Virus record (IMG/VR): IMGVR_UViG_3300002219_000827
Span: 1-54,896 of that record
Reading direction: 5' to 3' (one strand)
Length of the DNA: 54,896 nucleotides
Origin: a virus
Lineage: Duplodnaviria > Caudoviricetes
Part shown: positions 1 to 54,896 of the stretch, in pieces
Layout of the letters: every line of letters begins with the position of its first letter
Position numbering within the stretch: position 1 is the first letter of the stretch
Notes under the pieces: generated by a model
The model's input: the letters and a program-made list of their open reading frames with translations, nothing else
The model's database searches: none
Told to the model about the DNA's origin: nothing
Program-made: the position numbers and the translations under genes

Positions 1-261
1 TCAAGGCAACGGTGAAACAGGCACGGTGTTACCGTCAGCCTTCAAGCTTGGCGAAGTGGTCACGGTCTTATTGGCATTCACGGTAATATTGCCGACCTTG
101 GCGCCGGGGGGAATGTTTATCGTGGTTGATGTGCAGCCGGCAATAAATGCGATCAGGTGGAAAAGTATAACGCCCGCCATAATGCTTAGAATCAAATCAG
201 CGAATTTCCGCGCAAGTACTTTTTTCTGGATTTTGACAATCTCCCTTTCAAAGGCTTTCAT
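1..261 (-). CDS. Putative lipoprotein / spanin-like lysis accessory protein
   Basis: Basic N-terminus, hydrophobic stretch and lipobox-like IAGC; last gene of the lysis cluster. Confidence 0.5.
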   Translation of the reverse strand: MKAFEREIVKIQKKVLARKFADLILSIMAGVILFHLIAFIAGCTSTTINIPPGAKVGNITVNANKTVTTSPSLKADGNTVPVSPLP

Positions 262-485
262 TCAGCACCTTCCTTCATGATTTCCGTCTTCCGAGTTGAT
301 CCTGCCGAACTGCCAAAGTAATAGCCGTAGACATCCTTGAACACAGCCACCAGTGCGCCGATGATAACGAGGATGATGTCACGGGAGCTGTCCGGCATAG
401 TGATGAAGAATAGCAGATAGACACATAGCCCGAGGCCGATCACTACGCCAGCAGATAGTGCGGAACGGATTGGTTCGCTTTTCAT
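258..485 (-). CDS. Putative holin (2 TM helices)
   Basis: 75 aa, two hydrophobic segments, YYFGSS motif and charged tail typical of phage holins; 4-nt overlaps with neighbours. Confidence 0.6.
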   Translation of the reverse strand: MKSEPIRSALSAGVVIGLGLCVYLLFFITMPDSSRDIILVIIGALVAVFKDVYGYYFGSSAGSTRKTEIMKEGAE

Positions 486-994
486 ACCGTGGCCAGTCTT
501 CTTTGCAATATCTCATTTTGATAGAGCCTTACCAATTGATTGGGATGCACCGAAGCCGCCGAATATCCCGAAAACCAGCCCCTGGTTTGCAATACCGCAC
601 AACAAACTTCCGAACAGAACCAATCCTGCGCAGACTGCCAGCCAATGGGGATAGGCAGAAACGAGAACAATACCCCGCGCACATCGTATCCACATTTCGA
701 ACCGTCATCACGCCACTGCTCTTTTCTGCACCATTCGCGGATTGAATATTCATCATCGGGAGACACCGGCAGGGGGAAGAAATCATACATGCTCATGCGT
801 TCGCCAGGTGGTGGACCTTTTACAAAAGAAGTAGCCCCCTTAAACTCCCGTGAGGAAAACCACGAGCCATCTGAAAAAACCAACTCCACATGGCAATAGG
901 AAGGGAGTCCCTTGGGCTTGCCGAAATACGTCCAAACCTTGATGACTTTGCCGAAGAAAGAAGTAGCCTCTTTTTTAGCTGCAAGATACATCAT
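482..994 (-). CDS. Permuted papain-like (YiiX/YebB-type NlpC/P60) protein
   Basis: HVEL...GYD...WFCSE motif order (His before Cys); start at 994 (MMYLAA) gives an ATGA overlap with the endolysin stop. Confidence 0.6.
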   Translation of the reverse strand: MMYLAAKKEATSFFGKVIKVWTYFGKPKGLPSYCHVELVFSDGSWFSSREFKGATSFVKGPPPGERMSMYDFFPLPVSPDDEYSIREWCRKEQWRDDGSKCGYDVRGVLFSFLPIPIGWQSAQDWFCSEVCCAVLQTRGWFSGYSAASVHPNQLVRLYQNEILQRRLATV

Positions 995-1659
995 GCCGCC
1001 CTCCTCAATATCCACTCAAATGTCTCAGCATAGTCGGCGATCCGTTTTGCCTGGTCCTGCCCATTAATAATTTTCCTTGCCAAGAGGTAATTGCACGTGG
1101 CGTCGTTAATGTAATAACTTAGGCGCTTGCCGGTATACAGTCCATGACGCATGGCGTGAGAAGCTGCGATATATGATATTTCCGGGTCCAGCAGGGCGTC
1201 CGGGTCGCCGGAATCATTTGGCTGATCGCCAACCGTCAAATCAAACTTGCGACCATGCTTCGCTTCCCATCGGGCAATTACTTCCGGGTAGGCTTTTGGC
1301 AATTCCCGTTCGAGCATTTCATAATTGTTTTTCCCGGTGTTTTGAGATAGTCCGCGTCCAGGGTAGTCCGCCCCTTCTTCCGGAGTATCGTTACCAAGAA
1401 CCTTCCCTACTTTGGTTTGGCTCCCGTACCGCTTGATAAAATATTCTCGGGTGCCGTATTCCCTGATTGGACGGAAAGTGTCTCCGGTTTCCCACTTGAA
1501 CGTGGCGAACATATATGCCGCCCACCGGATGTCCATTATTTTGTCATCAGCTTCAAGGAAGCGCAGAATGGCTTCGAGGGCGTTCACCTGAGCCTGCTTG
1601 ATTCGTCCAAACTTCCTGCGATACCCTTCGAAAAATGTCTTACGGTCCACTATTCTCAT
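991..1659 (-). CDS. Endolysin, glycoside hydrolase family 19-like
   Basis: YMFATFKWET, GRGLSQNTGKNNY and ARKIING motifs of phage GH19 lysins. Confidence 0.8.
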   Translation of the reverse strand: MRIVDRKTFFEGYRRKFGRIKQAQVNALEAILRFLEADDKIMDIRWAAYMFATFKWETGDTFRPIREYGTREYFIKRYGSQTKVGKVLGNDTPEEGADYPGRGLSQNTGKNNYEMLERELPKAYPEVIARWEAKHGRKFDLTVGDQPNDSGDPDALLDPEISYIAASHAMRHGLYTGKRLSYYINDATCNYLLARKIINGQDQAKRIADYAETFEWILRRAA

Positions 1660-1662
1660 TTT

Positions 1663-1833
1663 TTACCTCTGAACTAAAATAGGCCGCTCCGCTATTTTAG
1701 ATTTCGCATTTTCGACAGCCGCGCTCTTCGCCGCCTTCACCGTCACTCCCTCGCCATGCCCCCATACTCCGTTGAGCCTCAGGGATACGCGGAAACCAGC
1801 GCCGCGGCGAGAAGGGAGGAAGTCGGTTATCAT
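1663..1833 (-). CDS. Small hypothetical protein (56 aa, MITDFLPSRRG...), not in ORF track
   Basis: Fills the gap between genes; ATG overlaps the upstream stop (ATGA). Confidence 0.45.
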   Translation of the reverse strand: MITDFLPSRRGAGFRVSLRLNGVWGHGEGVTVKAAKSAAVENAKSKIAERPILVQR

Positions 1834-2291
1834 CCAGCCCCCCCCTCTTCGATCTCGAACGGTCTTGTTTCTCGCGTCATGAATGGATGGGGGATCCCGT
1901 CACGCGGATAATCGGTTGCCCTCCGTCCGAATCTCTCCTGGCGGCAGGAATTAAATTCGCTCTCCAGGCGGTTGAGGCGATTGCTTATATCGTGTGTGTC
2001 ATGATTCTCTAAACAGCGATCATGCTCCCCTTCCAGGCGGGAGAGGCGGTTATCTATGCCGGTCACATGGTGGCTGCTCCCACGCTGCCCATCAAGCACT
2101 CCATGCAGCGCTTCCCTGAAGTCCTTTACGGCTTTCTCCAGGTTCTCTTCCAGCTTCCCAATCGACTCCCGAATATCCTGATATATCCGAGTGAGTGCCA
2201 TCAGGAATAGTTTGGAAATCAGCGCTATGGCTGTCAGGAGAAAGCCCACCAGAAACACCAAGAACCACTGATCTACAGAACTCCAATCCAT
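1830..2291 (-). CDS. Membrane-anchored coiled-coil protein (holin/antiholin-like)
   Basis: N-terminal TM helix, coiled coil, RRATD motif; first gene of the lysis cluster. Confidence 0.5.
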   Translation of the reverse strand: MDWSSVDQWFLVFLVGFLLTAIALISKLFLMALTRIYQDIRESIGKLEENLEKAVKDFREALHGVLDGQRGSSHHVTGIDNRLSRLEGEHDRCLENHDTHDISNRLNRLESEFNSCRQERFGRRATDYPRDGIPHPFMTRETRPFEIEEGGAG

Positions 2292-2308
2292 GTATCCCCC
2301 ACTCTGTT

Positions 2309-2482
2309 CTAGGTATCCTTAGTTTGATACATGGTACATTTCACAAAAACGACATTTCTCCCATCAACAACACCAATTACGACATCTGCATGCTTGGCAA
2401 TAGCCACATCCGCCAGTACGTGGGCACCACAACCATTTGCGTCAGGTGGACAACGTTTGCATTTATTACAGATGGATTCCAT
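2309..2482 (-). CDS. Small Cys-rich hypothetical protein (57 aa, MESICNKCKRCPPDANGC...), not in ORF track
   Basis: Open frame filling the gap on the same strand as its neighbours; weak RBS. Confidence 0.45.
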   Translation of the reverse strand: MESICNKCKRCPPDANGCGAHVLADVAIAKHADVVIGVVDGRNVVFVKCTMYQTKDT

Positions 2483-2490
2483 ATTTCACC

Positions 2491-2536
2491 AAAAAGAAAC
2501 CCCGACAACGTTTTTAAAGACGATGCCGGGGTTTCT
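2491..2536 (-). terminator. Intrinsic terminator closing the CRISPR-repeat-like sRNA
   Basis: AGAAACCCCGGCATCG / CGTTGTCGGGGTTTCT stem followed by a T-tract on the minus strand. Confidence 0.65.
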
Positions 2537-2579
2537 GGTACCCATTCCGGGTTGAAACTTACCCGCTAAATATAATTCT

Positions 2580-2608
2580 GTTTCAATCCACACCCGTTAC
2601 CAGGTGAC
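2580..2608 (-). ncRNA. Solitary type I-C-like CRISPR repeat (candidate Racr/crRNA mimic)
   Basis: GTCACCTGGTAACGGGTGTGGATTGAAAC: 5' GTC, 6-bp hairpin with GUAA loop, 3' TGGATTGAAAC handle; no cas genes or array in the window. Confidence 0.65.
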
Positions 2609-2629
2609 TGTTCAATATAATTATGAACA
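2609..2629. promoter_or_regulatory. 21-bp imperfect palindrome, copy 1 (TGTTCAATATAATTATGAACA)
   Basis: Matches four other intergenic copies. Confidence 0.6.
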
Positions 2630-2655
2630 CTATCCTACTTTGATTAAAGGTTCAA
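2627..2655 (-). promoter_or_regulatory. Sigma70-like promoter upstream of the solitary repeat
   Basis: TTGAAC-N17-TAGTGT in an AT-rich intergenic gap. Confidence 0.45.
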
Positions 2656-2668
2656 CATATTTTTACAT

Positions 2669-5600
2669 TTACGTCAACTGCTCCTGCTCCCAGGCCATTT
2701 TCCGCTTATTCGGTTTCGCGGAAAGCGCCTGCTTGATGGTTTGCGCCTTGATGATCGGCACCAGGCCCGACGCCTGGGACTCACGCAGATCCTTGTTGAA
2801 CCGCATGATTTTCAACATCACTTCTTTCCGCTCGGCCCCTGGCGCAGCCATTCTCAACTTTGCCAGCAGGTCACTCCGTTCCTCTTTCCAATGTGCCTTC
2901 AAGCCGTATTCAATGTTCATCAGATCACTTCGTTCCGACACCCTTGACGGCTGAAAGCCAAGCGTCCGTTTAATGGCCTCGCCGCCTGTGTACTTCATCG
3001 GCTTGCCATTTTCGTCAAACAAGACCTTCCCGGAGTAGCTGGTTGCACCCTTGGTTGACATCCGGTAGGCCCGCATGGCTCCGGCCAAGACTTCCGGGGA
3101 CAAGTTCTCCATGGTGCGGTAGATATCGCCACGGCTTGCCGCCACCGCCGCACGGCTACCTTTCTGCACCAGGCCTGTCATTACCCCGCCCGCCGCGTCC
3201 GGCAGAGACTCACCGCCGATCAACGGCGATACGATGGGGATCTGCAGGCGAATAGCATTCGATATATTCACTCCGGCCGCACTTGCTGCCCCATGCCAGG
3301 CAAAGCCGTGAATCATCTCACCTAATGATCCATATTCCTTCGCGTGTTTCGACGTCCATTTCCGGAAAGCCAATTTTGGGCTTTCCCCGAAAAACATCTG
3401 ATAAAGTTTATCCAGTTCATCACCGCCAGGCAGGGCCATCGCCCCGCCGATGATCGCGGTAGAAACTGCATAGCGTAGCAGGGCCTTCATGTCTTCCTTC
3501 TCGCCGCTGGTCATCCGGTTGAAAATCCAGTTCCAGGTGTTCCACATAAAGCTCTGCAAGGCATACACGGTTCGCCCCAGCGGCTTCTGGGCAAAACCGG
3601 GAAGGTTCGCCCGGCTCATCTCGAAGTTTACCGCCCGGTTGACTGCCAGGGCTTTCTGCAATGACTCATCACGGGATAGCCCGTCAGCACGGAAGGTGCG
3701 ATAGGCCGCCAGGATCACCGTCTTTCGGTTCAACAACTCAACTTCCTGGAATGGCATAAGGGCCTTGTCGGTCAACGTGTGCATAAAGCTGGAGACTTTA
3801 CCGGTAACCCCTTCCCGTTGACCGCTCATTTCGTGCACCGCGGTCTCCATCTCTTGCAATTTGAAAATCTCCGAAGCGAACAGCCTTTTATCCGATTCAG
3901 AGAGCTTCCCGGAGAGGATATCCTTCTGTGCTTTTCCTATTGCCCATATGGCACTTCGTTTCGTGTGCCGCCCCAGTTCCGCTATACCCAAGGTCCACGG
4001 CTGCGTCGAGTTGATCAACATCGATGATACCTTGAATCCAAGATACGTTAACGTGGCCACGGCCCGCATGTTACCGCTCACCTGGTCGGCAAAACCCATG
4101 TTCCGCAGGTTATCCACGATGTATTTATGTGCCCACTTCTTCACCTCGGGCTTTGCATAACGGAAGTGCTCGAACTGCTCCTGGGCATACCTCGCCTTGG
4201 AGAGCATCCCGGCGGTACCGGTCATGTAATCGTGATAGCCATTAATGGTATTATCCGCGTCATAGCCTTCGATCAGGTACGGAGCCCGGCGGATCCGGTG
4301 AGCTCCGGCGCCGCGAGCCATTAGCACTTCGGCGGTTGACTGCAGGATCTTCTGCCGCAGGGCGGCCGCTTCGTTTTTACTGATTTCACCTGTTTTCGAA
4401 GCCCGGTTGATAGCCTCCAGTTGTGCCTGTTCCATTGCAAAATCGTTTTTCATATCGCCATACATATCTTCCGTGAGCTGGTCGACAAAACGGTGCTCCG
4501 TCTCGTACTGCGCCCAGTCCAGATAGTTATGGGGAATTGCCTTTTTCAGATCCTTTTCAACCTCGGCATGGTGTTGTCCGGCCTTGCTTTCGGTTCGCTG
4601 CAACCGCATATAGACCTTGACCCGAATTCGCCCACTTCCCAGCTTTTGCAATTCATTTTCATGATCCTTGATGGTAGAAGGAGCTTCGCCGTCTTCAATC
4701 GCCTGCTTCAATGCAGCCTTGCGCCGTTCAATCAGCAGTTCGTTCTCCAGTTGCAGTTTTGGAATAATTTCCGAGGCCTTTTCCTGAAAGCGTTTTATCT
4801 GCTCCGAAGGCATAGACTCAGCCATTAATTTCGCATGTTGCAGCTCGTCCAGTTCCGTCCCTAACTTCTTCTTTTCCTCAGTCGTGGCAGTTGCTATTTT
4901 CGCCTGGAGCTTTTCAATCTTTTTCTTAAAGACCGCCGTGGCGTTTTTATAGGTGGTAACCAGTTGTCCACCATTAGGCAGATGCTGATATTTTAATCCC
5001 AGTCTCGCGGTCAGTTTCTTCAACTCGGCAGCGACTTCCGCACTTGGGAAATAAGGCAGCAAGGCCTGCATGGAGTCCTTGTCTCCCCGCACATCCCACT
5101 TGAGGCCGTTGATCACCTGATAGACGTTCACCTGGTAATCACCCTCGCCATGGTTACGCGGCAACCAACCGGGCCGCTCGGCCAGGCGGTTGCGATAGTC
5201 TGACAAATGCTTTTCAATGAGCTCTTTCGGCAATCCGGCATCATACATAAACTGGCGGGACATATCCTCAATAGAATCAGCCACAACGGTATCGATGTGA
5301 GTCCTCACCTTTTGATATACAGCAAATGCCTGATCGGAAACCCCTGCGGCCTTTTTATCCTCCTTGACCATTTCCAGCGTCTTATAAACTTTACCGTGGA
5401 GGTCTCCACGATACAGCAACAGGTCGACACCCTCCCGATCAGCGACCGGCAACTTATTGAAGGCATCGGTAATCCGCCCCCATTCCGTTGTGCGGTCCGA
5501 ATTTTCCCACTGACTGTAGGTTTTCTTCAAGCGCTCCAGGAGTCCCGGAGCTTCCGCCGCGGGTCCGTCAAAGCCAAAGAAGCGCAACAGATACTCCATT

Positions 5601-8600
5601 TTTGTTTCTTCGCGCTTGATACCCGTGTCCACGAACGGCCGCTTGTTCTCATCCGTCGTAGCATCCGGATTTTGCAGGAAATATGCCGCCCCATTGAGGA
5701 TATTCTGAGGAGTAACATCGACAAACCAGCGCTTTGCCCTGGACCAGTCGAGGGGATTCAACATCCGGGCAATCTTCTTCCACGCCTCGCCGCCCTTCAT
5801 CTCCCCGACATACCCGCTAAAGCGATCAGCCAGGGCATAGCGGATACCCGTATCAACCGGCATTTCCTGTACATCCGCCATTAACACGTCTGCAGGAAGC
5901 CCAACAAACAGATCATAGACGAAGCCCGGCGGATTTGTATTCTGAATGAATACCCTGCCAGTTGGCAGTTTATCCACTGGTAGCGCAACAATCTTCACCG
6001 TTCGGCCATCTCGTGCTTTACTCCAGGCAATCTCTTGGGCAGTGGCATAGGAAGTGGTCCACCAAGAACCTTTCAGATCCTCACCGGCAGCGTAGTGCCC
6101 GCGATCCGGATTAAAAGGAACTACACCAGGGCTATGCTGTTGATCAGCTTCGTAAAATGCCCGGAACAGTAACCGGCCCGGCTCGTCGTAATCCCTGACG
6201 GTGGTTTCGATGGCCTCAATTGCCTTCGCCTTATCCGCCTCCAGAACCTCGCGTTCCGTGGTATTGAGGGAAACACCCTTATCAACGATCTGACCCTTCA
6301 CGTCTTCGAGACGGGCAAGAGCGAACTTTGTATCTAGTGGCAGCGTTTTAACAGAAGCTCCCACCCAATTGCGCCGTGCTCTTTCAAAAGCATGAAGCGG
6401 ATTCATCCCTTTGATTGAATCGTCGTACCAGGTTTCTCCATCAAACGAATAGTAGACATCCAGCTCAAACGGGTACTTTGTCTCGCTGTATCCTTTCGAC
6501 TCCTTGCCGAAACCCATCAGGCTGTCAGATACATTCTCATACCCCGTAACGGTGTCTTCATCGAACGCCTGATATTGTTTCGGACTGAAAGCGAATCTCG
6601 CCCCACCCGGTTGCCAATTAGCAAACGTCTCCAACTGATCGTCAGTAACACCCTGCTCCCGGAGACTCCGTAACATGGCACCGTAGTCAATCCCTGATCC
6701 CTTATCCTCATTCCTCGTTCCTTCCTTACCTTCCACAAACCTCCGGGCCTTACCCAGCAACTCCCGGATCTCCGCATCTCCATAGCCTGCATTCCAGCCG
6801 ATACTCCGGAGGAATTCTTTTACCGCGGCTATTACCTTGGAAAGGATAGTCGAGTCCATCCCGGTTCGAGCATCACGGCCCAGCATCTCTTCCGCTGCCT
6901 CAATGCGACCATCCCGGGTTTTCAGGTCCAGGCCATAGCGAGCCGCCAGTTCCTTCCACTCGGCATTGCGCTTATTGGCATACCAGAGCGCCGCTTGGAG
7001 CATGTGCTTTTCATAAGCGTCCTTTGCCATGATTCCACGCAGTCCGTGGTGAACAACGACTTCCTCAAGCAGGACCTGCTTCGCCTCTTCCACCGAGCGG
7101 AAGTTGTCGGCAACGTAAACAACCTCATTCCCCAGGTAAACCGCCTGCAGAAGACGTTGCGGGATACCCCGCTTCGCGGCATCATCCAGAGCCCGCTTCG
7201 GCAATTCCGCCGTCGTCTGGACTACTCGCCAGGGCGGGGAGTTCGGCATGTTCTTGTAAACTGGTTCAAAGGCAGTCTGGATGTCGCCTGCCGGGAGGCC
7301 GAAGGAGGCTTGCCCCGCAGCTACGGCATACCTGGGGTTACCCTCTTGACTCGCCCGAGTCGCAATTCTCGGTGATTCAAAGTCCCTTTCTTCAAAAACC
7401 GGAGAACCATTTTCATCAGCTACTTCCAGGTAAGGCACGTTCTCCGTGCTGGATCCTTTGTCCACGGTAACGAAATACCCGTCACTGGTCCACTGGTGAC
7501 CGGTTACCGGATACGGTTTCCCTTTCACATAGACATCTCCGCCTTCCGGTGCACCATGTCGCAGCCAGGAAGGTGGCGGAATCGGATTGCCTTCCAGGTC
7601 GGACATAAGATCTGCCAGCATTTGTTTCTTTTTTTCCAACTCAGCAGCTCGCGGAAAGGTTTCTTTTGCAGACTGACGAAGTGTTTTGACACTCTCAGTG
7701 AGTGATGTTTCCTGGTCTTTAGCGCTCTCGTTGTGCTTCTTCAGGTTGCGAAGGATAGCCTCCATGCTGGCAACACTCGGTTTCGCTTCGAGAAAGTTTT
7801 CAATATAGTTGCGGTCCTGCTCATCTGCCCAGTTTCGGCTTTTGTATTTCCCTTCCGGCCAGGCATCAGGCATGGTCAGGCTGATTTCATACTTCTCGGA
7901 AAACTGGGACCAGCGCCCGACAATATCGAAACCGTAGATTACCCCGATCTTCTCTTTATCGGAAAAGCGGCCCATCTTTTCCAGACGAGCATCAAGGGCC
8001 TCTTGAGCTTTGGCCCTGTCAGTAAAAGTCTCCTTGCCGATGCTCGCGCTAAAGGTCTCCCTGGCGCCCTCGTACCGCTCTATCATCTTATCAATAATGC
8101 CGCGTCGCCTTTTACTGTCGTCAATCTTCTTTTCACTTTTATTCGCGGCCTCTTCGGCGTCTTCAATACCAAAGGCATGCATCCGCTCCCGGTTCTGCAG
8201 TTTCTCGATATCCTTCTTGTACTTCTCACGGAGCAATATACGCGGATCCCCAGCGGCCTCGGAAAGCGTCTGAGCAAGATCACTCACGTTATCCGATTCA
8301 TCCATATTCACCGCATCGCCATCGATTACACGCACATCGTCTTTCGCCTTCAGGAAGGCCTTGATGAAACGATCCTTGATAACCAGAACCTGCCAGCGCC
8401 GGCCGTCCAGTTTTTCCGTGAGGTAGCGGATTTCCAGCACTGTGTTCCACTTGTTTCCCTGCCGGTGGCCACGACCATTCCGCTGCTCCAGTTCACCCGG
8501 CATCCACGGTGCATCAAGATGGTGGATAGCCCTCAGGTTTTCCTGCATGTTCACGCCGACACCCAGGGTTTTCGTGTTGCCGATCACTACGCGGATATCA

Positions 8601-11600
8601 CTCCGGTTCATGGCGTCGGCGGTCTGCTTCCGTTTTTCTTTGTTCACCTTGCCGTCAATAATGGCAATCTGTTCCCTGGGGATTCCCCCCGCAACCAGCT
8701 TATCAACGATGTCCTTGGACAGATTGAAACGATCCTTGGTCGTTTTTGTCTTGGTGCCGTCCTTATTGGTTTTGGTGGAAGTGGATTTGTCAGAAAATCC
8801 CCGCTCCATGAAAAGAACCTGCGTAGTTTTATCGTGCTCCTTATAGATTTTCAGCAGATTCCTGACGCATCGATTCACCTTGCTTTCCGGATCATCGTAC
8901 GAATCCTTATTGACCAGGCGCACATCCATGCCGGCATTTGCTGCCGCTGTTTCCACCAAAACCGGAGAGGCCGGGTGCCCGGAAAGCATGATCTCCCTGC
9001 GTTCTTTCGGGCTTGCCTGACGGAATACCTTAGCCAGCCGTGCCAATTCCCCTAGAATAACCCGCTGTTGGCTTCCCATGGGGCAGGTTTCCACGATGAT
9101 TTTCTTATACGGCCTGCCAATCGGATCTTCATTCCGGCCATTCACCAGACGATCCCGCTCTTCAGCGGTAAGGGTTGCGTCCTGGAGTGTCTTGCCGTTT
9201 ACTTCTCTCGGCTTGAATTCGGGCATGTCGTCGGCAAAGACGATATCGGTATACTGCCCCATCATTCTTCTCAATTCAGGAACATTCACGAAGGAAGCAA
9301 GCCTGGTGACAGCCTCATAGTCGCCGGCAGCCGTCAGTTCAACATCACTGGACGAATCGGCAAAGGTATTAAACCACGAATCCCAGGCCTTGATACCGCT
9401 ACGCTCCATCTCTCCATCCATCACGTAGCGCATCATGTGATAGATTTCGGTCAGGGTATTGGTAATCGGCGTGCCGGTAAAGATGTGGACACCGCCACCG
9501 GAATTCATTCGCTTCACATAGCCGGTCAACAAGTGCAGGGCAAGGCTCTGGTCAGACGTTGCCGTATTAAGGCCCCGCATGCGCATTTTTGTGGTAATCG
9601 GTGGCTTTTTAAACTCATGGACCTCATCCACCATAACCATGTCCACGCCCAACTGTTCAAAAGATACCGCGTTTTCCCGGGAAGCCCGCATGGCCATCTC
9701 GTCAATCTTCTTGATGATCCGGTTTCGGGCATGGACCAGGTTCTTGGCCGTGACGCTCCGGACCTTCTTCATGGCCTCTTCATCATTCATATCGCTAATG
9801 GATAATTCAACCCCGTCGTCCTGAGCGGCTTCTATTGCTTCCTGCTCCAAAGCCGATATCTCTTCCGCCGCCAATTCATTCAACGTCTCCCTGGTGAGTC
9901 CGAAGCGCGAGATAAGGGAATGAGGCACCACAACAGCATCCCAATCATCATTGGCGATCTGACGCATAGTGACATCGATCTTATCCGGCGTGAGGTTATC
10001 CACGTAGAGCACTTTCGCTGCCGGGTACATCTCCTGAATCTCACGGGAAACGGTAGCACTGTTGGCATTGTGGGCGAAGATCAGCGGCTTTTTGGCTATG
10101 CCATAGCGTCTTGACTCCACGGCTATACCGCCCATGGTGTAGGTTTTGCCTGTCCCTACTTCATGGGCGTACAGGCCACCACGATTGACAAGGCCCCGCC
10201 AGATTGCATCGACCTGATGCTTTCGCAGGCTGAACGGGGAACTACCACGAGTCAGGGCCATGCCCTCGAAGTTGAGGAACGATCCATCATACTTCGTGTC
10301 GGCAATGGCATTCATCACCTCGTTGTATTCTTTTTCCAGGGCAAGCTTGCGAGCGGAATCTTTCCATACCCAGGTTGAAAACTCTTCCCGGATCCGGCCA
10401 GCCTTTTCATTGGCCTCTGCCGTGGCTACGCTATCAACAACTTTGTTGCCGTCCTCGTCCCGGCCCCACACCGTTATCGCCGAATTGTTCATAGCTGCCT
10501 GAACAAGCTTGTTGAACTTATACGAAGGATGTCCCCAGACCGTTGTAGCCTCCGGTTTTCCGTTCAGCCCATCCCTGGTGAATTTCACTTTCCAGGCTCC
10601 CAGCTGAAAAGCTACGTCAATACCGCTTTCACCCTGTTCGCCAAGCATATCGGCGATAAAGCGTTTGTAATGGTCAGGGGAAACCCATGGGGCTCCCAGC
10701 TTTGCCTCAATTTTGTAATACGGCTGATCGGGAGGAACGATCTTTTTCAGTTCCTCAATATTCCGCGACATCTCCATACCATCAGCCTGTGCCGCTTCGG
10801 CCTCACGGAGCTTGCGCCGGACGTTTCCGGATAGATACTGGTCCGACACCTCATAATTACCTGCAGGCGTCAGAAAGATTGAACCACTATTCAGAAGATC
10901 CCGGGTAACATCGTTGAGCGGTCTTCCGGTAAGTTCCGCTACGCGATTCAGATCGATATTCAGATTTTCATTACGGGCGAGAACATAGGCGTCCTGGACG
11001 CTGGGATTGGCAATGGTGCGGGTAGAGCGCACCGTTGATTCAGACAGGATTTTGGCGGGTCGATACACCGTTCCTTTTGAACTGTTTTCAGTAACCTCAA
11101 GGGCCGCCAGAGTTGCATAGAACGGATCACCCGCTTTACGGATGAACGTCAATCCATTTGAATCATTGATCCGCCCATACTTTTTAACGAATGTTTCGTA
11201 CTGGCTGCGAAGATCATTTCGCAAAGCATCGGCAGGTTCCCCAGCTCTCTCGGCATCGATAAGAGCCCCATACGCCTTGCGAATCTTAACCAGAGAGGCA
11301 ATCTGGTTTTCCCTCTCCCGCGTCTCCTTCTCGCTCTTCACCTCGTAGGAAACGAGTTCTTTCAACGGAGCAAGGTATTCTCCCTGCACAACATAGAGTC
11401 CACCGTTGTCGCCAACGGTGACACTCTGCTGCCGGTCTGTCGTATTGTTGGTAATATAGGAAATGATCTTCTTCGTTTCACTCCGTGCGTCATAGATACC
11501 CGCTGGAACCAGCTCCACAATCCGGGCGAGACGTTCGGCGTAGTTTGAAGGCCGGTTGACGGTCATACCACCACGACCACGCGGCCCGCCACTGGCAAAA

Positions 11601-14600
11601 TCAAACGCTCCGAGAACATGATCCGGATGAGATTTCCAGTATTCATTGATCTTGATATCGCCGTTCGGGGTCGTATGGTCAACGACATCCATCCAGCCAC
11701 TGCCGGCCAGATCCGTATTCGACTGCTCGCGCTTCTTCAGGACGATAATATCGGTAACAACATCAGTACCGGCGTACTGCTTGAATGCACCGGACGGTAG
11801 ACGGAAGGCTGCAACAAGATCGCCTTTCTTGGCAAGCTCCATCCTGGTCAATTTGCCGATTTTGTCCATGGTGCCGGAACTGGTAACGCCGATTATCAGG
11901 CCACCGGGCCGCACCTGATCGATAGCTTTAAGAAAGAAGTAGTCATGCAGAGAGGGGCTTATCTGCCGGTAACGACGGTCAGCCGGGCCGTCTTTGGCAA
12001 ACGGCCAGTTACCGATGATAAGATCGTAGAAATTGTCTGAGGTTTTGCTTTCCTGGTAACCCTTGATCTGGATATTTGCCTGCGGGTAAAGAATCTGTGC
12101 CATTCCGCCGGTCAGGGTATCAAGTTCAATACCGGCCAGCTTGCTCCGCTCCATGACGTTACGTGGCATGAGGCCAAAGAAATTGCCTATGCCAATGGAA
12201 GGCTCAAGGATCCGGCCGCCCGCGAAACCAAGCCTTGCGGCAAGCTCCCACATCGCCCCGACAGTGGGAGGATCAGTATAATGGGCATTGATGATAGAGT
12301 TTTGGGCACTCTTCCAGTCTTTTTCGCCAAGGTGTTCCCGTAGCCACTGGGATTCCTTTTCCCATTCCGGTTTGGGTCTTGGATGATCCCAGCTGCCCTG
12401 GAACAATTCTTGTCCGAATGAGCCCCAGCCGGTATAGGCCGCCATATAATCAAGTTCTTCAGGGGTAGGTGTTCTGCCTTCGGAAGTGATCGACTGCAAC
12501 GCCTCGATAGCCGCCCTGTTCTTCGCAAAACGGACCTTCGGCGTGCCACCGACAAGTTTTTCGGGGTCGCTAATGTGGTAATTTGATCGAGCTAGGTTTG
12601 GTTCGTCTCCCAAGGAAAGTGAGGCTCGGGCTCCATCTCCTCGTCGTTCTCCGCTTCCTCCATTTCCATCATCAGCCAATCCTGTTCGGCTTGTTCCCGT
12701 GCGTCCGTCGCGCACATTCCCGCCTTCAGGTTTTTCGCTATCGCTTCGTCGCACTTCGCGTCGAGGACGTGAGCCAGTTCCTTCGCTGTCCCCATCGCTG
12801 TCAGACGCTGCCACATCTGCGGCCGGTACAGTTCCCAAAACTTCAGCATCCGCTCCTGCACCTGTCCGCCCTTGCCCAGTGTCAGCTCTTCCAGCCTGGC
12901 CGATTCCTTCCGCACCCATTCCGCGAACGTCGGATCTTTCCGCAACGGAACCACTCTCGGATCGTTCATTTTCCACACCTCCATCCACAGACGAATTAAA
13001 CTCGTCCTCATTAAAGAGTTTATCAGACTCCTGACTATCCTGCAACCCGGTTTTTTCTTCGATTTTTGCCTTCTCACCAGATTCAATCTGAGCTTCCGTA
13101 TCCATCCCGGCATTATCAAAACCGGGATAGTTCCGCACTGCCAGATAGAAGGCTTTCAGGAAAGGACTGATTGCTTCTCCAAGATCTGTAACCATTCGCT
13201 TCGAATACTCCGTAAACGAACGGGCTCCCGCCTCGATATGGTACCCGGCAAGGTCTATCCCAGCTTGGATCATCTCCGGATCAAGCCCGGCATTCAGCTG
13301 AGAAAGTTTCTTGCGCAGGATCTCCCGGGCACGGTCGGCCTTGTCCTTGGTAAAGACAGCATTCTTGTCACCATAGGACCCTTCGGAGTTTTGAGTTTTT
13401 GGTTTTGAGTTTTGAGTTGAATCCTCCAGCTCCTTTTCAGTTTCAGCTACTGGACCTTTCTCTTTCTCGACATCTATCCGCTGTTCACTGTCAACTGTCC
13501 CCTGCCTTTCCCCTACTTCCGCTTTTTCCTTCGCTTCTCCCTGTTGTTTATCAAGGTCCGCTCCTTTCCCCTTCAGCGCAGCAGTAACCGGATGATCAAC
13601 CTTTGTGCTCGGCAGTGCCGCTATCTCTTCAGGTGACAGATCCTCGAGCTCTTTTCCTCCGCTTTCCACCTGGGCCTGGACTTTCCATTTATCAATCCAG
13701 CCTTCCTTGATCCTCTTACCCAGCCAGGCAGGCCCCAGCGTCTTCTTACCGGCGTACTCTTCCGCAATCAGATCAGCAATCTTACCGGCTATCGCTTCGT
13801 CTGCTCCCCCAGCCTTCAGCTTTGCAACGATCTTTCCCCAATCCTTCAACCAGGGGAATAACTCTTCCTTATTGCTCCGGCCGTTGTCCATCGACCCGCG
13901 TTCCCAATAGGAGGCCCTTTCACGAGCCGACTGGAGAAGACCACGATCCGCGTCCGTAACGCTGCCAAGCATGTCTGCATCAGGAGTGTTTGACGGTGCT
14001 TCCGGAGCACGCCAGCCATTTTTGAGCCGGTCCATAACTTCATCAGGCGTCACCATCTCGGTTACACCGGTCTCGGGATTGACCAGGGAAACATTGGCAT
14101 ACTTCGGCCCTGTCTCACCCTGGTTTACAATTGGCACTTCTGCTCGCCGCTTAAATGAATCCAGTATCCGCTGCGCATAGGTATTCGGATGCTCACGGAC
14201 CTGTCGCATCAAATGAGTTTTCCCGGCCTTAATTTCTCCCTCGGCCCAATCACGGGCTTCATCAAGTACCAGTTCGTCCGTGGTGGTCCCTTGAATAGGC
14301 GGCACTGAAGCGGTCACGGGAGCAGCCTCGATGTCCCCGATCCCCGGAATAGCGTTAGCCGTGGCCGCTTCAGCCGCCCGGCTCAATGGACCTTTCGGCG
14401 CTTCCGGCAAAACCGGTTGCTCCTGAGCCTCCAGATCCACTACCGGATGAGGAGGTTCACCGGCAGTAAACGAATCAGCCTCGATAGAGGCAGGTTCAAG
14501 GTTCGAGGTTTGCGGTTCGAGGTTTTCATCTTTAGCCGGTACCTGTTTTTTCCCGCTTCCACTAATGACGCCTGTACCACCGCCCATAGCCAGTCCTGCC

Positions 14601-15436
14601 ATCAGGCCTGAGGCAGCAGCTTCAGCCACACCTTCATGCCATGGTCTACCCAGCGAGATATTCTGTGCGGCCTGTTCTTGTGCTGACTGAGGAAGTTCTT
14701 CAAAGGCTCCTTCAGAAATTGCGCCTTTCACGATACGTAGCAGAATATTTTGTTTCTCACCCTGGGCGGTCCCACCGGCCAATAACGTATCGATATCCGC
14801 AATTCCAAGGCGCTGTGCCAGTTTTCCACCCAAAAGGCCAAACAATCCCGTTAATGCACCACTGCCGGCAGATACTGCCGATTGCTTCAGGGAAAGATCA
14901 CCGTGTTCGGTTGCCTGCCTCGTTTGCTCTGCCGTAGCCCCAGCGCTTATCACCCCTTCCCCCAAAGCACCCGCAACAACAGGTGCTAATTTGGGAAGAA
15001 CTTTCATGGCCTGCCTTGCGACTCCAGCTCCTCCCAACATAGAGGGGATAGACTCAATTATTGAATGAGCGACGGTCGACGGGTTTTTAACGTGTTCCAC
15101 TATTGTCGGAATAAAACCTTCAGCCTCTTCAACGGCTTTATTGGCCTCTTGTTGTTCCGGAGAATACAGATCGTCAAGAATTATTTTTGCCTCTTTTGGC
15201 CGGTATCCTACTTTTTCCGCGAGTCGGCCTGCCTCTCCACCCGTGGCAATATCAGCAATACCAACTACCGCTTCAGGAAGACCTATTGCCCCCTTCAGTG
15301 CAGATATTGCAGGATCAGCTACATACCTGCGTAACGCTCCAGATTGCTTTACAGGTTCAGGCTGTGTCATTCTGTCCAGCTGCCCCTGGTAATCTTCAAG
15401 CTCCATCTGCGCCAAAAGGTTGTCGTAGATATTCAT
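2669..15436 (-). CDS. Giant (4255 aa) DarB-like polyvalent ejection protein: N6-adenine MTase + SF2/SNF2 helicase + metallopeptidase-like + PLxRFG-like domains
   Basis: ILEPSIGIGNFF and IGNWPF (MTase); HEVGTGKT, DEVH, TGTP, QRNGRGHRQGN (helicase); LLEEVVVHHGLR; WLPRNHGEGDY; last gene of the virion module. Confidence 0.85.
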   Translation of the reverse strand: MNIYDNLLAQMELEDYQGQLDRMTQPEPVKQSGALRRYVADPAISALKGAIGLPEAVVGIADIATGGEAGRLAEKVGYRPKEAKIILDDLYSPEQQEANKAVEEAEGFIPTIVEHVKNPSTVAHSIIESIPSMLGGAGVARQAMKVLPKLAPVVAGALGEGVISAGATAEQTRQATEHGDLSLKQSAVSAGSGALTGLFGLLGGKLAQRLGIADIDTLLAGGTAQGEKQNILLRIVKGAISEGAFEELPQSAQEQAAQNISLGRPWHEGVAEAAASGLMAGLAMGGGTGVISGSGKKQVPAKDENLEPQTSNLEPASIEADSFTAGEPPHPVVDLEAQEQPVLPEAPKGPLSRAAEAATANAIPGIGDIEAAPVTASVPPIQGTTTDELVLDEARDWAEGEIKAGKTHLMRQVREHPNTYAQRILDSFKRRAEVPIVNQGETGPKYANVSLVNPETGVTEMVTPDEVMDRLKNGWRAPEAPSNTPDADMLGSVTDADRGLLQSARERASYWERGSMDNGRSNKEELFPWLKDWGKIVAKLKAGGADEAIAGKIADLIAEEYAGKKTLGPAWLGKRIKEGWIDKWKVQAQVESGGKELEDLSPEEIAALPSTKVDHPVTAALKGKGADLDKQQGEAKEKAEVGERQGTVDSEQRIDVEKEKGPVAETEKELEDSTQNSKPKTQNSEGSYGDKNAVFTKDKADRAREILRKKLSQLNAGLDPEMIQAGIDLAGYHIEAGARSFTEYSKRMVTDLGEAISPFLKAFYLAVRNYPGFDNAGMDTEAQIESGEKAKIEEKTGLQDSQESDKLFNEDEFNSSVDGGVENERSESGSVAERSDVRGMGAEGIGQAGRADTGQGRTGAGADAEVLGTVPAADVAASDSDGDSEGTGSRPRREVRRSDSEKPEGGNVRDGRTGTSRTGLADDGNGGSGERRGDGARASLSLGDEPNLARSNYHISDPEKLVGGTPKVRFAKNRAAIEALQSITSEGRTPTPEELDYMAAYTGWGSFGQELFQGSWDHPRPKPEWEKESQWLREHLGEKDWKSAQNSIINAHYTDPPTVGAMWELAARLGFAGGRILEPSIGIGNFFGLMPRNVMERSKLAGIELDTLTGGMAQILYPQANIQIKGYQESKTSDNFYDLIIGNWPFAKDGPADRRYRQISPSLHDYFFLKAIDQVRPGGLIIGVTSSGTMDKIGKLTRMELAKKGDLVAAFRLPSGAFKQYAGTDVVTDIIVLKKREQSNTDLAGSGWMDVVDHTTPNGDIKINEYWKSHPDHVLGAFDFASGGPRGRGGMTVNRPSNYAERLARIVELVPAGIYDARSETKKIISYITNNTTDRQQSVTVGDNGGLYVVQGEYLAPLKELVSYEVKSEKETRERENQIASLVKIRKAYGALIDAERAGEPADALRNDLRSQYETFVKKYGRINDSNGLTFIRKAGDPFYATLAALEVTENSSKGTVYRPAKILSESTVRSTRTIANPSVQDAYVLARNENLNIDLNRVAELTGRPLNDVTRDLLNSGSIFLTPAGNYEVSDQYLSGNVRRKLREAEAAQADGMEMSRNIEELKKIVPPDQPYYKIEAKLGAPWVSPDHYKRFIADMLGEQGESGIDVAFQLGAWKVKFTRDGLNGKPEATTVWGHPSYKFNKLVQAAMNNSAITVWGRDEDGNKVVDSVATAEANEKAGRIREEFSTWVWKDSARKLALEKEYNEVMNAIADTKYDGSFLNFEGMALTRGSSPFSLRKHQVDAIWRGLVNRGGLYAHEVGTGKTYTMGGIAVESRRYGIAKKPLIFAHNANSATVSREIQEMYPAAKVLYVDNLTPDKIDVTMRQIANDDWDAVVVPHSLISRFGLTRETLNELAAEEISALEQEAIEAAQDDGVELSISDMNDEEAMKKVRSVTAKNLVHARNRIIKKIDEMAMRASRENAVSFEQLGVDMVMVDEVHEFKKPPITTKMRMRGLNTATSDQSLALHLLTGYVKRMNSGGGVHIFTGTPITNTLTEIYHMMRYVMDGEMERSGIKAWDSWFNTFADSSSDVELTAAGDYEAVTRLASFVNVPELRRMMGQYTDIVFADDMPEFKPREVNGKTLQDATLTAEERDRLVNGRNEDPIGRPYKKIIVETCPMGSQQRVILGELARLAKVFRQASPKERREIMLSGHPASPVLVETAAANAGMDVRLVNKDSYDDPESKVNRCVRNLLKIYKEHDKTTQVLFMERGFSDKSTSTKTNKDGTKTKTTKDRFNLSKDIVDKLVAGGIPREQIAIIDGKVNKEKRKQTADAMNRSDIRVVIGNTKTLGVGVNMQENLRAIHHLDAPWMPGELEQRNGRGHRQGNKWNTVLEIRYLTEKLDGRRWQVLVIKDRFIKAFLKAKDDVRVIDGDAVNMDESDNVSDLAQTLSEAAGDPRILLREKYKKDIEKLQNRERMHAFGIEDAEEAANKSEKKIDDSKRRRGIIDKMIERYEGARETFSASIGKETFTDRAKAQEALDARLEKMGRFSDKEKIGVIYGFDIVGRWSQFSEKYEISLTMPDAWPEGKYKSRNWADEQDRNYIENFLEAKPSVASMEAILRNLKKHNESAKDQETSLTESVKTLRQSAKETFPRAAELEKKKQMLADLMSDLEGNPIPPPSWLRHGAPEGGDVYVKGKPYPVTGHQWTSDGYFVTVDKGSSTENVPYLEVADENGSPVFEERDFESPRIATRASQEGNPRYAVAAGQASFGLPAGDIQTAFEPVYKNMPNSPPWRVVQTTAELPKRALDDAAKRGIPQRLLQAVYLGNEVVYVADNFRSVEEAKQVLLEEVVVHHGLRGIMAKDAYEKHMLQAALWYANKRNAEWKELAARYGLDLKTRDGRIEAAEEMLGRDARTGMDSTILSKVIAAVKEFLRSIGWNAGYGDAEIRELLGKARRFVEGKEGTRNEDKGSGIDYGAMLRSLREQGVTDDQLETFANWQPGGARFAFSPKQYQAFDEDTVTGYENVSDSLMGFGKESKGYSETKYPFELDVYYSFDGETWYDDSIKGMNPLHAFERARRNWVGASVKTLPLDTKFALARLEDVKGQIVDKGVSLNTTEREVLEADKAKAIEAIETTVRDYDEPGRLLFRAFYEADQQHSPGVVPFNPDRGHYAAGEDLKGSWWTTSYATAQEIAWSKARDGRTVKIVALPVDKLPTGRVFIQNTNPPGFVYDLFVGLPADVLMADVQEMPVDTGIRYALADRFSGYVGEMKGGEAWKKIARMLNPLDWSRAKRWFVDVTPQNILNGAAYFLQNPDATTDENKRPFVDTGIKREETKMEYLLRFFGFDGPAAEAPGLLERLKKTYSQWENSDRTTEWGRITDAFNKLPVADREGVDLLLYRGDLHGKVYKTLEMVKEDKKAAGVSDQAFAVYQKVRTHIDTVVADSIEDMSRQFMYDAGLPKELIEKHLSDYRNRLAERPGWLPRNHGEGDYQVNVYQVINGLKWDVRGDKDSMQALLPYFPSAEVAAELKKLTARLGLKYQHLPNGGQLVTTYKNATAVFKKKIEKLQAKIATATTEEKKKLGTELDELQHAKLMAESMPSEQIKRFQEKASEIIPKLQLENELLIERRKAALKQAIEDGEAPSTIKDHENELQKLGSGRIRVKVYMRLQRTESKAGQHHAEVEKDLKKAIPHNYLDWAQYETEHRFVDQLTEDMYGDMKNDFAMEQAQLEAINRASKTGEISKNEAAALRQKILQSTAEVLMARGAGAHRIRRAPYLIEGYDADNTINGYHDYMTGTAGMLSKARYAQEQFEHFRYAKPEVKKWAHKYIVDNLRNMGFADQVSGNMRAVATLTYLGFKVSSMLINSTQPWTLGIAELGRHTKRSAIWAIGKAQKDILSGKLSESDKRLFASEIFKLQEMETAVHEMSGQREGVTGKVSSFMHTLTDKALMPFQEVELLNRKTVILAAYRTFRADGLSRDESLQKALAVNRAVNFEMSRANLPGFAQKPLGRTVYALQSFMWNTWNWIFNRMTSGEKEDMKALLRYAVSTAIIGGAMALPGGDELDKLYQMFFGESPKLAFRKWTSKHAKEYGSLGEMIHGFAWHGAASAAGVNISNAIRLQIPIVSPLIGGESLPDAAGGVMTGLVQKGSRAAVAASRGDIYRTMENLSPEVLAGAMRAYRMSTKGATSYSGKVLFDENGKPMKYTGGEAIKRTLGFQPSRVSERSDLMNIEYGLKAHWKEERSDLLAKLRMAAPGAERKEVMLKIMRFNKDLRESQASGLVPIIKAQTIKQALSAKPNKRKMAWEQEQLT
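12592..12969 (-). CDS. Nested alternative-frame gene (125 aa, MNDPRVVPLRK...) inside the giant ORF
   Basis: GGAGGT RBS 7 nt upstream of the ATG, internal promoter and globular helical composition, while the main frame is low-complexity here. Confidence 0.65.
   Translation of the reverse strand: MNDPRVVPLRKDPTFAEWVRKESARLEELTLGKGGQVQERMLKFWELYRPQMWQRLTAMGTAKELAHVLDAKCDEAIAKNLKAGMCATDAREQAEQDWLMMEMEEAENDEEMEPEPHFPWETNQT
13017..13045 (-). promoter_or_regulatory. Internal sigma70-like promoter for the nested gene
   Basis: TTGCAG-N17-TAAACT about 50 nt upstream of the ATG at 12969. Confidence 0.5.
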
Positions 15437-16974
15437 TATGCCTCTCCCCGAAGTTGCTTCAGTTGTTTTCTCAGCGTGGAGACCTCGTTCAGAATGGCAT
15501 CCTGTCCCGGTAGGTTTCGTCCCGGCTGCATGTTTTTAGCCTGGGCCTTCAGTAATGCCTCAGCCTGCTTGAGTTTCCCGGCAACAATCATGGTTTGGGC
15601 TTCCTTACTGCCGCTGGCCCGCTGCCGAAGATCCTGTATTACTCTCGATTTTATAAATCCTTCAGAGACAGACTGCTGTTCTTCAGGCGACAGGTCTTCA
15701 GGGCTTTTCCCGACTGCCTGCGCATATGTGGTTTTGGCCTGCTCCAAATCAGCGGTATTTTCCGTCAGGTACTTCCTCCAGTAATCGTGCCTGTCGGTCA
15801 GGAATTTATCCGCGTCTTTCTTCTCGGCCGCCAGTTCCTTGGCTTGGCCTTGTTTGATGCCATCGGGACTAATGCCAAACTCCCTGGCCTTCGCTTCTGC
15901 AAGGGTATTCTTCGTTTGTGCCTCTATCAGCGGAGCATCGATAGCCAGCAACTTATTCTTGTGCGCCATCTCGTTTTCCTGATTCAAAGAATCAATCGCC
16001 AACCTCTGCCCCTGCTGATCGACAAACTGCTGTTTCTGCAGATCCGTAATCTGCGTATCGTAGCGACCGTCCTTATTATTCGCCGCAAGCACATTCACCA
16101 GGTCGGTATTACCCATCCCCAAGGTCTTCATCTGCTCCGCTGTCGGAGCCATGCCGTTAGCCGCATTGATCCGCACCGCATCGGCAACCTGGTCCTTGTA
16201 TGCCTGAGAAACAATCCCCTGATCCTGCCGGTCAATCAGATTACCCACGAGACTGTTGGAATTCTGCGCCTGCCCCTTTACCCGCCCGGAACCATCATGG
16301 CCCGGTTTCAATGGATCCCCGATCCCGCCGATATCCTGATACTTGACCTTCTTCCCGCCGAAGATAGCGGACCCGCTGCCGGGATCATCACCAATTGCCG
16401 GAGCCGTCTGTGCCGCCGTCGGGAAAGCAGGAGGAACAGAAAGAGCCGGCGCCGCCTTTTCAAGTGCCGTGCTGATCGTCGGATTCCCTCCTACCGCTCC
16501 GACTGCCGTGTTGGCCGCAAGATTCGAGAGAGCAGCAGGCACGGCAGCCGTGGTTTTTACCGGCAGCTCCGCTGCTTCCGCAACACTGGCAACCCCGGGA
16601 ATAACCGTCCTTCGCCCCTTTACCTGCCCCAGACTCTCCGCCATATAGTTGGAAATCTTCGCACCTTCCACCCTGTTTTGCGCTTCCGGAGAAGTATATT
16701 CATAAAGCTTGCCCTCCTTGTCCCCCGCGATCGCATTCGCAATCGACCCGGAAAACCCTCCCACCAACGACTTGACCGGCCCGGCCCCTTCATCGGCCAA
16801 CTCCTGAGCATTCATAAACCGGTAGGACTTCATATCCGGAGTATCCCCGATCCCCGGAATGGCAGCGGCCTTCTTCCGGACCGGCTTCACCGGAGAGGCA
16901 GAGACATCGGCAATGCCCAATCCGCTCTTGATCTGCTTCACTTCGTTATCCGGCAATCCCCAAGCGTTCGCCAT
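15436..16974 (-). CDS. Probable internal virion/ejection protein (512 aa)
   Basis: Ala/Gly/Gln-rich with a helical C-terminus; directly precedes the giant protein. Confidence 0.55.
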   Translation of the reverse strand: MANAWGLPDNEVKQIKSGLGIADVSASPVKPVRKKAAAIPGIGDTPDMKSYRFMNAQELADEGAGPVKSLVGGFSGSIANAIAGDKEGKLYEYTSPEAQNRVEGAKISNYMAESLGQVKGRRTVIPGVASVAEAAELPVKTTAAVPAALSNLAANTAVGAVGGNPTISTALEKAAPALSVPPAFPTAAQTAPAIGDDPGSGSAIFGGKKVKYQDIGGIGDPLKPGHDGSGRVKGQAQNSNSLVGNLIDRQDQGIVSQAYKDQVADAVRINAANGMAPTAEQMKTLGMGNTDLVNVLAANNKDGRYDTQITDLQKQQFVDQQGQRLAIDSLNQENEMAHKNKLLAIDAPLIEAQTKNTLAEAKAREFGISPDGIKQGQAKELAAEKKDADKFLTDRHDYWRKYLTENTADLEQAKTTYAQAVGKSPEDLSPEEQQSVSEGFIKSRVIQDLRQRASGSKEAQTMIVAGKLKQAEALLKAQAKNMQPGRNLPGQDAILNEVSTLRKQLKQLRGEA

Positions 16975-16998
16975 CTGCCACCCCCTTATTTCCGGTTA

Positions 16999-17019
16999 CG
17001 TTCAATATTATTGTGAACA
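16999..17019. promoter_or_regulatory. 21-bp motif copy 2 (CGTTCAATATTATTGTGAACA)
   Basis: Lies just downstream of the promoter at 17031-17059. Confidence 0.6.
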
Positions 17020-17030
17020 ACAATTTCCCG

Positions 17031-17059
17031 AATATACTCTTAACGTTCCTGTGTCGCAA
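17031..17059 (-). promoter_or_regulatory. Sigma70-like promoter for ejection-protein genes
   Basis: TTGCGA-N17-TATATT. Confidence 0.5.
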
Positions 17060-17300
17060 GGAAATATGAACCGCCATACACGAGCGGAAACATCAGCCAA
17101 TCTCCATACACCAAAACAACCGCCAGAGACACCCAAAACCCGGTACACATGCGACATTCGAGAAGGTGCCTTGGTGGATTGCCCTTGAATAGCCAGGGCG
17201 TCTTCGCCTTGATCCACTCGCGGAAATTGTAGAATATACCACCGTTCACCAATACCGCCGTCAAAATGTATGCTCCGAATATCTCAGCTATAATTTTCAT
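17040..17300 (-). CDS. Small membrane protein (DUF1360-like)
   Basis: Hydrophobic, LLECRMCTGFWVS motif. Confidence 0.55.
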   Translation of the reverse strand: MKIIAEIFGAYILTAVLVNGGIFYNFREWIKAKTPWLFKGNPPRHLLECRMCTGFWVSLAVVLVYGDWLMFPLVYGGSYFLATQER

Positions 17301-17307
17301 TGAATCC

Positions 17308-18297
17308 TCACACTGGAGCGATTGGGTAGAATACCGGGTTGTCTCCCTTGTCTGCCATTTCCGTTAGCGTGATAATATCTTCCTCTGAACCGTCTGCGTT
17401 TATCAGCTTGTTATAAACCCCGCCAGGATGTAGTTGCGAAATGAAAATGTCACCGCCATTATCTACCGCCCAGGAGCCCTGCGGGAACGGGTCACACAGA
17501 GGCTCAGACGGTTGCGAAGTGCTCCCGTTTGCCAGCTCACCGCTTTCGTGACAGATCCTTCGGTGTTCGTTGCGGTCCGCAAGGTCCACGGCTTCATTGC
17601 TGGTCAATCCCCGCAACCACTCAGGGAAGTACAAATCGTACCCTCCGTCATCGTACCAATGATCTTGGAAGAGGTAGTAATCCTGGGGCACATTATTTTG
17701 AGGTGTGCCGGTGAATGGAGGCAATGCTATATGTAGCTCTCCGGCAGACGCATTTGTTTCCGATTCGTGCAGAGTGGTGACTACGCCGTTGACCAGAAGT
17801 CTTGTGCGGGTGGTGGTCGTAAACGGTAGGTTGCTGAAATGGAAATCGTGCAGAAGAAACGTCGAGCCGTACTGGTTCCAGAGGATACTTTCACCACTGG
17901 TCTGCGAGAACTCCATAAGTGTTTCCACTTCTCTCCACACGGCAATCCTATTTCTCGTGTCCAGGTAAATTATCTCTGAGTCAATGATCTGGTAGTGCTC
18001 GCTGAAAGTGGCAGTCACTACGCTCCCTGTCCCGTCATGGATAAGATACGCCGCAGTCTGGTCCTGGAACTCACATGCCTCCGGGTTGACGAAATTGAAA
18101 CCCCGTTGAGTGGTCATCAAGAAATCCCGCACACGACTACGCAATACTATCTCTATGCCGCCGACAGTGATTGTGTCCCTGCTGTTCTTCTGGTGTTCAA
18201 TGCGGTACGATATGTCCTCCTGGTCTATAAAAAGTCTCTTGGCATCGCCTGGACAATAAAACTTATCAGGGTTATTGTTGGCATTGCAGTCGGCCAT
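17308..18297 (-). CDS. Hypothetical tail-region protein (329 aa)
   Basis: Long ORF tightly packed in the virion operon; beta-rich composition. Confidence 0.6.
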   Translation of the reverse strand: MADCNANNNPDKFYCPGDAKRLFIDQEDISYRIEHQKNSRDTITVGGIEIVLRSRVRDFLMTTQRGFNFVNPEACEFQDQTAAYLIHDGTGSVVTATFSEHYQIIDSEIIYLDTRNRIAVWREVETLMEFSQTSGESILWNQYGSTFLLHDFHFSNLPFTTTTRTRLLVNGVVTTLHESETNASAGELHIALPPFTGTPQNNVPQDYYLFQDHWYDDGGYDLYFPEWLRGLTSNEAVDLADRNEHRRICHESGELANGSTSQPSEPLCDPFPQGSWAVDNGGDIFISQLHPGGVYNKLINADGSEEDIITLTEMADKGDNPVFYPIAPV

Positions 18298-18615
18298 TTA
18301 TCTAACCCTCCCCCCGCCACAGCTACCACATTCGACTACTCCAGGGTTTCCGGGTACTGGCGGTGGCAAACCTTTCGACTTGTGGGTTGAAAACGAAGTG
18401 AGGGCATCGTCAAACGACTGACCCTTGCTCATGTAATAGTACACAATGCCCACTATTTGAACATATCGTTCCATGGTGAACATCGTGTCAACTCCGTTTT
18501 GCCCACACTCCGACAGGAAGGTGTCGTAGTCAAATCGGTCCCGCATACCCCTCACAATGTCAATCCACGTTTTCGCTGACTTCATTAACTGCATCTCCAT
18601 TCGTATTTGGTCCAT
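18298..18615 (-). CDS. Hypothetical protein ending CGSCGGGRVR
   Basis: Packed in the operon; exact start uncertain. Confidence 0.55.
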   Translation of the reverse strand: MDQIRMEMQLMKSAKTWIDIVRGMRDRFDYDTFLSECGQNGVDTMFTMERYVQIVGIVYYYMSKGQSFDDALTSFSTHKSKGLPPPVPGNPGVVECGSCGGGRVR

Positions 18616-20516
18616 GAGGCTATGCGGTTTGTTACCTTATAAAGACACGTTATAATATTTGGCGTCGGGCAAGTAGGTGTGCACCCCATAAGACTGCGAT
18701 CTTCAGAGGTAAAGGAACTGTCTGGTGGAACTGTTAAAAGGCCGATAGTAGTTGGATAGCCATCGTATGTCGAGCAATCGTTTCCAGAGCACGAGCTTGT
18801 GCAAGTTTGCCCAGGACACATACACCCGGAGCAGCCATAAAAACATCCAACCCCAAAATATTTCCCATCGTACTTTGTATTGCCACTGATTACCGGAGTA
18901 AAAATACTGGTAGTCTGTTGCCAGCCGTAGTCATCCCACCAGACGCCGCGAGCCGACTCACCACCTTCAGTGTACCAGTATCCGCCCGGAAGCTTGACCT
19001 CTAGCGCCACCGAATGACCACCGCTGTCTTGCACCGTAATCGTGCCAGTGGCAACATAGCCATTTTCGGAACAACTACTTACCGACGTAATGGTGCCGTT
19101 ACTACTGATTTCGCCCTGGTTGAATGAGAAGCTATATGGGGAGCACCCACCAGACACTCCAACGTAATCATCAACCTGGATTGCGTCACCGTAGCCCCGA
19201 TAAAAGACGGTTGCCGACAGAGAAGGGTCAGCCGCGTATTTGATATTCGGAATCAGTTGGTAAATCTGTCGCCTAATTGACTCGATGGTGGTGGTGTCTG
19301 AAGACTCTCTCTGCATAACACAAGTAAGGGTAGTGTTTTTGGCAAAATCGGACGCTATTGCCAGTGTTCCGGTTTTGCCTACCTCGGTAACACCGTAATT
19401 TCTGGTGCCGGTAATCGCTCCATCCCATTTTGCATCCTCGGATGCTGGATTAATTAACGAAAATATGTCCGGCGGGGTTTCGCCGGGATATGTTCTCAGG
19501 GATTCGCTGGACACCTCTCTGGATTCTGAAATTGTGCCGTCACCGGCAGACTGCGAGGTGAATGTAGCCGACTGATAATCATCGGACACGACGAGATCGT
19601 ACCTAATCCCCGACTGCACAGCAACCGCCGCGAAGCCACTCCGGGAGAAAAACCACGGAACTTTGAATCTGCTCGCAACTTGCCAGGACATTCTGCGCCA
19701 ACCGCCGGGCGAGGTCTCTTCATCGTATAGGTCAACTCCCCCACCCTCGCGCACCCACGCTTCGTAATAGAACCCCCCTGTCCCGCCGTCCGGGTTTGTC
19801 TCACCCCGGTAATTGGCTCCAAGAACCGACACGGTATATATTCCGCTCAATGCCGCACCCAAAACCCTGTGTGGCGCGACAGCATACACCGCACCGTCAC
19901 GATAGATATTGGGGGTAAAAAGCGTGTAGTATGTGATGTCGCCAACTTCCTCGTCCGAAACGGTCAGTCCGTTGATGCTCAATGTCGCATCTAGCGGGAA
20001 GTGTCGAGATGGTGATCCTTTCCATGTCAGAACATCTTCCTTGGTTGTCCAATCTATATTGCCGTAGTTCTCGGCGGGATTGGGATCGTATGTCCATTCA
20101 TCGTTACTGTGCTCTATAGTCCTGGTGCCATGGTCGCCATCAATGATCGGGTATGCATAAGACCCGTTCGGCAGAGCTTCGCCTGCGGGGTTGAAACCGT
20201 TGCCGTCAACCATTCGGTGACTTTCATAAACCGTATATGGCCCAAATGCCCCCGAAACCGTCTTCGGGAAGTTTCTGTTGATAATATCTCCGGTGCGAGG
20301 ATGGAACAGGAAAGACCCACCAGTGTTTTCCTTGATGCGGATCAGGCTTTTGTCGTCCGATACAACGATGGTTATTCTGGCGTTTCCAATCTTCATCTCT
20401 GACCGGAGATCCGGTACATTCGCCAACTTCCTGGCATTGTCCAACGCATCACGACGGCGACGGGCAAATGGCAGATACTTCCCGCCTCCGTCTATTTGCT
20501 CAACGTCTGACCTCAC
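18585..20516 (-). CDS. Probable tail/receptor-binding protein with Cys-rich C-terminus
   Basis: 643 aa, Gly/Ser/Thr/aromatic-rich, located in the tail module. Confidence 0.55.
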   Translation of the reverse strand: MRSDVEQIDGGGKYLPFARRRRDALDNARKLANVPDLRSEMKIGNARITIVVSDDKSLIRIKENTGGSFLFHPRTGDIINRNFPKTVSGAFGPYTVYESHRMVDGNGFNPAGEALPNGSYAYPIIDGDHGTRTIEHSNDEWTYDPNPAENYGNIDWTTKEDVLTWKGSPSRHFPLDATLSINGLTVSDEEVGDITYYTLFTPNIYRDGAVYAVAPHRVLGAALSGIYTVSVLGANYRGETNPDGGTGGFYYEAWVREGGGVDLYDEETSPGGWRRMSWQVASRFKVPWFFSRSGFAAVAVQSGIRYDLVVSDDYQSATFTSQSAGDGTISESREVSSESLRTYPGETPPDIFSLINPASEDAKWDGAITGTRNYGVTEVGKTGTLAIASDFAKNTTLTCVMQRESSDTTTIESIRRQIYQLIPNIKYAADPSLSATVFYRGYGDAIQVDDYVGVSGGCSPYSFSFNQGEISSNGTITSVSSCSENGYVATGTITVQDSGGHSVALEVKLPGGYWYTEGGESARGVWWDDYGWQQTTSIFTPVISGNTKYDGKYFGVGCFYGCSGCMCPGQTCTSSCSGNDCSTYDGYPTTIGLLTVPPDSSFTSEDRSLMGCTPTCPTPNIITCLYKVTNRIASWTKYEWRCS

Positions 20517-21742
20517 GCGGGCACCCTTGTTTTGTTGTCAGGGACCGAGAATGTCCAGAGAGGGGTAGTATCATCGTCAGCATAAATCGTCACGGTCAAC
20601 CCGTCAGGAGAAATTACTGCCTTGTTGGTCTGCATCTGTCTTGACAGTTGCGCCTCGTCCCTTGCCTCGGTGATTATGTCGATCTGGCCCTGGGTCAGTC
20701 CCGGCACACCGGTAAGATATTGAAGGTTGTCGATAAGTCCGGCACGAACATCAGTGAGTCGTGTTAACACGGTCTGCACATCAGCGTCAGTGGCAAGCGA
20801 CGATAGCGCCGTGGTGATACCGTCTATTTCTGTGTCGAGTTGAGATAACCCATAGGTGGCATTCTGAATAGCGGACAGGATGGTTGCAATCGAGGCATTG
20901 TCAGGAGCCGTATAATCAACCGCCAGTAGAGTAGTAGTCGGAATAGCCGCAATGGAAGCGTCTAGGTTGTCTAACCGGGCGTCTGCCGCCAGAAGTGGTG
21001 CGGTGGGTATCGCGTTGACAGATGCCTGTGTTGCCGCTGTCTTTGCCGCATCATACGCGGATGCGAGGGCATACCCGGTCTTGTCCTCTACCGTCTTCGC
21101 GTTAACATCCAGCGTTGCTGAAAGGTCTTGTGCGTCAGTGGACACCATAACCTTGTTATCGCTCCCCAGGACAAAATCACGGACCTTCGCCCCCATTGTA
21201 TTAACCAGAACACCGGCGGCGGCGGTTGCCTGATTCCATATTGCGAGGATTCCGGCAGTTGACAGGCTGAACCCCGCCTTATCGGTGAGGGCCCGCGTTT
21301 CATAGGCCCACACTTGGGCGGCTGTGGCTCCGCTTGAGGGGACGGTCAATTCCCTGGTCGTATACTCCCATATCTCTTGTGCGGTTGGAGGATCGAGGCT
21401 TGATACAGCCACATCCAAGTAGTCCAGACGGGCATCGTTTGTGAGTAGCGGGTTGCTTGGTATCCCGGACACTTGGGCGTCAAGCGCGGTGGTCCCGAAA
21501 TCTATAACCTCCCCACTCGCCAGGTATGCCTCCCACGCATAAGGCGCACCGGGCGGAAGTGAGATATTCACGCTGTATATGCTCATCCCGTCTCCATGCG
21601 CCGCCTCGGCAAATGCCGAATATGTGTTTGCGTTCGCCGTATCAACCCACTGCATTGCGTTGAAATCCCAAAAGTAAAGGCTCGCATTTCGCAGTCGTGC
21701 AAGCGGAGATACTCCCGATAGGTACTCTACAAATATAATCAT
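20513..21742 (-). CDS. Probable tail fibre/virion protein with internal repeats
   Basis: Repeated (I/V)WxYxTRxLT and DARLDxLD units. Confidence 0.55.
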   Translation of the reverse strand: MIIFVEYLSGVSPLARLRNASLYFWDFNAMQWVDTANANTYSAFAEAAHGDGMSIYSVNISLPPGAPYAWEAYLASGEVIDFGTTALDAQVSGIPSNPLLTNDARLDYLDVAVSSLDPPTAQEIWEYTTRELTVPSSGATAAQVWAYETRALTDKAGFSLSTAGILAIWNQATAAAGVLVNTMGAKVRDFVLGSDNKVMVSTDAQDLSATLDVNAKTVEDKTGYALASAYDAAKTAATQASVNAIPTAPLLAADARLDNLDASIAAIPTTTLLAVDYTAPDNASIATILSAIQNATYGLSQLDTEIDGITTALSSLATDADVQTVLTRLTDVRAGLIDNLQYLTGVPGLTQGQIDIITEARDEAQLSRQMQTNKAVISPDGLTVTIYADDDTTPLWTFSVPDNKTRVPA

Positions 21743-21770
21743 TATCGAACCTCAGTGTTTTTCTGGATGT

Positions 21771-22445
21771 CTAAGCCAATGGCATACATGGTTTTGATGA
21801 GCGATAAATGACGGCGATCTCCTTGTCAGTCAGTACCGTGTTGTACCCCCGCACACTACCTACCATTCCAGGAAAATGACTTCCCACCACTGTCCCCTTT
21901 TCGGCACCGATATAAACGGCGGCACCAGTGGAGCCTGGTATTTGCGCCCCCGACAATGTTATTGAGTTAACACGCGTTCCGTTTATGTACTCGATAAACG
22001 TCTGATCTGCGGCGTAGGTGTACGCGAACTGATACCATGTGTCAGCTATTATGCCCGCCGTGTAATATCCGATACCGCTGTAACCAAGATTTGAAGTTAA
22101 CAACGCTACTTCGCTTCCGGTTTTTTTTTGGGCTCCAAGGATTATGCCACTATTGCGCGCTGAGAACCCCAGGACTGCGAGTGCCTTCCAATCAGCTATT
22201 CCTGACAGTTGGCTCGCTGTTGGTGTCTTGAATCGTGCGATTATTGTCATCGGTTTCTGAAAATTGGTAATCGCAGTTGTCACATATTGGCCCGATCCGT
22301 CCAGTATGATTCCGCCAGGATTGGTCCCGTATGATGGCGAACCTACTGCGGTACCGTTTTTGCTGGAATCGGACCAGTTGTTGCAGTTGCCCTTGAAGTT
22401 GAACCGAAACAATAAATTCCCTGGTTTAATTATCAATCCGTCCAT
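21771..22445 (-). CDS. LamG/concanavalin A-like lectin domain protein
   Basis: LDGSGQYV, WYQFAYTY, YING, YIGA, FPGMVGSVRGYNTVLT pattern. Confidence 0.75.
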   Translation of the reverse strand: MDGLIIKPGNLLFRFNFKGNCNNWSDSSKNGTAVGSPSYGTNPGGIILDGSGQYVTTAITNFQKPMTIIARFKTPTASQLSGIADWKALAVLGFSARNSGIILGAQKKTGSEVALLTSNLGYSGIGYYTAGIIADTWYQFAYTYAADQTFIEYINGTRVNSITLSGAQIPGSTGAAVYIGAEKGTVVGSHFPGMVGSVRGYNTVLTDKEIAVIYRSSKPCMPLA

Positions 22446-23173
22446 TATTCGTACACCGTTATGCCCATCACTTTTGCGGACGCCACACTGGTATCTGTGC
22501 CGGTCTTCCTGATTAACCTACCAACCCATAGCTGACCGGCTGATATGGAGGCATCAGCGGTTATTGTGATAGTAACCGTTCTTCTGTATGACGCGCTTTC
22601 ACTCGCCCCTATCGTGTGGGTAGCAGACGAATAGCCAGTGCTGGTGGTTGGTGGTGCCAGATTGACGGTGGCACCAGTGTTCATTTCGATGAGGCCAACA
22701 CCAAAAATGACTGTATGCCCCTCTGTTAGCGTCCCGGTGAGGTAGAAATCTACGTCTATTTTGATGTCTGCTGAACCGGAATATTGCGATGTGAACTTCG
22801 AGGGGAGACAGAAAAACGCATTCAACTCAGTCGCGCCATCCGCATAATCGAGCACATTCATATCGAGGTTCGTGCCGTCCATGGTGGTGAATGCTGGTTC
22901 CGCAGAGGCACCTATCAGGTTAAAACTGCCAGGCAATAAGCCTACATTGAGCGATACTCCTGCACCACCTGACTGGTCAACCCACGATCTCGTACCGTCA
23001 GTTGTGGAACTGAGCACCTGCCCATTAGTGCTTGGGTTGCCAAGGGGAGGCTCACTATCACCTCCAGCGTCAACAAATTCCCATGCGTCGGCGCTCCGGC
23101 CCAAAACTTTGCCATTTGCGCTAGAACCGAGTAACGCCCTTATGTCCAGTAGCCATTTTGGCAGAAAACCCAT
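22445..23173 (-). CDS. Probable tail fibre-like protein
   Basis: NGQVLSSTTDGTRSWV knuckle-like motif, beta-rich C-terminus. Confidence 0.5.
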   Translation of the reverse strand: MGFLPKWLLDIRALLGSSANGKVLGRSADAWEFVDAGGDSEPPLGNPSTNGQVLSSTTDGTRSWVDQSGGAGVSLNVGLLPGSFNLIGASAEPAFTTMDGTNLDMNVLDYADGATELNAFFCLPSKFTSQYSGSADIKIDVDFYLTGTLTEGHTVIFGVGLIEMNTGATVNLAPPTTSTGYSSATHTIGASESASYRRTVTITITADASISAGQLWVGRLIRKTGTDTSVASAKVMGITVYE

Positions 23174-23174
23174 A

Positions 23175-23723
23175 TCAATAATCCTTTACGTTCTTAATGT
23201 CATCATCGGACACCGTGAAAGACTTGGTGAAGTATACCCTCCCGGTCGCGGCATACTTCACTCGGACAGTGACATCAGCACCCTTGTCCGGTGTGAGTGT
23301 GAACCCGCCGTTAACATCCACCGTCGCCGTTCTTTCGACAGGCTCCAACACCACTCCGCCGACCAACTGGTCCTGCCCGATTGCCATAGTGACAATATCG
23401 CCAGCCGACCAGCCCGCCGCACCGAACTCCTTGACGTTGCCGACGAGGGTTTGCAATGCGGGGTTGTCCTGTTTCGGTGGGAGCAACGCGCCGAAGGGAC
23501 TGAATACGCCCCCCGCAGTCTTTGTTTTGATGAGTTGGTACTTGTCCGTCTCTGCCGTAGCTTCTTCCCAGGTATACACCCCGTCAACTGCCGTGAGATT
23601 CGCAATGGACTCTTCGGCAATTTGTGTGAAGCCAGACCCATCATCGGACTGATACCAAACAGCCGTTACCGCTTCGTCCTGACCGGGACCAGCACCAGGG
23701 ACAGTGAACTCTATGCTTGCCAT
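23175..23723 (-). CDS. Hypothetical virion protein (start MASIEF)
   Basis: AGGAG RBS before the ATG at 23723. Confidence 0.55.
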   Translation of the reverse strand: MASIEFTVPGAGPGQDEAVTAVWYQSDDGSGFTQIAEESIANLTAVDGVYTWEEATAETDKYQLIKTKTAGGVFSPFGALLPPKQDNPALQTLVGNVKEFGAAGWSAGDIVTMAIGQDQLVGGVVLEPVERTATVDVNGGFTLTPDKGADVTVRVKYAATGRVYFTKSFTVSDDDIKNVKDY

Positions 23724-23851
23724 GTTAACTCCTGTACCTCTGGCGGTGTTGGCGCGTATGAAAGGCTTTGGACATCCGGCGACGGATTGCCGGACACAGT
23801 GACAAACCCGCCTTCTCCAAGCCAATCAGGTAAAATACCCATAACGCCTCC

Positions 23852-25015
23852 CTACTGTTCGCTGATTTGCAGAGTGCTCACCATGTTTCCAAGTGACACT
23901 ATCAAACCCTTGTAGTATTCTGCCTGCTGTGCCGCCGCGTGGACCCTTACCGTGTTTTCTGAAACCAACTGCTGAATGTTTGCCTTGCCGCGATCCGTTA
24001 GTTGGTCGGCTGTTTTGGCCCACTTCTCAAGTTGCGACTTGGTTTCGGCAAGAGCGGCACTCAAAAGGTGTTCGTTCGATTTCATTCCGACATCAGCTTT
24101 CGCCATCTCCAGCGCCGTTTCTGCCCGGACCCGCACCTCTTCGCCCTGCATTTCCACCTTGTATTTTTCAAGGAGGATACCGCTCTCGGTGACAGCCTTG
24201 GTCTTCAACAGATCGTAATCGCCAAGGAGCTTCCTGATTTCCGCTTCAACGCGGGAAACCTCGGCAGAGACCTCTGTTTTGAACTTGTCAAGAATGAGAC
24301 CCTGGAGAGAGTAGTACAACCGCCACACCTCTGCCGCCAGGTTGCTCTTGATCTGCGTTAACTGGACACCGGCATTAAGTCCATTCATTGCGGTTTGATG
24401 TGCTCGCTCGGTCATCAGTGCAACTATCTCTCGGTTGCGGTTTGAGTAATCGTCCTGATACTTCTTGGTAATCTCGTTCTCTGCGGCCAGGGTGATGGAC
24501 GTTGGAAAAGGAAACCCGCTCAAGGAATCAGATGACCTAACTCTAAGTAGTGCGTCATCCAGTATTTGAAGATCCCGCTCTCTCATGTTGTTCATGAGGG
24601 CAGTCTGTACCGCATCACTGATGCCAGGACCACCACCGTCAATGAACGCCAGCACTTTTACCGCAAGAGCCTCTATCTCACCTGACACCGTAGACGGGTC
24701 GAACGAGCCAGGGTCGAACCCTGTCAAGGTTGGCTTGACAAATGGGCTTACCGTTCCTGGTGTGCCAAGGTCTGAAAACTGAAGCGTCGGTGCTGTTGCC
24801 GGGGAGAATGGCACGATGTTACCTAGTGCCACGTTTGCGGGAGTATAGTTCACCATGGCGGTTGATGGGTCATAGGCGGGAAGGGGGTTGAAGGTGAAGA
24901 AGTCAACGTATCCTTCCGCAATATTCTCCAGGTCGCCCGCCGCTGTGCCTGCCGCAGTCATTACGGTGTCGAGCTTGCCTTGAACGTAGGTGGTAAATGC
25001 GTCAATATCTGCCAT
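23852..25015 (-). CDS. Hypothetical helical virion protein (387 aa)
   Basis: Long ORF after the nozzle gene; coiled-coil C-terminal half. Confidence 0.6.
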   Translation of the reverse strand: MADIDAFTTYVQGKLDTVMTAAGTAAGDLENIAEGYVDFFTFNPLPAYDPSTAMVNYTPANVALGNIVPFSPATAPTLQFSDLGTPGTVSPFVKPTLTGFDPGSFDPSTVSGEIEALAVKVLAFIDGGGPGISDAVQTALMNNMRERDLQILDDALLRVRSSDSLSGFPFPTSITLAAENEITKKYQDDYSNRNREIVALMTERAHQTAMNGLNAGVQLTQIKSNLAAEVWRLYYSLQGLILDKFKTEVSAEVSRVEAEIRKLLGDYDLLKTKAVTESGILLEKYKVEMQGEEVRVRAETALEMAKADVGMKSNEHLLSAALAETKSQLEKWAKTADQLTDRGKANIQQLVSENTVRVHAAAQQAEYYKGLIVSLGNMVSTLQISEQ

Positions 25016-25018
25016 GCG

Positions 25019-26413
25019 CTACCTCACTCTCTTATTAGTCGGCAATATCCCCAGCTCAACCTGCTGCAGGTAGAAGTCGCACCCATCCACGTTCTTCCAG
25101 CCGATCTGAGCTTGTCCACCTTTTACACCCTTTGCCAACTTCCGGAGCTTTCGGTGTATCCCTTCCGTTCCCTCGCCCCAGGAAACCGGGTAGGTGATCG
25201 GCGCCTTTTCATCCACCGCCAGGGAAAATTCCATCTCCCCTTCACAGCGCAGTGACAAATGGACCTCGGGAAAGAACATCTCCGTATTGCTACCGCAATT
25301 CGATATCCCACTCAAGCCGCTTGCCTGAATCTCCGCACCATCGTCATTCTTCCCGGTAAACTCAAAGATCCCGTTTGCATTACAACCAAAATACCGCCCC
25401 TTATGACAGACAACAGCGCGGAAATCATACCCTTCGTAACGAGCAGCCCCTTGGGTCTTGGTATTCACCACCTCACCATGAATAACCCCGGCAGCAGTCC
25501 GCAGCACCGCCAGGTAATGCCTACCCGTGGCTCCCTCACGCAACACCGCCGTCCCGGCCGCGAACACCCCGGGCCGCACCCGCTCCTCAGTAACGTTCAG
25601 CAAAACCCCATCATTCAACCCGTAGCAGTAACCCATGGGCGTTGAGAACATCACCAGGTTGCCATCAACCTTCTCCAAACCGGTTTTCTCCGCCTTCATC
25701 CGGATAGCGGTACCCTTGATAGCCGGGTAATCAGCAACCTTCCGCACATTCCTCGGCTGGCTCCATTCAAGCTGGTTACCACCTGCCAGGAAGTATATCT
25801 TCTTGTCAGTGGACAGATACACCCCGTTATCCACCGGAGCGATCATCAGGATCGTTCCGCCAAAAGGAAAGCGGCACAACCGCGAATCCATATAATCCAC
25901 GCTATCAGGATCCGTGACGCACAACTCACTCCCCACACCCACCAGCAGCTTGCGGTAAAACTCCGCCATCACCTGCCCAGCAGGCGTAGCAACCTTGAAT
26001 TCTTCCGTTGTAGCCGTCAGGCCATAGTCCGCACCCTCGTAAACCTTACGGAGAATGGTTTCATCGGAGTACATCACCAGCCCGTTCACGTCACAGAAAT
26101 TAGCGTCGACATCTGGATCCAGCGAGAGATTCAGAAACGTCGAGGAAAAATTATCCGGATTGAACCGCTTCAGCGCCGGGCCCTCCTGGAACAGGATGAT
26201 GTCATCATTGGCCCACATGGTCCGCACATCGCCGTCGTACCGCTGCAGGTACCCCGGTCGCAGCGAACAGCCGCCGTTGTTGTCAGGATCCGCATTGACC
26301 AAATCCACCAGCTCGGTAAAGATAACCGCCCGGATCTTCGGTACCTGGGCGCCAACGTCGAGGGGATTGTCGACGTTGTTTCTGCCGTAGGCTTTATAGG
26401 TTACGATTGGCAT
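25019..26413 (-). CDS. Probable tail nozzle (tail tubular protein B-like)
   Basis: LVNADPDNNGGCSLRPGY N-terminal motif, beta-propeller-like; follows the adaptor. Confidence 0.55.
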   Translation of the reverse strand: MPIVTYKAYGRNNVDNPLDVGAQVPKIRAVIFTELVDLVNADPDNNGGCSLRPGYLQRYDGDVRTMWANDDIILFQEGPALKRFNPDNFSSTFLNLSLDPDVDANFCDVNGLVMYSDETILRKVYEGADYGLTATTEEFKVATPAGQVMAEFYRKLLVGVGSELCVTDPDSVDYMDSRLCRFPFGGTILMIAPVDNGVYLSTDKKIYFLAGGNQLEWSQPRNVRKVADYPAIKGTAIRMKAEKTGLEKVDGNLVMFSTPMGYCYGLNDGVLLNVTEERVRPGVFAAGTAVLREGATGRHYLAVLRTAAGVIHGEVVNTKTQGAARYEGYDFRAVVCHKGRYFGCNANGIFEFTGKNDDGAEIQASGLSGISNCGSNTEMFFPEVHLSLRCEGEMEFSLAVDEKAPITYPVSWGEGTEGIHRKLRKLAKGVKGGQAQIGWKNVDGCDFYLQQVELGILPTNKRVR

Positions 26414-26416
26414 GTT

Positions 26417-27094
26417 CTACCTCAAGTGTCCGTCGTAAGAATCATACGGCAGATTCATTTCGTCAAAGACCTCATTTATCGCGGAAGATTTCGTGCCGAA
26501 TTCCTGTTCGAACAAGGCGAGATGCACATTGGCCCGGTTCTTGTCGAACAGCTCTGAATTCGTATTATTATAGACCTTGTGCTTCATCCAGAGAACCAGG
26601 GAGCGATGATAGCTGACTGGTATCTCCGGAACGTCTGCAGCCTTGGCCATGGGGTTCAGAGGTAATCTCGCAACCGTCAAGATCAAGGTGTCTGTCGCTG
26701 TCGGAATTTTGTCCAGCCTGATTTTCCGGGATTCCATGCCGGTTACTATCGCCTCGGCGATTCCGGTCCTGGTTTCCCATCCCGGACGCCTCTCGTCCAA
26801 CTCCCAGTAGACAAACTTACCCAGCGGCTTCGTGCGGCTCGCCAGTTTTATTCTGCGAATGGAAATGATCCTCGGGTCATAGGCATAGACAGCGGTACCG
26901 ACAGCTACCGCAATACGACACAGTTCCACGATATCAGAGTCAACAAGTAGTTTCGCCCGCCTGCACGCTTCCTCTTCCGCCTCATTGGCATAGAGTAGCG
27001 ACTGCCATGGCTCGATACGGGATGCTCCTTGACCTACGCCGACTTCATCATCGATTTCCTTCCGCATCAGCTGATCGATTTCGCCAAAGTTCAT
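26417..27094 (-). CDS. Head-tail adaptor (tail tubular protein A-like)
   Basis: YANEAEEEACRRA and PEIPVSYHRSLVLW motifs; position in module. Confidence 0.65.
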   Translation of the reverse strand: MNFGEIDQLMRKEIDDEVGVGQGASRIEPWQSLLYANEAEEEACRRAKLLVDSDIVELCRIAVAVGTAVYAYDPRIISIRRIKLASRTKPLGKFVYWELDERRPGWETRTGIAEAIVTGMESRKIRLDKIPTATDTLILTVARLPLNPMAKAADVPEIPVSYHRSLVLWMKHKVYNNTNSELFDKNRANVHLALFEQEFGTKSSAINEVFDEMNLPYDSYDGHLR

Positions 27095-28656
27095 CTTTTC
27101 CTCCAGTTACGATAGACCTTCATCACCGCCTCGCCGACATCGTAGGGAGAAATATTCACGGCACACCTGGCCGCTCCGGTCGCTTCATCGGTTTGACAAA
27201 ATTCGGGACCATAATGCAGCTGGTGGCAAGGGTGACAATCGCAGTCTCCTGGCGTAAAGGACTGGACATTGACCCAGTGTTTCGACAAGTTGTTTGCCGA
27301 AGAGTGCGACAGGAACAAAATCTTGTGCGGAGACTTGTCCATTCCCACCGCATTCAGCACCCCGGTTTCCGGACCGATAACCAGATCCACGGCACGGGCC
27401 AGTGCCAACGTGTCACGAATAGACATCTTTCCCGACAGGAGATGCACACGAGGCTCTTCTTCCCAGCCCTGTTCCAGCAAGCGGCAGGCATCATCACCCA
27501 CCAGATATATTTGGGCTTCCGGTATCTCCACCAGGATCCGCGCAATCACCGCATCCTGGTGAGGGTAGAATTTATGAATACTGGACCCGGCCAGCGCCCA
27601 GAGAATAGTAAAGGTAGGTTCGTTGTCAGCTGCTTGCATTTTGATAAGTCCGCGGGCGTTCGATGTCTCATCAACAGTGGGATAGAACAGCTGACACGGC
27701 CTGAACGGCACTCCGGCCAACTCTGCCGTCCACTCGTGATAGTTCGTGTTCATGCGCTTCTTGCGAACATCATGTGGCCAGGAGTGATTCGTTCTCCCGG
27801 GGAGCGCCAGCAGGTTTCCTTCAATCGATTCCGAGAGGTTGATAAATCGATCGAACCGTCTCGCCTGTACTCGCCAGAATGCCGACAATTCATTATTCGG
27901 TATTTGGTCCTGATCCAGCAAAAACCACTCGTCCACGTCCGGATCGTGCCGGATAACATCCATCCCCTTCGGCGTCGTCATCACCGTTACGTGGTAGTCC
28001 AGATCTTTCAGTCGCGGGAAAACAATTGCCGCCTGGAGCATATCGCCGAAGCCGCCGAAGCGGCAAACGCAGGCGGTCTTGCGCTCAGGTCTAACAGACT
28101 GGATTATTTTGGGCCGGTTTACAGGCGGTTTCTGACAATCCCAGGCAACCTTCTGTAATACCACGAATATGCTGTATTCATCTGTTCGTGAACGTTCTTC
28201 AAATTCAACCAATGTCCAAAAGTAGGGGACTTTATCGAATAACCCTTCAATCTCTTCCGGATAGATATCATGCTTATGGTCAGGATTCGCCCCTGGCTCC
28301 CCGCACTTCGGATAGAGATTCGCCGAGGGGACATACAAGATCAAGTAGCCCCCCGGCCTAATTACCCGTCCCCACTCGGACAAGGCAGCCTCCATATCCT
28401 CCATGTGTTCCAGTACGTGGCTGGAGAACACAAAATCCATGGCTTCATCGGCAAACATCGACAGATCATCCGCCTGCCCTACAATGTCGGCGGCACCTTT
28501 ACCAAAGTGGTGTCCGTTGTCGATACCGATGAAATGAGGAAATGCCTTTTCCATCCCGCAACCAATCTCAAGGCCCCGGCCCCGAGTGTAACGGGGAAGC
28601 AGGTACTTGATCTTGCGAGACTCGAATCCGCGTGAAGTTTCAGGGGTCCAGGTCAT
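27091..28656 (-). CDS. SAM-dependent methyltransferase fused to GT9 (heptosyltransferase-like) glycosyltransferase
   Basis: GLEIGCG, DFVFSSHVLEH, RPGGYL (MTase); RFGGFGDML, DLVIGPETGVLNA, CDCHPCH (GT9). Confidence 0.8.
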   Translation of the reverse strand: MTWTPETSRGFESRKIKYLLPRYTRGRGLEIGCGMEKAFPHFIGIDNGHHFGKGAADIVGQADDLSMFADEAMDFVFSSHVLEHMEDMEAALSEWGRVIRPGGYLILYVPSANLYPKCGEPGANPDHKHDIYPEEIEGLFDKVPYFWTLVEFEERSRTDEYSIFVVLQKVAWDCQKPPVNRPKIIQSVRPERKTACVCRFGGFGDMLQAAIVFPRLKDLDYHVTVMTTPKGMDVIRHDPDVDEWFLLDQDQIPNNELSAFWRVQARRFDRFINLSESIEGNLLALPGRTNHSWPHDVRKKRMNTNYHEWTAELAGVPFRPCQLFYPTVDETSNARGLIKMQAADNEPTFTILWALAGSSIHKFYPHQDAVIARILVEIPEAQIYLVGDDACRLLEQGWEEEPRVHLLSGKMSIRDTLALARAVDLVIGPETGVLNAVGMDKSPHKILFLSHSSANNLSKHWVNVQSFTPGDCDCHPCHQLHYGPEFCQTDEATGAARCAVNISPYDVGEAVMKVYRNWRKR

Positions 28657-29000
28657 TGTTTTAACGTCCTCCCGCCACGGGCTTTACCGGTGGAACTTCC
28701 ACTGGCACTTCCACCATGCTCGAACAGATTCCCCGGCTCTTGAACAACAACTACTTCTTCACGGGGACTCAGCGCTCCGGGTTCTTCTCCAAACACCCGC
28801 CATCTCATTTCCCAAGGGTGATCTGATCCGTACTCTCTCTGTGGAATCGATATCTGTTCCTGAACCGTTGGCGTTGATATCTTCGGTACCATCTCAAGCC
28901 CGTCAGGTCCGAAATTGATACCGTTCTGCTCGAACCTGTGACCGTTAGCACTCGGCCCAAAAATTTCAGCAAACGGCTTTGACCTATCAAGTTTTTTCAA
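28653..29000 (-). CDS. Hypothetical protein
   Basis: LDRSKPF...FEQNG motif; GGAGG RBS. Confidence 0.55.
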   Translation of the reverse strand: MKKLDRSKPFAEIFGPSANGHRFEQNGINFGPDGLEMVPKISTPTVQEQISIPQREYGSDHPWEMRWRVFGEEPGALSPREEVVVVQEPGNLFEHGGSASGSSTGKARGGRTLKQ

Positions 29001-29039
29001 GAGAAACCCTCCCTTTCAATACACATGGTTTATCAGCCG

Positions 29040-29070
29040 AAAGGCGGGAATCCGGAGACTCCCGCCTTTC
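29040..29070 (-). terminator. Hairpin/terminator after the capsid genes
   Basis: AAAGGCGGGA...TCCCGCCTTT inverted repeat. Confidence 0.5.
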
Positions 29071-29089
29071 CTGATCTTCTGCCGTGATA

Positions 29090-29476
29090 CTATGCGGTTA
29101 TTTCCGCACCAGGAGTAATCTCGTACTCAATCATCAAGCTGGCAGCCAGCGTAGCGCTGTTGGCTTTGGTCTTGATTTCAAGGAAACCGTTCTCAGCCAA
29201 TACCGCATCCGGAGTGATCGCAGCGAGCACCGAACCGGCGGTATTTGTTCCGGCCACCAATTCGCCGATTGAGGTTGTCCCATTCAAGATATCGTAGCCG
29301 GCCGCTGCATTCGTACCGGCAACATTGATGTTGCCACGAATCGACTTTACTTTCAGGGCAGCAAACGCCACGAACTTGGACACAGGTGTGGAAGCGGCAG
29401 TTGCCGGAGCTCCTACCGCCGTAGAGTACCGGCCTTGATAGACAGGGTTATCGTAAGCTTTTGTCTTTTTAGCCAT
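29090..29476 (-). CDS. Probable capsid decoration protein
   Basis: 128 aa, beta-rich, immediately after the major capsid gene, AGGAG RBS. Confidence 0.55.
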   Translation of the reverse strand: MAKKTKAYDNPVYQGRYSTAVGAPATAASTPVSKFVAFAALKVKSIRGNINVAGTNAAAGYDILNGTTSIGELVAGTNTAGSVLAAITPDAVLAENGFLEIKTKANSATLAASLMIEYEITPGAEITA

Positions 29477-29573
29477 ATCATTTCTCCTCGCCCTGTCGCC
29501 TCCCGACAGGGCATCTTGTTATTCGGGGAAGGCCGCTCGCGGCTCGCTGCCGCCTCTGACGCGCTTTAGCAGA

Positions 29574-30566
29574 CTAGACAGCTGAATCCCACTTGATAAC
29601 CCGTTCATCGGCCATCCCGTAGTGGACCAGGGCAAAACCTTCCAGCGCATACCAGGCAATCCCTTTGGAACGCCCGTAATCGCTGGGCACTTTGCCGCGG
29701 ATTTCCTCCGGAACGGAAATACCTTCTGCCACGGAATCATCACCGAAGAAGAAACACCAGGAGCTCTTCCCGTTGTTCCAAGCATCGGCCGTCTTGGTGG
29801 CCGGGTTCCAGGTAGTGGAATCAGCCGCCCCGCCTTTCGGAATGAAGGTCTGTTCAACAAACCTTACGTTTTCCGTCCGGCAGCGCCCGACTTCACCATT
29901 CAGGATCCGACCGAAGCCGGCGTCGGTGTATTTGTAAACCTCTTCCAGATCGTTCTTGATCGGGCGAAGGGTGGAAGGATGACTGATAGACATATAGTCG
30001 TCCTGAATATACGGCGCGATGTCCCGCTCCTTCATCATGTCCGAAATAGCCTTGACGTGATCAAGACCGAGCGCCACATTGTTGGTGCCGGTAGCCGTGC
30101 CGTTCGTGGTGAGCGTAATCGAATCCGTTGAAGTCCCGTCCGTAGGGACGACGCGAAGCAAAGTCCTGTTGAATTCCGCATGAGCGGCAATATCAAAAGC
30201 CTTGTAGGCATCGTTTTTCAACGTTTTGTTGATGATTTCCTTCACCGGGATCTCGGACAGGTCGTCATACTTGCCGCTGTAAGGGACCGAGTTGCCGAAT
30301 TCGGTGATGGTCATCGTCCCCTGGGTAACCACAAAGCCGGTTTCTGGCATGGTTTCGTTTTCACCCAGCGTCCCGCCCTGTGTTGCGACATCGGAATATA
30401 CGTTCCAGTGGAACGTATCGCCTTTTCCTTTACCCTGTACTGCAGCGTCCTTCACATCGGCAAACTGTCGGAATTTGCACAAAGGTTTTGCCTGAGTGCG
30501 CAGTACCTTCGACAGTTTTGGCGAAGCATAGTAGCCATCTGATTTATGTTCAGCCCAAAGTTCCAT
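29574..30566 (-). CDS. Major capsid protein (N4-gp56-like)
   Basis: KFRQFA, GKGKGDT, EFGNSV, DYGRSKGIAWY motifs; follows the scaffold gene. Confidence 0.8.
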   Translation of the reverse strand: MELWAEHKSDGYYASPKLSKVLRTQAKPLCKFRQFADVKDAAVQGKGKGDTFHWNVYSDVATQGGTLGENETMPETGFVVTQGTMTITEFGNSVPYSGKYDDLSEIPVKEIINKTLKNDAYKAFDIAAHAEFNRTLLRVVPTDGTSTDSITLTTNGTATGTNNVALGLDHVKAISDMMKERDIAPYIQDDYMSISHPSTLRPIKNDLEEVYKYTDAGFGRILNGEVGRCRTENVRFVEQTFIPKGGAADSTTWNPATKTADAWNNGKSSWCFFFGDDSVAEGISVPEEIRGKVPSDYGRSKGIAWYALEGFALVHYGMADERVIKWDSAV

Positions 30567-30581
30567 GTCCTGGTCTCCTTA

Positions 30582-31526
30582 TCAGGCCTGGCCACGCGAT
30601 TTCTTGATATCCGCGATTACCGAACTACGGTCCTCCGGAGTATTGTCGTCATCACTCCGCGAACCAGACCGGGCTCCCGTTACCGGGAGGTTCAATAGAT
30701 TTGATTTTCTCCGCTGTTTTTCTTCCAACGACGTTGTTTCTTTCACACCAGCTTTTTGCCTGAGCCACTCTCTGGTCTCCTTGCCGGCTTCCAGCATGGC
30801 ATCAGTAATCGACTTCCCCTCATCGAGTTTTGCGTAGTAACGATCATTCGCTGCACTGAGAAGTGTCGGATCCTCGAAAATATCCTGGTACTCACTCTTA
30901 AACTTCTTCTGCGCCTCGGCATGCTCATGCTTCACATCTCGCTTGGAGAGCCGCTGTTCCAGAAGATTGTCCAGTTCTTCCTGCGTTGGGGTAGACGATT
31001 CCTGTCGCCCTTTTTTCAGGATTTCTTTGAACTTGCTCCTGTCTCCATCCAATAAGGCGTCAATAGCCTTATCGACTTCATCTTCTTCTCCGCCCAGATC
31101 GTCACCATCATCATCGGCCTTGCGGGAAAGTTGCGCCTCGCGGGCCCTTAACTCAGTTTCCCAGTCGTCCAGTTCCTTCTTCCGACCGGAGGCCTCCTCT
31201 AGCCGCTTGGATGCCGTGGCGTCCTTCTGATACCCTTTGACCACTTCCGATAGGGGAAGCTCCCTCTCTTCCCCGTCGATTTTCACCCGGATCTTCCGGT
31301 CAGTCTCGTCGGGTATCTGCTGCTTCTCTTTTTCCTGCTGCTCTTTGTGCTGCGAATCATCCTCTGTGCCGTCCGATCCGAACAGCTGGGCTTCGCGTTG
31401 CTCCGCCATTCTTTCAATCTCCAGATCCCTCTCGGAGATTTGCGGCTCTCTGTCCTGCCCTTCATCACCTTTACCCTGCTTTTCTTCACGGTTTTCCGCG
31501 TCCTGTCGGATAGCGTCGTCATCCAT
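30582..31526 (-). CDS. Capsid scaffolding protein
   Basis: Acidic; VKIDGEERELPLSEVVKGYQK motif; precedes the major capsid gene. Confidence 0.75.
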   Translation of the reverse strand: MDDDAIRQDAENREEKQGKGDEGQDREPQISERDLEIERMAEQREAQLFGSDGTEDDSQHKEQQEKEKQQIPDETDRKIRVKIDGEERELPLSEVVKGYQKDATASKRLEEASGRKKELDDWETELRAREAQLSRKADDDGDDLGGEEDEVDKAIDALLDGDRSKFKEILKKGRQESSTPTQEELDNLLEQRLSKRDVKHEHAEAQKKFKSEYQDIFEDPTLLSAANDRYYAKLDEGKSITDAMLEAGKETREWLRQKAGVKETTSLEEKQRRKSNLLNLPVTGARSGSRSDDDNTPEDRSSVIADIKKSRGQA

Positions 31527-31557
31527 GATGGTCTTCTCCTTTATTGTCGATTCAGCT

Positions 31558-31578
31558 TGTTCAACTTTGTTGTGAACA
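31558..31578. promoter_or_regulatory. 21-bp motif copy 3 (TGTTCAACTTTGTTGTGAACA)
   Basis: Intergenic, upstream of scaffold/capsid genes. Confidence 0.6.
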
Positions 31579-31590
31579 ACAAACGTAGTA

Positions 31591-31872
31591 TTAATCTTCC
31601 GTATTCTCCGGATTCAATTCATCTTCGGCGTTCATTCCTTCCTGGACGATTTCCGCAAGCCAGACAATGAATGATTCAGCACGCCATATCTCGTTCTGCA
31701 GCCTGGTTATTTCCAGAGTATCGGTAGGCGAAACCGTCTTTAACCCATCAACAGCCTGGTCGATTTCGCTTTGCGCCTTGGCCACAAGGTTTTTCCCGAT
31801 ACTGGATTTAATGAAAGCCTCTGCCGCTTCTCCAAGGGAAACCGCTCTTTTCAGTACCTGTTCATCGTTCAT
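31591..31872 (-). CDS. Small helical protein between portal and scaffold
   Basis: Position typical of podovirus head modules. Confidence 0.6.
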   Translation of the reverse strand: MNDEQVLKRAVSLGEAAEAFIKSSIGKNLVAKAQSEIDQAVDGLKTVSPTDTLEITRLQNEIWRAESFIVWLAEIVQEGMNAEDELNPENTED

Positions 31873-33950
31873 CTTTCCACCCCGTCATTCTCATGCGTTT
31901 CGATACCACGCATCATCCCTTCGCCAGGTCCTATCGGCTGAGGAGGAAACATGGGAGAGGTGTTCTCTCTGACAGCAGGTAACGTTTCGACAACCTGATC
32001 TGATCCTTGCGGATAGATCGGAGCCTGATCCTGGTCCACATATCCGGCACTTTTGGCAATAGCATCGGCAGCCGGAGCCACTCCCGGCACGGAAACCGCC
32101 GTCTGCGCCGTCTGCATGGCCGAATACAGAGCTTCAACCATCTTCACAACCTTTGATGCTTTGGATTGTTCCGCATCCTCCAGAGCCTTTTTCGTCTGAG
32201 CCTGGGTAAGTTCCAGCTTTGCTTCGGCAATCATCTTTTCCAGCTCTTGAATAGGATCGGGCTTTTGTTCTTCCAGGTCGAAGAAACGGGCGCCGTCCTT
32301 ATATCCAGCCTTGCCGAAGAGCTCCTTGATAACCTCTTCGCTCTTCAGTCTTACCCTGGATTCACCAAGAAGCTCCTTCGCCGCCTTGGTCACTCCGATA
32401 AATCGATCCAACTGTTTCTGCGGGTTTGTCGAACCGATTCCGACGTTGACATTCAGAAGCACTTCCTGCCCAAGAAGCCTTTCGATAACCTCATCCGTCA
32501 AATCGTCCGGAGAGATCCCCACGGCCAAGCCTGCCAATTCCAGAATAGTCCGGTCAGTCTCGTGTTCTTTCTCCAACATAATCAGCTGCCGGAGAACCGG
32601 TTCTACCCATGTTTCGTTAAAAACCCGAATCTCGTACTCGCCAACTAAATCAGCATCTGAGGAAAGGAGATTCATTCCTCCTACTGTTTCATTAAGCCGC
32701 CGGTTGTTTTGAACGCTCCCCTGCGAGAAGTTGCCGGCCAGCTCGTCAAAGTCGCCGTTCACCCGATCCTGTTCCTGGAAACTTGCTCCAGTGGCATTCG
32801 GCGTAGTGATCTCCTCTGCGTCGGCCAACTTATTCAGGAGGGTAACCGACGCCGGGACGTTCCGTGTCAGGCTTCGCGTGTCCACTTGTTGGCCGCGCAA
32901 TACCTTCCACCTTGGGTCCAGGATCCGTTTGATATTATCCCGGCGTTCGTTGACAATATCGTTGATCTCTTTTTGCGGCTCGCGTAACAGCTCTACCTTG
33001 GCGCTGGGATATACCTTGTGCGTCTCAACAATGACGCAGCCCATCACATAGGGGCGGATACCGTGTGGATATGCTTTTTCCAGAACAACCGGCACGGTCA
33101 GCATGAACTCGGTTCCGAGGGTCAAGTAGACGTAATCCTGACCCTCCACATCAACGATATTATGATGGACCCAGCCAATCGTGTAATCGGTAACGGCATT
33201 GTTGTTGTCTTTGCTGTCAGTCCGCTGCTCCCGGGTCAGGCGAGTAGTATCGGCGCTCTTCTTGACAGCGCTCTGTATCTCTCCCTCAGACAATTCAATC
33301 CAGCGCTTGTCTTCCGGGGTTTTGTCCGACATCATTTTTTTGATATTGCCGACATACATCGGCACCAGATCAATGATGTACGGAGAGCTGTTTACCGGGT
33401 CGGTCCAGTCGGCGCCTGGGTCTATCCTAACGTTTTCAACCGGTCTCAAAACGACACGGGGACGATCTATCTTTTTTTGCTCGTCATATTCCCATTCCTG
33501 TTTCGAGACGACTACGCCGGTTGTCTGCGCGTCCTGATGCCCCCCGACGAGCGTGAGGAACCAAGGGATACCATGAGGGTACGGCCTAGTAAGACGGGCC
33601 TGCAGTAAAGCCTTGTAAAACTCCGCCGATAATTTATTCAGTTCGTTGTTATCATCCACGGGCCGGAGTGCGACAACATCCTCCGAGGAGAAATACGCCC
33701 CGGCACATATCGCCTCACTCTTGCGGACAACAGATCTCGTCTTTGGCCTGAACAGCTTCGAACGGTTCTTATATGAATCAGAGAGATACTTCGAACCCCG
33801 CGGGTGTTTCCCTTGGAACTGGCGAATATTCCGCTCCACCTCCGCACGGATGTTCACATCGAACCAGGTTGTTGAAGCGCTATACGAATCACTGGCCCTG
33901 TCCAGCCACTCCCGGAAATCGTCCTGGTTGATCTTTCCGCCCTGATCCAT
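31869..33950 (-). CDS. Portal protein
   Basis: About 690 aa; RSKLFRPKTR and ETVGGMNLL motifs; between terminase and scaffold; start MDQGG. Confidence 0.8.
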   Translation of the reverse strand: MDQGGKINQDDFREWLDRASDSYSASTTWFDVNIRAEVERNIRQFQGKHPRGSKYLSDSYKNRSKLFRPKTRSVVRKSEAICAGAYFSSEDVVALRPVDDNNELNKLSAEFYKALLQARLTRPYPHGIPWFLTLVGGHQDAQTTGVVVSKQEWEYDEQKKIDRPRVVLRPVENVRIDPGADWTDPVNSSPYIIDLVPMYVGNIKKMMSDKTPEDKRWIELSEGEIQSAVKKSADTTRLTREQRTDSKDNNNAVTDYTIGWVHHNIVDVEGQDYVYLTLGTEFMLTVPVVLEKAYPHGIRPYVMGCVIVETHKVYPSAKVELLREPQKEINDIVNERRDNIKRILDPRWKVLRGQQVDTRSLTRNVPASVTLLNKLADAEEITTPNATGASFQEQDRVNGDFDELAGNFSQGSVQNNRRLNETVGGMNLLSSDADLVGEYEIRVFNETWVEPVLRQLIMLEKEHETDRTILELAGLAVGISPDDLTDEVIERLLGQEVLLNVNVGIGSTNPQKQLDRFIGVTKAAKELLGESRVRLKSEEVIKELFGKAGYKDGARFFDLEEQKPDPIQELEKMIAEAKLELTQAQTKKALEDAEQSKASKVVKMVEALYSAMQTAQTAVSVPGVAPAADAIAKSAGYVDQDQAPIYPQGSDQVVETLPAVRENTSPMFPPQPIGPGEGMMRGIETHENDGVER

Positions 33951-33951
33951 G

Positions 33952-34302
33952 CTATCCCCTGTCCATAATGATTTGGCCGCTGAAATCCATTGGCAGACCT
34001 TCCCACTTGTCCACATTGAAGCTGCCGCGTCTCATGTTGTAGCGCTCCAACAGTTCTCCACCCGCCATTTTCACATCGTGCTCAATCTGCGATGCCGAGT
34101 GGATCCCTTTCAAATGAATCCGGAATCCCCATATCCCGCTCAAAAACAGGTTATGGATGTTGATCATCCCCTGACGGACATTCACGTCCACATGCCAGAA
34201 ATGACCCGGATAGTGGCGACGCAACACTGCCAGCAGACTATTCTGCAGCATAAGATCCTGCGGGTTACTACTATCTTCACTCATCGAAACTCTCCGGTTC
34301 AC
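33952..34302 (-). CDS. Hypothetical protein (HYPGHFW motif)
   Basis: Conserved-looking small gene before the portal. Confidence 0.6.
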   Translation of the reverse strand: MNRRVSMSEDSSNPQDLMLQNSLLAVLRRHYPGHFWHVDVNVRQGMINIHNLFLSGIWGFRIHLKGIHSASQIEHDVKMAGGELLERYNMRRGSFNVDKWEGLPMDFSGQIIMDRG

Positions 34303-34483
34303 ATTCTGTCTGGCAAAGATTCGCCTTTTCTACGTCCGACAACCACAACCACTCCTTGCGCGAATAAAGCGATTGAATCACAAACGGCAGCCGGTCGTAA
34401 TCGTCTTCATTTTGTATGTGATCACTCGCCACGCAGTACCCCTGATCCGTCACGCTTAAATTTTCTGCCATTGGAAAACTCAT
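34277..34483 (-). CDS. Small hypothetical protein (start uncertain)
   Basis: Packed in the operon; YSRKEWLWLSD motif. Confidence 0.4.
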   Translation of the reverse strand: MSFPMAENLSVTDQGYCVASDHIQNEDDYDRLPFVIQSLYSRKEWLWLSDVEKANLCQTECEPESFDE

Positions 34484-34573
34484 ACTCCGTGGTGTCTTCC
34501 GGCTCCGGATCCACGTCTGCGCATATATCTCCCCAGAGCTTTACTGAAAACGAAAGATCTGCCATAGTTCACC

Positions 34574-36748
34574 TCAATCCAAATACTCTTCCGGTTCAAG
34601 ATCCCGCTCGTTGAAAATCTGCGGTGGTGTATAGTCCATATCGTACAATCGGCTACAGGCATCGAGCAGGTCAGCGAATTGCACCGAAGGATAGACCAGG
34701 TACTCATTCGTGAACTTGTTATTCAGGACATAGACGTTTCCGTTCTGGTCCTTTCTCTTTACCGCCTGGAGAACCAGGTGACCTTTCCCCTGCTGTTTCA
34801 TTTTCGCCTGCAGGGCGGTCTCTTCCTTGGTTCTGGCAATCAGCAGGAAGGAACCTCTCGCGAAATCGGGTACCAACCTGCCGATCCTGTCTTTTTCCGC
34901 TTCCTCGTTATCCTGCGGCCAGACCAGTTCCGCTATCTGGAAAGCATTCCCTTCACGCATCATCTGGCTTTCGCAGAATTCAAAATCAGACAGGTAGGTG
35001 AAACGCTCGTAACCAACCGAGACAAATTGGACACCCTTTTGTGAGCTCCAATGTTTGCGCAGCGTCTTTACCGCCTGCCAGCGATCCTGCAAGGTCATCT
35101 CGTGACAGTAGCCATCCAGGAGAATCTTCTTCCGTGCCGAATCAACCCCAATCACCGCAATCCCGGTATTATCAACCCCGGCCCGACGGGAAGAGGACCT
35201 GCTTACCAGAATATAAATATTCAGCGTCTCCGGCCTGACTTCCAGGTAGCGCAGATGATTCCGATCAAAGATCCCGTCGAACTCAACAGAGGCGTAAATA
35301 ATTGCGTCTCCCTCATCTGTCGAACGTTTGAGTCTGGTGAAAATATCCTCTTTGCTCTCCGCCTGAATACCGCGGGTCGTCACTCTCCACTTCACAGCAC
35401 AGAGATCTGCCTTCAACGAGTTACCTGGGGGAAGCGCCACCTCCGAACCATGCTCCGGATCCAGCTTTTCCCGAAACAGCCAATACAAAGCAGATCGTAC
35501 GTTCGCAAACTTCAGCTGGCCGCTTCGGTCCGTCTTGGTACTCTTCTCGGATCCGCAAACAGGATTTACCGCCACTCCGTTGTCGAGGAGATGGTCATAG
35601 GCACTGGCTCCGACTCCAATCACATCCACATTGACCATGGCTCCGTCTTTTCGATGCGCGATTGCAAGTCCGGCCGATGCTGCTCCATCGGGAGTTTCCT
35701 TCCCCGGAGCGGTCACCAGCCTGTCATACCAAGTGTTGTAACGAGGAGCGACAACCGTCTTGTCTTTCCCTCCCCTGGCCACGTCCAGACCGATCGAAGT
35801 CATTGGCCCGCGTTTTCCATCCTCTTTCCAGCGAGCCTGGGCCAACTCCACCCACTTCGTTGGAAGTATCTGCCACGGATCATCTTCCATACCCGCAAGA
35901 TAATCCCCGTACAACATCTGCGACCGCAACGGCTCCGGCAACGCCTGCAGCGTAGAAATATAACCACTCTCCACTAGAAACGGATTGTCCGTTACCTTGG
36001 AAGGAATGAACGTCCGTGACTTCGGTATAATCAACTCACCCTTATGCTTAAATGGTCGTCCATCCGGGACTTCCGTATCCTTACCATCCAGCATTGCGAA
36101 CCAGCGAAGCTCCCCAGGCGCTGCAGGGTTCGGATGGTTCTTGTCCAGCCATGGGCCCCAATAATCGATAACCCACTGCCCTTCTGCTGTTGTCGGCGGA
36201 TTCCCGGTACATACCACCCGGCATCGCTGCCCCTGCCTGGTTGTTCTGTTCCAACCCTTCAGGAACAAATACTGTAATTTCAGGAAATGGCAGATCTCGT
36301 CAAAGATGATCAGATCTTTCGGTCGACCCTGGTGCTTCTCAACGTCGTCAGGATCCTTGCAGGATCCCAACTCAACAATCCGTCCATCAACTCTCCAGAT
36401 ATGATCCTGCGAATTGAATCCGTCCCGGGTACCGAGGATCTCTGCCATCCTCTCGATATTGCCCTTGTGCTGGACCCCTTCACGCCTGAAAATCGTACTC
36501 ATGTGATGCTGTGTTATGGCCAGGCCTAGTGAAAGATCCGTTTTTCCACCGCCAGCTGCCCCGCCATACAACAGCTCGTCAGCCTCGCAGTGATACGCCT
36601 CAGTCTGCGGACCCGGCAGCGGAACCCACCTCGGAGTCCCCGCCAGCAGGATCTTGTCCAGCTCTTCGCGTTCTTGCGGAGTCAAGAAGGGCAATAAGTC
36701 GCGCACTTCGCTCAATGTCACTGATGTTATTGCCGCCAAGCGGTTCAC
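34574..36748 (-). CDS. terL: Terminase large subunit with extra C-terminal nuclease-like domain
   Basis: YGGAAGGGKT Walker A, IIFDE Walker B, TGNP, GLDVARGGKDKT nuclease. Confidence 0.9.
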   Translation of the reverse strand: MNRLAAITSVTLSEVRDLLPFLTPQEREELDKILLAGTPRWVPLPGPQTEAYHCEADELLYGGAAGGGKTDLSLGLAITQHHMSTIFRREGVQHKGNIERMAEILGTRDGFNSQDHIWRVDGRIVELGSCKDPDDVEKHQGRPKDLIIFDEICHFLKLQYLFLKGWNRTTRQGQRCRVVCTGNPPTTAEGQWVIDYWGPWLDKNHPNPAAPGELRWFAMLDGKDTEVPDGRPFKHKGELIIPKSRTFIPSKVTDNPFLVESGYISTLQALPEPLRSQMLYGDYLAGMEDDPWQILPTKWVELAQARWKEDGKRGPMTSIGLDVARGGKDKTVVAPRYNTWYDRLVTAPGKETPDGAASAGLAIAHRKDGAMVNVDVIGVGASAYDHLLDNGVAVNPVCGSEKSTKTDRSGQLKFANVRSALYWLFREKLDPEHGSEVALPPGNSLKADLCAVKWRVTTRGIQAESKEDIFTRLKRSTDEGDAIIYASVEFDGIFDRNHLRYLEVRPETLNIYILVSRSSSRRAGVDNTGIAVIGVDSARKKILLDGYCHEMTLQDRWQAVKTLRKHWSSQKGVQFVSVGYERFTYLSDFEFCESQMMREGNAFQIAELVWPQDNEEAEKDRIGRLVPDFARGSFLLIARTKEETALQAKMKQQGKGHLVLQAVKRKDQNGNVYVLNNKFTNEYLVYPSVQFADLLDACSRLYDMDYTPPQIFNERDLEPEEYLD

Positions 36749-37280
36749 CGTCCTTGCCCGTCACCTCCATCTTGTCCTTGTGCATCCCCTGGATACGGGC
36801 CAGTTCCTGGGAAGACTGGTGCCGGGTAGGCACCTTCAACAACGTTCGCACACCATCCTTCGAATTCACCTGTTCGAACTCAAGGATCGACCGGGCATCA
36901 GCATTCCATTCTTCCGGCGGCTTGGTTCTTATCTCATCGAGAAGGGCCATCCGGTCGACGCTCATCACCTTCCGGTGATACCCCATCACCAGCGCCCGAG
37001 CCTCTAGGCCAATTTCCTCTTGAATCTCGGCAATCCGGGCTTTAATGTTAGGCTTTGATAGGAGTTTTGACGATTCTGCTCTAGCTGTTCCATAGGTGGT
37101 CTTCGGCTTCACTGCCTGGTAGGCTTTCACGGCCACACCGAGGTCCACGTACTTCCAGCAAAACCGCTCTTCCCACGGTTTCAGCGAAACGGAGGCGGAG
37201 TCGTACCCCAGGTCTCCCGCCATACTCGGAAGAACCGTTTGCCCTGGTACGCTTGTTTGACCATCCGCTATACTCACCAA
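36600..37280 (-). CDS. terS: Terminase small subunit
   Basis: ERFCWKY...AYQA...SSKLLSKPNIKARI and EVTGKDGEPL motifs. Confidence 0.8.
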   Translation of the reverse strand: MVSIADGQTSVPGQTVLPSMAGDLGYDSASVSLKPWEERFCWKYVDLGVAVKAYQAVKPKTTYGTARAESSKLLSKPNIKARIAEIQEEIGLEARALVMGYHRKVMSVDRMALLDEIRTKPPEEWNADARSILEFEQVNSKDGVRTLLKVPTRHQSSQELARIQGMHKDKMEVTGKDGEPLGGNNISDIERSARLIALLDSARTRRAGQDPAGGDSEVGSAAGSAD

Positions 37281-37295
37281 TAACTCCCTTAAACG

Positions 37296-37339
37296 AAAAA
37301 ACCCGCACCACTAGCCACGTTTCGGCCAACAGTGCGGGT
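37296..37339 (-). terminator. Intrinsic terminator just upstream of terS
   Basis: ACCCGCAC...GTGCGGGT stem plus T6 tract. Confidence 0.6.
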
Positions 37340-37377
37340 CTCAGTTACCTCGAAAGGTTTTGACTTACCGCTTATGT

Positions 37378-37545
37378 CTACTTTAAAGTCTTCTTTACTT
37401 CTGCGTTTCCAACCTTAAAATCGGCCCAATTCACTATCAACTGCCCATACGGAACATCAATAAGGCCGACAGTAAGCATACATTCTGTCAACTTCTTCTT
37501 CCATTCGGGGTCTAAAGATTTCCTTTCAACGCTTCCAGGGGCCAT
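37378..37545 (-). CDS. Small leader protein (55 aa, DUF2292-like), not in ORF track
   Basis: GGAG RBS; PYGQLIVNWADFKVGNAEVKKTLK pattern. Confidence 0.5.
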   Translation of the reverse strand: MAPGSVERKSLDPEWKKKLTECMLTVGLIDVPYGQLIVNWADFKVGNAEVKKTLK

Positions 37546-37597
37546 TTAACACTCCGTTCAATCATCTGCCTATCACCCCTAAACCAACTTTCAAAAT

Positions 37598-37618
37598 TGT
37601 TCAACATAATTATTAACA
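37598..37618. promoter_or_regulatory. 21-bp motif copy 4 (TGTTCAACATAATTATTAACA)
   Basis: Intergenic at the head of the packaging operon. Confidence 0.55.
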
Positions 37619-37646
37619 AAAAAGGCGATGTTTCCCCCGCCTTTAA

Positions 37647-37934
37647 TCATCTTAAAGCCCCCTGCAACATCCGCTGCCGGTACAACTCCATCAAAGTCGG
37701 CGTCTCCTCACGCTCAACAGGAGCCACAGAGGGCATAATTTCCAGATTCTGCTTCCACGCAGAAACCTTCTTCCCTGCTTTTTTCCTCGCCGCCTTTGAT
37801 TTCTCAGCCCGGTGAGCATTTGCGCACGACCTGTCGCAGTGCGTCCGCTTTTTGAATTGCTGGATGGTCTCTTGAGGATTCTGCACCAAGGGTTTCAAAC
37901 ACGTGCTCCAGGCACATCTCTTTTCATCAGCCAT
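37647..37934 (-). CDS. Zn-finger-like hypothetical protein
   Basis: CAWSTC...HCDRSC; start MADEK. Confidence 0.5.
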   Translation of the reverse strand: MADEKRCAWSTCLKPLVQNPQETIQQFKKRTHCDRSCANAHRAEKSKAARKKAGKKVSAWKQNLEIMPSVAPVEREETPTLMELYRQRMLQGALR

Positions 37935-38331
37935 GCCGCACCGCCTTTTCTCTCTCCGATGTGCCAAACTTCCCCTCAAACCGACTCAGCATCTCAGCAA
38001 TTTGCCGCTTCCGCACCTCAGGAGGCGTCGTATCCGGCTTTACCTCCGGGGCCGGCAGCTGCAGCGCCGTCGGCTTCGGTGCCTGTTCAGCTGCCTCTCG
38101 CAGATCCGCAGGCTTCGGAAAGAATTTCGAATGACCGAACAGCCACTTCGCCCCCCACTCAATCCGCTCGATGTGCAGATCCTTCAACGACTCAAACCAG
38201 TCAACCAGGTCCTTTTTCCCCAACTCCCGAGGCACGTCCTCCCTAAAAGCGCCTTTCCCCCTGGCCAGCGGGTACTTATCCGCCAGCCAGTACATCACCG
38301 TTGCAAATCGCGACTTATCAGCCTCAACCAT
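37927..38331 (-). CDS. Putative replication accessory protein (helicase loader/inhibitor-like)
   Basis: KFFPKPADLRE motif; follows the initiator; start MVEAD. Confidence 0.5.
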   Translation of the reverse strand: MVEADKSRFATVMYWLADKYPLARGKGAFREDVPRELGKKDLVDWFESLKDLHIERIEWGAKWLFGHSKFFPKPADLREAAEQAPKPTALQLPAPEVKPDTTPPEVRKRQIAEMLSRFEGKFGTSEREKAVRHG

Positions 38332-39157
38332 CAGCTCCACCTCCCGCGAAATCCCTGCACGCCTGCTTGTTTGCCGCTCTCGTAGCCTCTGCCAGCGAAC
38401 CTGCCGCCACACCCTCCGGGCTTGCCCTGGTACCGACGCCAGATCCCAGGTTACGGAACCAGCGCAACACCAGCAGCCACGGATCCGTGCCAATCGTTTC
38501 CCGGCGGTATTTTGCGACCAGCTCCTCTGTCTCCAGGCCAATGTCGACATCAGGGAAGTTTTTCTGCAACCAGTCCCGCTGTTCCTCCACGCATTTCCGG
38601 AGAGACCTCTCCGACAGGGTTACGCCAGCCTGCCCGCCAGCCTTGGGTGTCAGATCCGGCCCTGTCACTCCTGACTGACTCTGTTCCCTAGCAGGCTTTC
38701 CTTTCCCTTCCTTTTCCCTTCCCTTCCCTTCCCTTCCTGTCATCCCTACTGTGTCTCTATCTTTTCCCTGTTGTGTCCCCGGTGTGTCCCCGCTTGGCCC
38801 CGGTTCTATCTTGCCGGGATAACTGGGTAATTTAGCGGGTTCCGTTCCTTCCTTGCCGGTGATCCTTTGATGTGTCGTAAATGTCGGGATAAATCCATAT
38901 TTTTTGCCATCAACCACAAAAGGGATAATAATCTCTGCCTCCGTGAGGATATTCAAGGTTGCTTCCATATCGAATTTCAGGAAGGGTAGAATATGAAGAT
39001 TCAATATTCTCGGCCGCCATTCAAAAACACCCTGCTTGTCGCAATTGCCCCACAGCCCAGCGAACACCAGCATCACATATTTACCGGGATTATCAGCTTC
39101 CAAATCCTGCAGGTCTTCATCAATAAAAAATTCCGGCTTTATTGTGCGGATGCGCAT
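38324..39157 (-). CDS. Phage replication initiator (replisome organiser-like)
   Basis: RIRTIKPEFF, LWGNCDKQG, FTTHQR, GREGKGRE linker. Confidence 0.7.
   Translation of the reverse strand: MRIRTIKPEFFIDEDLQDLEADNPGKYVMLVFAGLWGNCDKQGVFEWRPRILNLHILPFLKFDMEATLNILTEAEIIIPFVVDGKKYGFIPTFTTHQRITGKEGTEPAKLPSYPGKIEPGPSGDTPGTQQGKDRDTVGMTGREGKGREKEGKGKPAREQSQSGVTGPDLTPKAGGQAGVTLSERSLRKCVEEQRDWLQKNFPDVDIGLETEELVAKYRRETIGTDPWLLVLRWFRNLGSGVGTRASPEGVAAGSLAEATRAANKQACRDFAGGGADG
38698..38792. repeat. CCCTT tandem repeats and TGTGTCCCCG direct repeats; candidate origin within the initiator gene
   Basis: Direct repeats inside the initiator gene, as in lambdoid origins. Confidence 0.35.
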
Positions 39158-40983
39158 AGCTGCCCCTTGGTACCATGAACTTGCCCTACCCCTCGATAAT
39201 TCGCCCGCACCAGCGCCTCGGCAAAAGCAGGAGGAACGGAATTGCCGCAGCGCTTGACCTGCTCTGTCGCCGTGATTTTCTTCCCGTTCGACGTCCGATC
39301 GATAATATAGTCAGACGGAAATCCTTGAGCATTGAACAACTCACGCGGAGCCAGCATCCTCATACCAATATCGGCAATCTGATATTCCTCGCCCTTCACG
39401 GTTACCAGACCGAAGCGATCCTTTGTGGTCACCGTCGCTAAAGGCCCTCTTATGTCTGGAGGCACATCAACACCGTAATACTTGATCAGAAACGCCCGAA
39501 CTTCCCCCAGGTGAAAGCCGCCAGCCGTCACCGTCGGCGCAGGATCAGTAACCGCCTGTCCGTGCCGACAAGTACCACGAAGTTTTATCAGGTGAGAGGT
39601 AACGAGGGAGTCTTTTATTTTTGAGGTAGATGTGAGTAAAGGAGAGTCTGCCGGTGCAGAATGAGATGTGCCAAAATTGCGGACCAGGTTGGCCGCTATG
39701 ATCCCGGTTTTTCCACCGCCATCGGCCATGACGGTTGGAGCCGGAGCGTCAACGGCCTGCCCGACGCTTTCCCCGAAATGCCGCACGAGACTTGCCGCAA
39801 CCAGGGAATGATGGTCGATGCTGGTAACGGTACCCAGCGGATCCACCGCACTAGAACCGACAACGCCGGTATAATGTTTTGCCAGGAACGCGGAAACCAC
39901 GGCATGCCGGGCCTCAGCCGTTACCGTTGTCAACGGAGCGTCTCCCGGCCACACGGAAGAGTCACCCGCCCCTCGATGATCTATCCCCACAATCTGAGGA
40001 GCGACCACGGCAAACCTGTTTTCCGTCGTCTGCGTTCGCAGTGGCTCAGTGATCTTCTGCCCACGGAAACCACCGCCTTTTTTCTCTCCGTAATATGAAA
40101 CGATGAACGGCTCCGGACTCTCCACCACATAGCGCATCACACCGCGGGCAATCCTCCTGAGAGTTGCATCCACCAGGGGACGCCGCACATTCAGAACCTT
40201 CCCTTCCTCTTTTGACAAGAAAATTGAGGGACACGGCCTACTCCACTCAATACACTCGGCAGCGGACCGCCATGGCTTGAGCTTCCCGGACTTCACCGCC
40301 GCGCTCTTCGGATCCCCGTGAGTAGGCTCCGGCCAAACAATCAACTCTCCGTCACAGCGAGCCACCAAGAAGAAACGCTTCCGCGATGTCGGAGCGCCAT
40401 AATCGCAAGCCCGCATCTCCCGGTATTCGACCTCGTAGCCATGCTTTCGGATTGCCTTCACAAAAGCCTGGAAGGTTTTGCCCCTCCGCTTCGGGCACGG
40501 ATAATGTTCACCATCGCCATTTTTAACCAGCGGACCCCAGGTAACAAACTCCTCGACGTTCTCCAACATAATAATCCGTGGGCGCTTCTTACCGATCCAC
40601 TTCAGAACAACCCAGGCCAAGCCCCTGATTGTCTTCTGAACCGGTTTCTTACCCTTGGCCTTCGAGAAGTGCTTACAGTCCGGAGAAAACCACGCCAGAC
40701 CCACGGGTCGGCCGCCGGTAACCTCCACCGGATCGACATCCCACACCGACTCACACAGATGCCGGGTAAGCGGATGATTAACCAGGTGCATATCAACCGC
40801 CCCCGGGTCATGATTTATTGCAATATCAACCGGACGGCCCAGTCCCGCCTCAATGCCCATCGAGGCACCACCGCCGCCGGCGAAATTATCCACCACCATT
40901 TCCTCAAAATTAAAACCGAATTGAGCCGGGATACGGAAACGGCCGTTCTTCTCCGCCAGAATCCCCTTGCGACCTGAAGCCAT
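39139..40983 (-). CDS. C5-cytosine DNA methyltransferase (orphan)
   Basis: FAGGGG, SPDCKHFS, ENV, RKRFF, GNSV motifs. Confidence 0.9.
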   Translation of the reverse strand: MASGRKGILAEKNGRFRIPAQFGFNFEEMVVDNFAGGGGASMGIEAGLGRPVDIAINHDPGAVDMHLVNHPLTRHLCESVWDVDPVEVTGGRPVGLAWFSPDCKHFSKAKGKKPVQKTIRGLAWVVLKWIGKKRPRIIMLENVEEFVTWGPLVKNGDGEHYPCPKRRGKTFQAFVKAIRKHGYEVEYREMRACDYGAPTSRKRFFLVARCDGELIVWPEPTHGDPKSAAVKSGKLKPWRSAAECIEWSRPCPSIFLSKEEGKVLNVRRPLVDATLRRIARGVMRYVVESPEPFIVSYYGEKKGGGFRGQKITEPLRTQTTENRFAVVAPQIVGIDHRGAGDSSVWPGDAPLTTVTAEARHAVVSAFLAKHYTGVVGSSAVDPLGTVTSIDHHSLVAASLVRHFGESVGQAVDAPAPTVMADGGGKTGIIAANLVRNFGTSHSAPADSPLLTSTSKIKDSLVTSHLIKLRGTCRHGQAVTDPAPTVTAGGFHLGEVRAFLIKYYGVDVPPDIRGPLATVTTKDRFGLVTVKGEEYQIADIGMRMLAPRELFNAQGFPSDYIIDRTSNGKKITATEQVKRCGNSVPPAFAEALVRANYRGVGQVHGTKGQLCASAQ

Positions 40984-41013
40984 CGTGCCCCCCTTAAAAT
41001 GTCACCACATACG

Positions 41014-41196
41014 TCAAGATTCCACCCGATCCCCACACCAGATAATCACGGTACTCTCATCATGGGCATCAATATCAACATCCTCAACCTCGGCCAAATA
41101 TGCACCGACATCGATTAAAACCGGACTATCTCCAGGAAGAGTTTGTTTCAACTCTTCGAGCTTGCAAATCAAATCATCTAAGGTAATCACCACCAA
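41014..41196 (-). CDS. Small hypothetical protein
   Basis: GGAGG RBS; packed in the operon. Confidence 0.5.
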   Translation of the reverse strand: MVVITLDDLICKLEELKQTLPGDSPVLIDVGAYLAEVEDVDIDAHDESTVIIWCGDRVES

Positions 41197-41231
41197 GCCT
41201 CCTTGGGTTTTCCAAGCTTCTCCTCCTGCGG

Positions 41232-41579
41232 TTATGCTCCCGCTTCGGCATCTTTTACGGTAGCGTCAATCCTTTCCCGAAACATGGCATATTCCAATAT
41301 TAGGTAATTGATTTCGTCACAAAATTTCTCATTCAGCATAGCTATAGTTGGCAACTTCCCGGCCTTCAAATCTTCCAGCATGTCAGCCAGGGAAACGCTG
41401 TGTTTTTCCTTCATTCCCACAAGGGCTTGAATCGGGTCACATCCAAGACGGCGACCGGCCACGATAAAATTATGGAACCTCTCACCGTTTCTGCTGTACT
41501 CTATCGCCTTTTTTGCCAAGACATCAGTAGTATTGGCTTGCAATTCTTTGACTATCTCTTTGAATCGTTCAGGGGTCAT
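41232..41579 (-). CDS. All-alpha nucleotide pyrophosphatase-like / nucleotide-modification-associated protein
   Basis: KAIEYS...FHNF...DEINYLIL pattern. Confidence 0.45.
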   Translation of the reverse strand: MTPERFKEIVKELQANTTDVLAKKAIEYSRNGERFHNFIVAGRRLGCDPIQALVGMKEKHSVSLADMLEDLKAGKLPTIAMLNEKFCDEINYLILEYAMFRERIDATVKDAEAGA

Positions 41580-41591
41580 TATTTTGTCTCC

Positions 41592-42020
41592 TTACAGGTA
41601 TTCTAAATTAACTCCGGATTCTTGGTACATCTCATTGGCTAAATCAAAATCATCTTTCCACCGCTCCAGCTTGTCAGTAGCGGGCTGCTTAGTTACTATC
41701 CTGCCAATACCAGCCTGGATAAGCTGGGCCGCGCATCTGGAACATGGGGGCATAGGATAAACATATATCGTACAGCCAGTTAGATCACGGTTAGCAAATG
41801 ACATGGCGTTTTGCTCTGCATGTAAAACTAGTCGATACTTTGTCTCTCGGTTGCCCAGTCGTTCGCTGGTGTCATTTACGCCCTGAGGAAAACCATTAAA
41901 ACCAAGGCTTACAATACGCTTACCATCGGTAATGACAGCACCGCATTTAGTTGACGGATCTTTCGACCATCCAGCAATATGCTGGGCCAAGTTAATAAAT
42001 CGTTGATCCCAATTTGTCAC
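41592..42020 (-). CDS. dCMP deaminase
   Basis: SKDPSTKCGA, GFNG, HAEQNA, PCSRC; GTG start after GGAGG. Confidence 0.9.
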   Translation of the reverse strand: MTNWDQRFINLAQHIAGWSKDPSTKCGAVITDGKRIVSLGFNGFPQGVNDTSERLGNRETKYRLVLHAEQNAMSFANRDLTGCTIYVYPMPPCSRCAAQLIQAGIGRIVTKQPATDKLERWKDDFDLANEMYQESGVNLEYL

Positions 42021-42394
42021 CACCAAGCCTCCTGTTTTCTTTTTTCCACCTTCACCGTCGGCATCCCCACCGTATCCCATGGATACGGCCCACTACTCGG
42101 CTCGATACTCTCCACCAATCCACCCGGGAAAGCCGTCAAAAACGGTACCAACAGCGCCGCCTTATCCGGAGTCATCCCCGAGTCCTTCAACCGCTGAATC
42201 TCCCGGCCAGACAAAACCAACCGCCCGGACTCGACCCGGCGGTTACGCTCCGCCGGGTCGTCGGTAATATCAATCTCCAGGCCGTCCCTGGTCCGGATCG
42301 TCACGACAACAAGGGAAAGCGTATCTTCACCCACAAAGCCCCCACCCACAAACCGGACAGGTAGCACAACCACCCTCGTGCCGCAACTCGGCAC
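42017..42394 (-). CDS. Hypothetical protein (start uncertain)
   Basis: Packed in the operon. Confidence 0.4.
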   Translation of the reverse strand: MPSCGTRVVVLPVRFVGGGFVGEDTLSLVVVTIRTRDGLEIDITDDPAERNRRVESGRLVLSGREIQRLKDSGMTPDKAALLVPFLTAFPGGLVESIEPSSGPYPWDTVGMPTVKVEKRKQEAWW

Positions 42395-42550
42395 CGCATT
42401 CCTGACACCTATCCACTAACATCGCCCAGGTGCCTCATATTCCATTTCTCAATCAACCGGCAATACAGCTCACACCCCTGATATCCAATCTCACACCCCT
42501 GACACGGATGCTTGACATACCCCTCGCTGTTTTCCATGATCACACTCCTC

Positions 42551-42587
42551 AAAAAAATGGCCGGCGAGATGGAGGCCCCGCCGGCCC
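42551..42587 (-). terminator. Terminator-like hairpin
   Basis: GGCCGGCG...CGCCGGCC followed by T7. Confidence 0.45.
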
Positions 42588-42595
42588 AAAGTCAG

Positions 42596-43312
42596 TTAGA
42601 CAAACACAGGGATACCAGGCAGCTCGGTTTCCAGGTACGCCTTGATATTCTGTTTCGCCACCATCTCCCATGCGCCCATATCCGCCTCATGGAGTGACAA
42701 CGTAACCGGCTCGCTCCGGAGTCTGAATACAAACTCACTAGCAGGTTGCTCCACTTCGGTAAACGTTCTGATCGGCCTGAGAACCGGACGAAGCGGTAAA
42801 ATTTTCCCGCTCTCTTTTTTAACCCCACGCTGGTAGGTCACCGCCTGGGTAACACCATCATCGATCACTTCCGCCTTGTCCTCGCAGCAAATCTTCCCGG
42901 CCACCTCAAGGATCTTGTCCAGATCCTCACCCTGTTTGAACGTGGCCAGCAACTTGATAACGAAATCTTCCTGAGTAAGCCAGGTTCCAAAGGGAAATGG
43001 CTTCTGATCCCACTCCGCAGTAATAATCTGGTCCCGGTTGCGCCATGGTCCCGAAACCGGCAAAAACGCTTGCACAACTGTCGGGGAAACGATCTGCAAG
43101 GCAACACGCACAGGATCGCACCCGATTTCTTTTCCATCAAAGCCGCTTTTCAGATAAGCCACCAGCCCCTGCAATGTATTGACCTGCAGAGCGGGAAACA
43201 TCGGATCCTGAATAGAAACCAATCCCTTCGAGGCAAACTCCCGGCCATCAGACGTAAAGTAATGCTCAACCATCCCTAGGTCCAAAATCTTCTCAATAAA
43301 CGCTTTAAGCAT
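42596..43312 (-). CDS. Conserved phage protein
   Basis: DDGVTQ and LRPIRTFTEVEQPASEFVFR motifs common in temperate phages. Confidence 0.7.
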   Translation of the reverse strand: MLKAFIEKILDLGMVEHYFTSDGREFASKGLVSIQDPMFPALQVNTLQGLVAYLKSGFDGKEIGCDPVRVALQIVSPTVVQAFLPVSGPWRNRDQIITAEWDQKPFPFGTWLTQEDFVIKLLATFKQGEDLDKILEVAGKICCEDKAEVIDDGVTQAVTYQRGVKKESGKILPLRPVLRPIRTFTEVEQPASEFVFRLRSEPVTLSLHEADMGAWEMVAKQNIKAYLETELPGIPVFV

Positions 43313-43478
43313 GCAAACTCTCCTTTACCTAAAATATTTTTTCAGCATCAAGTACTTCCGGCGCAGGCCCTGGTTGAACCGGACCCCAAATCCGGACCGA
43401 TACAGCCGGGTACGCGGTACCGCCCAATCCCCGTACACCAGTTGCGGCAGCGCCTTCGCCTTCAGTCCCCGCATATCA

Positions 43479-43847
43479 CTACTCCCCAGCCGCCGACTTA
43501 CCGCCGTCCATCACCGAAACAGCATCCCGATTCATCGGCAGAGACATCTGCGTAGGATCATGTTCCCATGCCAGGACCTTGCCCCCTTGCTTGCCGAAGA
43601 ACATCCGGGTACCCAACGCCACCGCAGGAGCCAACTTCGAGCTGGGGATAATTGCCACCATCGCCGTAGACCTATCCCTATCAGGCTTGATCTTCACCGT
43701 AATCGTAACCACCCGGACCGTATCCGGTTCGGTATTCGGGTCCATGATGTTCGCCAGGACCTTATCCAGCTCCTCATCAAAAAGCTGCCGCACCCCGCCA
43801 CCCTTCAAATTGTCCAAACTGACCGTATCACCATCCGTCAATGCCAC
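43479..43847 (-). CDS. Conserved phage protein
   Basis: VLANIMDPNT...SKLAP motif, typically paired with the downstream gene. Confidence 0.7.
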   Translation of the reverse strand: MALTDGDTVSLDNLKGGGVRQLFDEELDKVLANIMDPNTEPDTVRVVTITVKIKPDRDRSTAMVAIIPSSKLAPAVALGTRMFFGKQGGKVLAWEHDPTQMSLPMNRDAVSVMDGGKSAAGE

Positions 43848-43871
43848 GTATAGCCTCCTTATCCGTAATAA

Positions 43872-44204
43872 TCACGCCGCCAAAAACCTGCCGTCCCGTC
43901 CCCGCACCCGCTCTTTTTTCACCTTCGGCAACCGAAACAACCGCTTAACATGACGTTCCGTAGCATCAAACACCGCCTCCGCCTTCGCCATGTTCTCACC
44001 CTGAAAGGAATGACTGACATAATCATCGGTCGCCCTCGCCAGGGCCGTACAGGCCGCATTCAGTTTGTTGTGAACAAAACTCGAAGGTTTTTCCAATTTC
44101 ATCACGGCCTCAATGCAGCAGAGCCCGATTGTCAACAAAACCGCCCGCTGCTTATCCTCAGTCGTAATCACCTTAACCGCCGTCACCAACTCACCTCCTT
44201 TCAT
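43872..44204 (-). CDS. Hypothetical protein
   Basis: Ends RGRDGRF; packed in the operon. Confidence 0.5.
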   Translation of the reverse strand: MKGGELVTAVKVITTEDKQRAVLLTIGLCCIEAVMKLEKPSSFVHNKLNAACTALARATDDYVSHSFQGENMAKAEAVFDATERHVKRLFRLPKVKKERVRGRDGRFLAA

Positions 44205-44434
44205 AATTCATAATTCAACCTTCATCCTTGCCTTTCTACGGCGCACACCCCTCAATACCCTTGAACCAGACCGGCTCATGATCCGGGCAGTGATACAGCA
44301 AACCTCCGCAGTAACGAGAGACGACAAACTTTGCCTTTACATCCGTTCGCCTCTCGCTATCGCACTCCCTGGCAGCCGCACACCACTCACACGGCGACTT
44401 CTGAGTAGGTTTTATTTCCCGCCCGGACCCCATA

Positions 44435-44827
44435 CTATGCCGCCCGCAAGCTCTCGACGGCCCGCAGCAGCTCCGCAACCGCAAACTTCGCCGGCCGCCC
44501 CTCAGCCTGCAGCGCCGCCTTAATCCCATCCAGCACCTGCATCAACTCCAGCGGATAACAGACCAGGCCCATTCGATGCGCCAGCCAATCCAGGGGAAAC
44601 TGATTACCCATCTTCTTCATCAGCAATTCAATTTTGTCCGGCGGGAAAGAGCGTGAATCAGTAGATCGCATCATCCGCGAGAAATGGCAGTAATCGATCT
44701 TCAATTCCCAAGCGGCTGACTCCGGCGCCTGGCCCGCCAGCAAATAACAGCGCCGCAAGGCTTCCGTCATATTCGGCACCGTATCCAGCAGATCCGCATA
44801 CGAACCACCTCCGATTATTTCAGACAT
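44435..44827 (-). CDS. CII/YmfL-like DNA-binding regulator
   Basis: HTH-like AAWELKIDYCHFSRMM, LDWLA..G; start overlaps the intI stop. Confidence 0.55.
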   Translation of the reverse strand: MSEIIGGGSYADLLDTVPNMTEALRRCYLLAGQAPESAAWELKIDYCHFSRMMRSTDSRSFPPDKIELLMKKMGNQFPLDWLAHRMGLVCYPLELMQVLDGIKAALQAEGRPAKFAVAELLRAVESLRAA

Positions 44828-45836
44828 GACAAACCTCCATCTTATCCATCGGGCTCCGCACGGAGCACCCCTTACCCATCACATGGGTATAAATCATAGT
44901 AGTACGCACATCCGCATGGCCCAGCAGTTCCTGGACGGTTCGGATATCGTAGCCATCCTCCAGCAAGTGAGTCGCAAACGAATGCCGGAATGTATGACAA
45001 CCGCCGGGCTTGACGATCTGCGACTTTCCAACCGCCTCTTTTACCGATCGCTGCAAAACAGTCTCATGGATATGATGCCGCACCGGCCCGTTTGGAGCCC
45101 AACGCGGATCAGTGCAAACCTTTCGAGCCGGGAAAATGTAATACCAACCCCAGGTAAACGGTGCCTTCGGATACTTCTTATGCAAAGCGCCAGGCAGGGA
45201 AACACCGATCCCGTTCGCAACATCCTCTCTATGTACCTCCGCCACGCTCTCCAGGTGAGCCTTCAGCGGTCCGCAAACAACCGCGGGCAACATCACTACC
45301 CGATCCTTACTCCCCTTGCCCTCACGGACAGTCACCGTCTGTCGCTCGAAATCGATATCTTTCACCCGCAATTGCAGGCATTCATTCAATCGCAAACCAC
45401 ACCCATAGAGCAAAGAGGCCATAATCCTGTCTGCGCCATACAGATGCTGAAAAACGGACGACACCTCCGACCGGGTAAAAACAGTCGGCAACCGCTTCGT
45501 TTTCTTTGACCTCACGGCGTCGATATTTCCGATTTGCTTGGGAATGATGTGCTTATAGAGGAAGACCAGAGCATTTAACGCCTGGTTCTGTGTGGCAGGT
45601 GCAACATTGTGATCAATCGCCAGATGAGTCAAAAACGCCTCAATCTCAACCTCTCCCATCTCAGATAGCGGCCGCCGGCCATGGAAGAAGGAAAACCGCT
45701 TGACCCAATCACCATAGGTGTCTGCCGTTTTCGGACTGTACCCCTTAACCCGACACGTATTGCGAATCAGATCCAGAACGCGAGGCTTCTGCTGGTTTTG
45801 CGAATGCAAGGTTTGCTCAACAGGTTTAGTGTTCAT
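44820..45836 (-). CDS. intI: Integron integrase, intact
   Basis: LLYGCGLR, KGSKDR, HTFRHSFATHLL, QELLGH..TTMIYTHV, plus the integron-specific insert (SLPGALHKKYPKA..WGWYYIFPA..DPR..RHH); AAGGAG RBS before MNTKP. Confidence 0.92.
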   Translation of the reverse strand: MNTKPVEQTLHSQNQQKPRVLDLIRNTCRVKGYSPKTADTYGDWVKRFSFFHGRRPLSEMGEVEIEAFLTHLAIDHNVAPATQNQALNALVFLYKHIIPKQIGNIDAVRSKKTKRLPTVFTRSEVSSVFQHLYGADRIMASLLYGCGLRLNECLQLRVKDIDFERQTVTVREGKGSKDRVVMLPAVVCGPLKAHLESVAEVHREDVANGIGVSLPGALHKKYPKAPFTWGWYYIFPARKVCTDPRWAPNGPVRHHIHETVLQRSVKEAVGKSQIVKPGGCHTFRHSFATHLLEDGYDIRTVQELLGHADVRTTMIYTHVMGKGCSVRSPMDKMEVCHV

Positions 45837-45892
45837 TTTCTGACTCCTTTCAATACATTGAGTTAAAATCACGTGGTGGAGATAGACTGCAT

Positions 45893-45917
45893 AGAAGCGG
45901 TCCAATCATTGTTAAAC
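45893..45917 (+). mobile_element. attI-like site (core GTTAAAC at 45911)
   Basis: GTTRRRY core 75 bp upstream of intI, pointing away from it; conserved in the second copy. Confidence 0.6.
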
Positions 45918-46640
45918 CAACTCAGCTACAGCAACGCAGTACGGATCATTGGGTGAAGGGTCACCAGCCATCAGCTTGGCAAATGAGACATTGTGCTGGT
46001 TGGCTCGTCTGAGCGCGTCGAACTCGCCCCGGCAAGGGTGAACGTCATCAGGGCCGATGATATGGACGCACCATTCCGTTTTCTTCCCACCTTCTCCGGG
46101 CCGCACGGTATCGACGTATTGCATTATTTCACTGACCGCATCTATGACGTTTTCAGGGAAGAGGTCTGTGTTGCTGTAGGCCAACACCTCGCCGCAAACG
46201 ATGTCAGAGAGCCTGGCCATTTCGCTCAATTGATGCGTGTATGACCGCTCCATTTCCGCGAACTGCACCCGTAGTTGTTCAATTTCAGCGTCCTTCATTT
46301 GCCATATGCCCTGCTTGAGTTGCCCGAGTTCGATTATTGCGGCCTCGAGCTCTTCGCGAAGTTTTATCTCCCGGCCTACGGCGTTCACAACATCTTGATA
46401 ACTCTGTGACCAGCCATAATCACCTTCGACGCATTTTTGCTGTTCCCGAGATTGAACCGTGTTGCACATGGCAGCTACGCCGCAACCTGCGAGCTGTACA
46501 CGCAGTTGTTCCACGTCAGCCCTCAGAAACATTATTTCGTCCATAAGGTGTAACGCCGCCTCTTCAGTGCAAATTCCAGTTTTCCGGACGTAGTTTGAAA
46601 GTTTGTCGAGATTGATGTTCCTGCGCTTATAGTCGCTCAT
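45912..46640 (-). CDS. Hypothetical accessory protein (242 aa), first position after attI
   Basis: Its TAA stop lies inside the GTTAAAC core. Confidence 0.7.
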   Translation of the reverse strand: MSDYKRRNINLDKLSNYVRKTGICTEEAALHLMDEIMFLRADVEQLRVQLAGCGVAAMCNTVQSREQQKCVEGDYGWSQSYQDVVNAVGREIKLREELEAAIIELGQLKQGIWQMKDAEIEQLRVQFAEMERSYTHQLSEMARLSDIVCGEVLAYSNTDLFPENVIDAVSEIMQYVDTVRPGEGGKKTEWCVHIIGPDDVHPCRGEFDALRRANQHNVSFAKLMAGDPSPNDPYCVAVAELV

Positions 46641-46652
46641 AAATTTCCTTTT

Positions 46653-47063
46653 TTAACCCCTGAACTTTATACCGTCACCGTCGAAATAATGGCCTTGACG
46701 GTCATTAAACTCTGGGCATATTTTGTCAATTGCTTCCGCCAAACCTTCCATCCATTCAGCTTGATTTTCTTTCCGGCAGGTCATCACGTATCCAATAAAT
46801 TTGCTCATAACGCCTGCGGCAGGGTCTTGACGCTCATTCCACTTAGTTTCAGCTTCTTCCCCACTCTCACCGCACGGCCCTTCACATTCACACTTTCTGC
46901 ACACCACAAAGAAGAGAGGAGGTTCACCTTTCAATATCTGCTCATCGATGTACAGACTCTCCCCCCCGCAAAATGGACACTGTTTCAAACCAGTTGCATC
47001 CTCAAGGGCTTCCTGATCGCACTTGCAGTTAAATGTTGATGTATCTACCGTTGATTTACACAT
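46653..47063 (-). CDS. Lar-family (restriction alleviation-like) Zn-ribbon protein
   Basis: LKQCPFCGG...VVCRKC...A..KWNER. Confidence 0.7.
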   Translation of the reverse strand: MCKSTVDTSTFNCKCDQEALEDATGLKQCPFCGGESLYIDEQILKGEPPLFFVVCRKCECEGPCGESGEEAETKWNERQDPAAGVMSKFIGYVMTCRKENQAEWMEGLAEAIDKICPEFNDRQGHYFDGDGIKFRG

Positions 47064-47093
47064 GACCCCTCCCGCTGATTTGCAAAGCTGGTA

Positions 47094-47597
47094 TCAACAA
47101 TAGATATTTTCGTAATTATCAACATCCCGGCACGTTATTTCGTAAAAGCGCCGCTCCGTATCAGGCCAGTTAGTCAAGTCGACTCCAAACTCAGGCACAT
47201 TTCTTTCCCATGTACTGTCCCGGAGTCTTTTTGCCTCTTTGTACGCCATAGTGTCGGAATGATGAGGCCCGATAATTCGGAGCATGTCTATGTCTGCCTG
47301 GCAGCCTAATGATTTGATATATTCCACAAGCTTGTTATATTTCACGCTACAGTTTGATAAACCGAGATCATCAGGAAGCCTCTGATTAACCATCTTCCAA
47401 TCATCAGCGAGAACAGCAACCGACGACGGCGAATACATTTCTCTTGAAGGATGGTCAGTATCCCCAATGGCCATAAGGTCACAAATACACAGACTTTCCA
47501 TACCCATCAGCCACACAGAAGTGTCACCCCAATCAATCCGCTTGATCCCCCTGCATTTTCCGTCCTTTAATGCCTGTACCGCTTCGATGAATGTCAT
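47094..47597 (-). CDS. DUF2829/Tad2-like N-terminal domain protein
   Basis: MTFIEAVQALKDGK..IKR..W ... PS...LADDW signature. Confidence 0.55.
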   Translation of the reverse strand: MTFIEAVQALKDGKCRGIKRIDWGDTSVWLMGMESLCICDLMAIGDTDHPSREMYSPSSVAVLADDWKMVNQRLPDDLGLSNCSVKYNKLVEYIKSLGCQADIDMLRIIGPHHSDTMAYKEAKRLRDSTWERNVPEFGVDLTNWPDTERRFYEITCRDVDNYENIYC

Positions 47598-47599
47598 GT

Positions 47600-48301
47600 C
47601 TCACCCCACCGCCAAAATCAAACAAGTCAGCACCACCAGCAAAATCGCCGCCCAATCCCCCAGCGCAAACTCCCGCCGGCACCGGCACCCCTCCTCAAAC
47701 AAAAGCCCCTCACCCTCACCATACGCCCGCATGATCTCTTCACCGCAACCAGGACAAACGCTGTGATAGACTCTCATAAGAAATGCCCTCCAAAATTCCC
47801 GGATAAACGCCTCTCCCGCAGCAGCCGCCACAGTGCCCGGACCATACAGCACACCACCGGACTGACAATCGCCGAAGCAGCACACCAAATAACCACCTCT
47901 TCCAGAGTAAACAGTGTCTCCACAACCCCTCCCGATCCCCGTATCTACGCCGCCTGCCGCACTTCCCAAGATCGCATCGCTCTCACCCGCTCCGCATACC
48001 GCGGATAATGAAGATCCAGACAATCCTCACAGATCCCGCCCGTAACCGTATTCCGGCCACCTTCAGAGGACTTCGCTCTCAACCTGCTCCGGCAGTGCAT
48101 ACACTCAACGATCATCATGCCGCCTCCCTTGCCAGCCGTGAGGCTTTCGTTATAGCCCGCTTGCGAATACGGGCAGCCGATGTGTAGTTACCCTGGCACT
48201 CTAAACGTGCAGCCATAATGTTGGCGTGATACACGATATATTCGGCCTTCGGCATGGTTCGCTCTGCATCCAACAACTGCGAATCCTCATACCTCACCCG
48301 G
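47600..48301. repeat. About 700-bp direct repeat, copy A' (paralog of 51312-52016)
   Basis: Long near-identical stretches carrying the same small ORFs. Confidence 0.92.
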
Positions 48302-49130
48302 GCTTGACGATCTGCGACTTTCCAACCGCCTCCTTTACCGAGCGCTGCAAAACAGTCTCATGGATATGATGCCGCACCGGCCCGTTTGGAGCCCAACGCG
48401 GATCAGTGCAAACCTTACGAGCCGGGAAAATATAATACCAACCCCAGGCAAACGGAGCCTTCGGGTACTTCTTATGCAAAGCACCAGGAAGGGAAACACC
48501 GATTCCGTTCGCAACATCCTCTCTATGGACCTCCACCACGCTCTCCAGGTGAGCCTTCAGCGGCCCGCAAACAACCGTAGGCAACATCACCACCCGATCC
48601 TTACTCCCCTTGCCCTCACGGACAGTCACCGTCTGTCGCTCGAAATCGACATCCTTCACTCGCAATTGCAGGCATTCATTCAGCCGTAAACCACAGCCAT
48701 AGAGCAAAGAGGCCATAATCCTGTCTGCACCATACAGATGCTGAAAAACAGCCGCCACCTCCGTCCGGGTAAAAACAGTCGGCAATCTTTTCGTTTTCTT
48801 CGACCTCACGGCGTCGATATTTCCTATTTGCTTGGGAATGATGTGTTTATAGAGGAAGACCAGCGCGTTCAGCGCCTGGTTCTGTGTGGCAGGGGCAACG
48901 TTGTGGGCAATAGCCAGATGAGTCAGAAACGCCTCAATCTCAACCTCGCCCATCTCCGATAGCGGACGTCGACCATGAAAAAAGGAAAACCGCTTGACCC
49001 AATCTCCATAAGTGCTTGCCGTTCTCGGACTGTATCCCTTAACCCGACACGTATTGCGGATCAGGTCAAGAACACGCGGCTTCTGCTGGTTTTGCGAATG
49101 CAAGGTTTGTTCAACAGGTTTAGTGTTCAT
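48294..49130 (-). pseudogene. intI: Truncated integron integrase (lacks HxxR, LGH and catalytic Tyr)
   Basis: Near-identical protein to 44820-45836 but ends at IVKPG, where it is fused to repeat A'. Confidence 0.88.
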
Positions 49131-49186
49131 TTCTTGGCTCCTTTCAATACGTTGAAGTGAAAACAGGTGGTGGAGATAGACTACAT

Positions 49187-49211
49187 AGAAGCAGTCCAAT
49201 CATTGTTAAAC
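49187..49211 (+). mobile_element. attI-like site, second copy (core GTTAAAC at 49205)
   Basis: Same sequence context and spacing as 45911. Confidence 0.6.
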
Positions 49212-49541
49212 CGACTCTGCCAGTGCATCTTTGGCTATGCCCCTGAGATAAGCCGGATCACTTGCCAACGCTATAGCCGTTGCCCCATCCAGCCCGTTGA
49301 TGCTACCGGTTGACTTTAGCTGGTCTTCCTGCATCCACCACACAGGTTCCGAAATTCTGTTGAGTGCTTCGGTCAGTCGCTCAACTTGCTGGCTCAGATA
49401 CATGATCCGATCCCTAGCACCACAGCAGACAGCTTCATGCTCCAAAGTGTCCCGAAACAGCATCCGTACCTTAGATGCCATTTCCAGATCAGAAAGGCGC
49501 CCGTATACCATGTCCTCTTTTTTAACGATGTCGCCTGTCAT
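49206..49541 (-). CDS. Hypothetical protein in a reverse-oriented gene cassette
   Basis: Flanked by GTTAAACCG and CGGTTTAAC. Confidence 0.7.
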   Translation of the reverse strand: MTGDIVKKEDMVYGRLSDLEMASKVRMLFRDTLEHEAVCCGARDRIMYLSQQVERLTEALNRISEPVWWMQEDQLKSTGSINGLDGATAIALASDPAYLRGIAKDALAESV

Positions 49542-49557
49542 AACTGTCCTTTCGCCG

Positions 49558-49599
49558 GTTTAACCAGCGGCCCGACCCGGTGACGCTCAACCGTCATGC
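49558..49599 (+). mobile_element. Degenerate/collapsed attC-like site
   Basis: R'' GTTTAAC ... R' GTCATGC; only 42 bp. Confidence 0.5.
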
Positions 49600-49839
49600 G
49601 CGTCTGTTCCAGCTTTGAATTGCCTCGGCTTTGCTATGCCACCAACACGTCATGCCATGGCAATCCCCCTCACACTCGACCCGCCAGCCCCATATGCCGC
49701 CACTGAATATCTGCTTTGCCGTAATTGATGCCCCACTGCCGCAGAAAGGGCATCTTGATAACAAAGCACTGGACTCAGACGGCCCAAACTCGCAGCCTTT
49801 TTGGTCTTCACATGGTTCTTGGCAAATGTCGCATTCCAT
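49594..49839 (-). CDS. Lar-family Zn-ribbon protein (81 aa)
   Basis: RCPFCG..VEC..C..AEAIQSWNRRA; AGGAG RBS. Confidence 0.7.
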   Translation of the reverse strand: MECDICQEPCEDQKGCEFGPSESSALLSRCPFCGSGASITAKQIFSGGIWGWRVECEGDCHGMTCWWHSKAEAIQSWNRRA

Positions 49840-49878
49840 CTCGGTTCTCCTAGCCACTGGCCAGTTGTGCCGTTCACT
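49756..49878 (+). mobile_element. attC-like site (123 bp)
   Basis: TGATAAC-AAAGC-ACTGGACTCAGACGGC...GCCACTGGCCAGT-TGTGCC-GTTCACT, with canonical 5/6-nt spacers and a paired stem. Confidence 0.5.
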
Positions 49879-50743
49879 ACCACGCCAATTCCGAATGAGT
49901 ACAATCTCCAAGCCATGGAAAGCCGGTGGCCGGATCAACCTCATTTCTGTTTTCGTAGCTCCACTGCTTGAACATGAACGGTACACCAGCATATTTGCAC
50001 TGGTCGCGAACGCTAATTACCCATTGAGGATCAAGCCGACGGCCCTTACTGCCCGACTCCCCACCCAGGATCACGCCATCCAGGCGAGTTACCTCAGGCC
50101 TGTTTGCCCCACCGTGCCAACCTGTCAGAGCATCAATTGAAACATCCGGTTTCCCGCGTTCAGGGGCGTCAGACAGCTTTATGACCAACCGGGTCAGATC
50201 CACTGGTCCCAACATCGGCTCTAAAGAGACGAAGCGCTTTGCAGCAGGTATCTTCAGTAACAAAGGTATCCGCTTGTCTGCTTCCTGTTGATTTTCGACT
50301 GACACACCAAGGACAAGATTTGAAAGGGGGGAATCGTTATAAAGACTGGAAAAAAACTCTTGCATTCTGCCGGCTCTTTTTGTCAGCACGATAAACGTAT
50401 GTCTCGGCAATCTTCCTATCGTAACGACAATCGAATTGACCCACTCAAAAGGAACCGTTTCATGGAATAAATCACCCATACTGGAAATAAAGATACTGCG
50501 GGGTTTCTTCCACTTGTAAGGCTTTTCCAGTTCAGAAGGCACAAAGCCTGTTTTCCCATTCCACTTTTTATAACTGCCTGAACCATCATTAGTGACGTGT
50601 TTGTATTGTACAAAACCCATTGCGGCAAGACGGCTGGCCATACTCTCGGCGTAGCAGTTTTTGCACCCATCGCTGACCTTGGAACATCCCACAACCGGAT
50701 TTATCGTTTCATCACACCAGGATATCTTTGTTGGCATTGGCAT
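49877..50743 (-). CDS. DUF5131 (phage Gp37/Gp68) family protein
   Basis: GCSKVSDGCKNCYA, SMGDLFH, LTKR, GVSVENQ, SLEP, GGESG, FKQW. Confidence 0.85.
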   Translation of the reverse strand: MPMPTKISWCDETINPVVGCSKVSDGCKNCYAESMASRLAAMGFVQYKHVTNDGSGSYKKWNGKTGFVPSELEKPYKWKKPRSIFISSMGDLFHETVPFEWVNSIVVTIGRLPRHTFIVLTKRAGRMQEFFSSLYNDSPLSNLVLGVSVENQQEADKRIPLLLKIPAAKRFVSLEPMLGPVDLTRLVIKLSDAPERGKPDVSIDALTGWHGGANRPEVTRLDGVILGGESGSKGRRLDPQWVISVRDQCKYAGVPFMFKQWSYENRNEVDPATGFPWLGDCTHSELAW

Positions 50744-50776
50744 CCCTCATCTCCAATCAGATCATCAACTTTCATG

Positions 50777-51310
50777 TCAGAGCTCCCCAACCACAACCAC
50801 CGGCAACTCCCTGACAAACTCTGCCTTCCCCTTATCCAAAACCAACACTTCGCCTTCCCCCCGGCGCAAGAAGAGACAAAGCGCATCAACCCGGGAAACT
50901 CGATACTCAGAAACCTTATCCACTCCCCGCTGCAGCGCGAATTCTGCCGCCTTATGAGGAAACAGCGTGTAACTGATCCAGTCTTGCTCTCCGGGCCTAT
51001 GCGCACGGAACAACTCCAGCGGCTCCCGTAACGCCCGAAATAACTCCAACTCGCTCGGCTTCATGATGCTGGTTTCACGATTCGGCCTGTCCGAAGAGAA
51101 CAGCCGCTTCCACTCATCCAGATCGCTCCAACCGGTATAACTCACCCACAAAGTAGAAAGCATGAACCAGTAGGCATAATCAGTCAGACGCCAGGCATAG
51201 CGTGAAAACACCTTGACAGCATCGGGAGTCGCCTCGTAAGGCAGGATCTTCTTCAGTGTCTGCACATCTTTCTTGTTCCATCTGAAATCAGGAGACACGT
51301 CACGCAACAT
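50777..51310 (-). CDS. Hypothetical protein with ADP-ribosyltransferase-like R-S-ExE pattern
   Basis: LFRA..ISYT..A.EFA..RGEGEVLV; start MLRDVS. Confidence 0.5.
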   Translation of the reverse strand: MLRDVSPDFRWNKKDVQTLKKILPYEATPDAVKVFSRYAWRLTDYAYWFMLSTLWVSYTGWSDLDEWKRLFSSDRPNRETSIMKPSELELFRALREPLELFRAHRPGEQDWISYTLFPHKAAEFALQRGVDKVSEYRVSRVDALCLFLRRGEGEVLVLDKGKAEFVRELPVVVVGEL

Positions 51311-51311
51311 G

Positions 51312-52016
51312 CTCACCCCACCGCCAAAACCAAACCAGACAGCACCACCAACCCGATTACCAGCCAATCCCCAAGGGCCAACTCCATCCGGCAACGGCAG
51401 CCGCTTTTGTGCACCAACCCCTCGCCCATCTCCCCGTAGCCTCGCTTGACATCCTTGCCGCACCCAGGACAAACGCTGTGATAGACTCTCATAAGAAATG
51501 CCCTCCAAAATTCCCGGATAAACCCCTCTCCCGCCGCCACCGCCACAGTGCCCGGACCATACAGCACACCACCGGACTGACAATCGCCGAAGCAGCACAC
51601 CAAATAACCACCTCTTCCAGAGTAAACAGTGTCTCCACAACCCCTCCCGGTCATCGTATCTACGCCGCCCGCCGCACTTCCCAAGATCGCATCGCTCTCA
51701 CCCGCTCCGCATACCGCGGATAATGCAGATCCAGACAATCCTCACAGATCCCGCCCGTAACCGTATTCCGGCCACCTTCAGAGGACTTCGCTCTCAACCT
51801 GCTCCGGCAGTGCATACACTCAACGATCATCATGCCGCCTCCCGTGCCAGCCGTGACGCCTTCGATATAGCCAGCTTCCGAATGCGGGCAGCCGATGTGT
51901 AGTTACCCTGGCACTCCAAACGGGCAGCCATAATGTTGGCGTGATACACGATATATTCGGCCTTCGGCATCGTTCGCTCCGCATCCAAAAGCTGCGAATC
52001 CTCATACCGCACCCGG
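51312..52016. repeat. About 700-bp direct repeat, copy A
   Basis: Matches 47600-48301. Confidence 0.92.
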
Positions 52017-52132
52017 TCCGGATCGAGGCCGACAGGACCAACCAGTTCCGGCTTACCCAACATTGGCCGGATTTGCCTCACGACCTCGGCGGCCACAGCC
52101 TTAATATCATCCTGTGAAAGCGTTATTGCCAT
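51830..52132 (-). CDS. Hypothetical early protein (100 aa); 3' part duplicated at 48115-48297
   Basis: GAGGTGG RBS; intact copy. Confidence 0.65.
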   Translation of the reverse strand: MAITLSQDDIKAVAAEVVRQIRPMLGKPELVGPVGLDPDRVRYEDSQLLDAERTMPKAEYIVYHANIMAARLECQGNYTSAARIRKLAISKASRLAREAA

Positions 52133-52141
52133 GATTCCACC

Positions 52142-52375
52142 TCAACCCCTGCAATCGCCACAGGTAAGAGTCCCGTTATTCCACTGAACATACTGGTCAC
52201 TGGCCAGGATTGGTACCCCACACGCAGAGCACTTTCCAAAGCATTCCCGGCCGTCAACCCGCAAAATTTGTGCATTCGGGTATTGCCTCATAAATGAGGC
52301 CATATCGGGCACCACTGTCTCCGTCGTCAAAACATGCTCAACAATCATCGTCTCGGCTCCAATCGATTGGCCCAT
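52142..52375 (-). CDS. Small Zn-finger-like protein (start uncertain)
   Basis: CSAC...CGDC. Confidence 0.5.
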   Translation of the reverse strand: MGQSIGAETMIVEHVLTTETVVPDMASFMRQYPNAQILRVDGRECFGKCSACGVPILASDQYVQWNNGTLTCGDCRG

Positions 52376-52566
52376 TCATGATGGCCTCGTTCAATACCCG
52401 CGTAATAGGCATCAGCCTCAACCGTCCCCATGGCAAACGGATGAGGGATACAAGTCCCCCCATGCCGGAACAGAAAAACCGCCAAACAACCCTCCCGGTA
52501 TTCCACACTCCTGGGAGCGCCGTTGGATAGAAACCCATCAACAATCCGTTCACACTGAACTAACAT
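52345..52566 (-). CDS. Small hypothetical protein
   Basis: Short overlaps with both neighbours. Confidence 0.45.
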   Translation of the reverse strand: MLVQCERIVDGFLSNGAPRSVEYREGCLAVFLFRHGGTCIPHPFAMGTVEADAYYAGIERGHHEWANRLEPRR

Positions 52567-52835
52567 CCCAGTTGCTCCTGCAGGGCCGCCTGCTCCACGC
52601 GGATCCGGGACAACTCCAACGTCATATGCTCAGACATATCCGTCAACTGCCGCAGGCGCCACATCCGGTCCATGGTTTTCATGAACAGACGCGACCAATC
52701 GCCACCCCGGTCTTTTTTATCCGCGACCTTCAGTTTGCTGTCGCAAAACGCCTCCGCATCCGGAATCAAAGCATCGCGCTTCGCGACATAGGCGCTATTG
52801 CCGTAACACATCCGTTCAATCTTATTTCTACCCAC
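52560..52835 (-). CDS. Hypothetical protein
   Basis: GAGGAGG RBS. Confidence 0.55.
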   Translation of the reverse strand: MGRNKIERMCYGNSAYVAKRDALIPDAEAFCDSKLKVADKKDRGGDWSRLFMKTMDRMWRLRQLTDMSEHMTLELSRIRVEQAALQEQLGC

Positions 52836-52975
52836 AGCATCCTCCTCGGCGATAACTCAAAATGGAATCTCACTACTCATTCCAGGGCATTCAACCTCAA
52901 CCCTGTGCATCCACTCGTCAATGGTCTCTTCCTCACCCGGCAGAACCAACGGCCAATCCTCGTCATAGGGCATAG

Positions 52976-53263
52976 CTACCTCCACAACCGGCAAGTCAAA
53001 CCGTTCCGCATCTGGACTGTTCCGCCACGATTCAAGCGCTTATTGCAGGCCGGACACGTATACTGCGAGCCGACGGACCCATCAGCATGCCTATGATCAC
53101 AGGGAAAAGGCGCTTGTGACCAGCCAGTGGGTAAGCTCAACAAATCAGGCTCACCGTCGCTATCAATCTCCACCGGCCTCGACCGCTTTCCGCAACAGTG
53201 GCAAATGGCTGAGGACTTCACGCTTTGACAAGTTGTTAATCCAGCAGGCATTTTCAGACACAT
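52976..53263 (-). CDS. Zn-finger-like early protein
   Basis: CHCC...CPAC; first gene after the cro-like gene. Confidence 0.5.
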   Translation of the reverse strand: MCLKMPAGLTTCQSVKSSAICHCCGKRSRPVEIDSDGEPDLLSLPTGWSQAPFPCDHRHADGSVGSQYTCPACNKRLNRGGTVQMRNGLTCRLWR

Positions 53264-53312
53264 TGCACTGTCCCCTTTCAGTATTTTGCGGATTGCGAAC
53301 CAGCTGATAGGC

Positions 53313-53333
53313 TGTTCAACATAGTTATGAACT
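53313..53333. promoter_or_regulatory. 21-bp motif copy 5 (TGTTCAACATAGTTATGAACT)
   Basis: Immediately after the cro-like stop. Confidence 0.55.
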
Positions 53334-53604
53334 AGGCAGCATGCTCTTGTCCGGGAGAAGCGAGAACCAGCAAATCATCATCAGCCAACAGGCTATAATA
53401 TTTGCGTTCGACTTTTCCTCCTGGGGCCGGCACATAAGTCCCGTTCATAAAGTTTCTAAATTGTGTCTCGTTAATGTTTTTAGTTCTAGCCCACGGTCCA
53501 AACATGCGGCCAGTTTCTTCAAAACGTTTGCGAGTTTTGTCCAAATCTATTTTCATCTTTGTCAACCCATTGATATTGTGATATATTTTTTGAATCTTCT
53601 TCAA
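53332..53604 (-). CDS. Cro-like DNA-binding protein (alternative start 53556)
   Basis: Divergent from the XRE repressor; WARTKNINETQFRNFMNG HTH-like. Confidence 0.6.
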   Translation of the reverse strand: MKKIQKIYHNINGLTKMKIDLDKTRKRFEETGRMFGPWARTKNINETQFRNFMNGTYVPAPGGKVERKYYSLLADDDLLVLASPGQEHAA

Positions 53605-53705
53605 TAAATTGTTATTGATACAATAACTTTGTTATTATTTATAAATACAAAAGTTATCGTTGTCAATATATTTTTATGCCATAAGCAATAATAAGTTGGG
53701 GACAA
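53605..53705. promoter_or_regulatory. Divergent immunity control region
   Basis: Leftward TTGACA-N17-TATAAA (53666-53638); perfect palindrome GTTATTG-ATA-CAATAAC (53611-53627). Confidence 0.7.
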
Positions 53706-54146
53706 ATGAGAACTGGCGAAAAGATAAAAAAAATTAGAGAAGAGTTGCGTATGACTCAGACTGAATTTGGCAAAGTTTTAACAGTGGCGCCTAACTATAT
53801 TGGGCTGCTCGAACGCGACCGAAAATCGCCATCCGATAAACTTATAGACTCCCTAATTAAACGCTTAAACGTGAATGACCATTGGTGGGAAACCGGCGAC
53901 GGGGAGATATTCAATAAAACAGGGGGGGCACCACCAGCCCCTACAAATTTGGCATACTACTCAGCGAATAACGTAAAAGAAGCCGCCCTGGAATATTTCA
54001 AACAGTGCGGGATCATGCCGTCCGTAGCAGAGCAAGTAATTGAAGAACTGGCCAAACTAGATAAAGGGCACCAACTGATAGAGGCGGGGAAAATTGTCAA
54101 CGACGTAGCGGATATCCTCGAGGAGATGGACAAGAAGCAAAAATAA
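53706..54146 (+). CDS. CI-like XRE-family repressor
   Basis: IKKIREELRMTQTEFG..YIGLLE..PS, WWETGDGE; no S24 peptidase domain seen. Confidence 0.8.
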   Translation: MRTGEKIKKIREELRMTQTEFGKVLTVAPNYIGLLERDRKSPSDKLIDSLIKRLNVNDHWWETGDGEIFNKTGGAPPAPTNLAYYSANNVKEAALEYFKQCGIMPSVAEQVIEELAKLDKGHQLIEAGKIVNDVADILEEMDKKQK

Positions 54147-54170
54147 AAGGCCGGATTGCTCCGGCCCTTC
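54145..54170. terminator. Hairpin between convergent genes
   Basis: GGCCGGA-TTGC-TCCGGCC. Confidence 0.5.
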
Positions 54171-54173
54171 GGT

Positions 54174-54332
54174 CTACTGATATGACTGATTACTATACCT
54201 GACACACAATTGGGATCCCGCTGCAGGTTCTATCACTGTCATCACGAGCAGCAGCAAAATCGGCAGTGGAAACCGTTGTCTCAAAAATCGTTTCAGGAGT
54301 GATATCTTCTCAGTGTCGGTCAGTTCGTTCAT
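54174..54332 (-). CDS. Small hydrophobic peptide (52 aa), not in ORF track
   Basis: GGAGG RBS; MNELTDTEKISLLKRFLRQRFPLPILLLLVMTVIEPAAGS... Confidence 0.4.
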   Translation of the reverse strand: MNELTDTEKISLLKRFLRQRFPLPILLLLVMTVIEPAAGSQLCVRYSNQSYQ

Positions 54333-54560
54333 ACTTCCTCCATGTCAGTATTTTACAACAACGCAACAACAAGCACTTTTAATGCCTCACAAGCAGGTGA
54401 GTCACATTCACTAATTAAAAATGTTATCATTTTGATGTTTCCAGGGCTCAAATTGCCGTTTCCAACGGTGATAAAATATCAATGTTTGCGCTATTTAATG
54501 TCAAACTGATAATCATTTGACCGGTTTACAAAAACCATTCTCCTTCCGATATATAGTTGA

Positions 54561-54896
54561 ATGGCTACAAAAAAAGACATCGATGACCGATTTAGAGCAA
54601 ATCTGATCCGCCTGCGACATATCAAAGGCATTACCCAGGCAGAACTGACAGAGCAATCGGCAGTTCATAACCTGGGACAAATAGAATCCGGCGCACGATC
54701 AGCAGGGAAAGAAGCAGTTGCTCGCCTGGCCACTGCCCTGGACGTTGACATATCGGAATTCTATCGGCCGATCATGGATGATCTATTAAAACCGGAAACA
54801 ACCCTGCTTCGGATCTTCAGCAGTCTCACGCCGGCAGGGAGATGGTTTGTTGTGGATGTTCTGAAAGCGTTTGCGAGGTTTTTAAAATCGAAGTAA
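54561..54896 (+). CDS. XRE-family HTH regulator
   Basis: NLIRLRHIKGITQAEL..IESG..RLATALDV. Confidence 0.8.
   Translation: MATKKDIDDRFRANLIRLRHIKGITQAELTEQSAVHNLGQIESGARSAGKEAVARLATALDVDISEFYRPIMDDLLKPETTLLRIFSSLTPAGRWFVVDVLKAFARFLKSK

Follow-up and report, generated by a model that had tools for sequence, protein, structure and literature searches.

RNA anti-CRISPRs, first described in 2023, are solitary repeat units (Racrs) that lie behind promoters, often beside anti-defence genes (Camara-Wilpert et al., Nature 2023, PMC10651486). In that account RacrIC1 lies 11 nt after acrIC5, and the SRUFinder rule sets three minima, 90% for identity, 90% for coverage and 41.1 for the bit score (PMC10651486). 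Racrs sequester Cascade subunits. One type I-C RNA anti-CRISPR has been tested so far. Cracrs, by comparison, are viral crRNA-like regulatory RNAs in which a spacer-like segment comes after a repeat-like element and is closed by either a rho-independent terminator or a second repeat-like element (10.1101/2024.10.29.618823).

The DNA analyzed here, which we call the window, is the 54,896-nt IMG/VR virus record IMGVR_UViG_3300002219_000827 (positions 1 to 54,896). An earlier note had proposed that its minus strand encodes a type I-C crRNA mimic with a promoter, hairpin, handle, spacer-like segment and terminator, and all of these elements are present between 2655 and 2491 (Table 1). They center on a solitary 29-nt repeat-like unit, which we take, with roughly even confidence, to be a Racr-like type I-C RNA decoy, a reading built on sequence, fold and repeat comparison. 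The window is probably a prophage of a Geobacter-like bacterium, which would place the host in the family Geobacteraceae. When one genome from each of 185,579 species was scanned, the only relative lay on contig C16 of a Geobacter metagenome-assembled genome (MAG). The 20-26 kb part of this contig is chromosomal, being collinear with 40 of 41 family genomes at 65-75% nucleotide identity, so the related phage is integrated in a Geobacteraceae chromosome. Relatives of TerL occur in 1 of 87 Geobacteraceae genomes, and blastn of positions 2300-2900 against 50,697 phage records gave no match. The earlier note had also seen no cas genes in the window, in agreement with an HMM search that found neither cas5c nor cas8c there.

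Table 1. Features of the leader RNA and its surroundings, in positions of the window.
Feature	Position	Strand	Basis or remark
Solitary type I-C repeat-like unit, GTCACCTG-GTAA-CGGGTG-TGGATTGAAAC, 29 nt	2580..2608	-	sequence, fold, repeat comparison
Window-specific insertion of about 13 nt, CAGAATTATATTT	2568..2580	-	alignment; absent from L002
-35 box, TTGAAC	2650..2655	-	sequence; kept in relatives
-10 box, TAGTGT	2627..2632	-	weak, 3/6 positions of TATAAT
Hairpin 2, GCGGGT-AAGTTTCA-ACCCGG	2547..2566	-	fold; conserved leader scaffold
Intrinsic terminator, GC-rich hairpin and U-tract (2499-2491)	2491..2536	-	fold
Operator-like palindrome, TGTTCA-N9-TGAACA	2609..2629	.	overlaps -10 box and RNA start
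DarB-like antirestriction protein, 4255 aa, methyltransferase and helicase parts	2669..15436	-	phrog_10089, 1816.6 bits, E = 0; Helicase_C
Cys-rich orphan ORF, 57 aa, between terminator and lysis genes	2309..2482	-	without Pfam/PHROG match
Membrane protein, 153 aa, N-terminal hydrophobic helix then charged repeats	1830..2291	-	first conserved gene downstream of leader
Endolysin-like gene, same lysis cassette	991..1659	-	phrog_181, E = 1.4e-21

Read 5' to 3' on the minus strand, the unit consists of GT, a 6-bp stem (2606-2601 with 2596-2591, including one T.G pair), a GNRA loop (GTAA, 2600-2597) and an 11-nt handle (2590-2580) that abuts the hairpin. The 29-mer is single-copy in the window, where none is expected, and still has one match when up to 3 mismatches are allowed; the handle TGGATTGAAAC occurs once in 54,896 bp. 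The insertion listed in Table 1 supplies the handle's final C (canonical ...GAAAC) together with an AT-rich, spacer-like start. A mini-array or other CRISPR array was rejected because only one repeat is present. A host array mis-binned into the provirus was likewise rejected, because the unit lies between phage genes, in the interval from the stop at 2669 to the start at 2482, and is conserved in a related phage.

Type I-C systems are found in the probable host family, an absence of which the earlier note would have held against the proposal: Cas8c scored above the curated cut-off in 16 of 87 Geobacteraceae genomes. Arrays were recovered from 12 of the 16 fetched cas8c flanks, all 12 with 37-nt repeats of the form GTAGCGCCCG-N10-CGGGCG/CGGGTG-AGGATTGAAAC that end in (C/T)GAGGATTGAAAC. 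Aligned with CGGGTGAGGATTGAAAC, the window is identical at 16 of 17 positions spanning the 3' stem arm and the handle, and the host-type 17-mer CGGGYGAGGATTGAAAC, allowing 1 mismatch, occurs once in the window and in none of 100 shuffles. The suggested comparison with host repeats bears out a solitary type I-C look-alike that matches the 3' half of these repeats, but the handle begins with T in the window and with A in all 12 host-family arrays. The exact T-handle 17-mer, CGGGTGTGGATTGAAAC, was found in none of 401 genomes sampled from the phylum. In the nearest relative of the phage, L002, the match to CGGGCGAGGATTGAAA is exact over 16 nt (0 of 200 shuffles), and position 11 of the handle is A, not C. 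L002 and the repeat of genome G014 share the left arm GCGCCTG, T.G wobble included, and agree at 23 of 23 positions when the replaced apex is left aside. Rfam provides an independent indication. Among its 4227 families, CRISPR-DR9 (RF01322), the consensus of which equals the Geobacteraceae repeat, can be aligned over the full length of the unit in the window and in L002, with scores well below the gathering threshold of 45 (window, 17.3 bits, E 0.26; L002, 18.8 bits, E 0.091). The unit shares with this repeat the 5' GT, the left arm and a T.G wobble that is found in the natural variant G014, but it is single-copy, lacks spacers and has its stem cut to 6 bp. The likeness of the unit to a type I-C repeat exceeds what chance would give.

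Short stems also occur in elements of the host systems. In the host I-C locus of G048, where a mini-array follows a cas7c-like ORF, AGGATTGAAAC is preceded in repeat-like elements by a stem of 5-6 bp with a loop of 4-6 nt. A family-wide search with the phage unit pattern matched only the first repeat-like element of this genome (1 of 87 genomes), and the L002 unit is identical to a repeat-like element of G048 at 23 of 28 positions, ungapped. The I-C locus of G013 carries a spacer-like segment that agrees, at 13 of 15 counted positions, with a TTC-flanked site lying 41 nt upstream.

Conservation in related phages, on which the earlier note had staked its proposal, proved narrow, since no more than 2 of 10 related phage records contain the unit. 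A metagenome scan for the cassette re-found only the L002 type (2 records) and the L003 type (1 record). Four other matches to GGATTGAAA, in four related viral records, were rejected as not hairpin-adjacent. Between the window and L002, the unit differs at about 8 of 29 positions, whereas no differences occur in two stretches of scaffold, 20-21 nt long, that flank it. The stem nevertheless persists, with CACCTG/CGGGTG in the window and CGCCTG/CGGGCG in L002 amounting to a compensatory A-U to G-C change, and the loop is GNRA in both (GTAA and GCAA, respectively). The 6-bp stem and GNRA loop appear in the minimum free energy (MFE) and centroid structures of both RNAs, and the L002 RNA also folds with the hairpin intact (z = -5.6). 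The RNA structure of the unit appears to be under selection.

The RNA that carries the unit was described in the earlier note as stand-alone, with its own promoter and terminator. Both elements are present, but they belong to a scaffold that L003 and L015 also possess, where promoter, hairpin 2 and terminator occur without the unit ahead of the same downstream gene. The promoter, hairpin 2 and terminator form a putative lysis-gene leader, and the RNA is not wholly stand-alone. [quoted passage not shown] A consensus scanner misses the promoter because TAGTGT matches TATAAT at 3 of 6 positions, and misses the terminator because its loop exceeds 8 nt, so that both calls rest on conservation across relatives and on the fold. 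The 16-nt core of hairpin 2 is identical in the window, L002, L003 and L015; used as a homologue query, this 16-mer matched mostly a terminase coding motif. In 5 relatives the terminator stem persists despite apical changes, and 4 related variants conserve the layout in which a promoter and a short, terminated RNA precede the lysis genes. The 141-nt RNA is predicted to form both hairpins and the terminator (-46.1 kcal/mol, z = -3.6), and none of 200 shuffles is as stable. A tRNA, a riboswitch or another known Rfam family was rejected as the identity of the RNA, since Rfam at gathering thresholds and ARAGORN gave no match in the window.

The leader promoter also carries one of a set of operator-like palindromes. 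The motif GTTCA-N(7-11)-TGAAC occurs 5 times in the window against 0.33 expected, including sites at 17000-17018 and 31559-31577 directly upstream of other minus-strand late genes and a further site at 53314-53332. Because the leader promoter shares its palindrome with three other sites ahead of late genes, its expression may be late or repressed, which would be poor timing for a decoy.

Such a setting raises the question of whether the unit has any anti-CRISPR role. It could instead be a neutral captured repeat fragment, or a boxB/nut-like or attenuator-like hairpin governing read-through into the lysis genes. In the lambda late region, PR'-6S RNA-tR' is a promoter followed by a short RNA (about 100-130 nt) that ends at a terminator ahead of lysis genes, and boxB sites are GC-rich 5-7-bp stems with GNRA-type loops. 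The scaffold of the phage leader, as distinct from the unit, has this same lambda layout, although it has no sequence relation to it and neither a Q-like antiterminator nor a pause site was identified in the phage. The form of the unit's hairpin would fit boxB, the conserved leader exists without the unit in L003 and L015, and the best weak Rfam match of the scaffold is the leader family rnk_pseudo, whose gathering threshold is 55 and whose scores here are 22.1 and 25.3 bits. Capture by microhomology, or a chance likeness, is conceivable because the handle sequence TTGAAAC is similar to the operator half-site TTGAACA. However, nothing would require a boxB or attenuator hairpin to match the host family's type I-C repeat over 16-17 nt, single-stranded handle included, in two diverged variants, and a neutral relic is not expected to keep its stem by compensatory change together with a GNRA loop. 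The unit also differs more than its flanks do, and the relatives without it use the same terminator. We regard a role confined to the leader, or none at all, as rather unlikely.

A second alternative is that the RNA acts as a crRNA-like guide in the Cracr/CreR manner, with the handle and the segment that follows it loading into Cascade after Cas5c cleavage, and Cascade then binding a partly matching, TTC-flanked promoter without cutting. We judge this improbable; the targets envisaged for it would be a host cas or toxin promoter or the operator-bearing late promoters of this or a rival phage. The architecture of the phage RNA equals the published one, in which one repeat-like element precedes a spacer-like segment that runs into a rho-independent terminator (10.1101/2024.10.29.618823), and the host-family I-C loci of G013 and G048 hold crRNA-like regulators of the kind that such RNAs imitate. 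Additionally, the window-specific insertion that makes the handle canonical yields AGAATTATATTTAGC, which matches two TTC-flanked minus-strand sites at 12 of 15 counted positions. The first site (start 2624) is the unit's own promoter and the second (start 17014) is the operator ahead of the gene at 15436..16974; none of 20,000 shuffled segments reached this score within 120 nt upstream. Given the similarity between the operators, the two sites do not count as independent. Furthermore, the self-match is mismatched at seed position 2 and its TTC is part of an operator half-site; a local duplication starting from that C explains the match.

No cas-promoter target for such a guide was found in the host-family I-C loci searched. 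The earlier note had read the approximately 34 nt after the handle as a spacer that might aim at a cas promoter, but this segment is mostly conserved scaffold, common to relatives without the unit, and a search of 242,263 nt from 16 Geobacteraceae I-C loci gave no TTC-flanked seed of at least 7. The match that defines Cracrs in the published description, a PAM-proximal pairing of at least 9 bp with a host cas or toxin promoter, was not found in these 16 loci, and the only TTC-flanked partial matches of the segment lie in the phage itself. Across 87 genomes TTCANAATTATATT had 8 matches and the control had 2; none of the 8 fell on a contig with cas8c or close to a cas locus. The spacer-like segment showed no likeness by inspection to the four host spacer-like segments extracted. 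Finally, L002 lacks the insertion, so that the segment after its handle differs in both sequence and register. In the opposite direction, 194 I-C spacers, taken from arrays of which 12 are from Geobacteraceae and 3 are viral, gave no match to the window or to 8 related loci, and no HSP was longer than 19 nt.

Hairpin 2 introduces one further relationship with the handle. Its segment GTTTCAACCC is complementary to the I-C handle (reverse-complement likeness, 9 of 10), and in a duplex test the handle could pair with hairpin 2 inside the same RNA, which might hide the handle. One very remote scenario would make the leader a two-module RNA that engages host type I-C systems. The inserted segment would guide Cascade to the phage's own operator promoters (2624 and 17014), while GUUUCAACCC in hairpin 2 would pair with the handle GGAUUGAAAC at 9 of 10 positions as an anti-handle. 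Through the guide module, the prophage would borrow Cascade as a lysis repressor, and loss or inhibition of Cascade would free lysis in a CreTA-like addiction. Through the anti-handle module, hairpin 2, which is also present in relatives without the unit, would block recognition of host pre-crRNA by Cas5c/Cas8c.

We favor the decoy reading, in which the unit would be a stem-shortened mimic of the host-family I-C repeat, or of the repeat-like element in host crRNA-like regulatory RNAs, placed in the 5' part of a putatively transcribed, terminated leader RNA of about 130 nt. We hypothesize that host Cas5c recognizes the hairpin base and the adjoining handle and cleaves the RNA between 2591 and 2590, where the stem ends on its 3' side. 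The 3' product would then carry the handle at its 5' end, a structured, non-targeting stretch of 34-43 nt after it and a GC-rich hairpin at its 3' end, and it could tie up Cas5c, Cas8c and Cas7 in unproductive complexes. Fewer Cascade complexes would be left with phage-targeting crRNAs, weakening immunity.

Several features tie the locus to the published Racrs and RacrIC1 as described (PMC10651486). The unit is a solitary, intergenic repeat look-alike in a prophage with a promoter upstream (within 250 bp), it directly follows an anti-defence gene in an element without cas genes, starting 61 nt after the DarB-like antirestriction gene, and its hairpin abuts the handle as in a Cas5-processed I-C repeat. 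Other features set it apart. At 29 nt it is 8 nt shorter than the 37-nt host-type repeat, the apical 10 nt being replaced by a GNRA tetraloop, and because 8 apical nt are missing its coverage against the host-family repeats compared is below 90%, so that it would probably fail the published coverage rule (PMC10651486). The unit is also embedded in a pre-existing lysis-gene leader instead of forming its own gene, its neighbor is a DarB-like antirestriction gene and not an acr gene, and its probable host belongs to the Geobacteraceae. In the profile search of family genomes, the Geobacter MAG that carries the related prophage had no cas8c match.

Downstream of the leader, orthologues of the 153-aa protein lie directly 3' of it in L002, L003/L027, L015 and L005, and a homologue search with the downstream protein P0001 gave no relatives. 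The intervening 57-aa ORF matched only itself among 5.8 billion proteins and was rejected as an Acr candidate, being an orphan that belongs to no family.

If the decoy reading is correct, RNA anti-CRISPRs extend to phages of Geobacter-type bacteria, and a type I-C repeat can be reduced to a 6-bp stem, a tetraloop and a handle, the same minimal form that is seen in host crRNA-like regulators. Such a form suggests what Cas5c needs to recognize. It would also point to a route of origin in which a repeat fragment was inserted into an existing promoted and terminated leader RNA beside an antirestriction gene, and the natural relatives without the unit offer ready-made controls. Searches that require a match to nearly the whole repeat would overlook such units, so viral repeat mimics may be incompletely catalogued. 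A unit of the same length, GTCACCCG-CTTG-CGGGTG-TGGATTGAAAC, is present in 8 contigs, and unrelated viral contigs share the layout of a promoter, a single short-stem I-C-like unit, 15-45 nt and a terminator.

The element lies in a 54,896-bp IMG/VR provirus, of estimated completeness 86%, in which almost all genes lie on the minus strand. Read in the direction of transcription, the record starts with integrases, a methyltransferase and a replication gene, continues with terminase, portal, head and other structural genes, and then reaches a DarB-like gene, the element, an orphan open reading frame (ORF) of 57 amino acids, a 153-amino-acid membrane protein and an endolysin-like gene. The layout described in the earlier note is exact, as promoter, unit and terminator hairpin can all be read on the minus strand. 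The predicted fold of the element RNA matches the structure drawn for it (-46.1 kcal/mol, z = -3.6), the unit is single-copy in the window, and neither a tRNA nor an Rfam family at threshold was found in the window. Elsewhere in the record, the DarB-like protein combines methyltransferase, SNF2/helicase and endolysin-like segments and takes up 23% of the sequence, and two integrase-family genes (44820-45905 and 48294-49199, minus strand), about 2.4 kb from each other, are found towards the high-coordinate end. The orphan ORF has no relatives among 5.8 billion proteins; another small Cys-rich ORF lies directly 3' of the DarB-like gene in the related contigs L003 and L004.

Features of the element, its neighbours and repeat-like elements of host type I-C loci
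Feature	Position	Strand	Remarks
-35 box TTGAAC	2655-2650	-	then 17-nt spacer
-10 box TAGTGT	2632-2627	-	
Unit GTCACCTG-GTAA-CGGGTG-TGGATTGAAAC	2608-2580	-	
Hairpin 2 of leader	2566-2547	-	
Terminator	2536-2491	-	GC-rich hairpin with U-tract
DarB-like antirestriction gene, 4255 aa	2669-15436	-	phrog_10089, 1816.6 bits
Cys-rich orphan ORF, 57 aa	2309-2482	-	between terminator and lysis genes
Repeat-like element of host genome G013	L188:6184-6300 = L038:684-800	+	just upstream of cas5c-cas8c
Mini-array of host genome G048	L048:6150-6560	-	downstream of cas7c-like ORF

Cas8c scored above the curated cut-off in 16 of 87 genomes of the probable host family, Geobacteraceae; the flanks of all 16 were fetched, and arrays were present in 12. 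All 12 arrays have 37-nt repeats of the form GTAGCGCCCG-N10-CGGGCG-AGGATTGAAAC, with CGGGCG as stem arm in seven, CGGGTG in three and another sequence in two. Comparison with these host repeats, suggested earlier, was positive. The window sequence CGGGTGTGGATTGAAAC, which occurs once in the window and in none of 100 shuffles, shares 16 of its 17 positions with the CGGGTG variant, and all 16 nt of CGGGCGAGGATTGAAA from the phage relative L002 are found exactly in the commoner variant (0 of 200 shuffles). The left arm in L002, GCGCCTG, is that of the repeat of host genome G014, T.G wobble included. Where the host repeat has its apical 10 nt, both phages have a GNRA tetraloop; the stem base and handle are retained. 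In the permissive mode of Rfam, CRISPR-DR9, whose consensus is the Geobacteraceae I-C repeat, was among the top matches in both phages and aligned end to end, with scores (17.3 bits for the window, 18.8 for L002) far under the gathering threshold of 45. That the repeat mimicry is real is, in our judgment, highly probable.

Relatives were sought with the C-terminus of the DarB-like protein as anchor, and nine related records were found, eight viral contigs and one contig of a Geobacter genome (MAG). The MAG contig is genuinely chromosomal; its part at 20-26 kb is collinear with 40 of 41 family genomes at 65-75% nucleotide identity. The nearest relative, L002 (87% amino-acid identity), bears the same element with differences, and its element region is identical in two metagenome records. 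The stem CACCTG/CGGGTG of the window is CGCCTG/CGGGCG in L002, a compensatory change from A-U to G-C, and the GNRA loop is kept (GTAA in the window, GCAA in L002). The L002 handle is AGGATTGAAAA, and about 13 nt 3' of the window handle are missing in L002. About 8 of 29 unit positions differ between the two; the promoter region, hairpin 2 (16-nt core) and terminator base are almost or wholly identical, no differences fall in two flanking scaffold stretches of 20-21 nt, and just one in the -10/operator stretch. The two units each resemble a natural host repeat variant, and their divergence suggests that the unit has tracked host repeats rather than decayed.

In L003 and L015 the promoter, an operator-like palindrome, hairpin 2 and the terminator precede the orthologous downstream gene, and these leaders lack the repeat-like unit. 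L005 has only a degenerate version of the cassette, which is absent at this place in L004, L215, L217, L218 and the MAG prophage. Because the promoter-leader-terminator cassette is kept in unit-less relatives, and stays with the lysis genes in L003 though 3.7 kb from the DarB-like gene, we regard it as part of the lysis genes. The unit, carried by two of the ten related records, is an insertion into the lysis-gene leader. The RNA proposed earlier as stand-alone is only partly so, its promoter, hairpin 2 and terminator being a lysis-gene leader shared with unit-less L003 and L015. The 3.7-kb insertion in L003 (5200-8900), between the DarB-like gene and the leader cassette, contains several small reverse-strand ORFs, and the region appears to be an accessory-gene hotspot.

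The element promoter carries a palindrome, GTTCA-N9-TGAAC (2610-2628; fuller form TGTTCA(A)-N7-9-(T)TGAACA), which recurs at 17000-17018, 31559-31577 and 53314-53332. The sites at 17000-17018 and 31559-31577 lie directly before other minus-strand late genes, and none of the three further sites has a leader or terminator. GTTCA-N(7-11)-TGAAC has five matches in the window against 0.33 expected, and the palindrome is also present in relatives (L209, L215, L218). It looks like a DNA control site common to late promoters, and is probably bound by a phage late-transcription regulator, for which it is a candidate site.

Two classes of viral RNA offer a comparison. RNA anti-CRISPRs (Racrs) are described as solitary repeats behind promoters, and RacrIC1, 11 nt 3' of acrIC5, as shown to protect phage against type I-C (PMC10651486); viral crRNA-like regulators (Cracrs) add a spacer-like segment with at least nine PAM-proximal matches to a host cas or toxin promoter (10.1101/2024.10.29.618823). 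The window unit is like the Racrs in being solitary, behind a promoter and with a hairpin that abuts the handle. The TTC-PAM-flanked match envisaged in the earlier note was not found in host-family I-C loci, with no seed of at least 7 in 242,263 nt of 16 loci, and there were no meaningful matches in the 87 family genomes. Between the window and L002, the segment 3' of the handle varies in both sequence and register, and most of it is the conserved hairpin 2. Its sole partial matches, each covering 12 of 15 counted positions, lie in the phage and start at 2624 (the element's own promoter) and 17014 (the operator before gene 15436..16974), a score reached by none of 20,000 shuffled segments. These self-matches would suit a guide, in which the segment directs Cascade, but the TTC falls within the operator half-site, there is a mismatch at seed position 2, and the self-match is explained by a local duplication starting at that C, so that we consider a guide quite improbable. 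We therefore lean towards a decoy, or towards a non-targeting crRNA that competes. On cleavage, the RNA would consist of the handle, a stretch of 34-43 nt and, at its 3' end, a GC-rich hairpin, near crRNA geometry.

Several observations weigh against an anti-CRISPR reading. At handle position 1 the window has T and every one of the 12 host arrays has A, only two of ten relatives carry the unit, the element promoter looks co-regulated with late genes, the MAG with the related prophage shows no cas8c, and among the 87 family genomes TerL relatives were found in just one. The exact window 17-mer did not occur in a sample of 401 genomes of the phylum, and none of 194 I-C spacers matches the phage. 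A leader with no anti-CRISPR role, its hairpin a relic or boxB-like, is rather unlikely; it leaves unexplained the 16-17-nt likeness to the host repeat, which takes in the handle. The best explanation is a Racr-like type I-C decoy set in the lysis-gene leader, to which we give about an even chance. The Racr class is known; new here are a minimised repeat grafted into an existing leader, its place beside an antirestriction gene, and its occurrence in phages of Geobacteraceae. "Geobacter" is absent from the full text of the Racr paper, the Cracr preprint and one further preprint, whose supplementary lists, outside this search, may include the record.

Repeat-like elements outside arrays are also present in Geobacteraceae I-C loci. 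In G013, a tiny hairpin and GGATTGAAAC are followed by 28 nt of spacer-like sequence and, 3' of it, by a hairpin of repeat type. With every sixth position ignored, 13 of 15 counted positions in the spacer-like sequence agree with a TTC-flanked site lying 41 nt upstream. Such an upstream self-match is described as the signature of CreR-type autoregulators (10.1101/2024.10.29.618823), which the G013 element resembles as a candidate autoregulator of the Geobacteraceae I-C system. The G048 mini-array has four degenerate elements in two pairs, separated by about 270 nt of non-coding-looking sequence, with 5-6-bp stems and 4-6-nt A-rich loops followed by AGGATTGAAAC. A CreTA-like module within a type I-C locus is one possibility; no target site turned up in the fetched flanks. 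Its first element was the sole match to the phage unit pattern, with two mismatches, in the 87 genomes, and agrees with the L002 unit at 23 of 28 positions, ungapped. Given host elements with stems of 5-6 bp, a 6-bp stem would evidently suffice for the host's own Cas proteins.

The same design occurs in unrelated viral contigs, where a scan for CGGGYGWGGATTGAAA returned at least 117 stretches, with 93 matches in 80 fetched loci; by a rough estimate, many could be chance. Several among the matches listed have a complementary arm 3-10 nt upstream and stand alone between promoter and terminator, for example L133, L119, L137, L070 and L066. At least eight contigs (L061, L072, L092, L094, L108, L113, L120, L135) have a common mini-array, in which a promoter (TTGACA-N17-TATTTT) precedes two elements 33 nt apart, the first degenerate (CCG-GCAA-CGG-ATGAGGATTGAAAT) and the second 29 nt long, and a terminator comes about 32-38 nt after the second. 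This second element, GTCACCCG-CTTG-CGGGTG-TGGATTGAAAC, is of the same length as the window unit and identical to it outside the loop save one stem base. The mini-arrays are likely Cracr- or Racr-type RNAs.

GUUUCAACCC / GTTTCAACCC, displayed by hairpin 2 of the window leader, is complementary to the I-C handle GGAUUGAAAC over 9 of 10 positions. The energy of this duplex, -9.0 kcal/mol, is reached by 0.95% of shuffled window leaders and 0.4% of shuffled L003-type leaders (2000 trials). The hairpin is also found in the unit-less relatives (L003:8900-8925, L015:8070-8095), and might mask the handle, counteract host handles, or merely echo the operator half-site GTTCAAC. A GUUUCAA loop follows the second element in some of the unrelated viral mini-arrays (L092, L094, L135).

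Follow-up and report, generated by a model that had tools for sequence, protein, structure and literature searches.

The question raised by this locus is whether a short open reading frame (ORF) buried inside a far longer one on the same strand is a gene in its own right and, if so, what its product has to do with the giant protein that surrounds it. The window, that is, the whole stretch of 54,896 nucleotides analyzed here, is a phage record of ~55 kb, and the setting of the nested gene is a prophage. Our overall reading, which we hold at a probability of roughly 80%, is that the short ORF is a real same-strand embedded gene with an internal start, whose product is most likely an accessory subunit of the methylase-helicase module encoded next to it. 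The features on which the argument turns are as follows.

2669..15436, minus strand: giant ORF (4255 aa), gene of a DarB-like polyvalent virion protein, which closes the phage structural module
13001..13264, minus strand: conserved giant-frame helical domain (AGIDLAGYH...NYPGFDNAGMD), just upstream of the overlap
13045..13017, minus strand: promoter-like TTGCAG-N17-TAAACT, present, no better than chance
12982..12977, minus strand: Shine-Dalgarno (SD) sequence GGAGGT, 7 nt upstream of the ATG at 12969
12592..12969, minus strand: nested gene for a 125-aa protein (sequence, family profile, purifying selection, AF2 model)
12590..12970, minus strand: low-complexity spacer, giant residues 823-949 (composition, dNN/dNS 1.18, stop-free)
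10937..12583, minus strand: LPD36 (GWGS) and N6-adenine methylase region, drawn to residue 1500, where the alignment stops
8456..10231, minus strand: SNF2-type helicase region, giant residues 1736-2327 (ResIII, SNF2-rel_dom, Helicase_C)

The nested ORF and its giant host

The nested ORF starts with the ATG at 12969, stops with a TAG at 12594..12592, and lies wholly within the giant ORF, in the +1 frame. The original prediction of a nested same-strand ORF with its own ribosome-binding site was confirmed in its coordinates, its +1 frame, and the GGAGGT 7 nt before the ATG, and the arrangement goes beyond chance. The prediction was also correct in placing the ORF where the main frame turns into low-complexity sequence, with G, R, D, E, S, T, A, and P making up 83% of the giant-frame residues over the nested ORF vs 55% in the whole protein, and hydrophobic residues 11% of the spacer vs 29%. 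As had been proposed, the ORF ends just ahead of the methylase domain: 9 nt separate the nested stop from 'NYHI' (giant residue 952), which marks the start of the LPD36-methylase region.

DarB-like giant proteins are enzymes of counter-defence that are either injected or carried in the virion. The giant protein of the window is 27-50% identical (tblastn) to phage proteins annotated as 'DarB-like antirestriction', and it carries both marks of the DarB-like SNF2-methylase-LPD36 module, namely the LPD36 GxG[GAS] motif ('YTGWGSFGQ', after NYHI) and the methylase motifs (EPSIGIGNF at residue 1078 and IIGNWPF at residue 1140) together with a C-terminal helicase. The helicase was matched by the Pfam models Helicase_C (2.2e-11), SNF2-rel_dom (5.7e-5; 22.8 bits, cutoff 24.9), and ResIII (0.0035). 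No Pfam methylase model matched the giant protein at E<=0.1, and LPD36 was assigned by eye and with an alignment-based profile, with no curated model behind the assignment. The module of SWI2/SNF2 helicase, adenine methylase, and LPD36 in polyvalent proteins, with P1 DarB as its archetype, is taken from Iyer et al. 2017 (PMC5512222), as are the LPD36 name and the definition of its motif, and the giant gene resembles the module described there in its LPD36 GxG[GAS] motif, gamma-class N6-methylase motifs, SNF2 helicase, and late-gene context. The text of that paper makes no mention of overlapping genes, TnpV, or frameshift, and describes no small gene ahead of LPD36. DarB-like giant genes fill about one fifth of certain phage genomes, with 22.1% for that of phage JC1 (PMC9144972).

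At E<=1e-3, a family profile built from 11 members matched 279 cluster representatives, of which 161 also passed E<=1e-10, with lengths of 61-275 aa among the 150 matches listed. The 73 loci with a family match contain 62 distinct sequences. Of these, 58 sit at +1 relative to a frame that runs for at least 800 codons without a stop, and the +1 relation is constant in every related locus with a long ORF. The four distinct copies outside a long ORF are a remnant without methylase (L014), a copy on a short frameshifted contig (L020), and two copies whose surrounding ORFs have 187 (L016) and 312 (L023) codons. The family alignments A3 and A7 were connected by hhalign with a probability of 96.5% (E 8e-10), and among 401 bacterial genomes of one phylum the A3 profile was found in 2 and the A7 profile in 1. 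The gene is also carried, unannotated, by the cultured phages USP_25 (Pseudomonas phage vB_PaeM_USP_25), LASTA (a Klebsiella phage), PEp14, VvAW1, and Itty13. Neither phages nor plasmids searched by tblastn with the small protein of the window, nor plasmids searched with P0156, gave a match because of insufficient sensitivity, since profiles do recover members in cultured phage records. Judged by its sequence, the nested gene is hidden, well conserved in many related phages, and unannotated in the records of cultured phages.

Selection, start signals, and alternatives to an embedded gene

The two frames differ sharply in the selection that acts on them. In nine disjoint pairs of loci, the nested frame was under purifying selection (dNN 0.127 vs dSN 0.298, ratio 0.43), with the lower value for dNN in 9/9 pairs, whereas the giant frame over the overlap was not constrained (dNN/dNS 1.18, dNN lower in just 3/9 pairs). 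In 21/21 pairs from seven loci, identity was higher in the nested frame than in the giant frame (mean 0.39 vs 0.26). Differences per site at nested codon positions 1, 2, and 3 were 0.504, 0.399, and 0.532, so that position 2 is the best kept, and W, P, G, and acidic columns of the nested protein are invariant. The giant frame is nonetheless maintained. When the nested ORF was resampled at its synonymous codons, following the codon usage of the respective giant ORF, the giant frame stayed open across the overlap in a mean of 2.33 of 39 loci, vs 39/39 observed, and for the window the probability of remaining open was 0.0000-0.0003 in two resampling runs. Furthermore, third codon positions of the nested frame have less T than the giant ORF as such in 37/39 loci, an avoidance that points to selection against stops in the giant frame. 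The residues of the spacer thus drift freely while stop codons are excluded. Same-strand nesting in another frame, protein-level selection on the small frame, and maintenance of the host frame, as in an embedded gene of the Rz1 kind, are all found at this locus.

A start of its own for the nested frame is visible at the sequence level as GGAGGT-N7-ATG and as an SD-like core before the ATG nearest to the domain start in 27 of 37 related loci, the core being absent in the other 10. Among background ATGs, such a core precedes 472 of 2878 (0.164), and the enrichment is significant (binomial p 3.9e-14 for the 37 loci). The comparative tests uphold the claim of a genuine and probably separately started protein gene inside the giant ORF, and we infer that it is translated in vivo. 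The claim that the nested gene has its own promoter did not survive. The hexamers at 13045..13017 exist and by our count agree with the consensus at 7/12 positions, yet they were not among the results of a promoter scan of 11500..14500, which returned one site vs 1.2 expected. There are 155 equally good or better sites in the coding strand of the giant ORF (12,768 nt), and the two nearest relatives have CTGAAG and TAGACA instead. An internal promoter was therefore rejected as a chance-level match that is not conserved in the closest relatives.

The alternative that survives best is programmed ribosomal frameshifting out of the giant frame, which would yield a shorter product, with the N-terminal part joined to the small domain and an end ahead of the methylase, and no free small protein. 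Just such an architecture, with the nested domain in frame behind a helical domain and then a stop, is found in four natural fusions of one lineage (P0278-P0281, 323-412 aa). The likeness of this helical domain to the giant-frame domain upstream of the overlap was judged by eye, and the helical domain of P0278 as a query recovers 39 giant-ORF loci in a viral scan, which for the DNA behind P0278-P0281 gave distant relatives only. These forms show that a fusion product is viable, which lends the frameshift route some weight, and the nested frame of the window is open for 62 codons 5' of the ATG. However, nested-frame stops lie 1 codon upstream of the ATG in L005, L008, L028, and L037 and 5-6 codons upstream in L012, L027, L030, L040, and L042, thereby leaving hardly any space for a shift site. 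The conserved ATG with its SD-like core, at 27/37 loci vs 16% of the background, also counts against frameshifting, no conserved slippery site was noticed in passing, and we consider this explanation quite improbable.

A second alternative is that the giant ORF represents separate upstream, small, and methylase-helicase genes, and that the open giant frame is incidental. The lack of amino acid selection on the giant-frame residues over the overlap (dNN/dNS 1.18) would fit separate genes, as would locus L016, in which the methylase frame becomes open just ~100 nt ahead of the small ORF and the N-terminal part has a gene to itself. Even there, the methylase frame nonetheless covers the entire small gene, and the giant frame is open in 39/39 loci vs 2.33 expected. 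The frames of at least 800 codons that span 58 of the 62 distinct copies, and the avoidance of T at the nested third position, argue in the same direction and make separate genes very improbable. The weakest alternative, a chance open frame in G+C-rich, stop-poor DNA or a conserved RNA or DNA element, could draw on the G+C content of the overlap (0.590 vs 0.531 for the remaining giant ORF) and on the chance openness that is possible for alternative frames where the coding sequence is of low complexity and rich in G, R, D, and E, but it is rendered exceedingly improbable by the protein-like conservation of the invariant columns and the second codon position, by the dNN/dSN of 0.43, the 279 cluster representatives, and the AF2 pLDDT of 85, and by the other alternative frame, which is shut (2-123 codons in the first 20 loci).

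Linkage to the LPD36-methylase module and a predicted role

Besides an embedded gene, the original prediction had proposed that the nested gene is tied to the adjacent methylase-helicase, and this tie was borne out in a sample of 39 loci that had been retrieved via the giant-frame domain and hence were not picked by the small ORF. A family match was found in 15 of the 20 giant ORFs with LPD36-methylase and in none of the 19 without it (Fisher p 7.7e-7). In the remaining five module-bearing ORFs, the +1 frame is open over 104-201 codons, and this segment ends 34-52 nt beyond the expected start of the methylase alignment. The further claim that the two are inseparable does not strictly hold. In contrast to the giant gene of the window, the P1-type darB of phage D6, which begins ~44 codons ahead of LPD36, contains no +1 ORF of at least 50 codons, and the chemistry of the module would thus be independent of the small protein.

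The nested product is predicted to consist of a five-helix domain and an acidic tail (pI 4.71), and the AF2 model from 102 sequences is a confident one, with five helices, a pLDDT of 85, and a pTM of 0.74. Searches of Pfam, PHROGs, and NCBIfam with the small protein found nothing, and a PDB sequence search gave no hit with A2 and only two SOX-17 chains with A3 (E 0.12-0.17). Foldseek against PDB and BFVD with an earlier model (pLDDT 71) gave no match at E<=0.001, and against PDB with the better model the top hit was 2apl (E 1.0). The best structural alignments by VIA-align reached Z 4.8 in one search and Z 6.5 in the other (2apl_A, rmsd 2.8, 61 aligned), both of which are too low to mean much for helical bundles. 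No known fold or family, therefore, matches the modeled five-helix domain. In the ESM Atlas, unnamed clusters were found at 0.89-0.85 and a cluster with 11% TnpV members at 0.82, which is a lead only.

The nested protein had also been described as TnpV-like. PF14198 is TnpV, a transposon-encoded protein of unknown function, and the likeness lies in a small helical protein (~110 aa for TnpV) that is carried on mobile elements. The window protein itself gave no match to it at E<=0.1, the TnpV HMM found nothing in six frames of the window at E<=10, and none of the 102 A3 members matched. TnpV is, on the other hand, the recurrent top Pfam match of divergent nested ORFs, over profile positions of about 20-83, with E-values of 4.3e-4 for PEp14, 0.001 for P0156, 0.003 for LASTA, 0.0039 for L078, 0.0043 for L070, 0.013 for L088, 0.015 for Itty13, and 0.045 for Bcep22, and 3 of the 44 A7 family members have a sub-threshold match. 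The A3 family is linked to TnpV only indirectly, by way of A7. All of the scores in relatives, at 14-21 bits, are below the curated cutoff of 27, so that what is left of the TnpV likeness appears remote.

As for the proposal that the small protein is a partner of the methylase-helicase, and as such a candidate inhibitor, immunity factor, or chaperone, co-occurrence and the four in-frame fusions speak for a partnership as such, and the complex prediction with the LPD36-methylase part gave a weak score of 0.50 (runs 0.59, 0.25, and 0.50), vs 0.00 for the best of three controls. The runs share at least 95% of contacts, and the partner pLDDT is at least 70. The mark for this score was attained by 58/80 solved complexes and 2/110 mismatched pairs; among those at the mark with a score of <=0.60 were only 7 of the 80 solved complexes, together with both mismatches that passed, and the counts of this benchmark are rough because our own alignments were used. 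We put direct binding of the small protein to the LPD36-methylase module, as the model suggests it, at somewhat less than an even chance.

Taken as an embedded gene, the locus probably works as follows. Ribosomes would initiate within the DarB-like gene, at the ATG and SD sequence of its +1 frame, with the late mRNA of that gene as the simplest template, and would produce a protein of ~110-125 aa with a five-helix domain and an acidic tail. The giant frame traverses the small gene as a disordered G/R/D/E-rich spacer right before the LPD36-methylase-SNF2 helicase module, with which the small gene travels among phage polyvalent proteins. The small protein would most likely be an accessory subunit, either an assembly factor or a regulator, on the LPD36-methylase part, and the overlap itself may be explained by co-inheritance and coupled expression.

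Comparison with known overlaps and implications

A close parallel is found in the embedded Rz/Rz1 spanin genes of lambda and many other phages, in which a small gene lies within a larger same-strand gene in the +1 frame. The nested gene shares with them full same-strand nesting, the +1 frame, and an apparent start of its own, and in that system Rz1 and the protein of its host gene act together. However, there is no relation in sequence or function, Rz1 being a lipoprotein of the outer membrane, the giant gene has ~4000 codons and is overlapped only in its unconstrained spacer, and the small frame here bears essentially all of the amino acid constraint. Overprinting is also well known from phiX174, with E in D and B in A, and there, too, two frames of one DNA stretch are used and one product is disordered or of low complexity. 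Unlike phiX174, this is a phage record of ~55 kb in which genome size is under no obvious pressure, and it is the small embedded frame that is structured and conserved, the large gene supplying only a spacer. The class of embedded spanins is described in PMC9144972.

A further-reaching reading, which we regard as rather doubtful, is that most phage DarB-like modules include an unrecognized subunit or regulator whose gene was engulfed by the giant gene. An older, structured small gene would have been left intact, the giant frame would cross it in -1 relative to the small gene, and read-through of a throw-away spacer may have joined upstream modules to the methylase. If this were true, the overlap would be a trace of polyvalent proteins growing by fusion across an intervening gene, and it would also lock the partner to the enzyme.

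The conserved, unannotated protein is a candidate for a role in the assembly of DarB-like enzymes, in their restraint in the producing cell, or in their activation, and since its carriers include cultured phages from Pseudomonas, Klebsiella, Erwinia, and Vibrio, such roles are directly testable. The locus is also an unusually clean case of dual coding, in which one frame has all of the amino acid constraint and the other is only kept open, and this pattern spans 62 distinct copies, some of them <40% identical. Such a case is of value to overprinting theory and to the design of gene callers, as these disallow nesting of this kind.

The nested ORF and its setting

The provirus, whose completeness was estimated at 86%, carries terminase, portal and head-closure protein genes, all on the minus strand, and this structural block ends with the giant ORF, a DarB-like polyvalent-protein gene.

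Features of the giant ORF and of the nested ORF
2669..15436, minus strand: giant ORF, 4255 codons
Giant residues 1736-2327: SNF2-type helicase
N-terminal to the helicase: adenine-methylase region with EPSIGIGNF and IIGNWPF
From giant residue 952 ('NYHI...'), preceding the methylase region: LPD36 helical domain with a GWGS motif, named as in PMC5512222
Giant residues 823-949, over the nested ORF: low-complexity linker, 83% G/R/D/E/S/T/A/P
12969..12592, minus strand: nested ORF, 125 aa, from ATG at 12969 to TAG at 12594..12592
12982..12977, minus strand: GGAGGT, 7 nt 5' of the ATG

The LPD36-methylase region shares 27-50% identity with phage proteins that carry the annotation 'DarB-like antirestriction'. 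The SNF2-methylase-LPD36 module is described in a polyvalent-protein survey (PMC5512222), and in a study of JC1 that deals with Bcep22-like phages (PMC9144972) a DarB-like protein was reported from virions. Elsewhere in the provirus lie an ORF for a further DNA methyltransferase of ordinary type (phrog_116, E 1.4e-97) and one that matches a methyltransferase PHROG only weakly (1.8e-6); these two ORFs occupy 39139-40983 (-) and 27091-28656 (-).

The original prediction of a nested ORF with its own ribosome-binding site, lying over a low-complexity linker and stopping just ahead of the methyltransferase domain, was confirmed in each of these respects, with 9 nt separating the nested stop from LPD36. 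The nested ORF is read in the +1 frame relative to the giant ORF. Antisense frames of 111-178 codons are also open over the overlap (12583-12999, 12699-13034 and 12872-13408, all plus strand), as is expected from the stop-poor composition where two sense frames stay open.

The nested ORF is a real gene. Four homologues at 46-62% identity were found by a word-indexed search, and conservation in the alignment was protein-like; an 11-member profile yielded 279 matches at E<=1e-3 among 1.84 billion representatives, and in all 150 matches listed the length was 61-275 aa. DNA loci were collected by three routes: patterns of the small protein were run against collections of viruses, genomes and metagenomes; further loci came through a distant branch of the small-protein family; and a giant-frame domain served as a route blind to the small ORF. 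Together they gave 73 loci with a family match and 62 distinct small-protein sequences, 58 of which are read in the +1 frame relative to an open frame of 800 codons or more. A second small-protein family (A7) is homologous to that of the window protein (A3; hhalign probability 96.5%, E 8e-10), and both A7 members with readable DNA are likewise nested, in the +1 frame and ahead of LPD36.

There were four exceptions. L014 (1441-1812) is a short contig in which an intact small gene, a 123-codon open frame, has neither a giant ORF nor an adjoining methylase, and this copy may be a remnant or free-standing. L020 is a short contig with frameshifts, and in L023/L051 a distant copy lies in a 298-codon ORF with a truncated methylase start. 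In L016 (2222-2722 and 2715-3278) the methylase frame opens only ~100 nt upstream of the small gene, the N-terminal part being a separate 747-codon ORF; a 166-codon ORF that appears ferritin-like by eye follows the N-terminal ORF and precedes the methylase frame. That frame stops after 'LIGGARW', as though this were a chimeric or interrupted contig, and the contig end is odd.

Selection and translation start

The comparison of selection in the two frames that had been proposed revealed amino-acid constraint in the small frame. Among seven loci, identity was higher in the nested frame than in the giant frame in all 21 pairs (mean 0.39 vs 0.26), and conservation was strongest at the second codon position of the nested ORF, the wobble position in the giant frame. 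Changes were then counted in the style of OLGenie, with a simple treatment of sites, and pooled over 9 disjoint, moderately close pairs, picked from 15 above 72% nucleotide identity so that each locus was used once, with two 100%-identical pairs omitted. With the first letter denoting one frame and the second the other (N altering, S sparing), the rates per site were dNN 0.127, dNS 0.108, dSN 0.298 and dSS 0.446, the last from only 12 sites. Changes altering the small protein were 0.43 times as frequent as those sparing it, with the same direction in 9/9 pairs, whereas changes altering the giant frame were no rarer than sparing ones (ratio 1.18, lower in only 3/9 pairs), so it is the small frame that carries the amino-acid constraint.

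The giant frame is kept open despite free amino-acid change over the overlap. When synonymous codons of the small ORF were resampled with the codon usage of the giant ORF, in 39 loci that omit the four exceptions and 7 duplicate or near-identical loci, the giant frame stayed open at a median probability of 0.026 per locus, so that 2.33 loci were expected to be open across the small gene, against 39/39 observed. The signature is that T is shunned at the nested third position, where it would make TAA, TAG or TGA with many following A- or G-initial codons.

When the ATG nearest the domain start was chosen in each locus, blind to upstream sequence, a 4-nt Shine-Dalgarno-like core was present at -17..-4 in 27/37 loci vs 472/2878 other +1-frame ATGs of the same giant ORFs (p 3.9e-14), a background drawn from purine-rich ORFs. 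In nine loci the chosen ATG is preceded, at a distance of only 1-6 codons, by a stop in the nested frame, which leaves hardly any space for entry by frameshifting. The promoter that had been proposed for the nested gene did not hold up: it matches 7/12 consensus positions, was not reported by a promoter scan, is equalled by hexamer sites once per 82 nt in the giant ORF, and is not kept in the closest relatives. Judging from sequence, the simplest reading would be that ribosomes initiate internally on the mRNA of the giant gene.

Linkage to the methylase module and occurrence in cultured phages

The small gene is part of the LPD36-methylase-helicase cassette. Among 39 loci recovered through the giant-frame helical domain preceding the overlap, irrespective of the small ORF, 20 of the longest ORFs contain LPD36-methylase (15 beginning at profile column 14 or earlier, the other 5 at columns 7-32). 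A small-family match, always in the +1 frame, was found in 15 of these 20 and in none of the 19 others (Fisher p 7.7e-7), and this co-occurrence assigns the gene to the cassette. In the five loci without a family match (L066, L070, L088, L089 and L091), the +1 frame is open over 104-201 codons, and this segment ends 34-52 nt beyond the would-be start of the methylase alignment; four of these segments form a family, A9, which has a weak likeness to A7 (hhalign probability 45%, E 2.2e-4). Two ORFs in which the methylase lacks its first ~137 columns have +1 segments of only 22 and 37 codons, and the 17 ORFs without methylase gave no family match.

Eight of 91 matching GenBank phage records were inspected, and the nested gene was annotated in none of the eight. 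In six the giant CDS alone covers the site; the D6 record has darB and three neighbouring genes annotated, and the Itty13 record (NC_070969.1 3893-8464) has two CDSs opposite in strand to the DarB-like methylase match, possibly through mis-annotation of the giant gene. A profile-matching +1 ORF precedes LPD36 in five of the eight phages: USP_25 (A3 profile, E 8e-40), LASTA (A7 profile, 1.5e-11), PEp14 (2.5e-12), Itty13 (1e-12) and VvAW1 (8e-9). Bcep22 (L094, 1190-1510) and Ralstonia phage NK-7 (L096, 1226-1546) have 107-aa +1 ORFs at this place that lack a profile match and share 40% identity (E 2e-19). No such +1 ORF was found in phage D6, whose P1-type darB begins with LPD36. The window's small protein had no tblastn match in 50,697 phage records despite the profile match in USP_25; single-sequence searches badly under-report this family.

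No description of the nested gene was found in the literature covered, mostly main texts of non-subscription journals. The accessible text of PMC5512222 lacks the words 'overlapping', 'TnpV' and 'frameshift', and that of PMC9144972 applies 'embedded' to Rz/Rz1 alone. By titles and abstracts among the matches listed, no paper on TnpV concerned this nested gene, and searches on overlapping genes with DarB-like proteins or on overprinting listed a Salmonella phage paper and a methods paper.

Fold, relatives and possible function

AF2, with 102 sequences, predicted helices at residues 13-29, 36-48, 50-59, 62-82 and 87-98 of the small protein (pLDDT 85, pTM 0.74), followed by an acidic tail of low confidence; the pI is 4.71. 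The protein had no match among curated families and no convincing match among solved or viral predicted structures. The suggested resemblance to TnpV survives as a fair pointer to distant kinship and not as membership: PF14198 (TnpV) was repeatedly the best match of divergent members, below threshold and always over the same part of the profile, for instance with the 107-aa ORF of Bcep22 (E 0.045).

Two facts bear on function. One is co-inheritance with the module. The other is in-frame fusion to the neighbouring helical domain in a lineage of four proteins (P0278-P0281, 323-412 aa), where two copies of the pre-overlap helical domain are followed by the nested domain as the C-terminal part; three of the four also start with an additional domain, A7/TnpV-like and bearing an acidic tail of its own. 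In addition, modelling of a complex between the small protein and giant residues 945-1500 gave a score of 0.50, the best of 3 controls reaching 0.00, and the tool graded this result as 'weak support'. From the co-inheritance, the natural fusions and the complex model, we infer, at a probability of roughly 45%, that the small protein could bind the LPD36-methylase portion as an accessory subunit, serving as an assembly/packaging factor or a regulator. The remaining probability is shared by an inhibitor that silences the enzyme in the producing cell, an acidic anti-restriction protein acting on its own, and other roles. Through the overlap, co-inheritance of the small gene with the module would be secured, and expression perhaps coupled.

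Follow-up and report, generated by a model that had tools for sequence, protein, structure and literature searches.

Phage-borne integrons have only one precedent that we could find: Qi et al. (2023; PMC9892861) reported three complete integrons and one In0 in 10,705 phage genomes. The In0 of Vibrio phage Va_PF430-3_p42 is described as an orphan intIA captured from the host and lying at the edge of the prophage, and Shewanella prophage M16-3 has two attI copies, each heading its own gene block, together with real attC arrays and a host-type IntI (95% to S. oneidensis; PMC9892861). A preliminary description, which fairly called phage integrons ‘rarely described’, proposed that a complete, phage-domesticated integron is embedded in the DNA analysed here (the ‘window’; 54,896 nt, an 86%-complete provirus record). 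Its observations are partly confirmed and its interpretation partly supported: there is a real IntI in the early operon, and an attI-like site, but the integron is not complete, as no attC was found.

The IntIs of the phage integrons of Qi et al. are all below 47% identity to that of the window (Va_PF430-3_p42, 41%; M16-3, 45%). Like an In0, such as that of Va_PF430-3_p42, the window combines intI and an attI-like site with no attC-bounded cassette; unlike it, the window intI lies inside an early operon, and is found again in the sequence of a relative phage. Like M16-3, the window has two attI copies, each with its own gene block; unlike in M16-3, the second unit, a truncated duplicate, has no attC. 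With about even confidence, we propose an In0-like platform (intI plus attI) in the early operon of a temperate phage, with counter-defence-type cargo probably drawn, at least next to attI, from a phage-type cassette pool, its attC sites since lost and the cargo now fixed, and with the second unit a by-product of duplication; given the lack of attC and the truncated second intI, this is a platform rather than a working cassette shuffler.

An integron integrase within a phage early operon

44820..45836 (-): intI, integron integrase; full length to TIGR02249, with catalytic residues and IntI-specific insertion aligned

Judged by profile and motifs, this gene is a true integron integrase, and apparently a functional one. 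The reading frame (44820..45905, minus strand) is open to a TTG at 45905, with the likely start being the ATG at 45836, which is preceded by a conserved AAGGAG and gives a product of 338 aa. It matches TIGR02249 at 403.7 bits (cut-off 265) over positions 1-315 of 315, as well as PF00589 and PF13495, and alignment with IntI1 of class 1 (P1 record) and chromosomal IntIs reveals that the box I Arg, Lys, HxxR, His and Tyr are all kept, as is the entire IntI-specific insertion, bearing out the claim of an intact enzyme. That insertion is the part of the protein that recognises folded attC. The window thus resembles bacterial integrons (class 1 and sedentary chromosomal) in having a TIGR02249 IntI with the attC-recognition insertion, and a GTTRRRY core adjoining intI and reading away from it; it differs in lacking attC, and in that intI is co-directional with its neighbours, its stop overlapping the next phage gene (as previously reported), a CII-like gene at 44435..44827, by 8 nt.

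This layout supports co-transcription of intI with the early operon: the early promoter region of the phage, near 53.6 kb, would drive transcription across the accessory genes and on through intI to the CII-like gene. Transcribed from there, IntI would be made at the start of the phage early programme, and not under a LexA box. The host of intI is a temperate phage. The same intI recurs, with the same phage surroundings, in one relative phage sequence, present as three records (two from IMG/VR and a metagenome contig) with no differences over the compared stretch; the locus is not a chimera with host DNA, a reading on which the preliminary description would have fallen.

An attI-like site marks a conservation boundary

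45837..45917 (-): attI-like region, 75-nt spacer plus GTTAAAC core (45911-45917 on the plus strand); boundary set by comparison
49131..49211 (-): second attI-like copy, GTTAAAC at 49205-49211

The GTTAAAC core sits 75 nt from the intI ATG and reads away from intI, as first described, with a putative crossover between 45911 and 45912 (G|TT on the plus strand; TAA|C on the gene strand). Since the GTTRRRY heptamer alone is not above chance (20 on the plus strand in 54.9 kb versus ~54 expected), the weight of this core comes from comparative data. From TAA|C onward the two window copies (winA, winB) and the close relative L003 agree, and upstream of it they diverge; L003 homology resumes at 45914, the point at which a 90-95% relative in run X2 stops as well, with 126 unlike letters beyond. 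In a five-sequence alignment conservation begins at AAC, including in L099 and L100 (72% and 68% IntI identity), which keep AAC and a RATGATT..CCGC..ATGC.G.CTATC block at the same place and have no other window protein in common at E<=1e-4; in L100 the upstream ORF likewise ends TAA|C.

The conserved block comprises the first ~31 nt adjoining the core, and is non-coding, as 8 positions of the 23-codon TTG extension differ between copies that have 96% identity in the IntI body. In the same orientation, attI1 of class 1 (P1 record) is arranged alike, its TAA|C core being followed by TAAC-containing direct repeats; in the window, a TTTTAAC lies ~50 nt toward intI. GTTAAAC behaves like attI in that conservation stops at G|TT in four alleles and two 68-72% relatives with the ~31-nt block kept, and core and block together are likely an attI insertion site, which IntI would bind and cut; the block could also serve intI as a promoter, an operator or a 5′ leader. 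The boundary comparison draws on only four close alleles, and winA and winB still share ~11/16 nt beyond the core, making the boundary less crisp than G|TT there. Relatives begin to differ at the attI end; the far ends of the blocks are plain gene boundaries or a mid-gene breakpoint.

The search for attC sites

An attC covariance model found no attC in the window; with filters off, its best score was 8.9 bits (E 2.2), outside the cargo. As a control, the same model recovered untrained sites in L070, L026 and the class 1 cassettes of L084; it was trained on three attC types, and some true sites in L068 score only 16-18 bits, such that unusual attCs could be missed. Neither block contains a RYYYAAC...GTTRRRY pair, and in a relaxed AAC..GTT scan the eight lowest-energy candidates per strand and block (32 of 54) all fall inside ORFs. 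Gaps between genes span 2-52 nt (block A: 12, 30 and 3 nt between cargo genes; block B: 52 nt, 37 nt or an overlap, 33 nt and 2 nt), versus 58-129 nt for known attC sites in the controls. The attC-like sites once described in the right-hand block are thus not substantiated. Without attC there is no complete integron, and no substrate in cis for attC x attC or attI x attC recombination, and the suggestion that IntI swaps counter-defence genes is not supported for the window. As attC was found in none of the window, L003, L099 and L100, we infer, rather than observe, that cargo entered by attI x attC insertion, with attC lost afterwards.

Could the locus nonetheless be a complete and active integron, its present cargo consisting of cassettes excised, captured and reshuffled by IntI via attC sites in the window? 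The intact IntI and attI-like core would suit this, as would the 52-nt gap before the 111-aa gene, which by eye resembles a shortened attC; but that putative relic has GAC instead of AAC and goes unscored by the model, the short gaps speak against the idea, and the pair scan, relaxed scan and attC model largely refute it; we consider it highly improbable. The gap itself has GTTAAAC 23 nt ahead of the ATG and an L-box-like GGTTGAG after TGA|C, with GAC at the cleavage triplet.

The second unit is a diverged tandem duplicate

47595..48301 (-): repeat R2a; 140-aa gene, 57-aa zinc-ribbon-like gene and 3′ 60 codons of a 100-aa gene (truncated copy); 90.3% identical to 51308-52016 over 710 nt
51308..52016 (-): repeat R2b; 141-aa gene, 57-aa gene and 3′ part of the intact 100-aa gene (51830-52132), from self-BLAST
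48298..48301 (no strand): duplication junction, 4-nt CCGG common to both parents; mid 100-aa gene joined to mid intI
48294..49130 (-): intI′, truncated second copy, 278 aa from its ATG; TIGR02249 287.4 bits, profile 1-258/315 only

A different gene block does lie beyond each GTTAAAC copy (45911-45917 and 49205-49211), as had been noted. Absent from the earlier account were the truncation of the second intI, and the fact that the two ‘integron’ units are one diverged tandem segment, ~91% identical (8-10% diverged). intI′ ends after residue ~278, just before HTFRHS, is without box II (HxxR, His, Tyr), and is predicted to be dead. The junction, read from a three-way comparison of 48250-48350, 51965-52065 and 44955-45055 and from the self-BLAST ends, supports an origin by microhomology-mediated illegitimate recombination and not by a core-site event. 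Unequal recombination at CCGG between two ~9%-diverged phage genomes would stack a second unit in tandem, made up of an accessory block plus the 5′ part of intI, and the apparent second integron would be its by-product.

Such tandem stacking of a second accessory block resembles the amplification of anti-defence loci, just as the clustering of small counter-defence genes in an early region resembles phage anti-defence islands (PMC11724313, PMC13096335); neither islands nor segmental amplification are known to be tied to an integron-type site-specific recombinase, and the window duplication joins two diverged parents instead of amplifying one.

Might the block, or at least its second unit, be an artefact of assembly that fuses two co-occurring strains, or phage with host integron DNA? 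Divergence of 8-10% is what two strains would show, and among the run X1 Logan matches listed contigs break at the repeats and none spans 48298. Assemblers do not, however, join at a 4-nt overlap; in run X1 the unique flanks (74.7 and 105.4) are at the depth of each cargo block (cargo A, 92.7; cargo B, 105.2) and not at their sum, fitting residence of both in one genome; no contig was found to supply the 3′ end that copy B lacks; and the overlap of intI with the next phage gene, along with its recurring context, opposes a join to host DNA. We find an artefact scarcely credible.

Counter-defence-type cargo

45912..46640 (-): cargo A3, 242-aa protein; TAA stop inside the core
46653..47063 (-): cargo A2, Lar-like restriction-alleviation protein, 136 aa; PF14354 (Lar_restr_allev) 37.0 bits (cut-off 28.6), phrog_599 1.1e-10
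47094..47597 (-): cargo A1, 167 aa, N-terminal Tad2-like (DUF2829) domain; PF11195 30.4 bits (cut-off 25), residues 1-70 only
49206..49541 (-): cargo B4, 111-aa protein; tblastn 67% over 55 aa to L005:9000-9164
49594..49992 (-): cargo B3, Lar-like, ORF of 132 aa; PF14354 27.8 bits (just below the 28.6 cut-off), phrog_599 9.3e-11
49877..50743 (-): cargo B2, DUF5131 protein, 288 aa; PF07505 264.4 bits, phrog_2045 2.5e-87
50777..51310 (-): cargo B1, 177 aa, C-terminal ADP-ribosyltransferase-like fold; phrog_25265 1e-39, structure model

The cargo originally listed can be upheld: the Lar-like protein at 46653-47063, the Tad2-like domain (N-terminal 70 aa) and the DUF5131 protein stand, as does the second Lar-like protein, which scores just under its Pfam cut-off and for which a shorter start near 49839 is likely. 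Cargo B1 has no Pfam match, nor does any of its 338 homologues contain a Pfam domain; R102, R105, E152 and E154 are invariant in 30 sequences, and residues 82-177 of its predicted model (pLDDT 92.1) align to ADP-ribosyltransferase-fold chains in all 50 matches listed (VIA-align), the middling best Z of 7.1 keeping this predicted assignment at fold level. Cargo A3 has no Pfam, NCBIfam or PHROG match, and Atlas leads only (<=0.88). Taken with these unknowns, the Tad2-like, two Lar-like, DUF5131 and ADP-ribosyltransferase-fold proteins support a cargo of counter-defence type.

A cassette origin is supported by cargo B4, whose L005 homologue is a bona fide cassette gene with attC on both flanks. 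We suggest that the attI-proximal genes, at least, probably arrived as cassettes from a phage-type pool, in which the ORF would lie on the attC bottom strand with its TAA stop in the R′ box, an arrangement still visible in, for example, L005. With the attC sites gone, the cargo would now be fixed in this genome, and is probably a fossil.

The far ends of the blocks are what ordinary phage mosaicism yields; in the L003 version of cargo A1, homology breaks mid-gene at window position 47369. IntI may instead have been domesticated for another site-specific job (Xer-like multimer resolution, or an inversion or excision switch), the upstream block being its own site or a promoter/operator, with cargo turning over by mosaicism at a permissive ‘moron’ hotspot and the proximity of intI coincidental. 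Besides these breakpoints, the illegitimate duplication junction and the lack of attC in the window or its closest relatives agree with this, as do backbone relatives L051, L052 and L053, in which the corresponding region is variable but lacks intI (L051 carries an IntI of 43% identity elsewhere in its genome). Phage IntIs also sit on long, unresolved branches (end branches 0.92-1.75; window plus L003 stem 0.67), which could reflect changed function, and virus Rctr41k packs an IntI-like gene annotated xerD among its early genes with a 4-nt overlap, and gives no match to the attC model. Against it, the insertion that recognises folded attC is fully kept, conservation in four alleles and two distant relatives ends at the canonical crossover, with the stop of an abutting ORF always TAA|C, and related phages carry true attC arrays beside such IntIs. 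On this balance we regard domestication as unlikely, if a contender, and retain the In0-like platform.

IntI loci and attC arrays in other viruses

The viral-locus context is more striking than the window itself. A profile scan of IMG/VR matched 270 IntI-like stretches, and in the best 80 of these intI is mostly co-directional with its upstream genes: across 66 viral rows (duplicates included) these genes are co-directional in 27, mixed in 35 and divergent in 4, whilst they are divergent in 7/7 genome loci. None of 62 viral loci has a LexA box within 250 nt upstream of intI, unlike 7/29 bacterial or metagenome loci (4/14 genome, 3/15 metagenome); one was also found in 1/2 phage-database loci. 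In 21/61 non-redundant viral loci, the closest open frame that lies upstream and is co-directional ends TAA|C, C following TAA in 21/28 and TGA in only 6/29.

Alternatively, IntI might be the lysogeny integrase of the phage, with the whole phage integrating by attI (as attP) x attC into host chromosomal integron arrays. IntI is the sole tyrosine recombinase in the window and in provirus records L004 and L051 (94%- and 97%-complete), ~14 of the best 80 IMG/VR loci have intI within ~250 nt of the start of the contig or provirus (tally of match positions), and a Vibrio anguillarum prophage is flanked by attC sites (Qi et al., PMC9892861). Phage genes are, however, contiguous across attI in the window and in metagenome contig L007, which continues for 5.5 kb beyond the cI side and has there a gene (355 aa, cut) whose core is integrase-like (PF00589, E 0.034, below cut-off), and L005 has two other tyrosine recombinases beside its IntI, one of them at the prophage end; we give this role little credence.

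A few viral loci, such as L005 (whose record includes an HK97-type capsid gene), have real attC arrays with mirror-oriented ORFs. At 6/6 sites in L005 a plus-strand ORF stops inside the R box and the next starts just after, and the same stop-in-R-box layout occurs at 2/2 sites in L103 and 1/2 in L168. On the intI-sense strand, sites of these three phages read AAC-G in 9/10 and TT-GTT in 9/10; for 24 canonical sites, whose ORFs run antisense to intI, the counts are 24/24 and 20/24. Relative to intI, the attC strand polarity matches that of the chromosomal controls L024, L026, L068 and L070, but the ORFs, which end in the R′ box, occupy the strand opposite to that of canonical cassettes: phage arrays exist in which intI and attC keep the canonical polarity and the ORFs are flipped.

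In the inverted-intI integrons of Spirochaetes, intI and the cassette ORFs also run in the same direction, with intI upstream and reading into the array. The window and L005 share this co-directionality, but there the array is upstream of intI and reads into it, the intI/attC polarity being canonical and the ORFs flipped.

The integrase gene and its phage setting

The window comprises the whole of a provirus-class IMG/VR record of 54,896 nt, with a CheckV completeness of 86%; nearly all of its genes lie on the minus strand, and PHROG matches include the terminase large subunit, portal, head closure, DNA methyltransferases and a dCMP deaminase. A cI-like HTH gene (53706-54146, plus strand) sits opposite a cro-like gene, and a CII-like gene follows the integrase; this is a temperate phage, and the integrase stretch lies within its early operon. 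The features of that stretch are as follows:

44820-45905, minus strand: intI open reading frame, with a likely ATG start at 45836 (gene 44820-45836)
45911-45917: first attI-like core, GTTAAAC (winA)
49205-49211: second attI-like core, GTTAAAC (winB)
Cargo A, minus strand: genes for a 242-aa protein, a Lar protein and a Tad2-like protein
Cargo B, minus strand: genes for a 111-aa protein, a Lar-like protein, a DUF5131 protein and a 177-aa protein

The intI product matches TIGR02249 ('integron integrase') over the full profile (403.7 bits against a cut-off of 265; positions 1-315 of 315), as well as PF13495 and PF00589, with 190 residues of the latter match spread over 156 profile positions. Aligned with IntI1 from a P1 record, two chromosomal IntIs and other phage IntIs, the product of 44820-45836 keeps the box I Arg, the Lys, HxxR, the His and the Tyr, along with the IntI-specific additional domain (between patches II and III), in which an ALxKKYP...W.W..F...TDPR...RHH-type block aligns with IntI1. 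The preliminary description had reported an intact IntI with the integron-specific insertion, ending across the start of the next phage gene, and both points hold; the intI stop overlaps the CII-like gene by 8 nt. An AAGGAG motif, conserved in five sequences, precedes the ATG at 45836, and 8 of the 23 codons of a possible TTG-initiated extension differ between the two copies in the window despite 96% identity of the IntI bodies; the 75 nt upstream are therefore non-coding.

The PF00589 matches in the window record are the two IntI copies, both of them. That IntI might be the phage's lysogeny integrase, aimed at host attC sites, ranks low in our estimation and is very unlikely: in both the window and L007 (a metagenome contig of a close relative) the series of phage genes continues unbroken through attI, and L007 has, past the cI side, an integrase-like gene that the end of the locus truncates (PF00589 E 0.034). 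This 355-aa gene (L007:3-1067, minus strand), with a weak tyrosine-integrase core, falls beyond the window's end in the close relative's metagenome contig, and is probably a lysogeny integrase absent from the trimmed provirus records.

Close kin are few. A megablast search with 44000-52500 found nothing among 50,697 phage records, a scan of genome contigs gave no relative above ~53% identity save one 63% partial, and among the sequencing runs listed no RNA run carries window sequence. In a quick version of the IntI tree the phage copies all fall on long unresolved branches, and the tree supports neither a single nor a multiple origin of phage IntIs. We also note that positions 2669-15436 (minus strand) form a single ORF of 4255 aa, almost one quarter of the phage genome.

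A conserved attI-like core

On the gene strand, ...TAA|C closes the final cargo gene, and a conserved block comes directly after it. The two window copies and the relative L003 are alike from this C onward and unlike before it, the L003 heptamer reading AGATAAC against GTTTAAC; because L003, L004 and L007 do not differ in DNA sequence, we treat them as a single relative (IntI identity 98%). A further relative, at 90-95% identity in the groundwater metagenome run X2, ceases to match at 45914, with 126 unlike letters past that point. More distantly, L099 and L100, found in the IMG/VR profile scan with IntIs 72% and 68% identical to that of the window and having no other window protein in common at E<=1e-4, keep AAC followed by RATGATT..CCGC..ATGC.G.CTATC at an equal distance from intI, with conservation beginning at AAC. 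The conserved block beside the core spans ~31 nt, with its boundary at the core in four alleles and two distant relatives. The 106-aa ORF upstream in L100 also ends TAA|C. The layout is the same as that of the class 1 attI1 (L084) viewed in the same orientation, and together these comparisons suggest that the core behaves like an attI, with a putative crossover at G|TT; the attI-like GTTAAAC core previously described accordingly has comparative support.

As a separate observation, a 143-nt gap in L100 (5434-5576) starts with the TAA|C of a radical-SAM-like ORF and extends as far as a GTTAGGG lying 20 nt before the ATG of the 106-aa ORF; it holds a 9-bp inverted repeat and appears attC-like by eye, and was not called by our covariance model (R2, below).

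Tandem duplication of the locus

Self-BLAST aligns 45004-45926 with 48298-49220 (91.8% over 923 nt) and 47595-48301 with 51308-52016 (90.3% over 710 nt), such that the plus-strand order is the intI 3' end, R1a, cargo A, R2a, R1b, cargo B and R2b, where R1a/R1b are copies of the intI-attI repeat and R2a/R2b are copies of a repeat carrying 140/141-aa and 57-aa genes. The two units are a diverged tandem duplication. The second intI (48294-49130) stops right before HTFRHS, and is therefore without HxxR, the His and the Tyr. The R2a/R1b junction lies within a CCGG common to the middle of a 100-aa gene and the middle of intI, with no core site there; the doubling of the locus is ordinary illegitimate recombination. 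Newly duplicated copies would not differ from each other, and the 8-10% divergence seen here therefore points to an unequal recombination event involving two related phages.

The same junction bears on whether the block could be an assembly artefact, which we regard as extremely unlikely. In run X1, a hydrocarbon metagenome and possible source sample, Logan contigs cover cargo A at a depth of 92.7 and cargo B at 105.2, with the unique flanks at 74.7 and 105.4, and these depths fit a single genome bearing both cargo blocks; among the matches listed for that run, no Logan contig bridges 48298. Separately, a contig of the run X2 relative (90-95% identity) joins window position 47731 to 51452, omitting 3720 nt, and this relative carries one 141-aa/57-aa gene unit that is a mosaic of the window's two copies.

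Cargo proteins

The cargo had been described as phage-type, with two Lar-like genes, a DUF2829/Tad2-like gene, a DUF5131 gene and an ART-like gene, and the profile searches bear this out in part. The product of 46653-47063 matches Lar (PF14354) at 37.0 bits against a gathering cut-off of 28.6, and DUF5131 is matched at 264 bits. Tad2 is characterised by acting as a sponge for Thoeris signals. The Tad2-like match (PF11195, formerly DUF2829; 30.4 bits against 25) covers residues 1-70 of 167 only, at the N-terminus, and the product of 49594-49992, at 27.8 bits just under the PF14354 cut-off, is for that reason called 'Lar-like' only.

The ART assignment stands at the level of fold. The 177-aa protein (50777-51310, minus strand) is one of an uncharacterised family, at least 338 strong, in which no member has a Pfam domain; its model has a pLDDT of 92.1, and the best Foldseek match has an E of 0.04. 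With VIA-align, ART-fold chains are alone among the 50 matches listed for its C-terminal half, at a middling Z of up to 7.1 (below 8; rmsd 2.9, 89 aligned). In 30 aligned sequences R102, R105, E152 and E154 are invariant, from which we infer an R...ExE motif; in the Protein Atlas the nearest named cluster is DRAT (0.85), to be read as a lead only, and the 242-aa protein gave nothing usable there. On these matches 'counter-defence-type cargo' seems a fair label. Members of the 177-aa family occur in Bacillota, Capsulimonas and many metagenomes, and the DUF5131 protein (49877-50743, minus strand) has a weak match, at 52 bits against a cut-off of 355, to TIGR04471 ('radical SAM mobile pair protein A').

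Search for attC sites

All cargo ORFs lie on the intI strand and read towards intI, not away from it as is typical with a Pc promoter, although such outward transcription is typical of cassette ORFs and not strictly defining. They are also tightly packed, with intergenic gaps of 12, 30 and 3 nt in cargo A and of 52 nt, ~37 nt or an overlap, 33 nt and 2 nt in cargo B. Neither variable block holds an RYYYAAC...GTTRRRY pair. A relaxed AAC..GTT scan yielded 54 candidates, 12-15 for each strand of each block, and the eight of lowest energy in each list (32 of 54) were all intra-ORF with background energies; this hairpin scan recovers the sites of L005 (a phage with an attC array), yet at energies no better than coding background, and we use it descriptively.

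A first covariance model, R1, was set aside when RNAalifold gave no consensus pairs. Its successor, R2 (12 pairs), was trained on intI-sense strand sequences throughout: six L005 sites, seven from the metagenome integron L024 and a single aadA site of class 1. As a control it recovered untrained sites in two integrons, L070 (six, four of them at E<=0.01) and L026 (three), another two in L084, a class 1 record, and additional L024 sites; it scores the sites of a fourth control integron, L068, weakly, and so its reach is limited. With default filters and E<=10, R2 found no match in the whole window, in L003, in the early-gene backbone relatives L051-L053 or in Virus Rctr41k, and with filters off over 41000-54896 the best score was 8.9 bits (E 2.2), outside the cargo. 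That 42-nt match (52536-52577, minus strand) is not significant as an attC, and neither is a relic-like 52-nt gap at 49542-49593.

From the R2 results, read within the model's limited reach, and from the spacing of the cargo genes, the claim of attC-like sites in the right-hand block fails, and with it that of a complete integron, as by R2 and gene gaps no attC bounds a cassette. No run of two or more attC sites, as defines a CALIN, was detected in the window; what was found is an intI with no attC detected nearby, as in an In0, and an intact intI with a core motif does not amount to a functional array of cassettes. We judge it likeliest, giving it about an even chance, that the locus is a phage integron 'platform' of In0-like type whose cargo is fossil, with a tandem unit stacked by illegitimate recombination. 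The active attC shuffler originally proposed draws on the intact IntI and the core, and is rendered highly improbable by the lack of any attC match with R2 and by cargo gaps of 2-52 nt. The main rival holds that IntI has been turned to another use and that the cargo changes through ordinary mosaicism; with the attC nulls on one side of it and the conserved boundary at the core on the other, we consider it rather unlikely.

Phage-borne arrays with reversed cassettes

L005 (IMG/VR UViG_3300032255_000005), a 42.6-kb record with an HK97 capsid gene (PF05065), has an IntI 48% identical to that of the window, as well as a C5-methyltransferase and, at the contig end, a lambda-type integrase. Upstream of its intI lie ORFs of 60-104 aa separated by gaps of 70-106 nt, and every gap is an attC (42-53 bits with R2, these being training members); L005:7960-9990 is a phage-borne attC array of 6-7 cassettes, upstream of and co-directional with intI. 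At all six sites the TAA of the preceding ORF lies in the first box (R') and the next ORF begins just past the site. One cassette gene is a homologue of the window's 111-aa gene; the seven L005 cassette ORFs, like the 106-aa ORF of L100, match no Pfam family. PF05065 was not found in the fragments with L100, L101, L103 and L168, which at 40-59% completeness makes its absence uninformative.

For polarity, 24 canonical sites from the control integrons L024, L026, L068 and L070, with ORFs antisense to intI, were set against ten phage sites from L005, L103 and L168. On the intI-sense strand the canonical sites show AAC-G in 24/24 and TT-GTT in 20/24, and the phage sites 9/10 for each; the match in polarity indicates that the intI/attC geometry is canonical and the ORFs are flipped. 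The flipped ORFs read together with the phage operon and intI.

An IMG/VR profile scan matched 270 IntI-like stretches, of which the best 80 were kept (L097-L176). At E<=0.01, R2 found 18 attC matches, spread over 11 of 82 viral loci, and each of them lies upstream of intI on the intI-sense strand; arrays of the L005 type were seen at 2/2 sites in L103 and 1/2 in L168, most remaining loci looking canonical or ambiguous. Genes in the 3 kb before intI are divergent in 7/7 genome-contig loci, and across 66 viral rows, which contain duplicates (six L003, two L005, two L051), were scored as co-directional in 27, mixed in 35 and divergent in 4 by a greedy ORF caller noisy enough to rate L003 itself 'mixed'. 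In 21 of 61 non-redundant viral loci, TAA|C closes the co-directional open frame lying nearest before intI, and in some of these a chance frame simply runs into a canonical attI box; a C follows TAA in 21/28 cases against 6/29 for TGA. A LexA box within 250 nt upstream of intI was found in 0/62 non-redundant viral loci, 4/14 genome loci, 3/15 metagenome loci and 1/2 phage-database loci. By a tally of match positions, intI lies within ~250 nt of a contig or provirus end in ~14 of the 80 IMG/VR loci; lysogeny integrases often sit near such ends.

A possible phage integron platform

Bacteria use integrons to capture genes, and these devices have recently been shown to stockpile anti-phage defence systems. 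We tentatively suggest, as a possibility short of a probable one, that phages keep integron platforms of their own, that the window phage gathered its counter-defence genes in this way, and that it can still capture at 45911/45912. [quoted passage not shown] The Tad2-like, Lar-like, ART-fold and DUF5131 genes would have been gathered by attI capture, and new cassettes could enter at 45911/45912 from co-infecting phages, for example of the L005 type.

If phages do operate such a platform in parallel, with a cassette orientation and regulation of its own, the arms race would include a symmetric, site-specific exchange of counter-defence genes, and the small ORFs of phage arrays (6-7 cassettes in L005, with no Pfam family) would amount to a catalogue of candidate anti-defence proteins. 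With IntI, the 31-nt attI block and attC partners all defined, the idea is directly testable, and the wider pattern merits a dedicated study.

Phage integrons have some precedent: 10,705 phage genomes yielded 3 complete integrons, one In0 and 17 CALINs (Qi et al. 2023; PMC9892861), and the IntegronFinder 2 paper, where it touches on phages, merely states that few replicons are phages. A literature search found no paper on co-directional phage platforms or flipped cassettes, and the supplementary tables of Qi et al., in which their CALINs and contexts are listed, may include more phage cases; among the matches listed, 'phage integron', 'viral integron' and kin had 0 occurrences, with only 'integron-like' present. 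By tblastn against 50,697 phage records, the window IntI matches ten, all below 47% identity, including the cases of Qi et al. and Rctr41k.

Other placements of phage IntI

In L051-L053 the region between the 57-aa gene and CII is variable and has no intI. In L051 an IntI of 43% identity lies instead at 11284-12492, ~3 kb further downstream than the window's intI position, with kin in L094-L096; it is the sole tyrosine recombinase in this 97%-complete provirus record. Virus Rctr41k (L083, KX853513) likewise has an IntI relative of 43% identity at 4680-5678, annotated 'xerD, integrase-like', among early genes, where it overlaps the upstream gene by 4 nt and has methyltransferase genes downstream.
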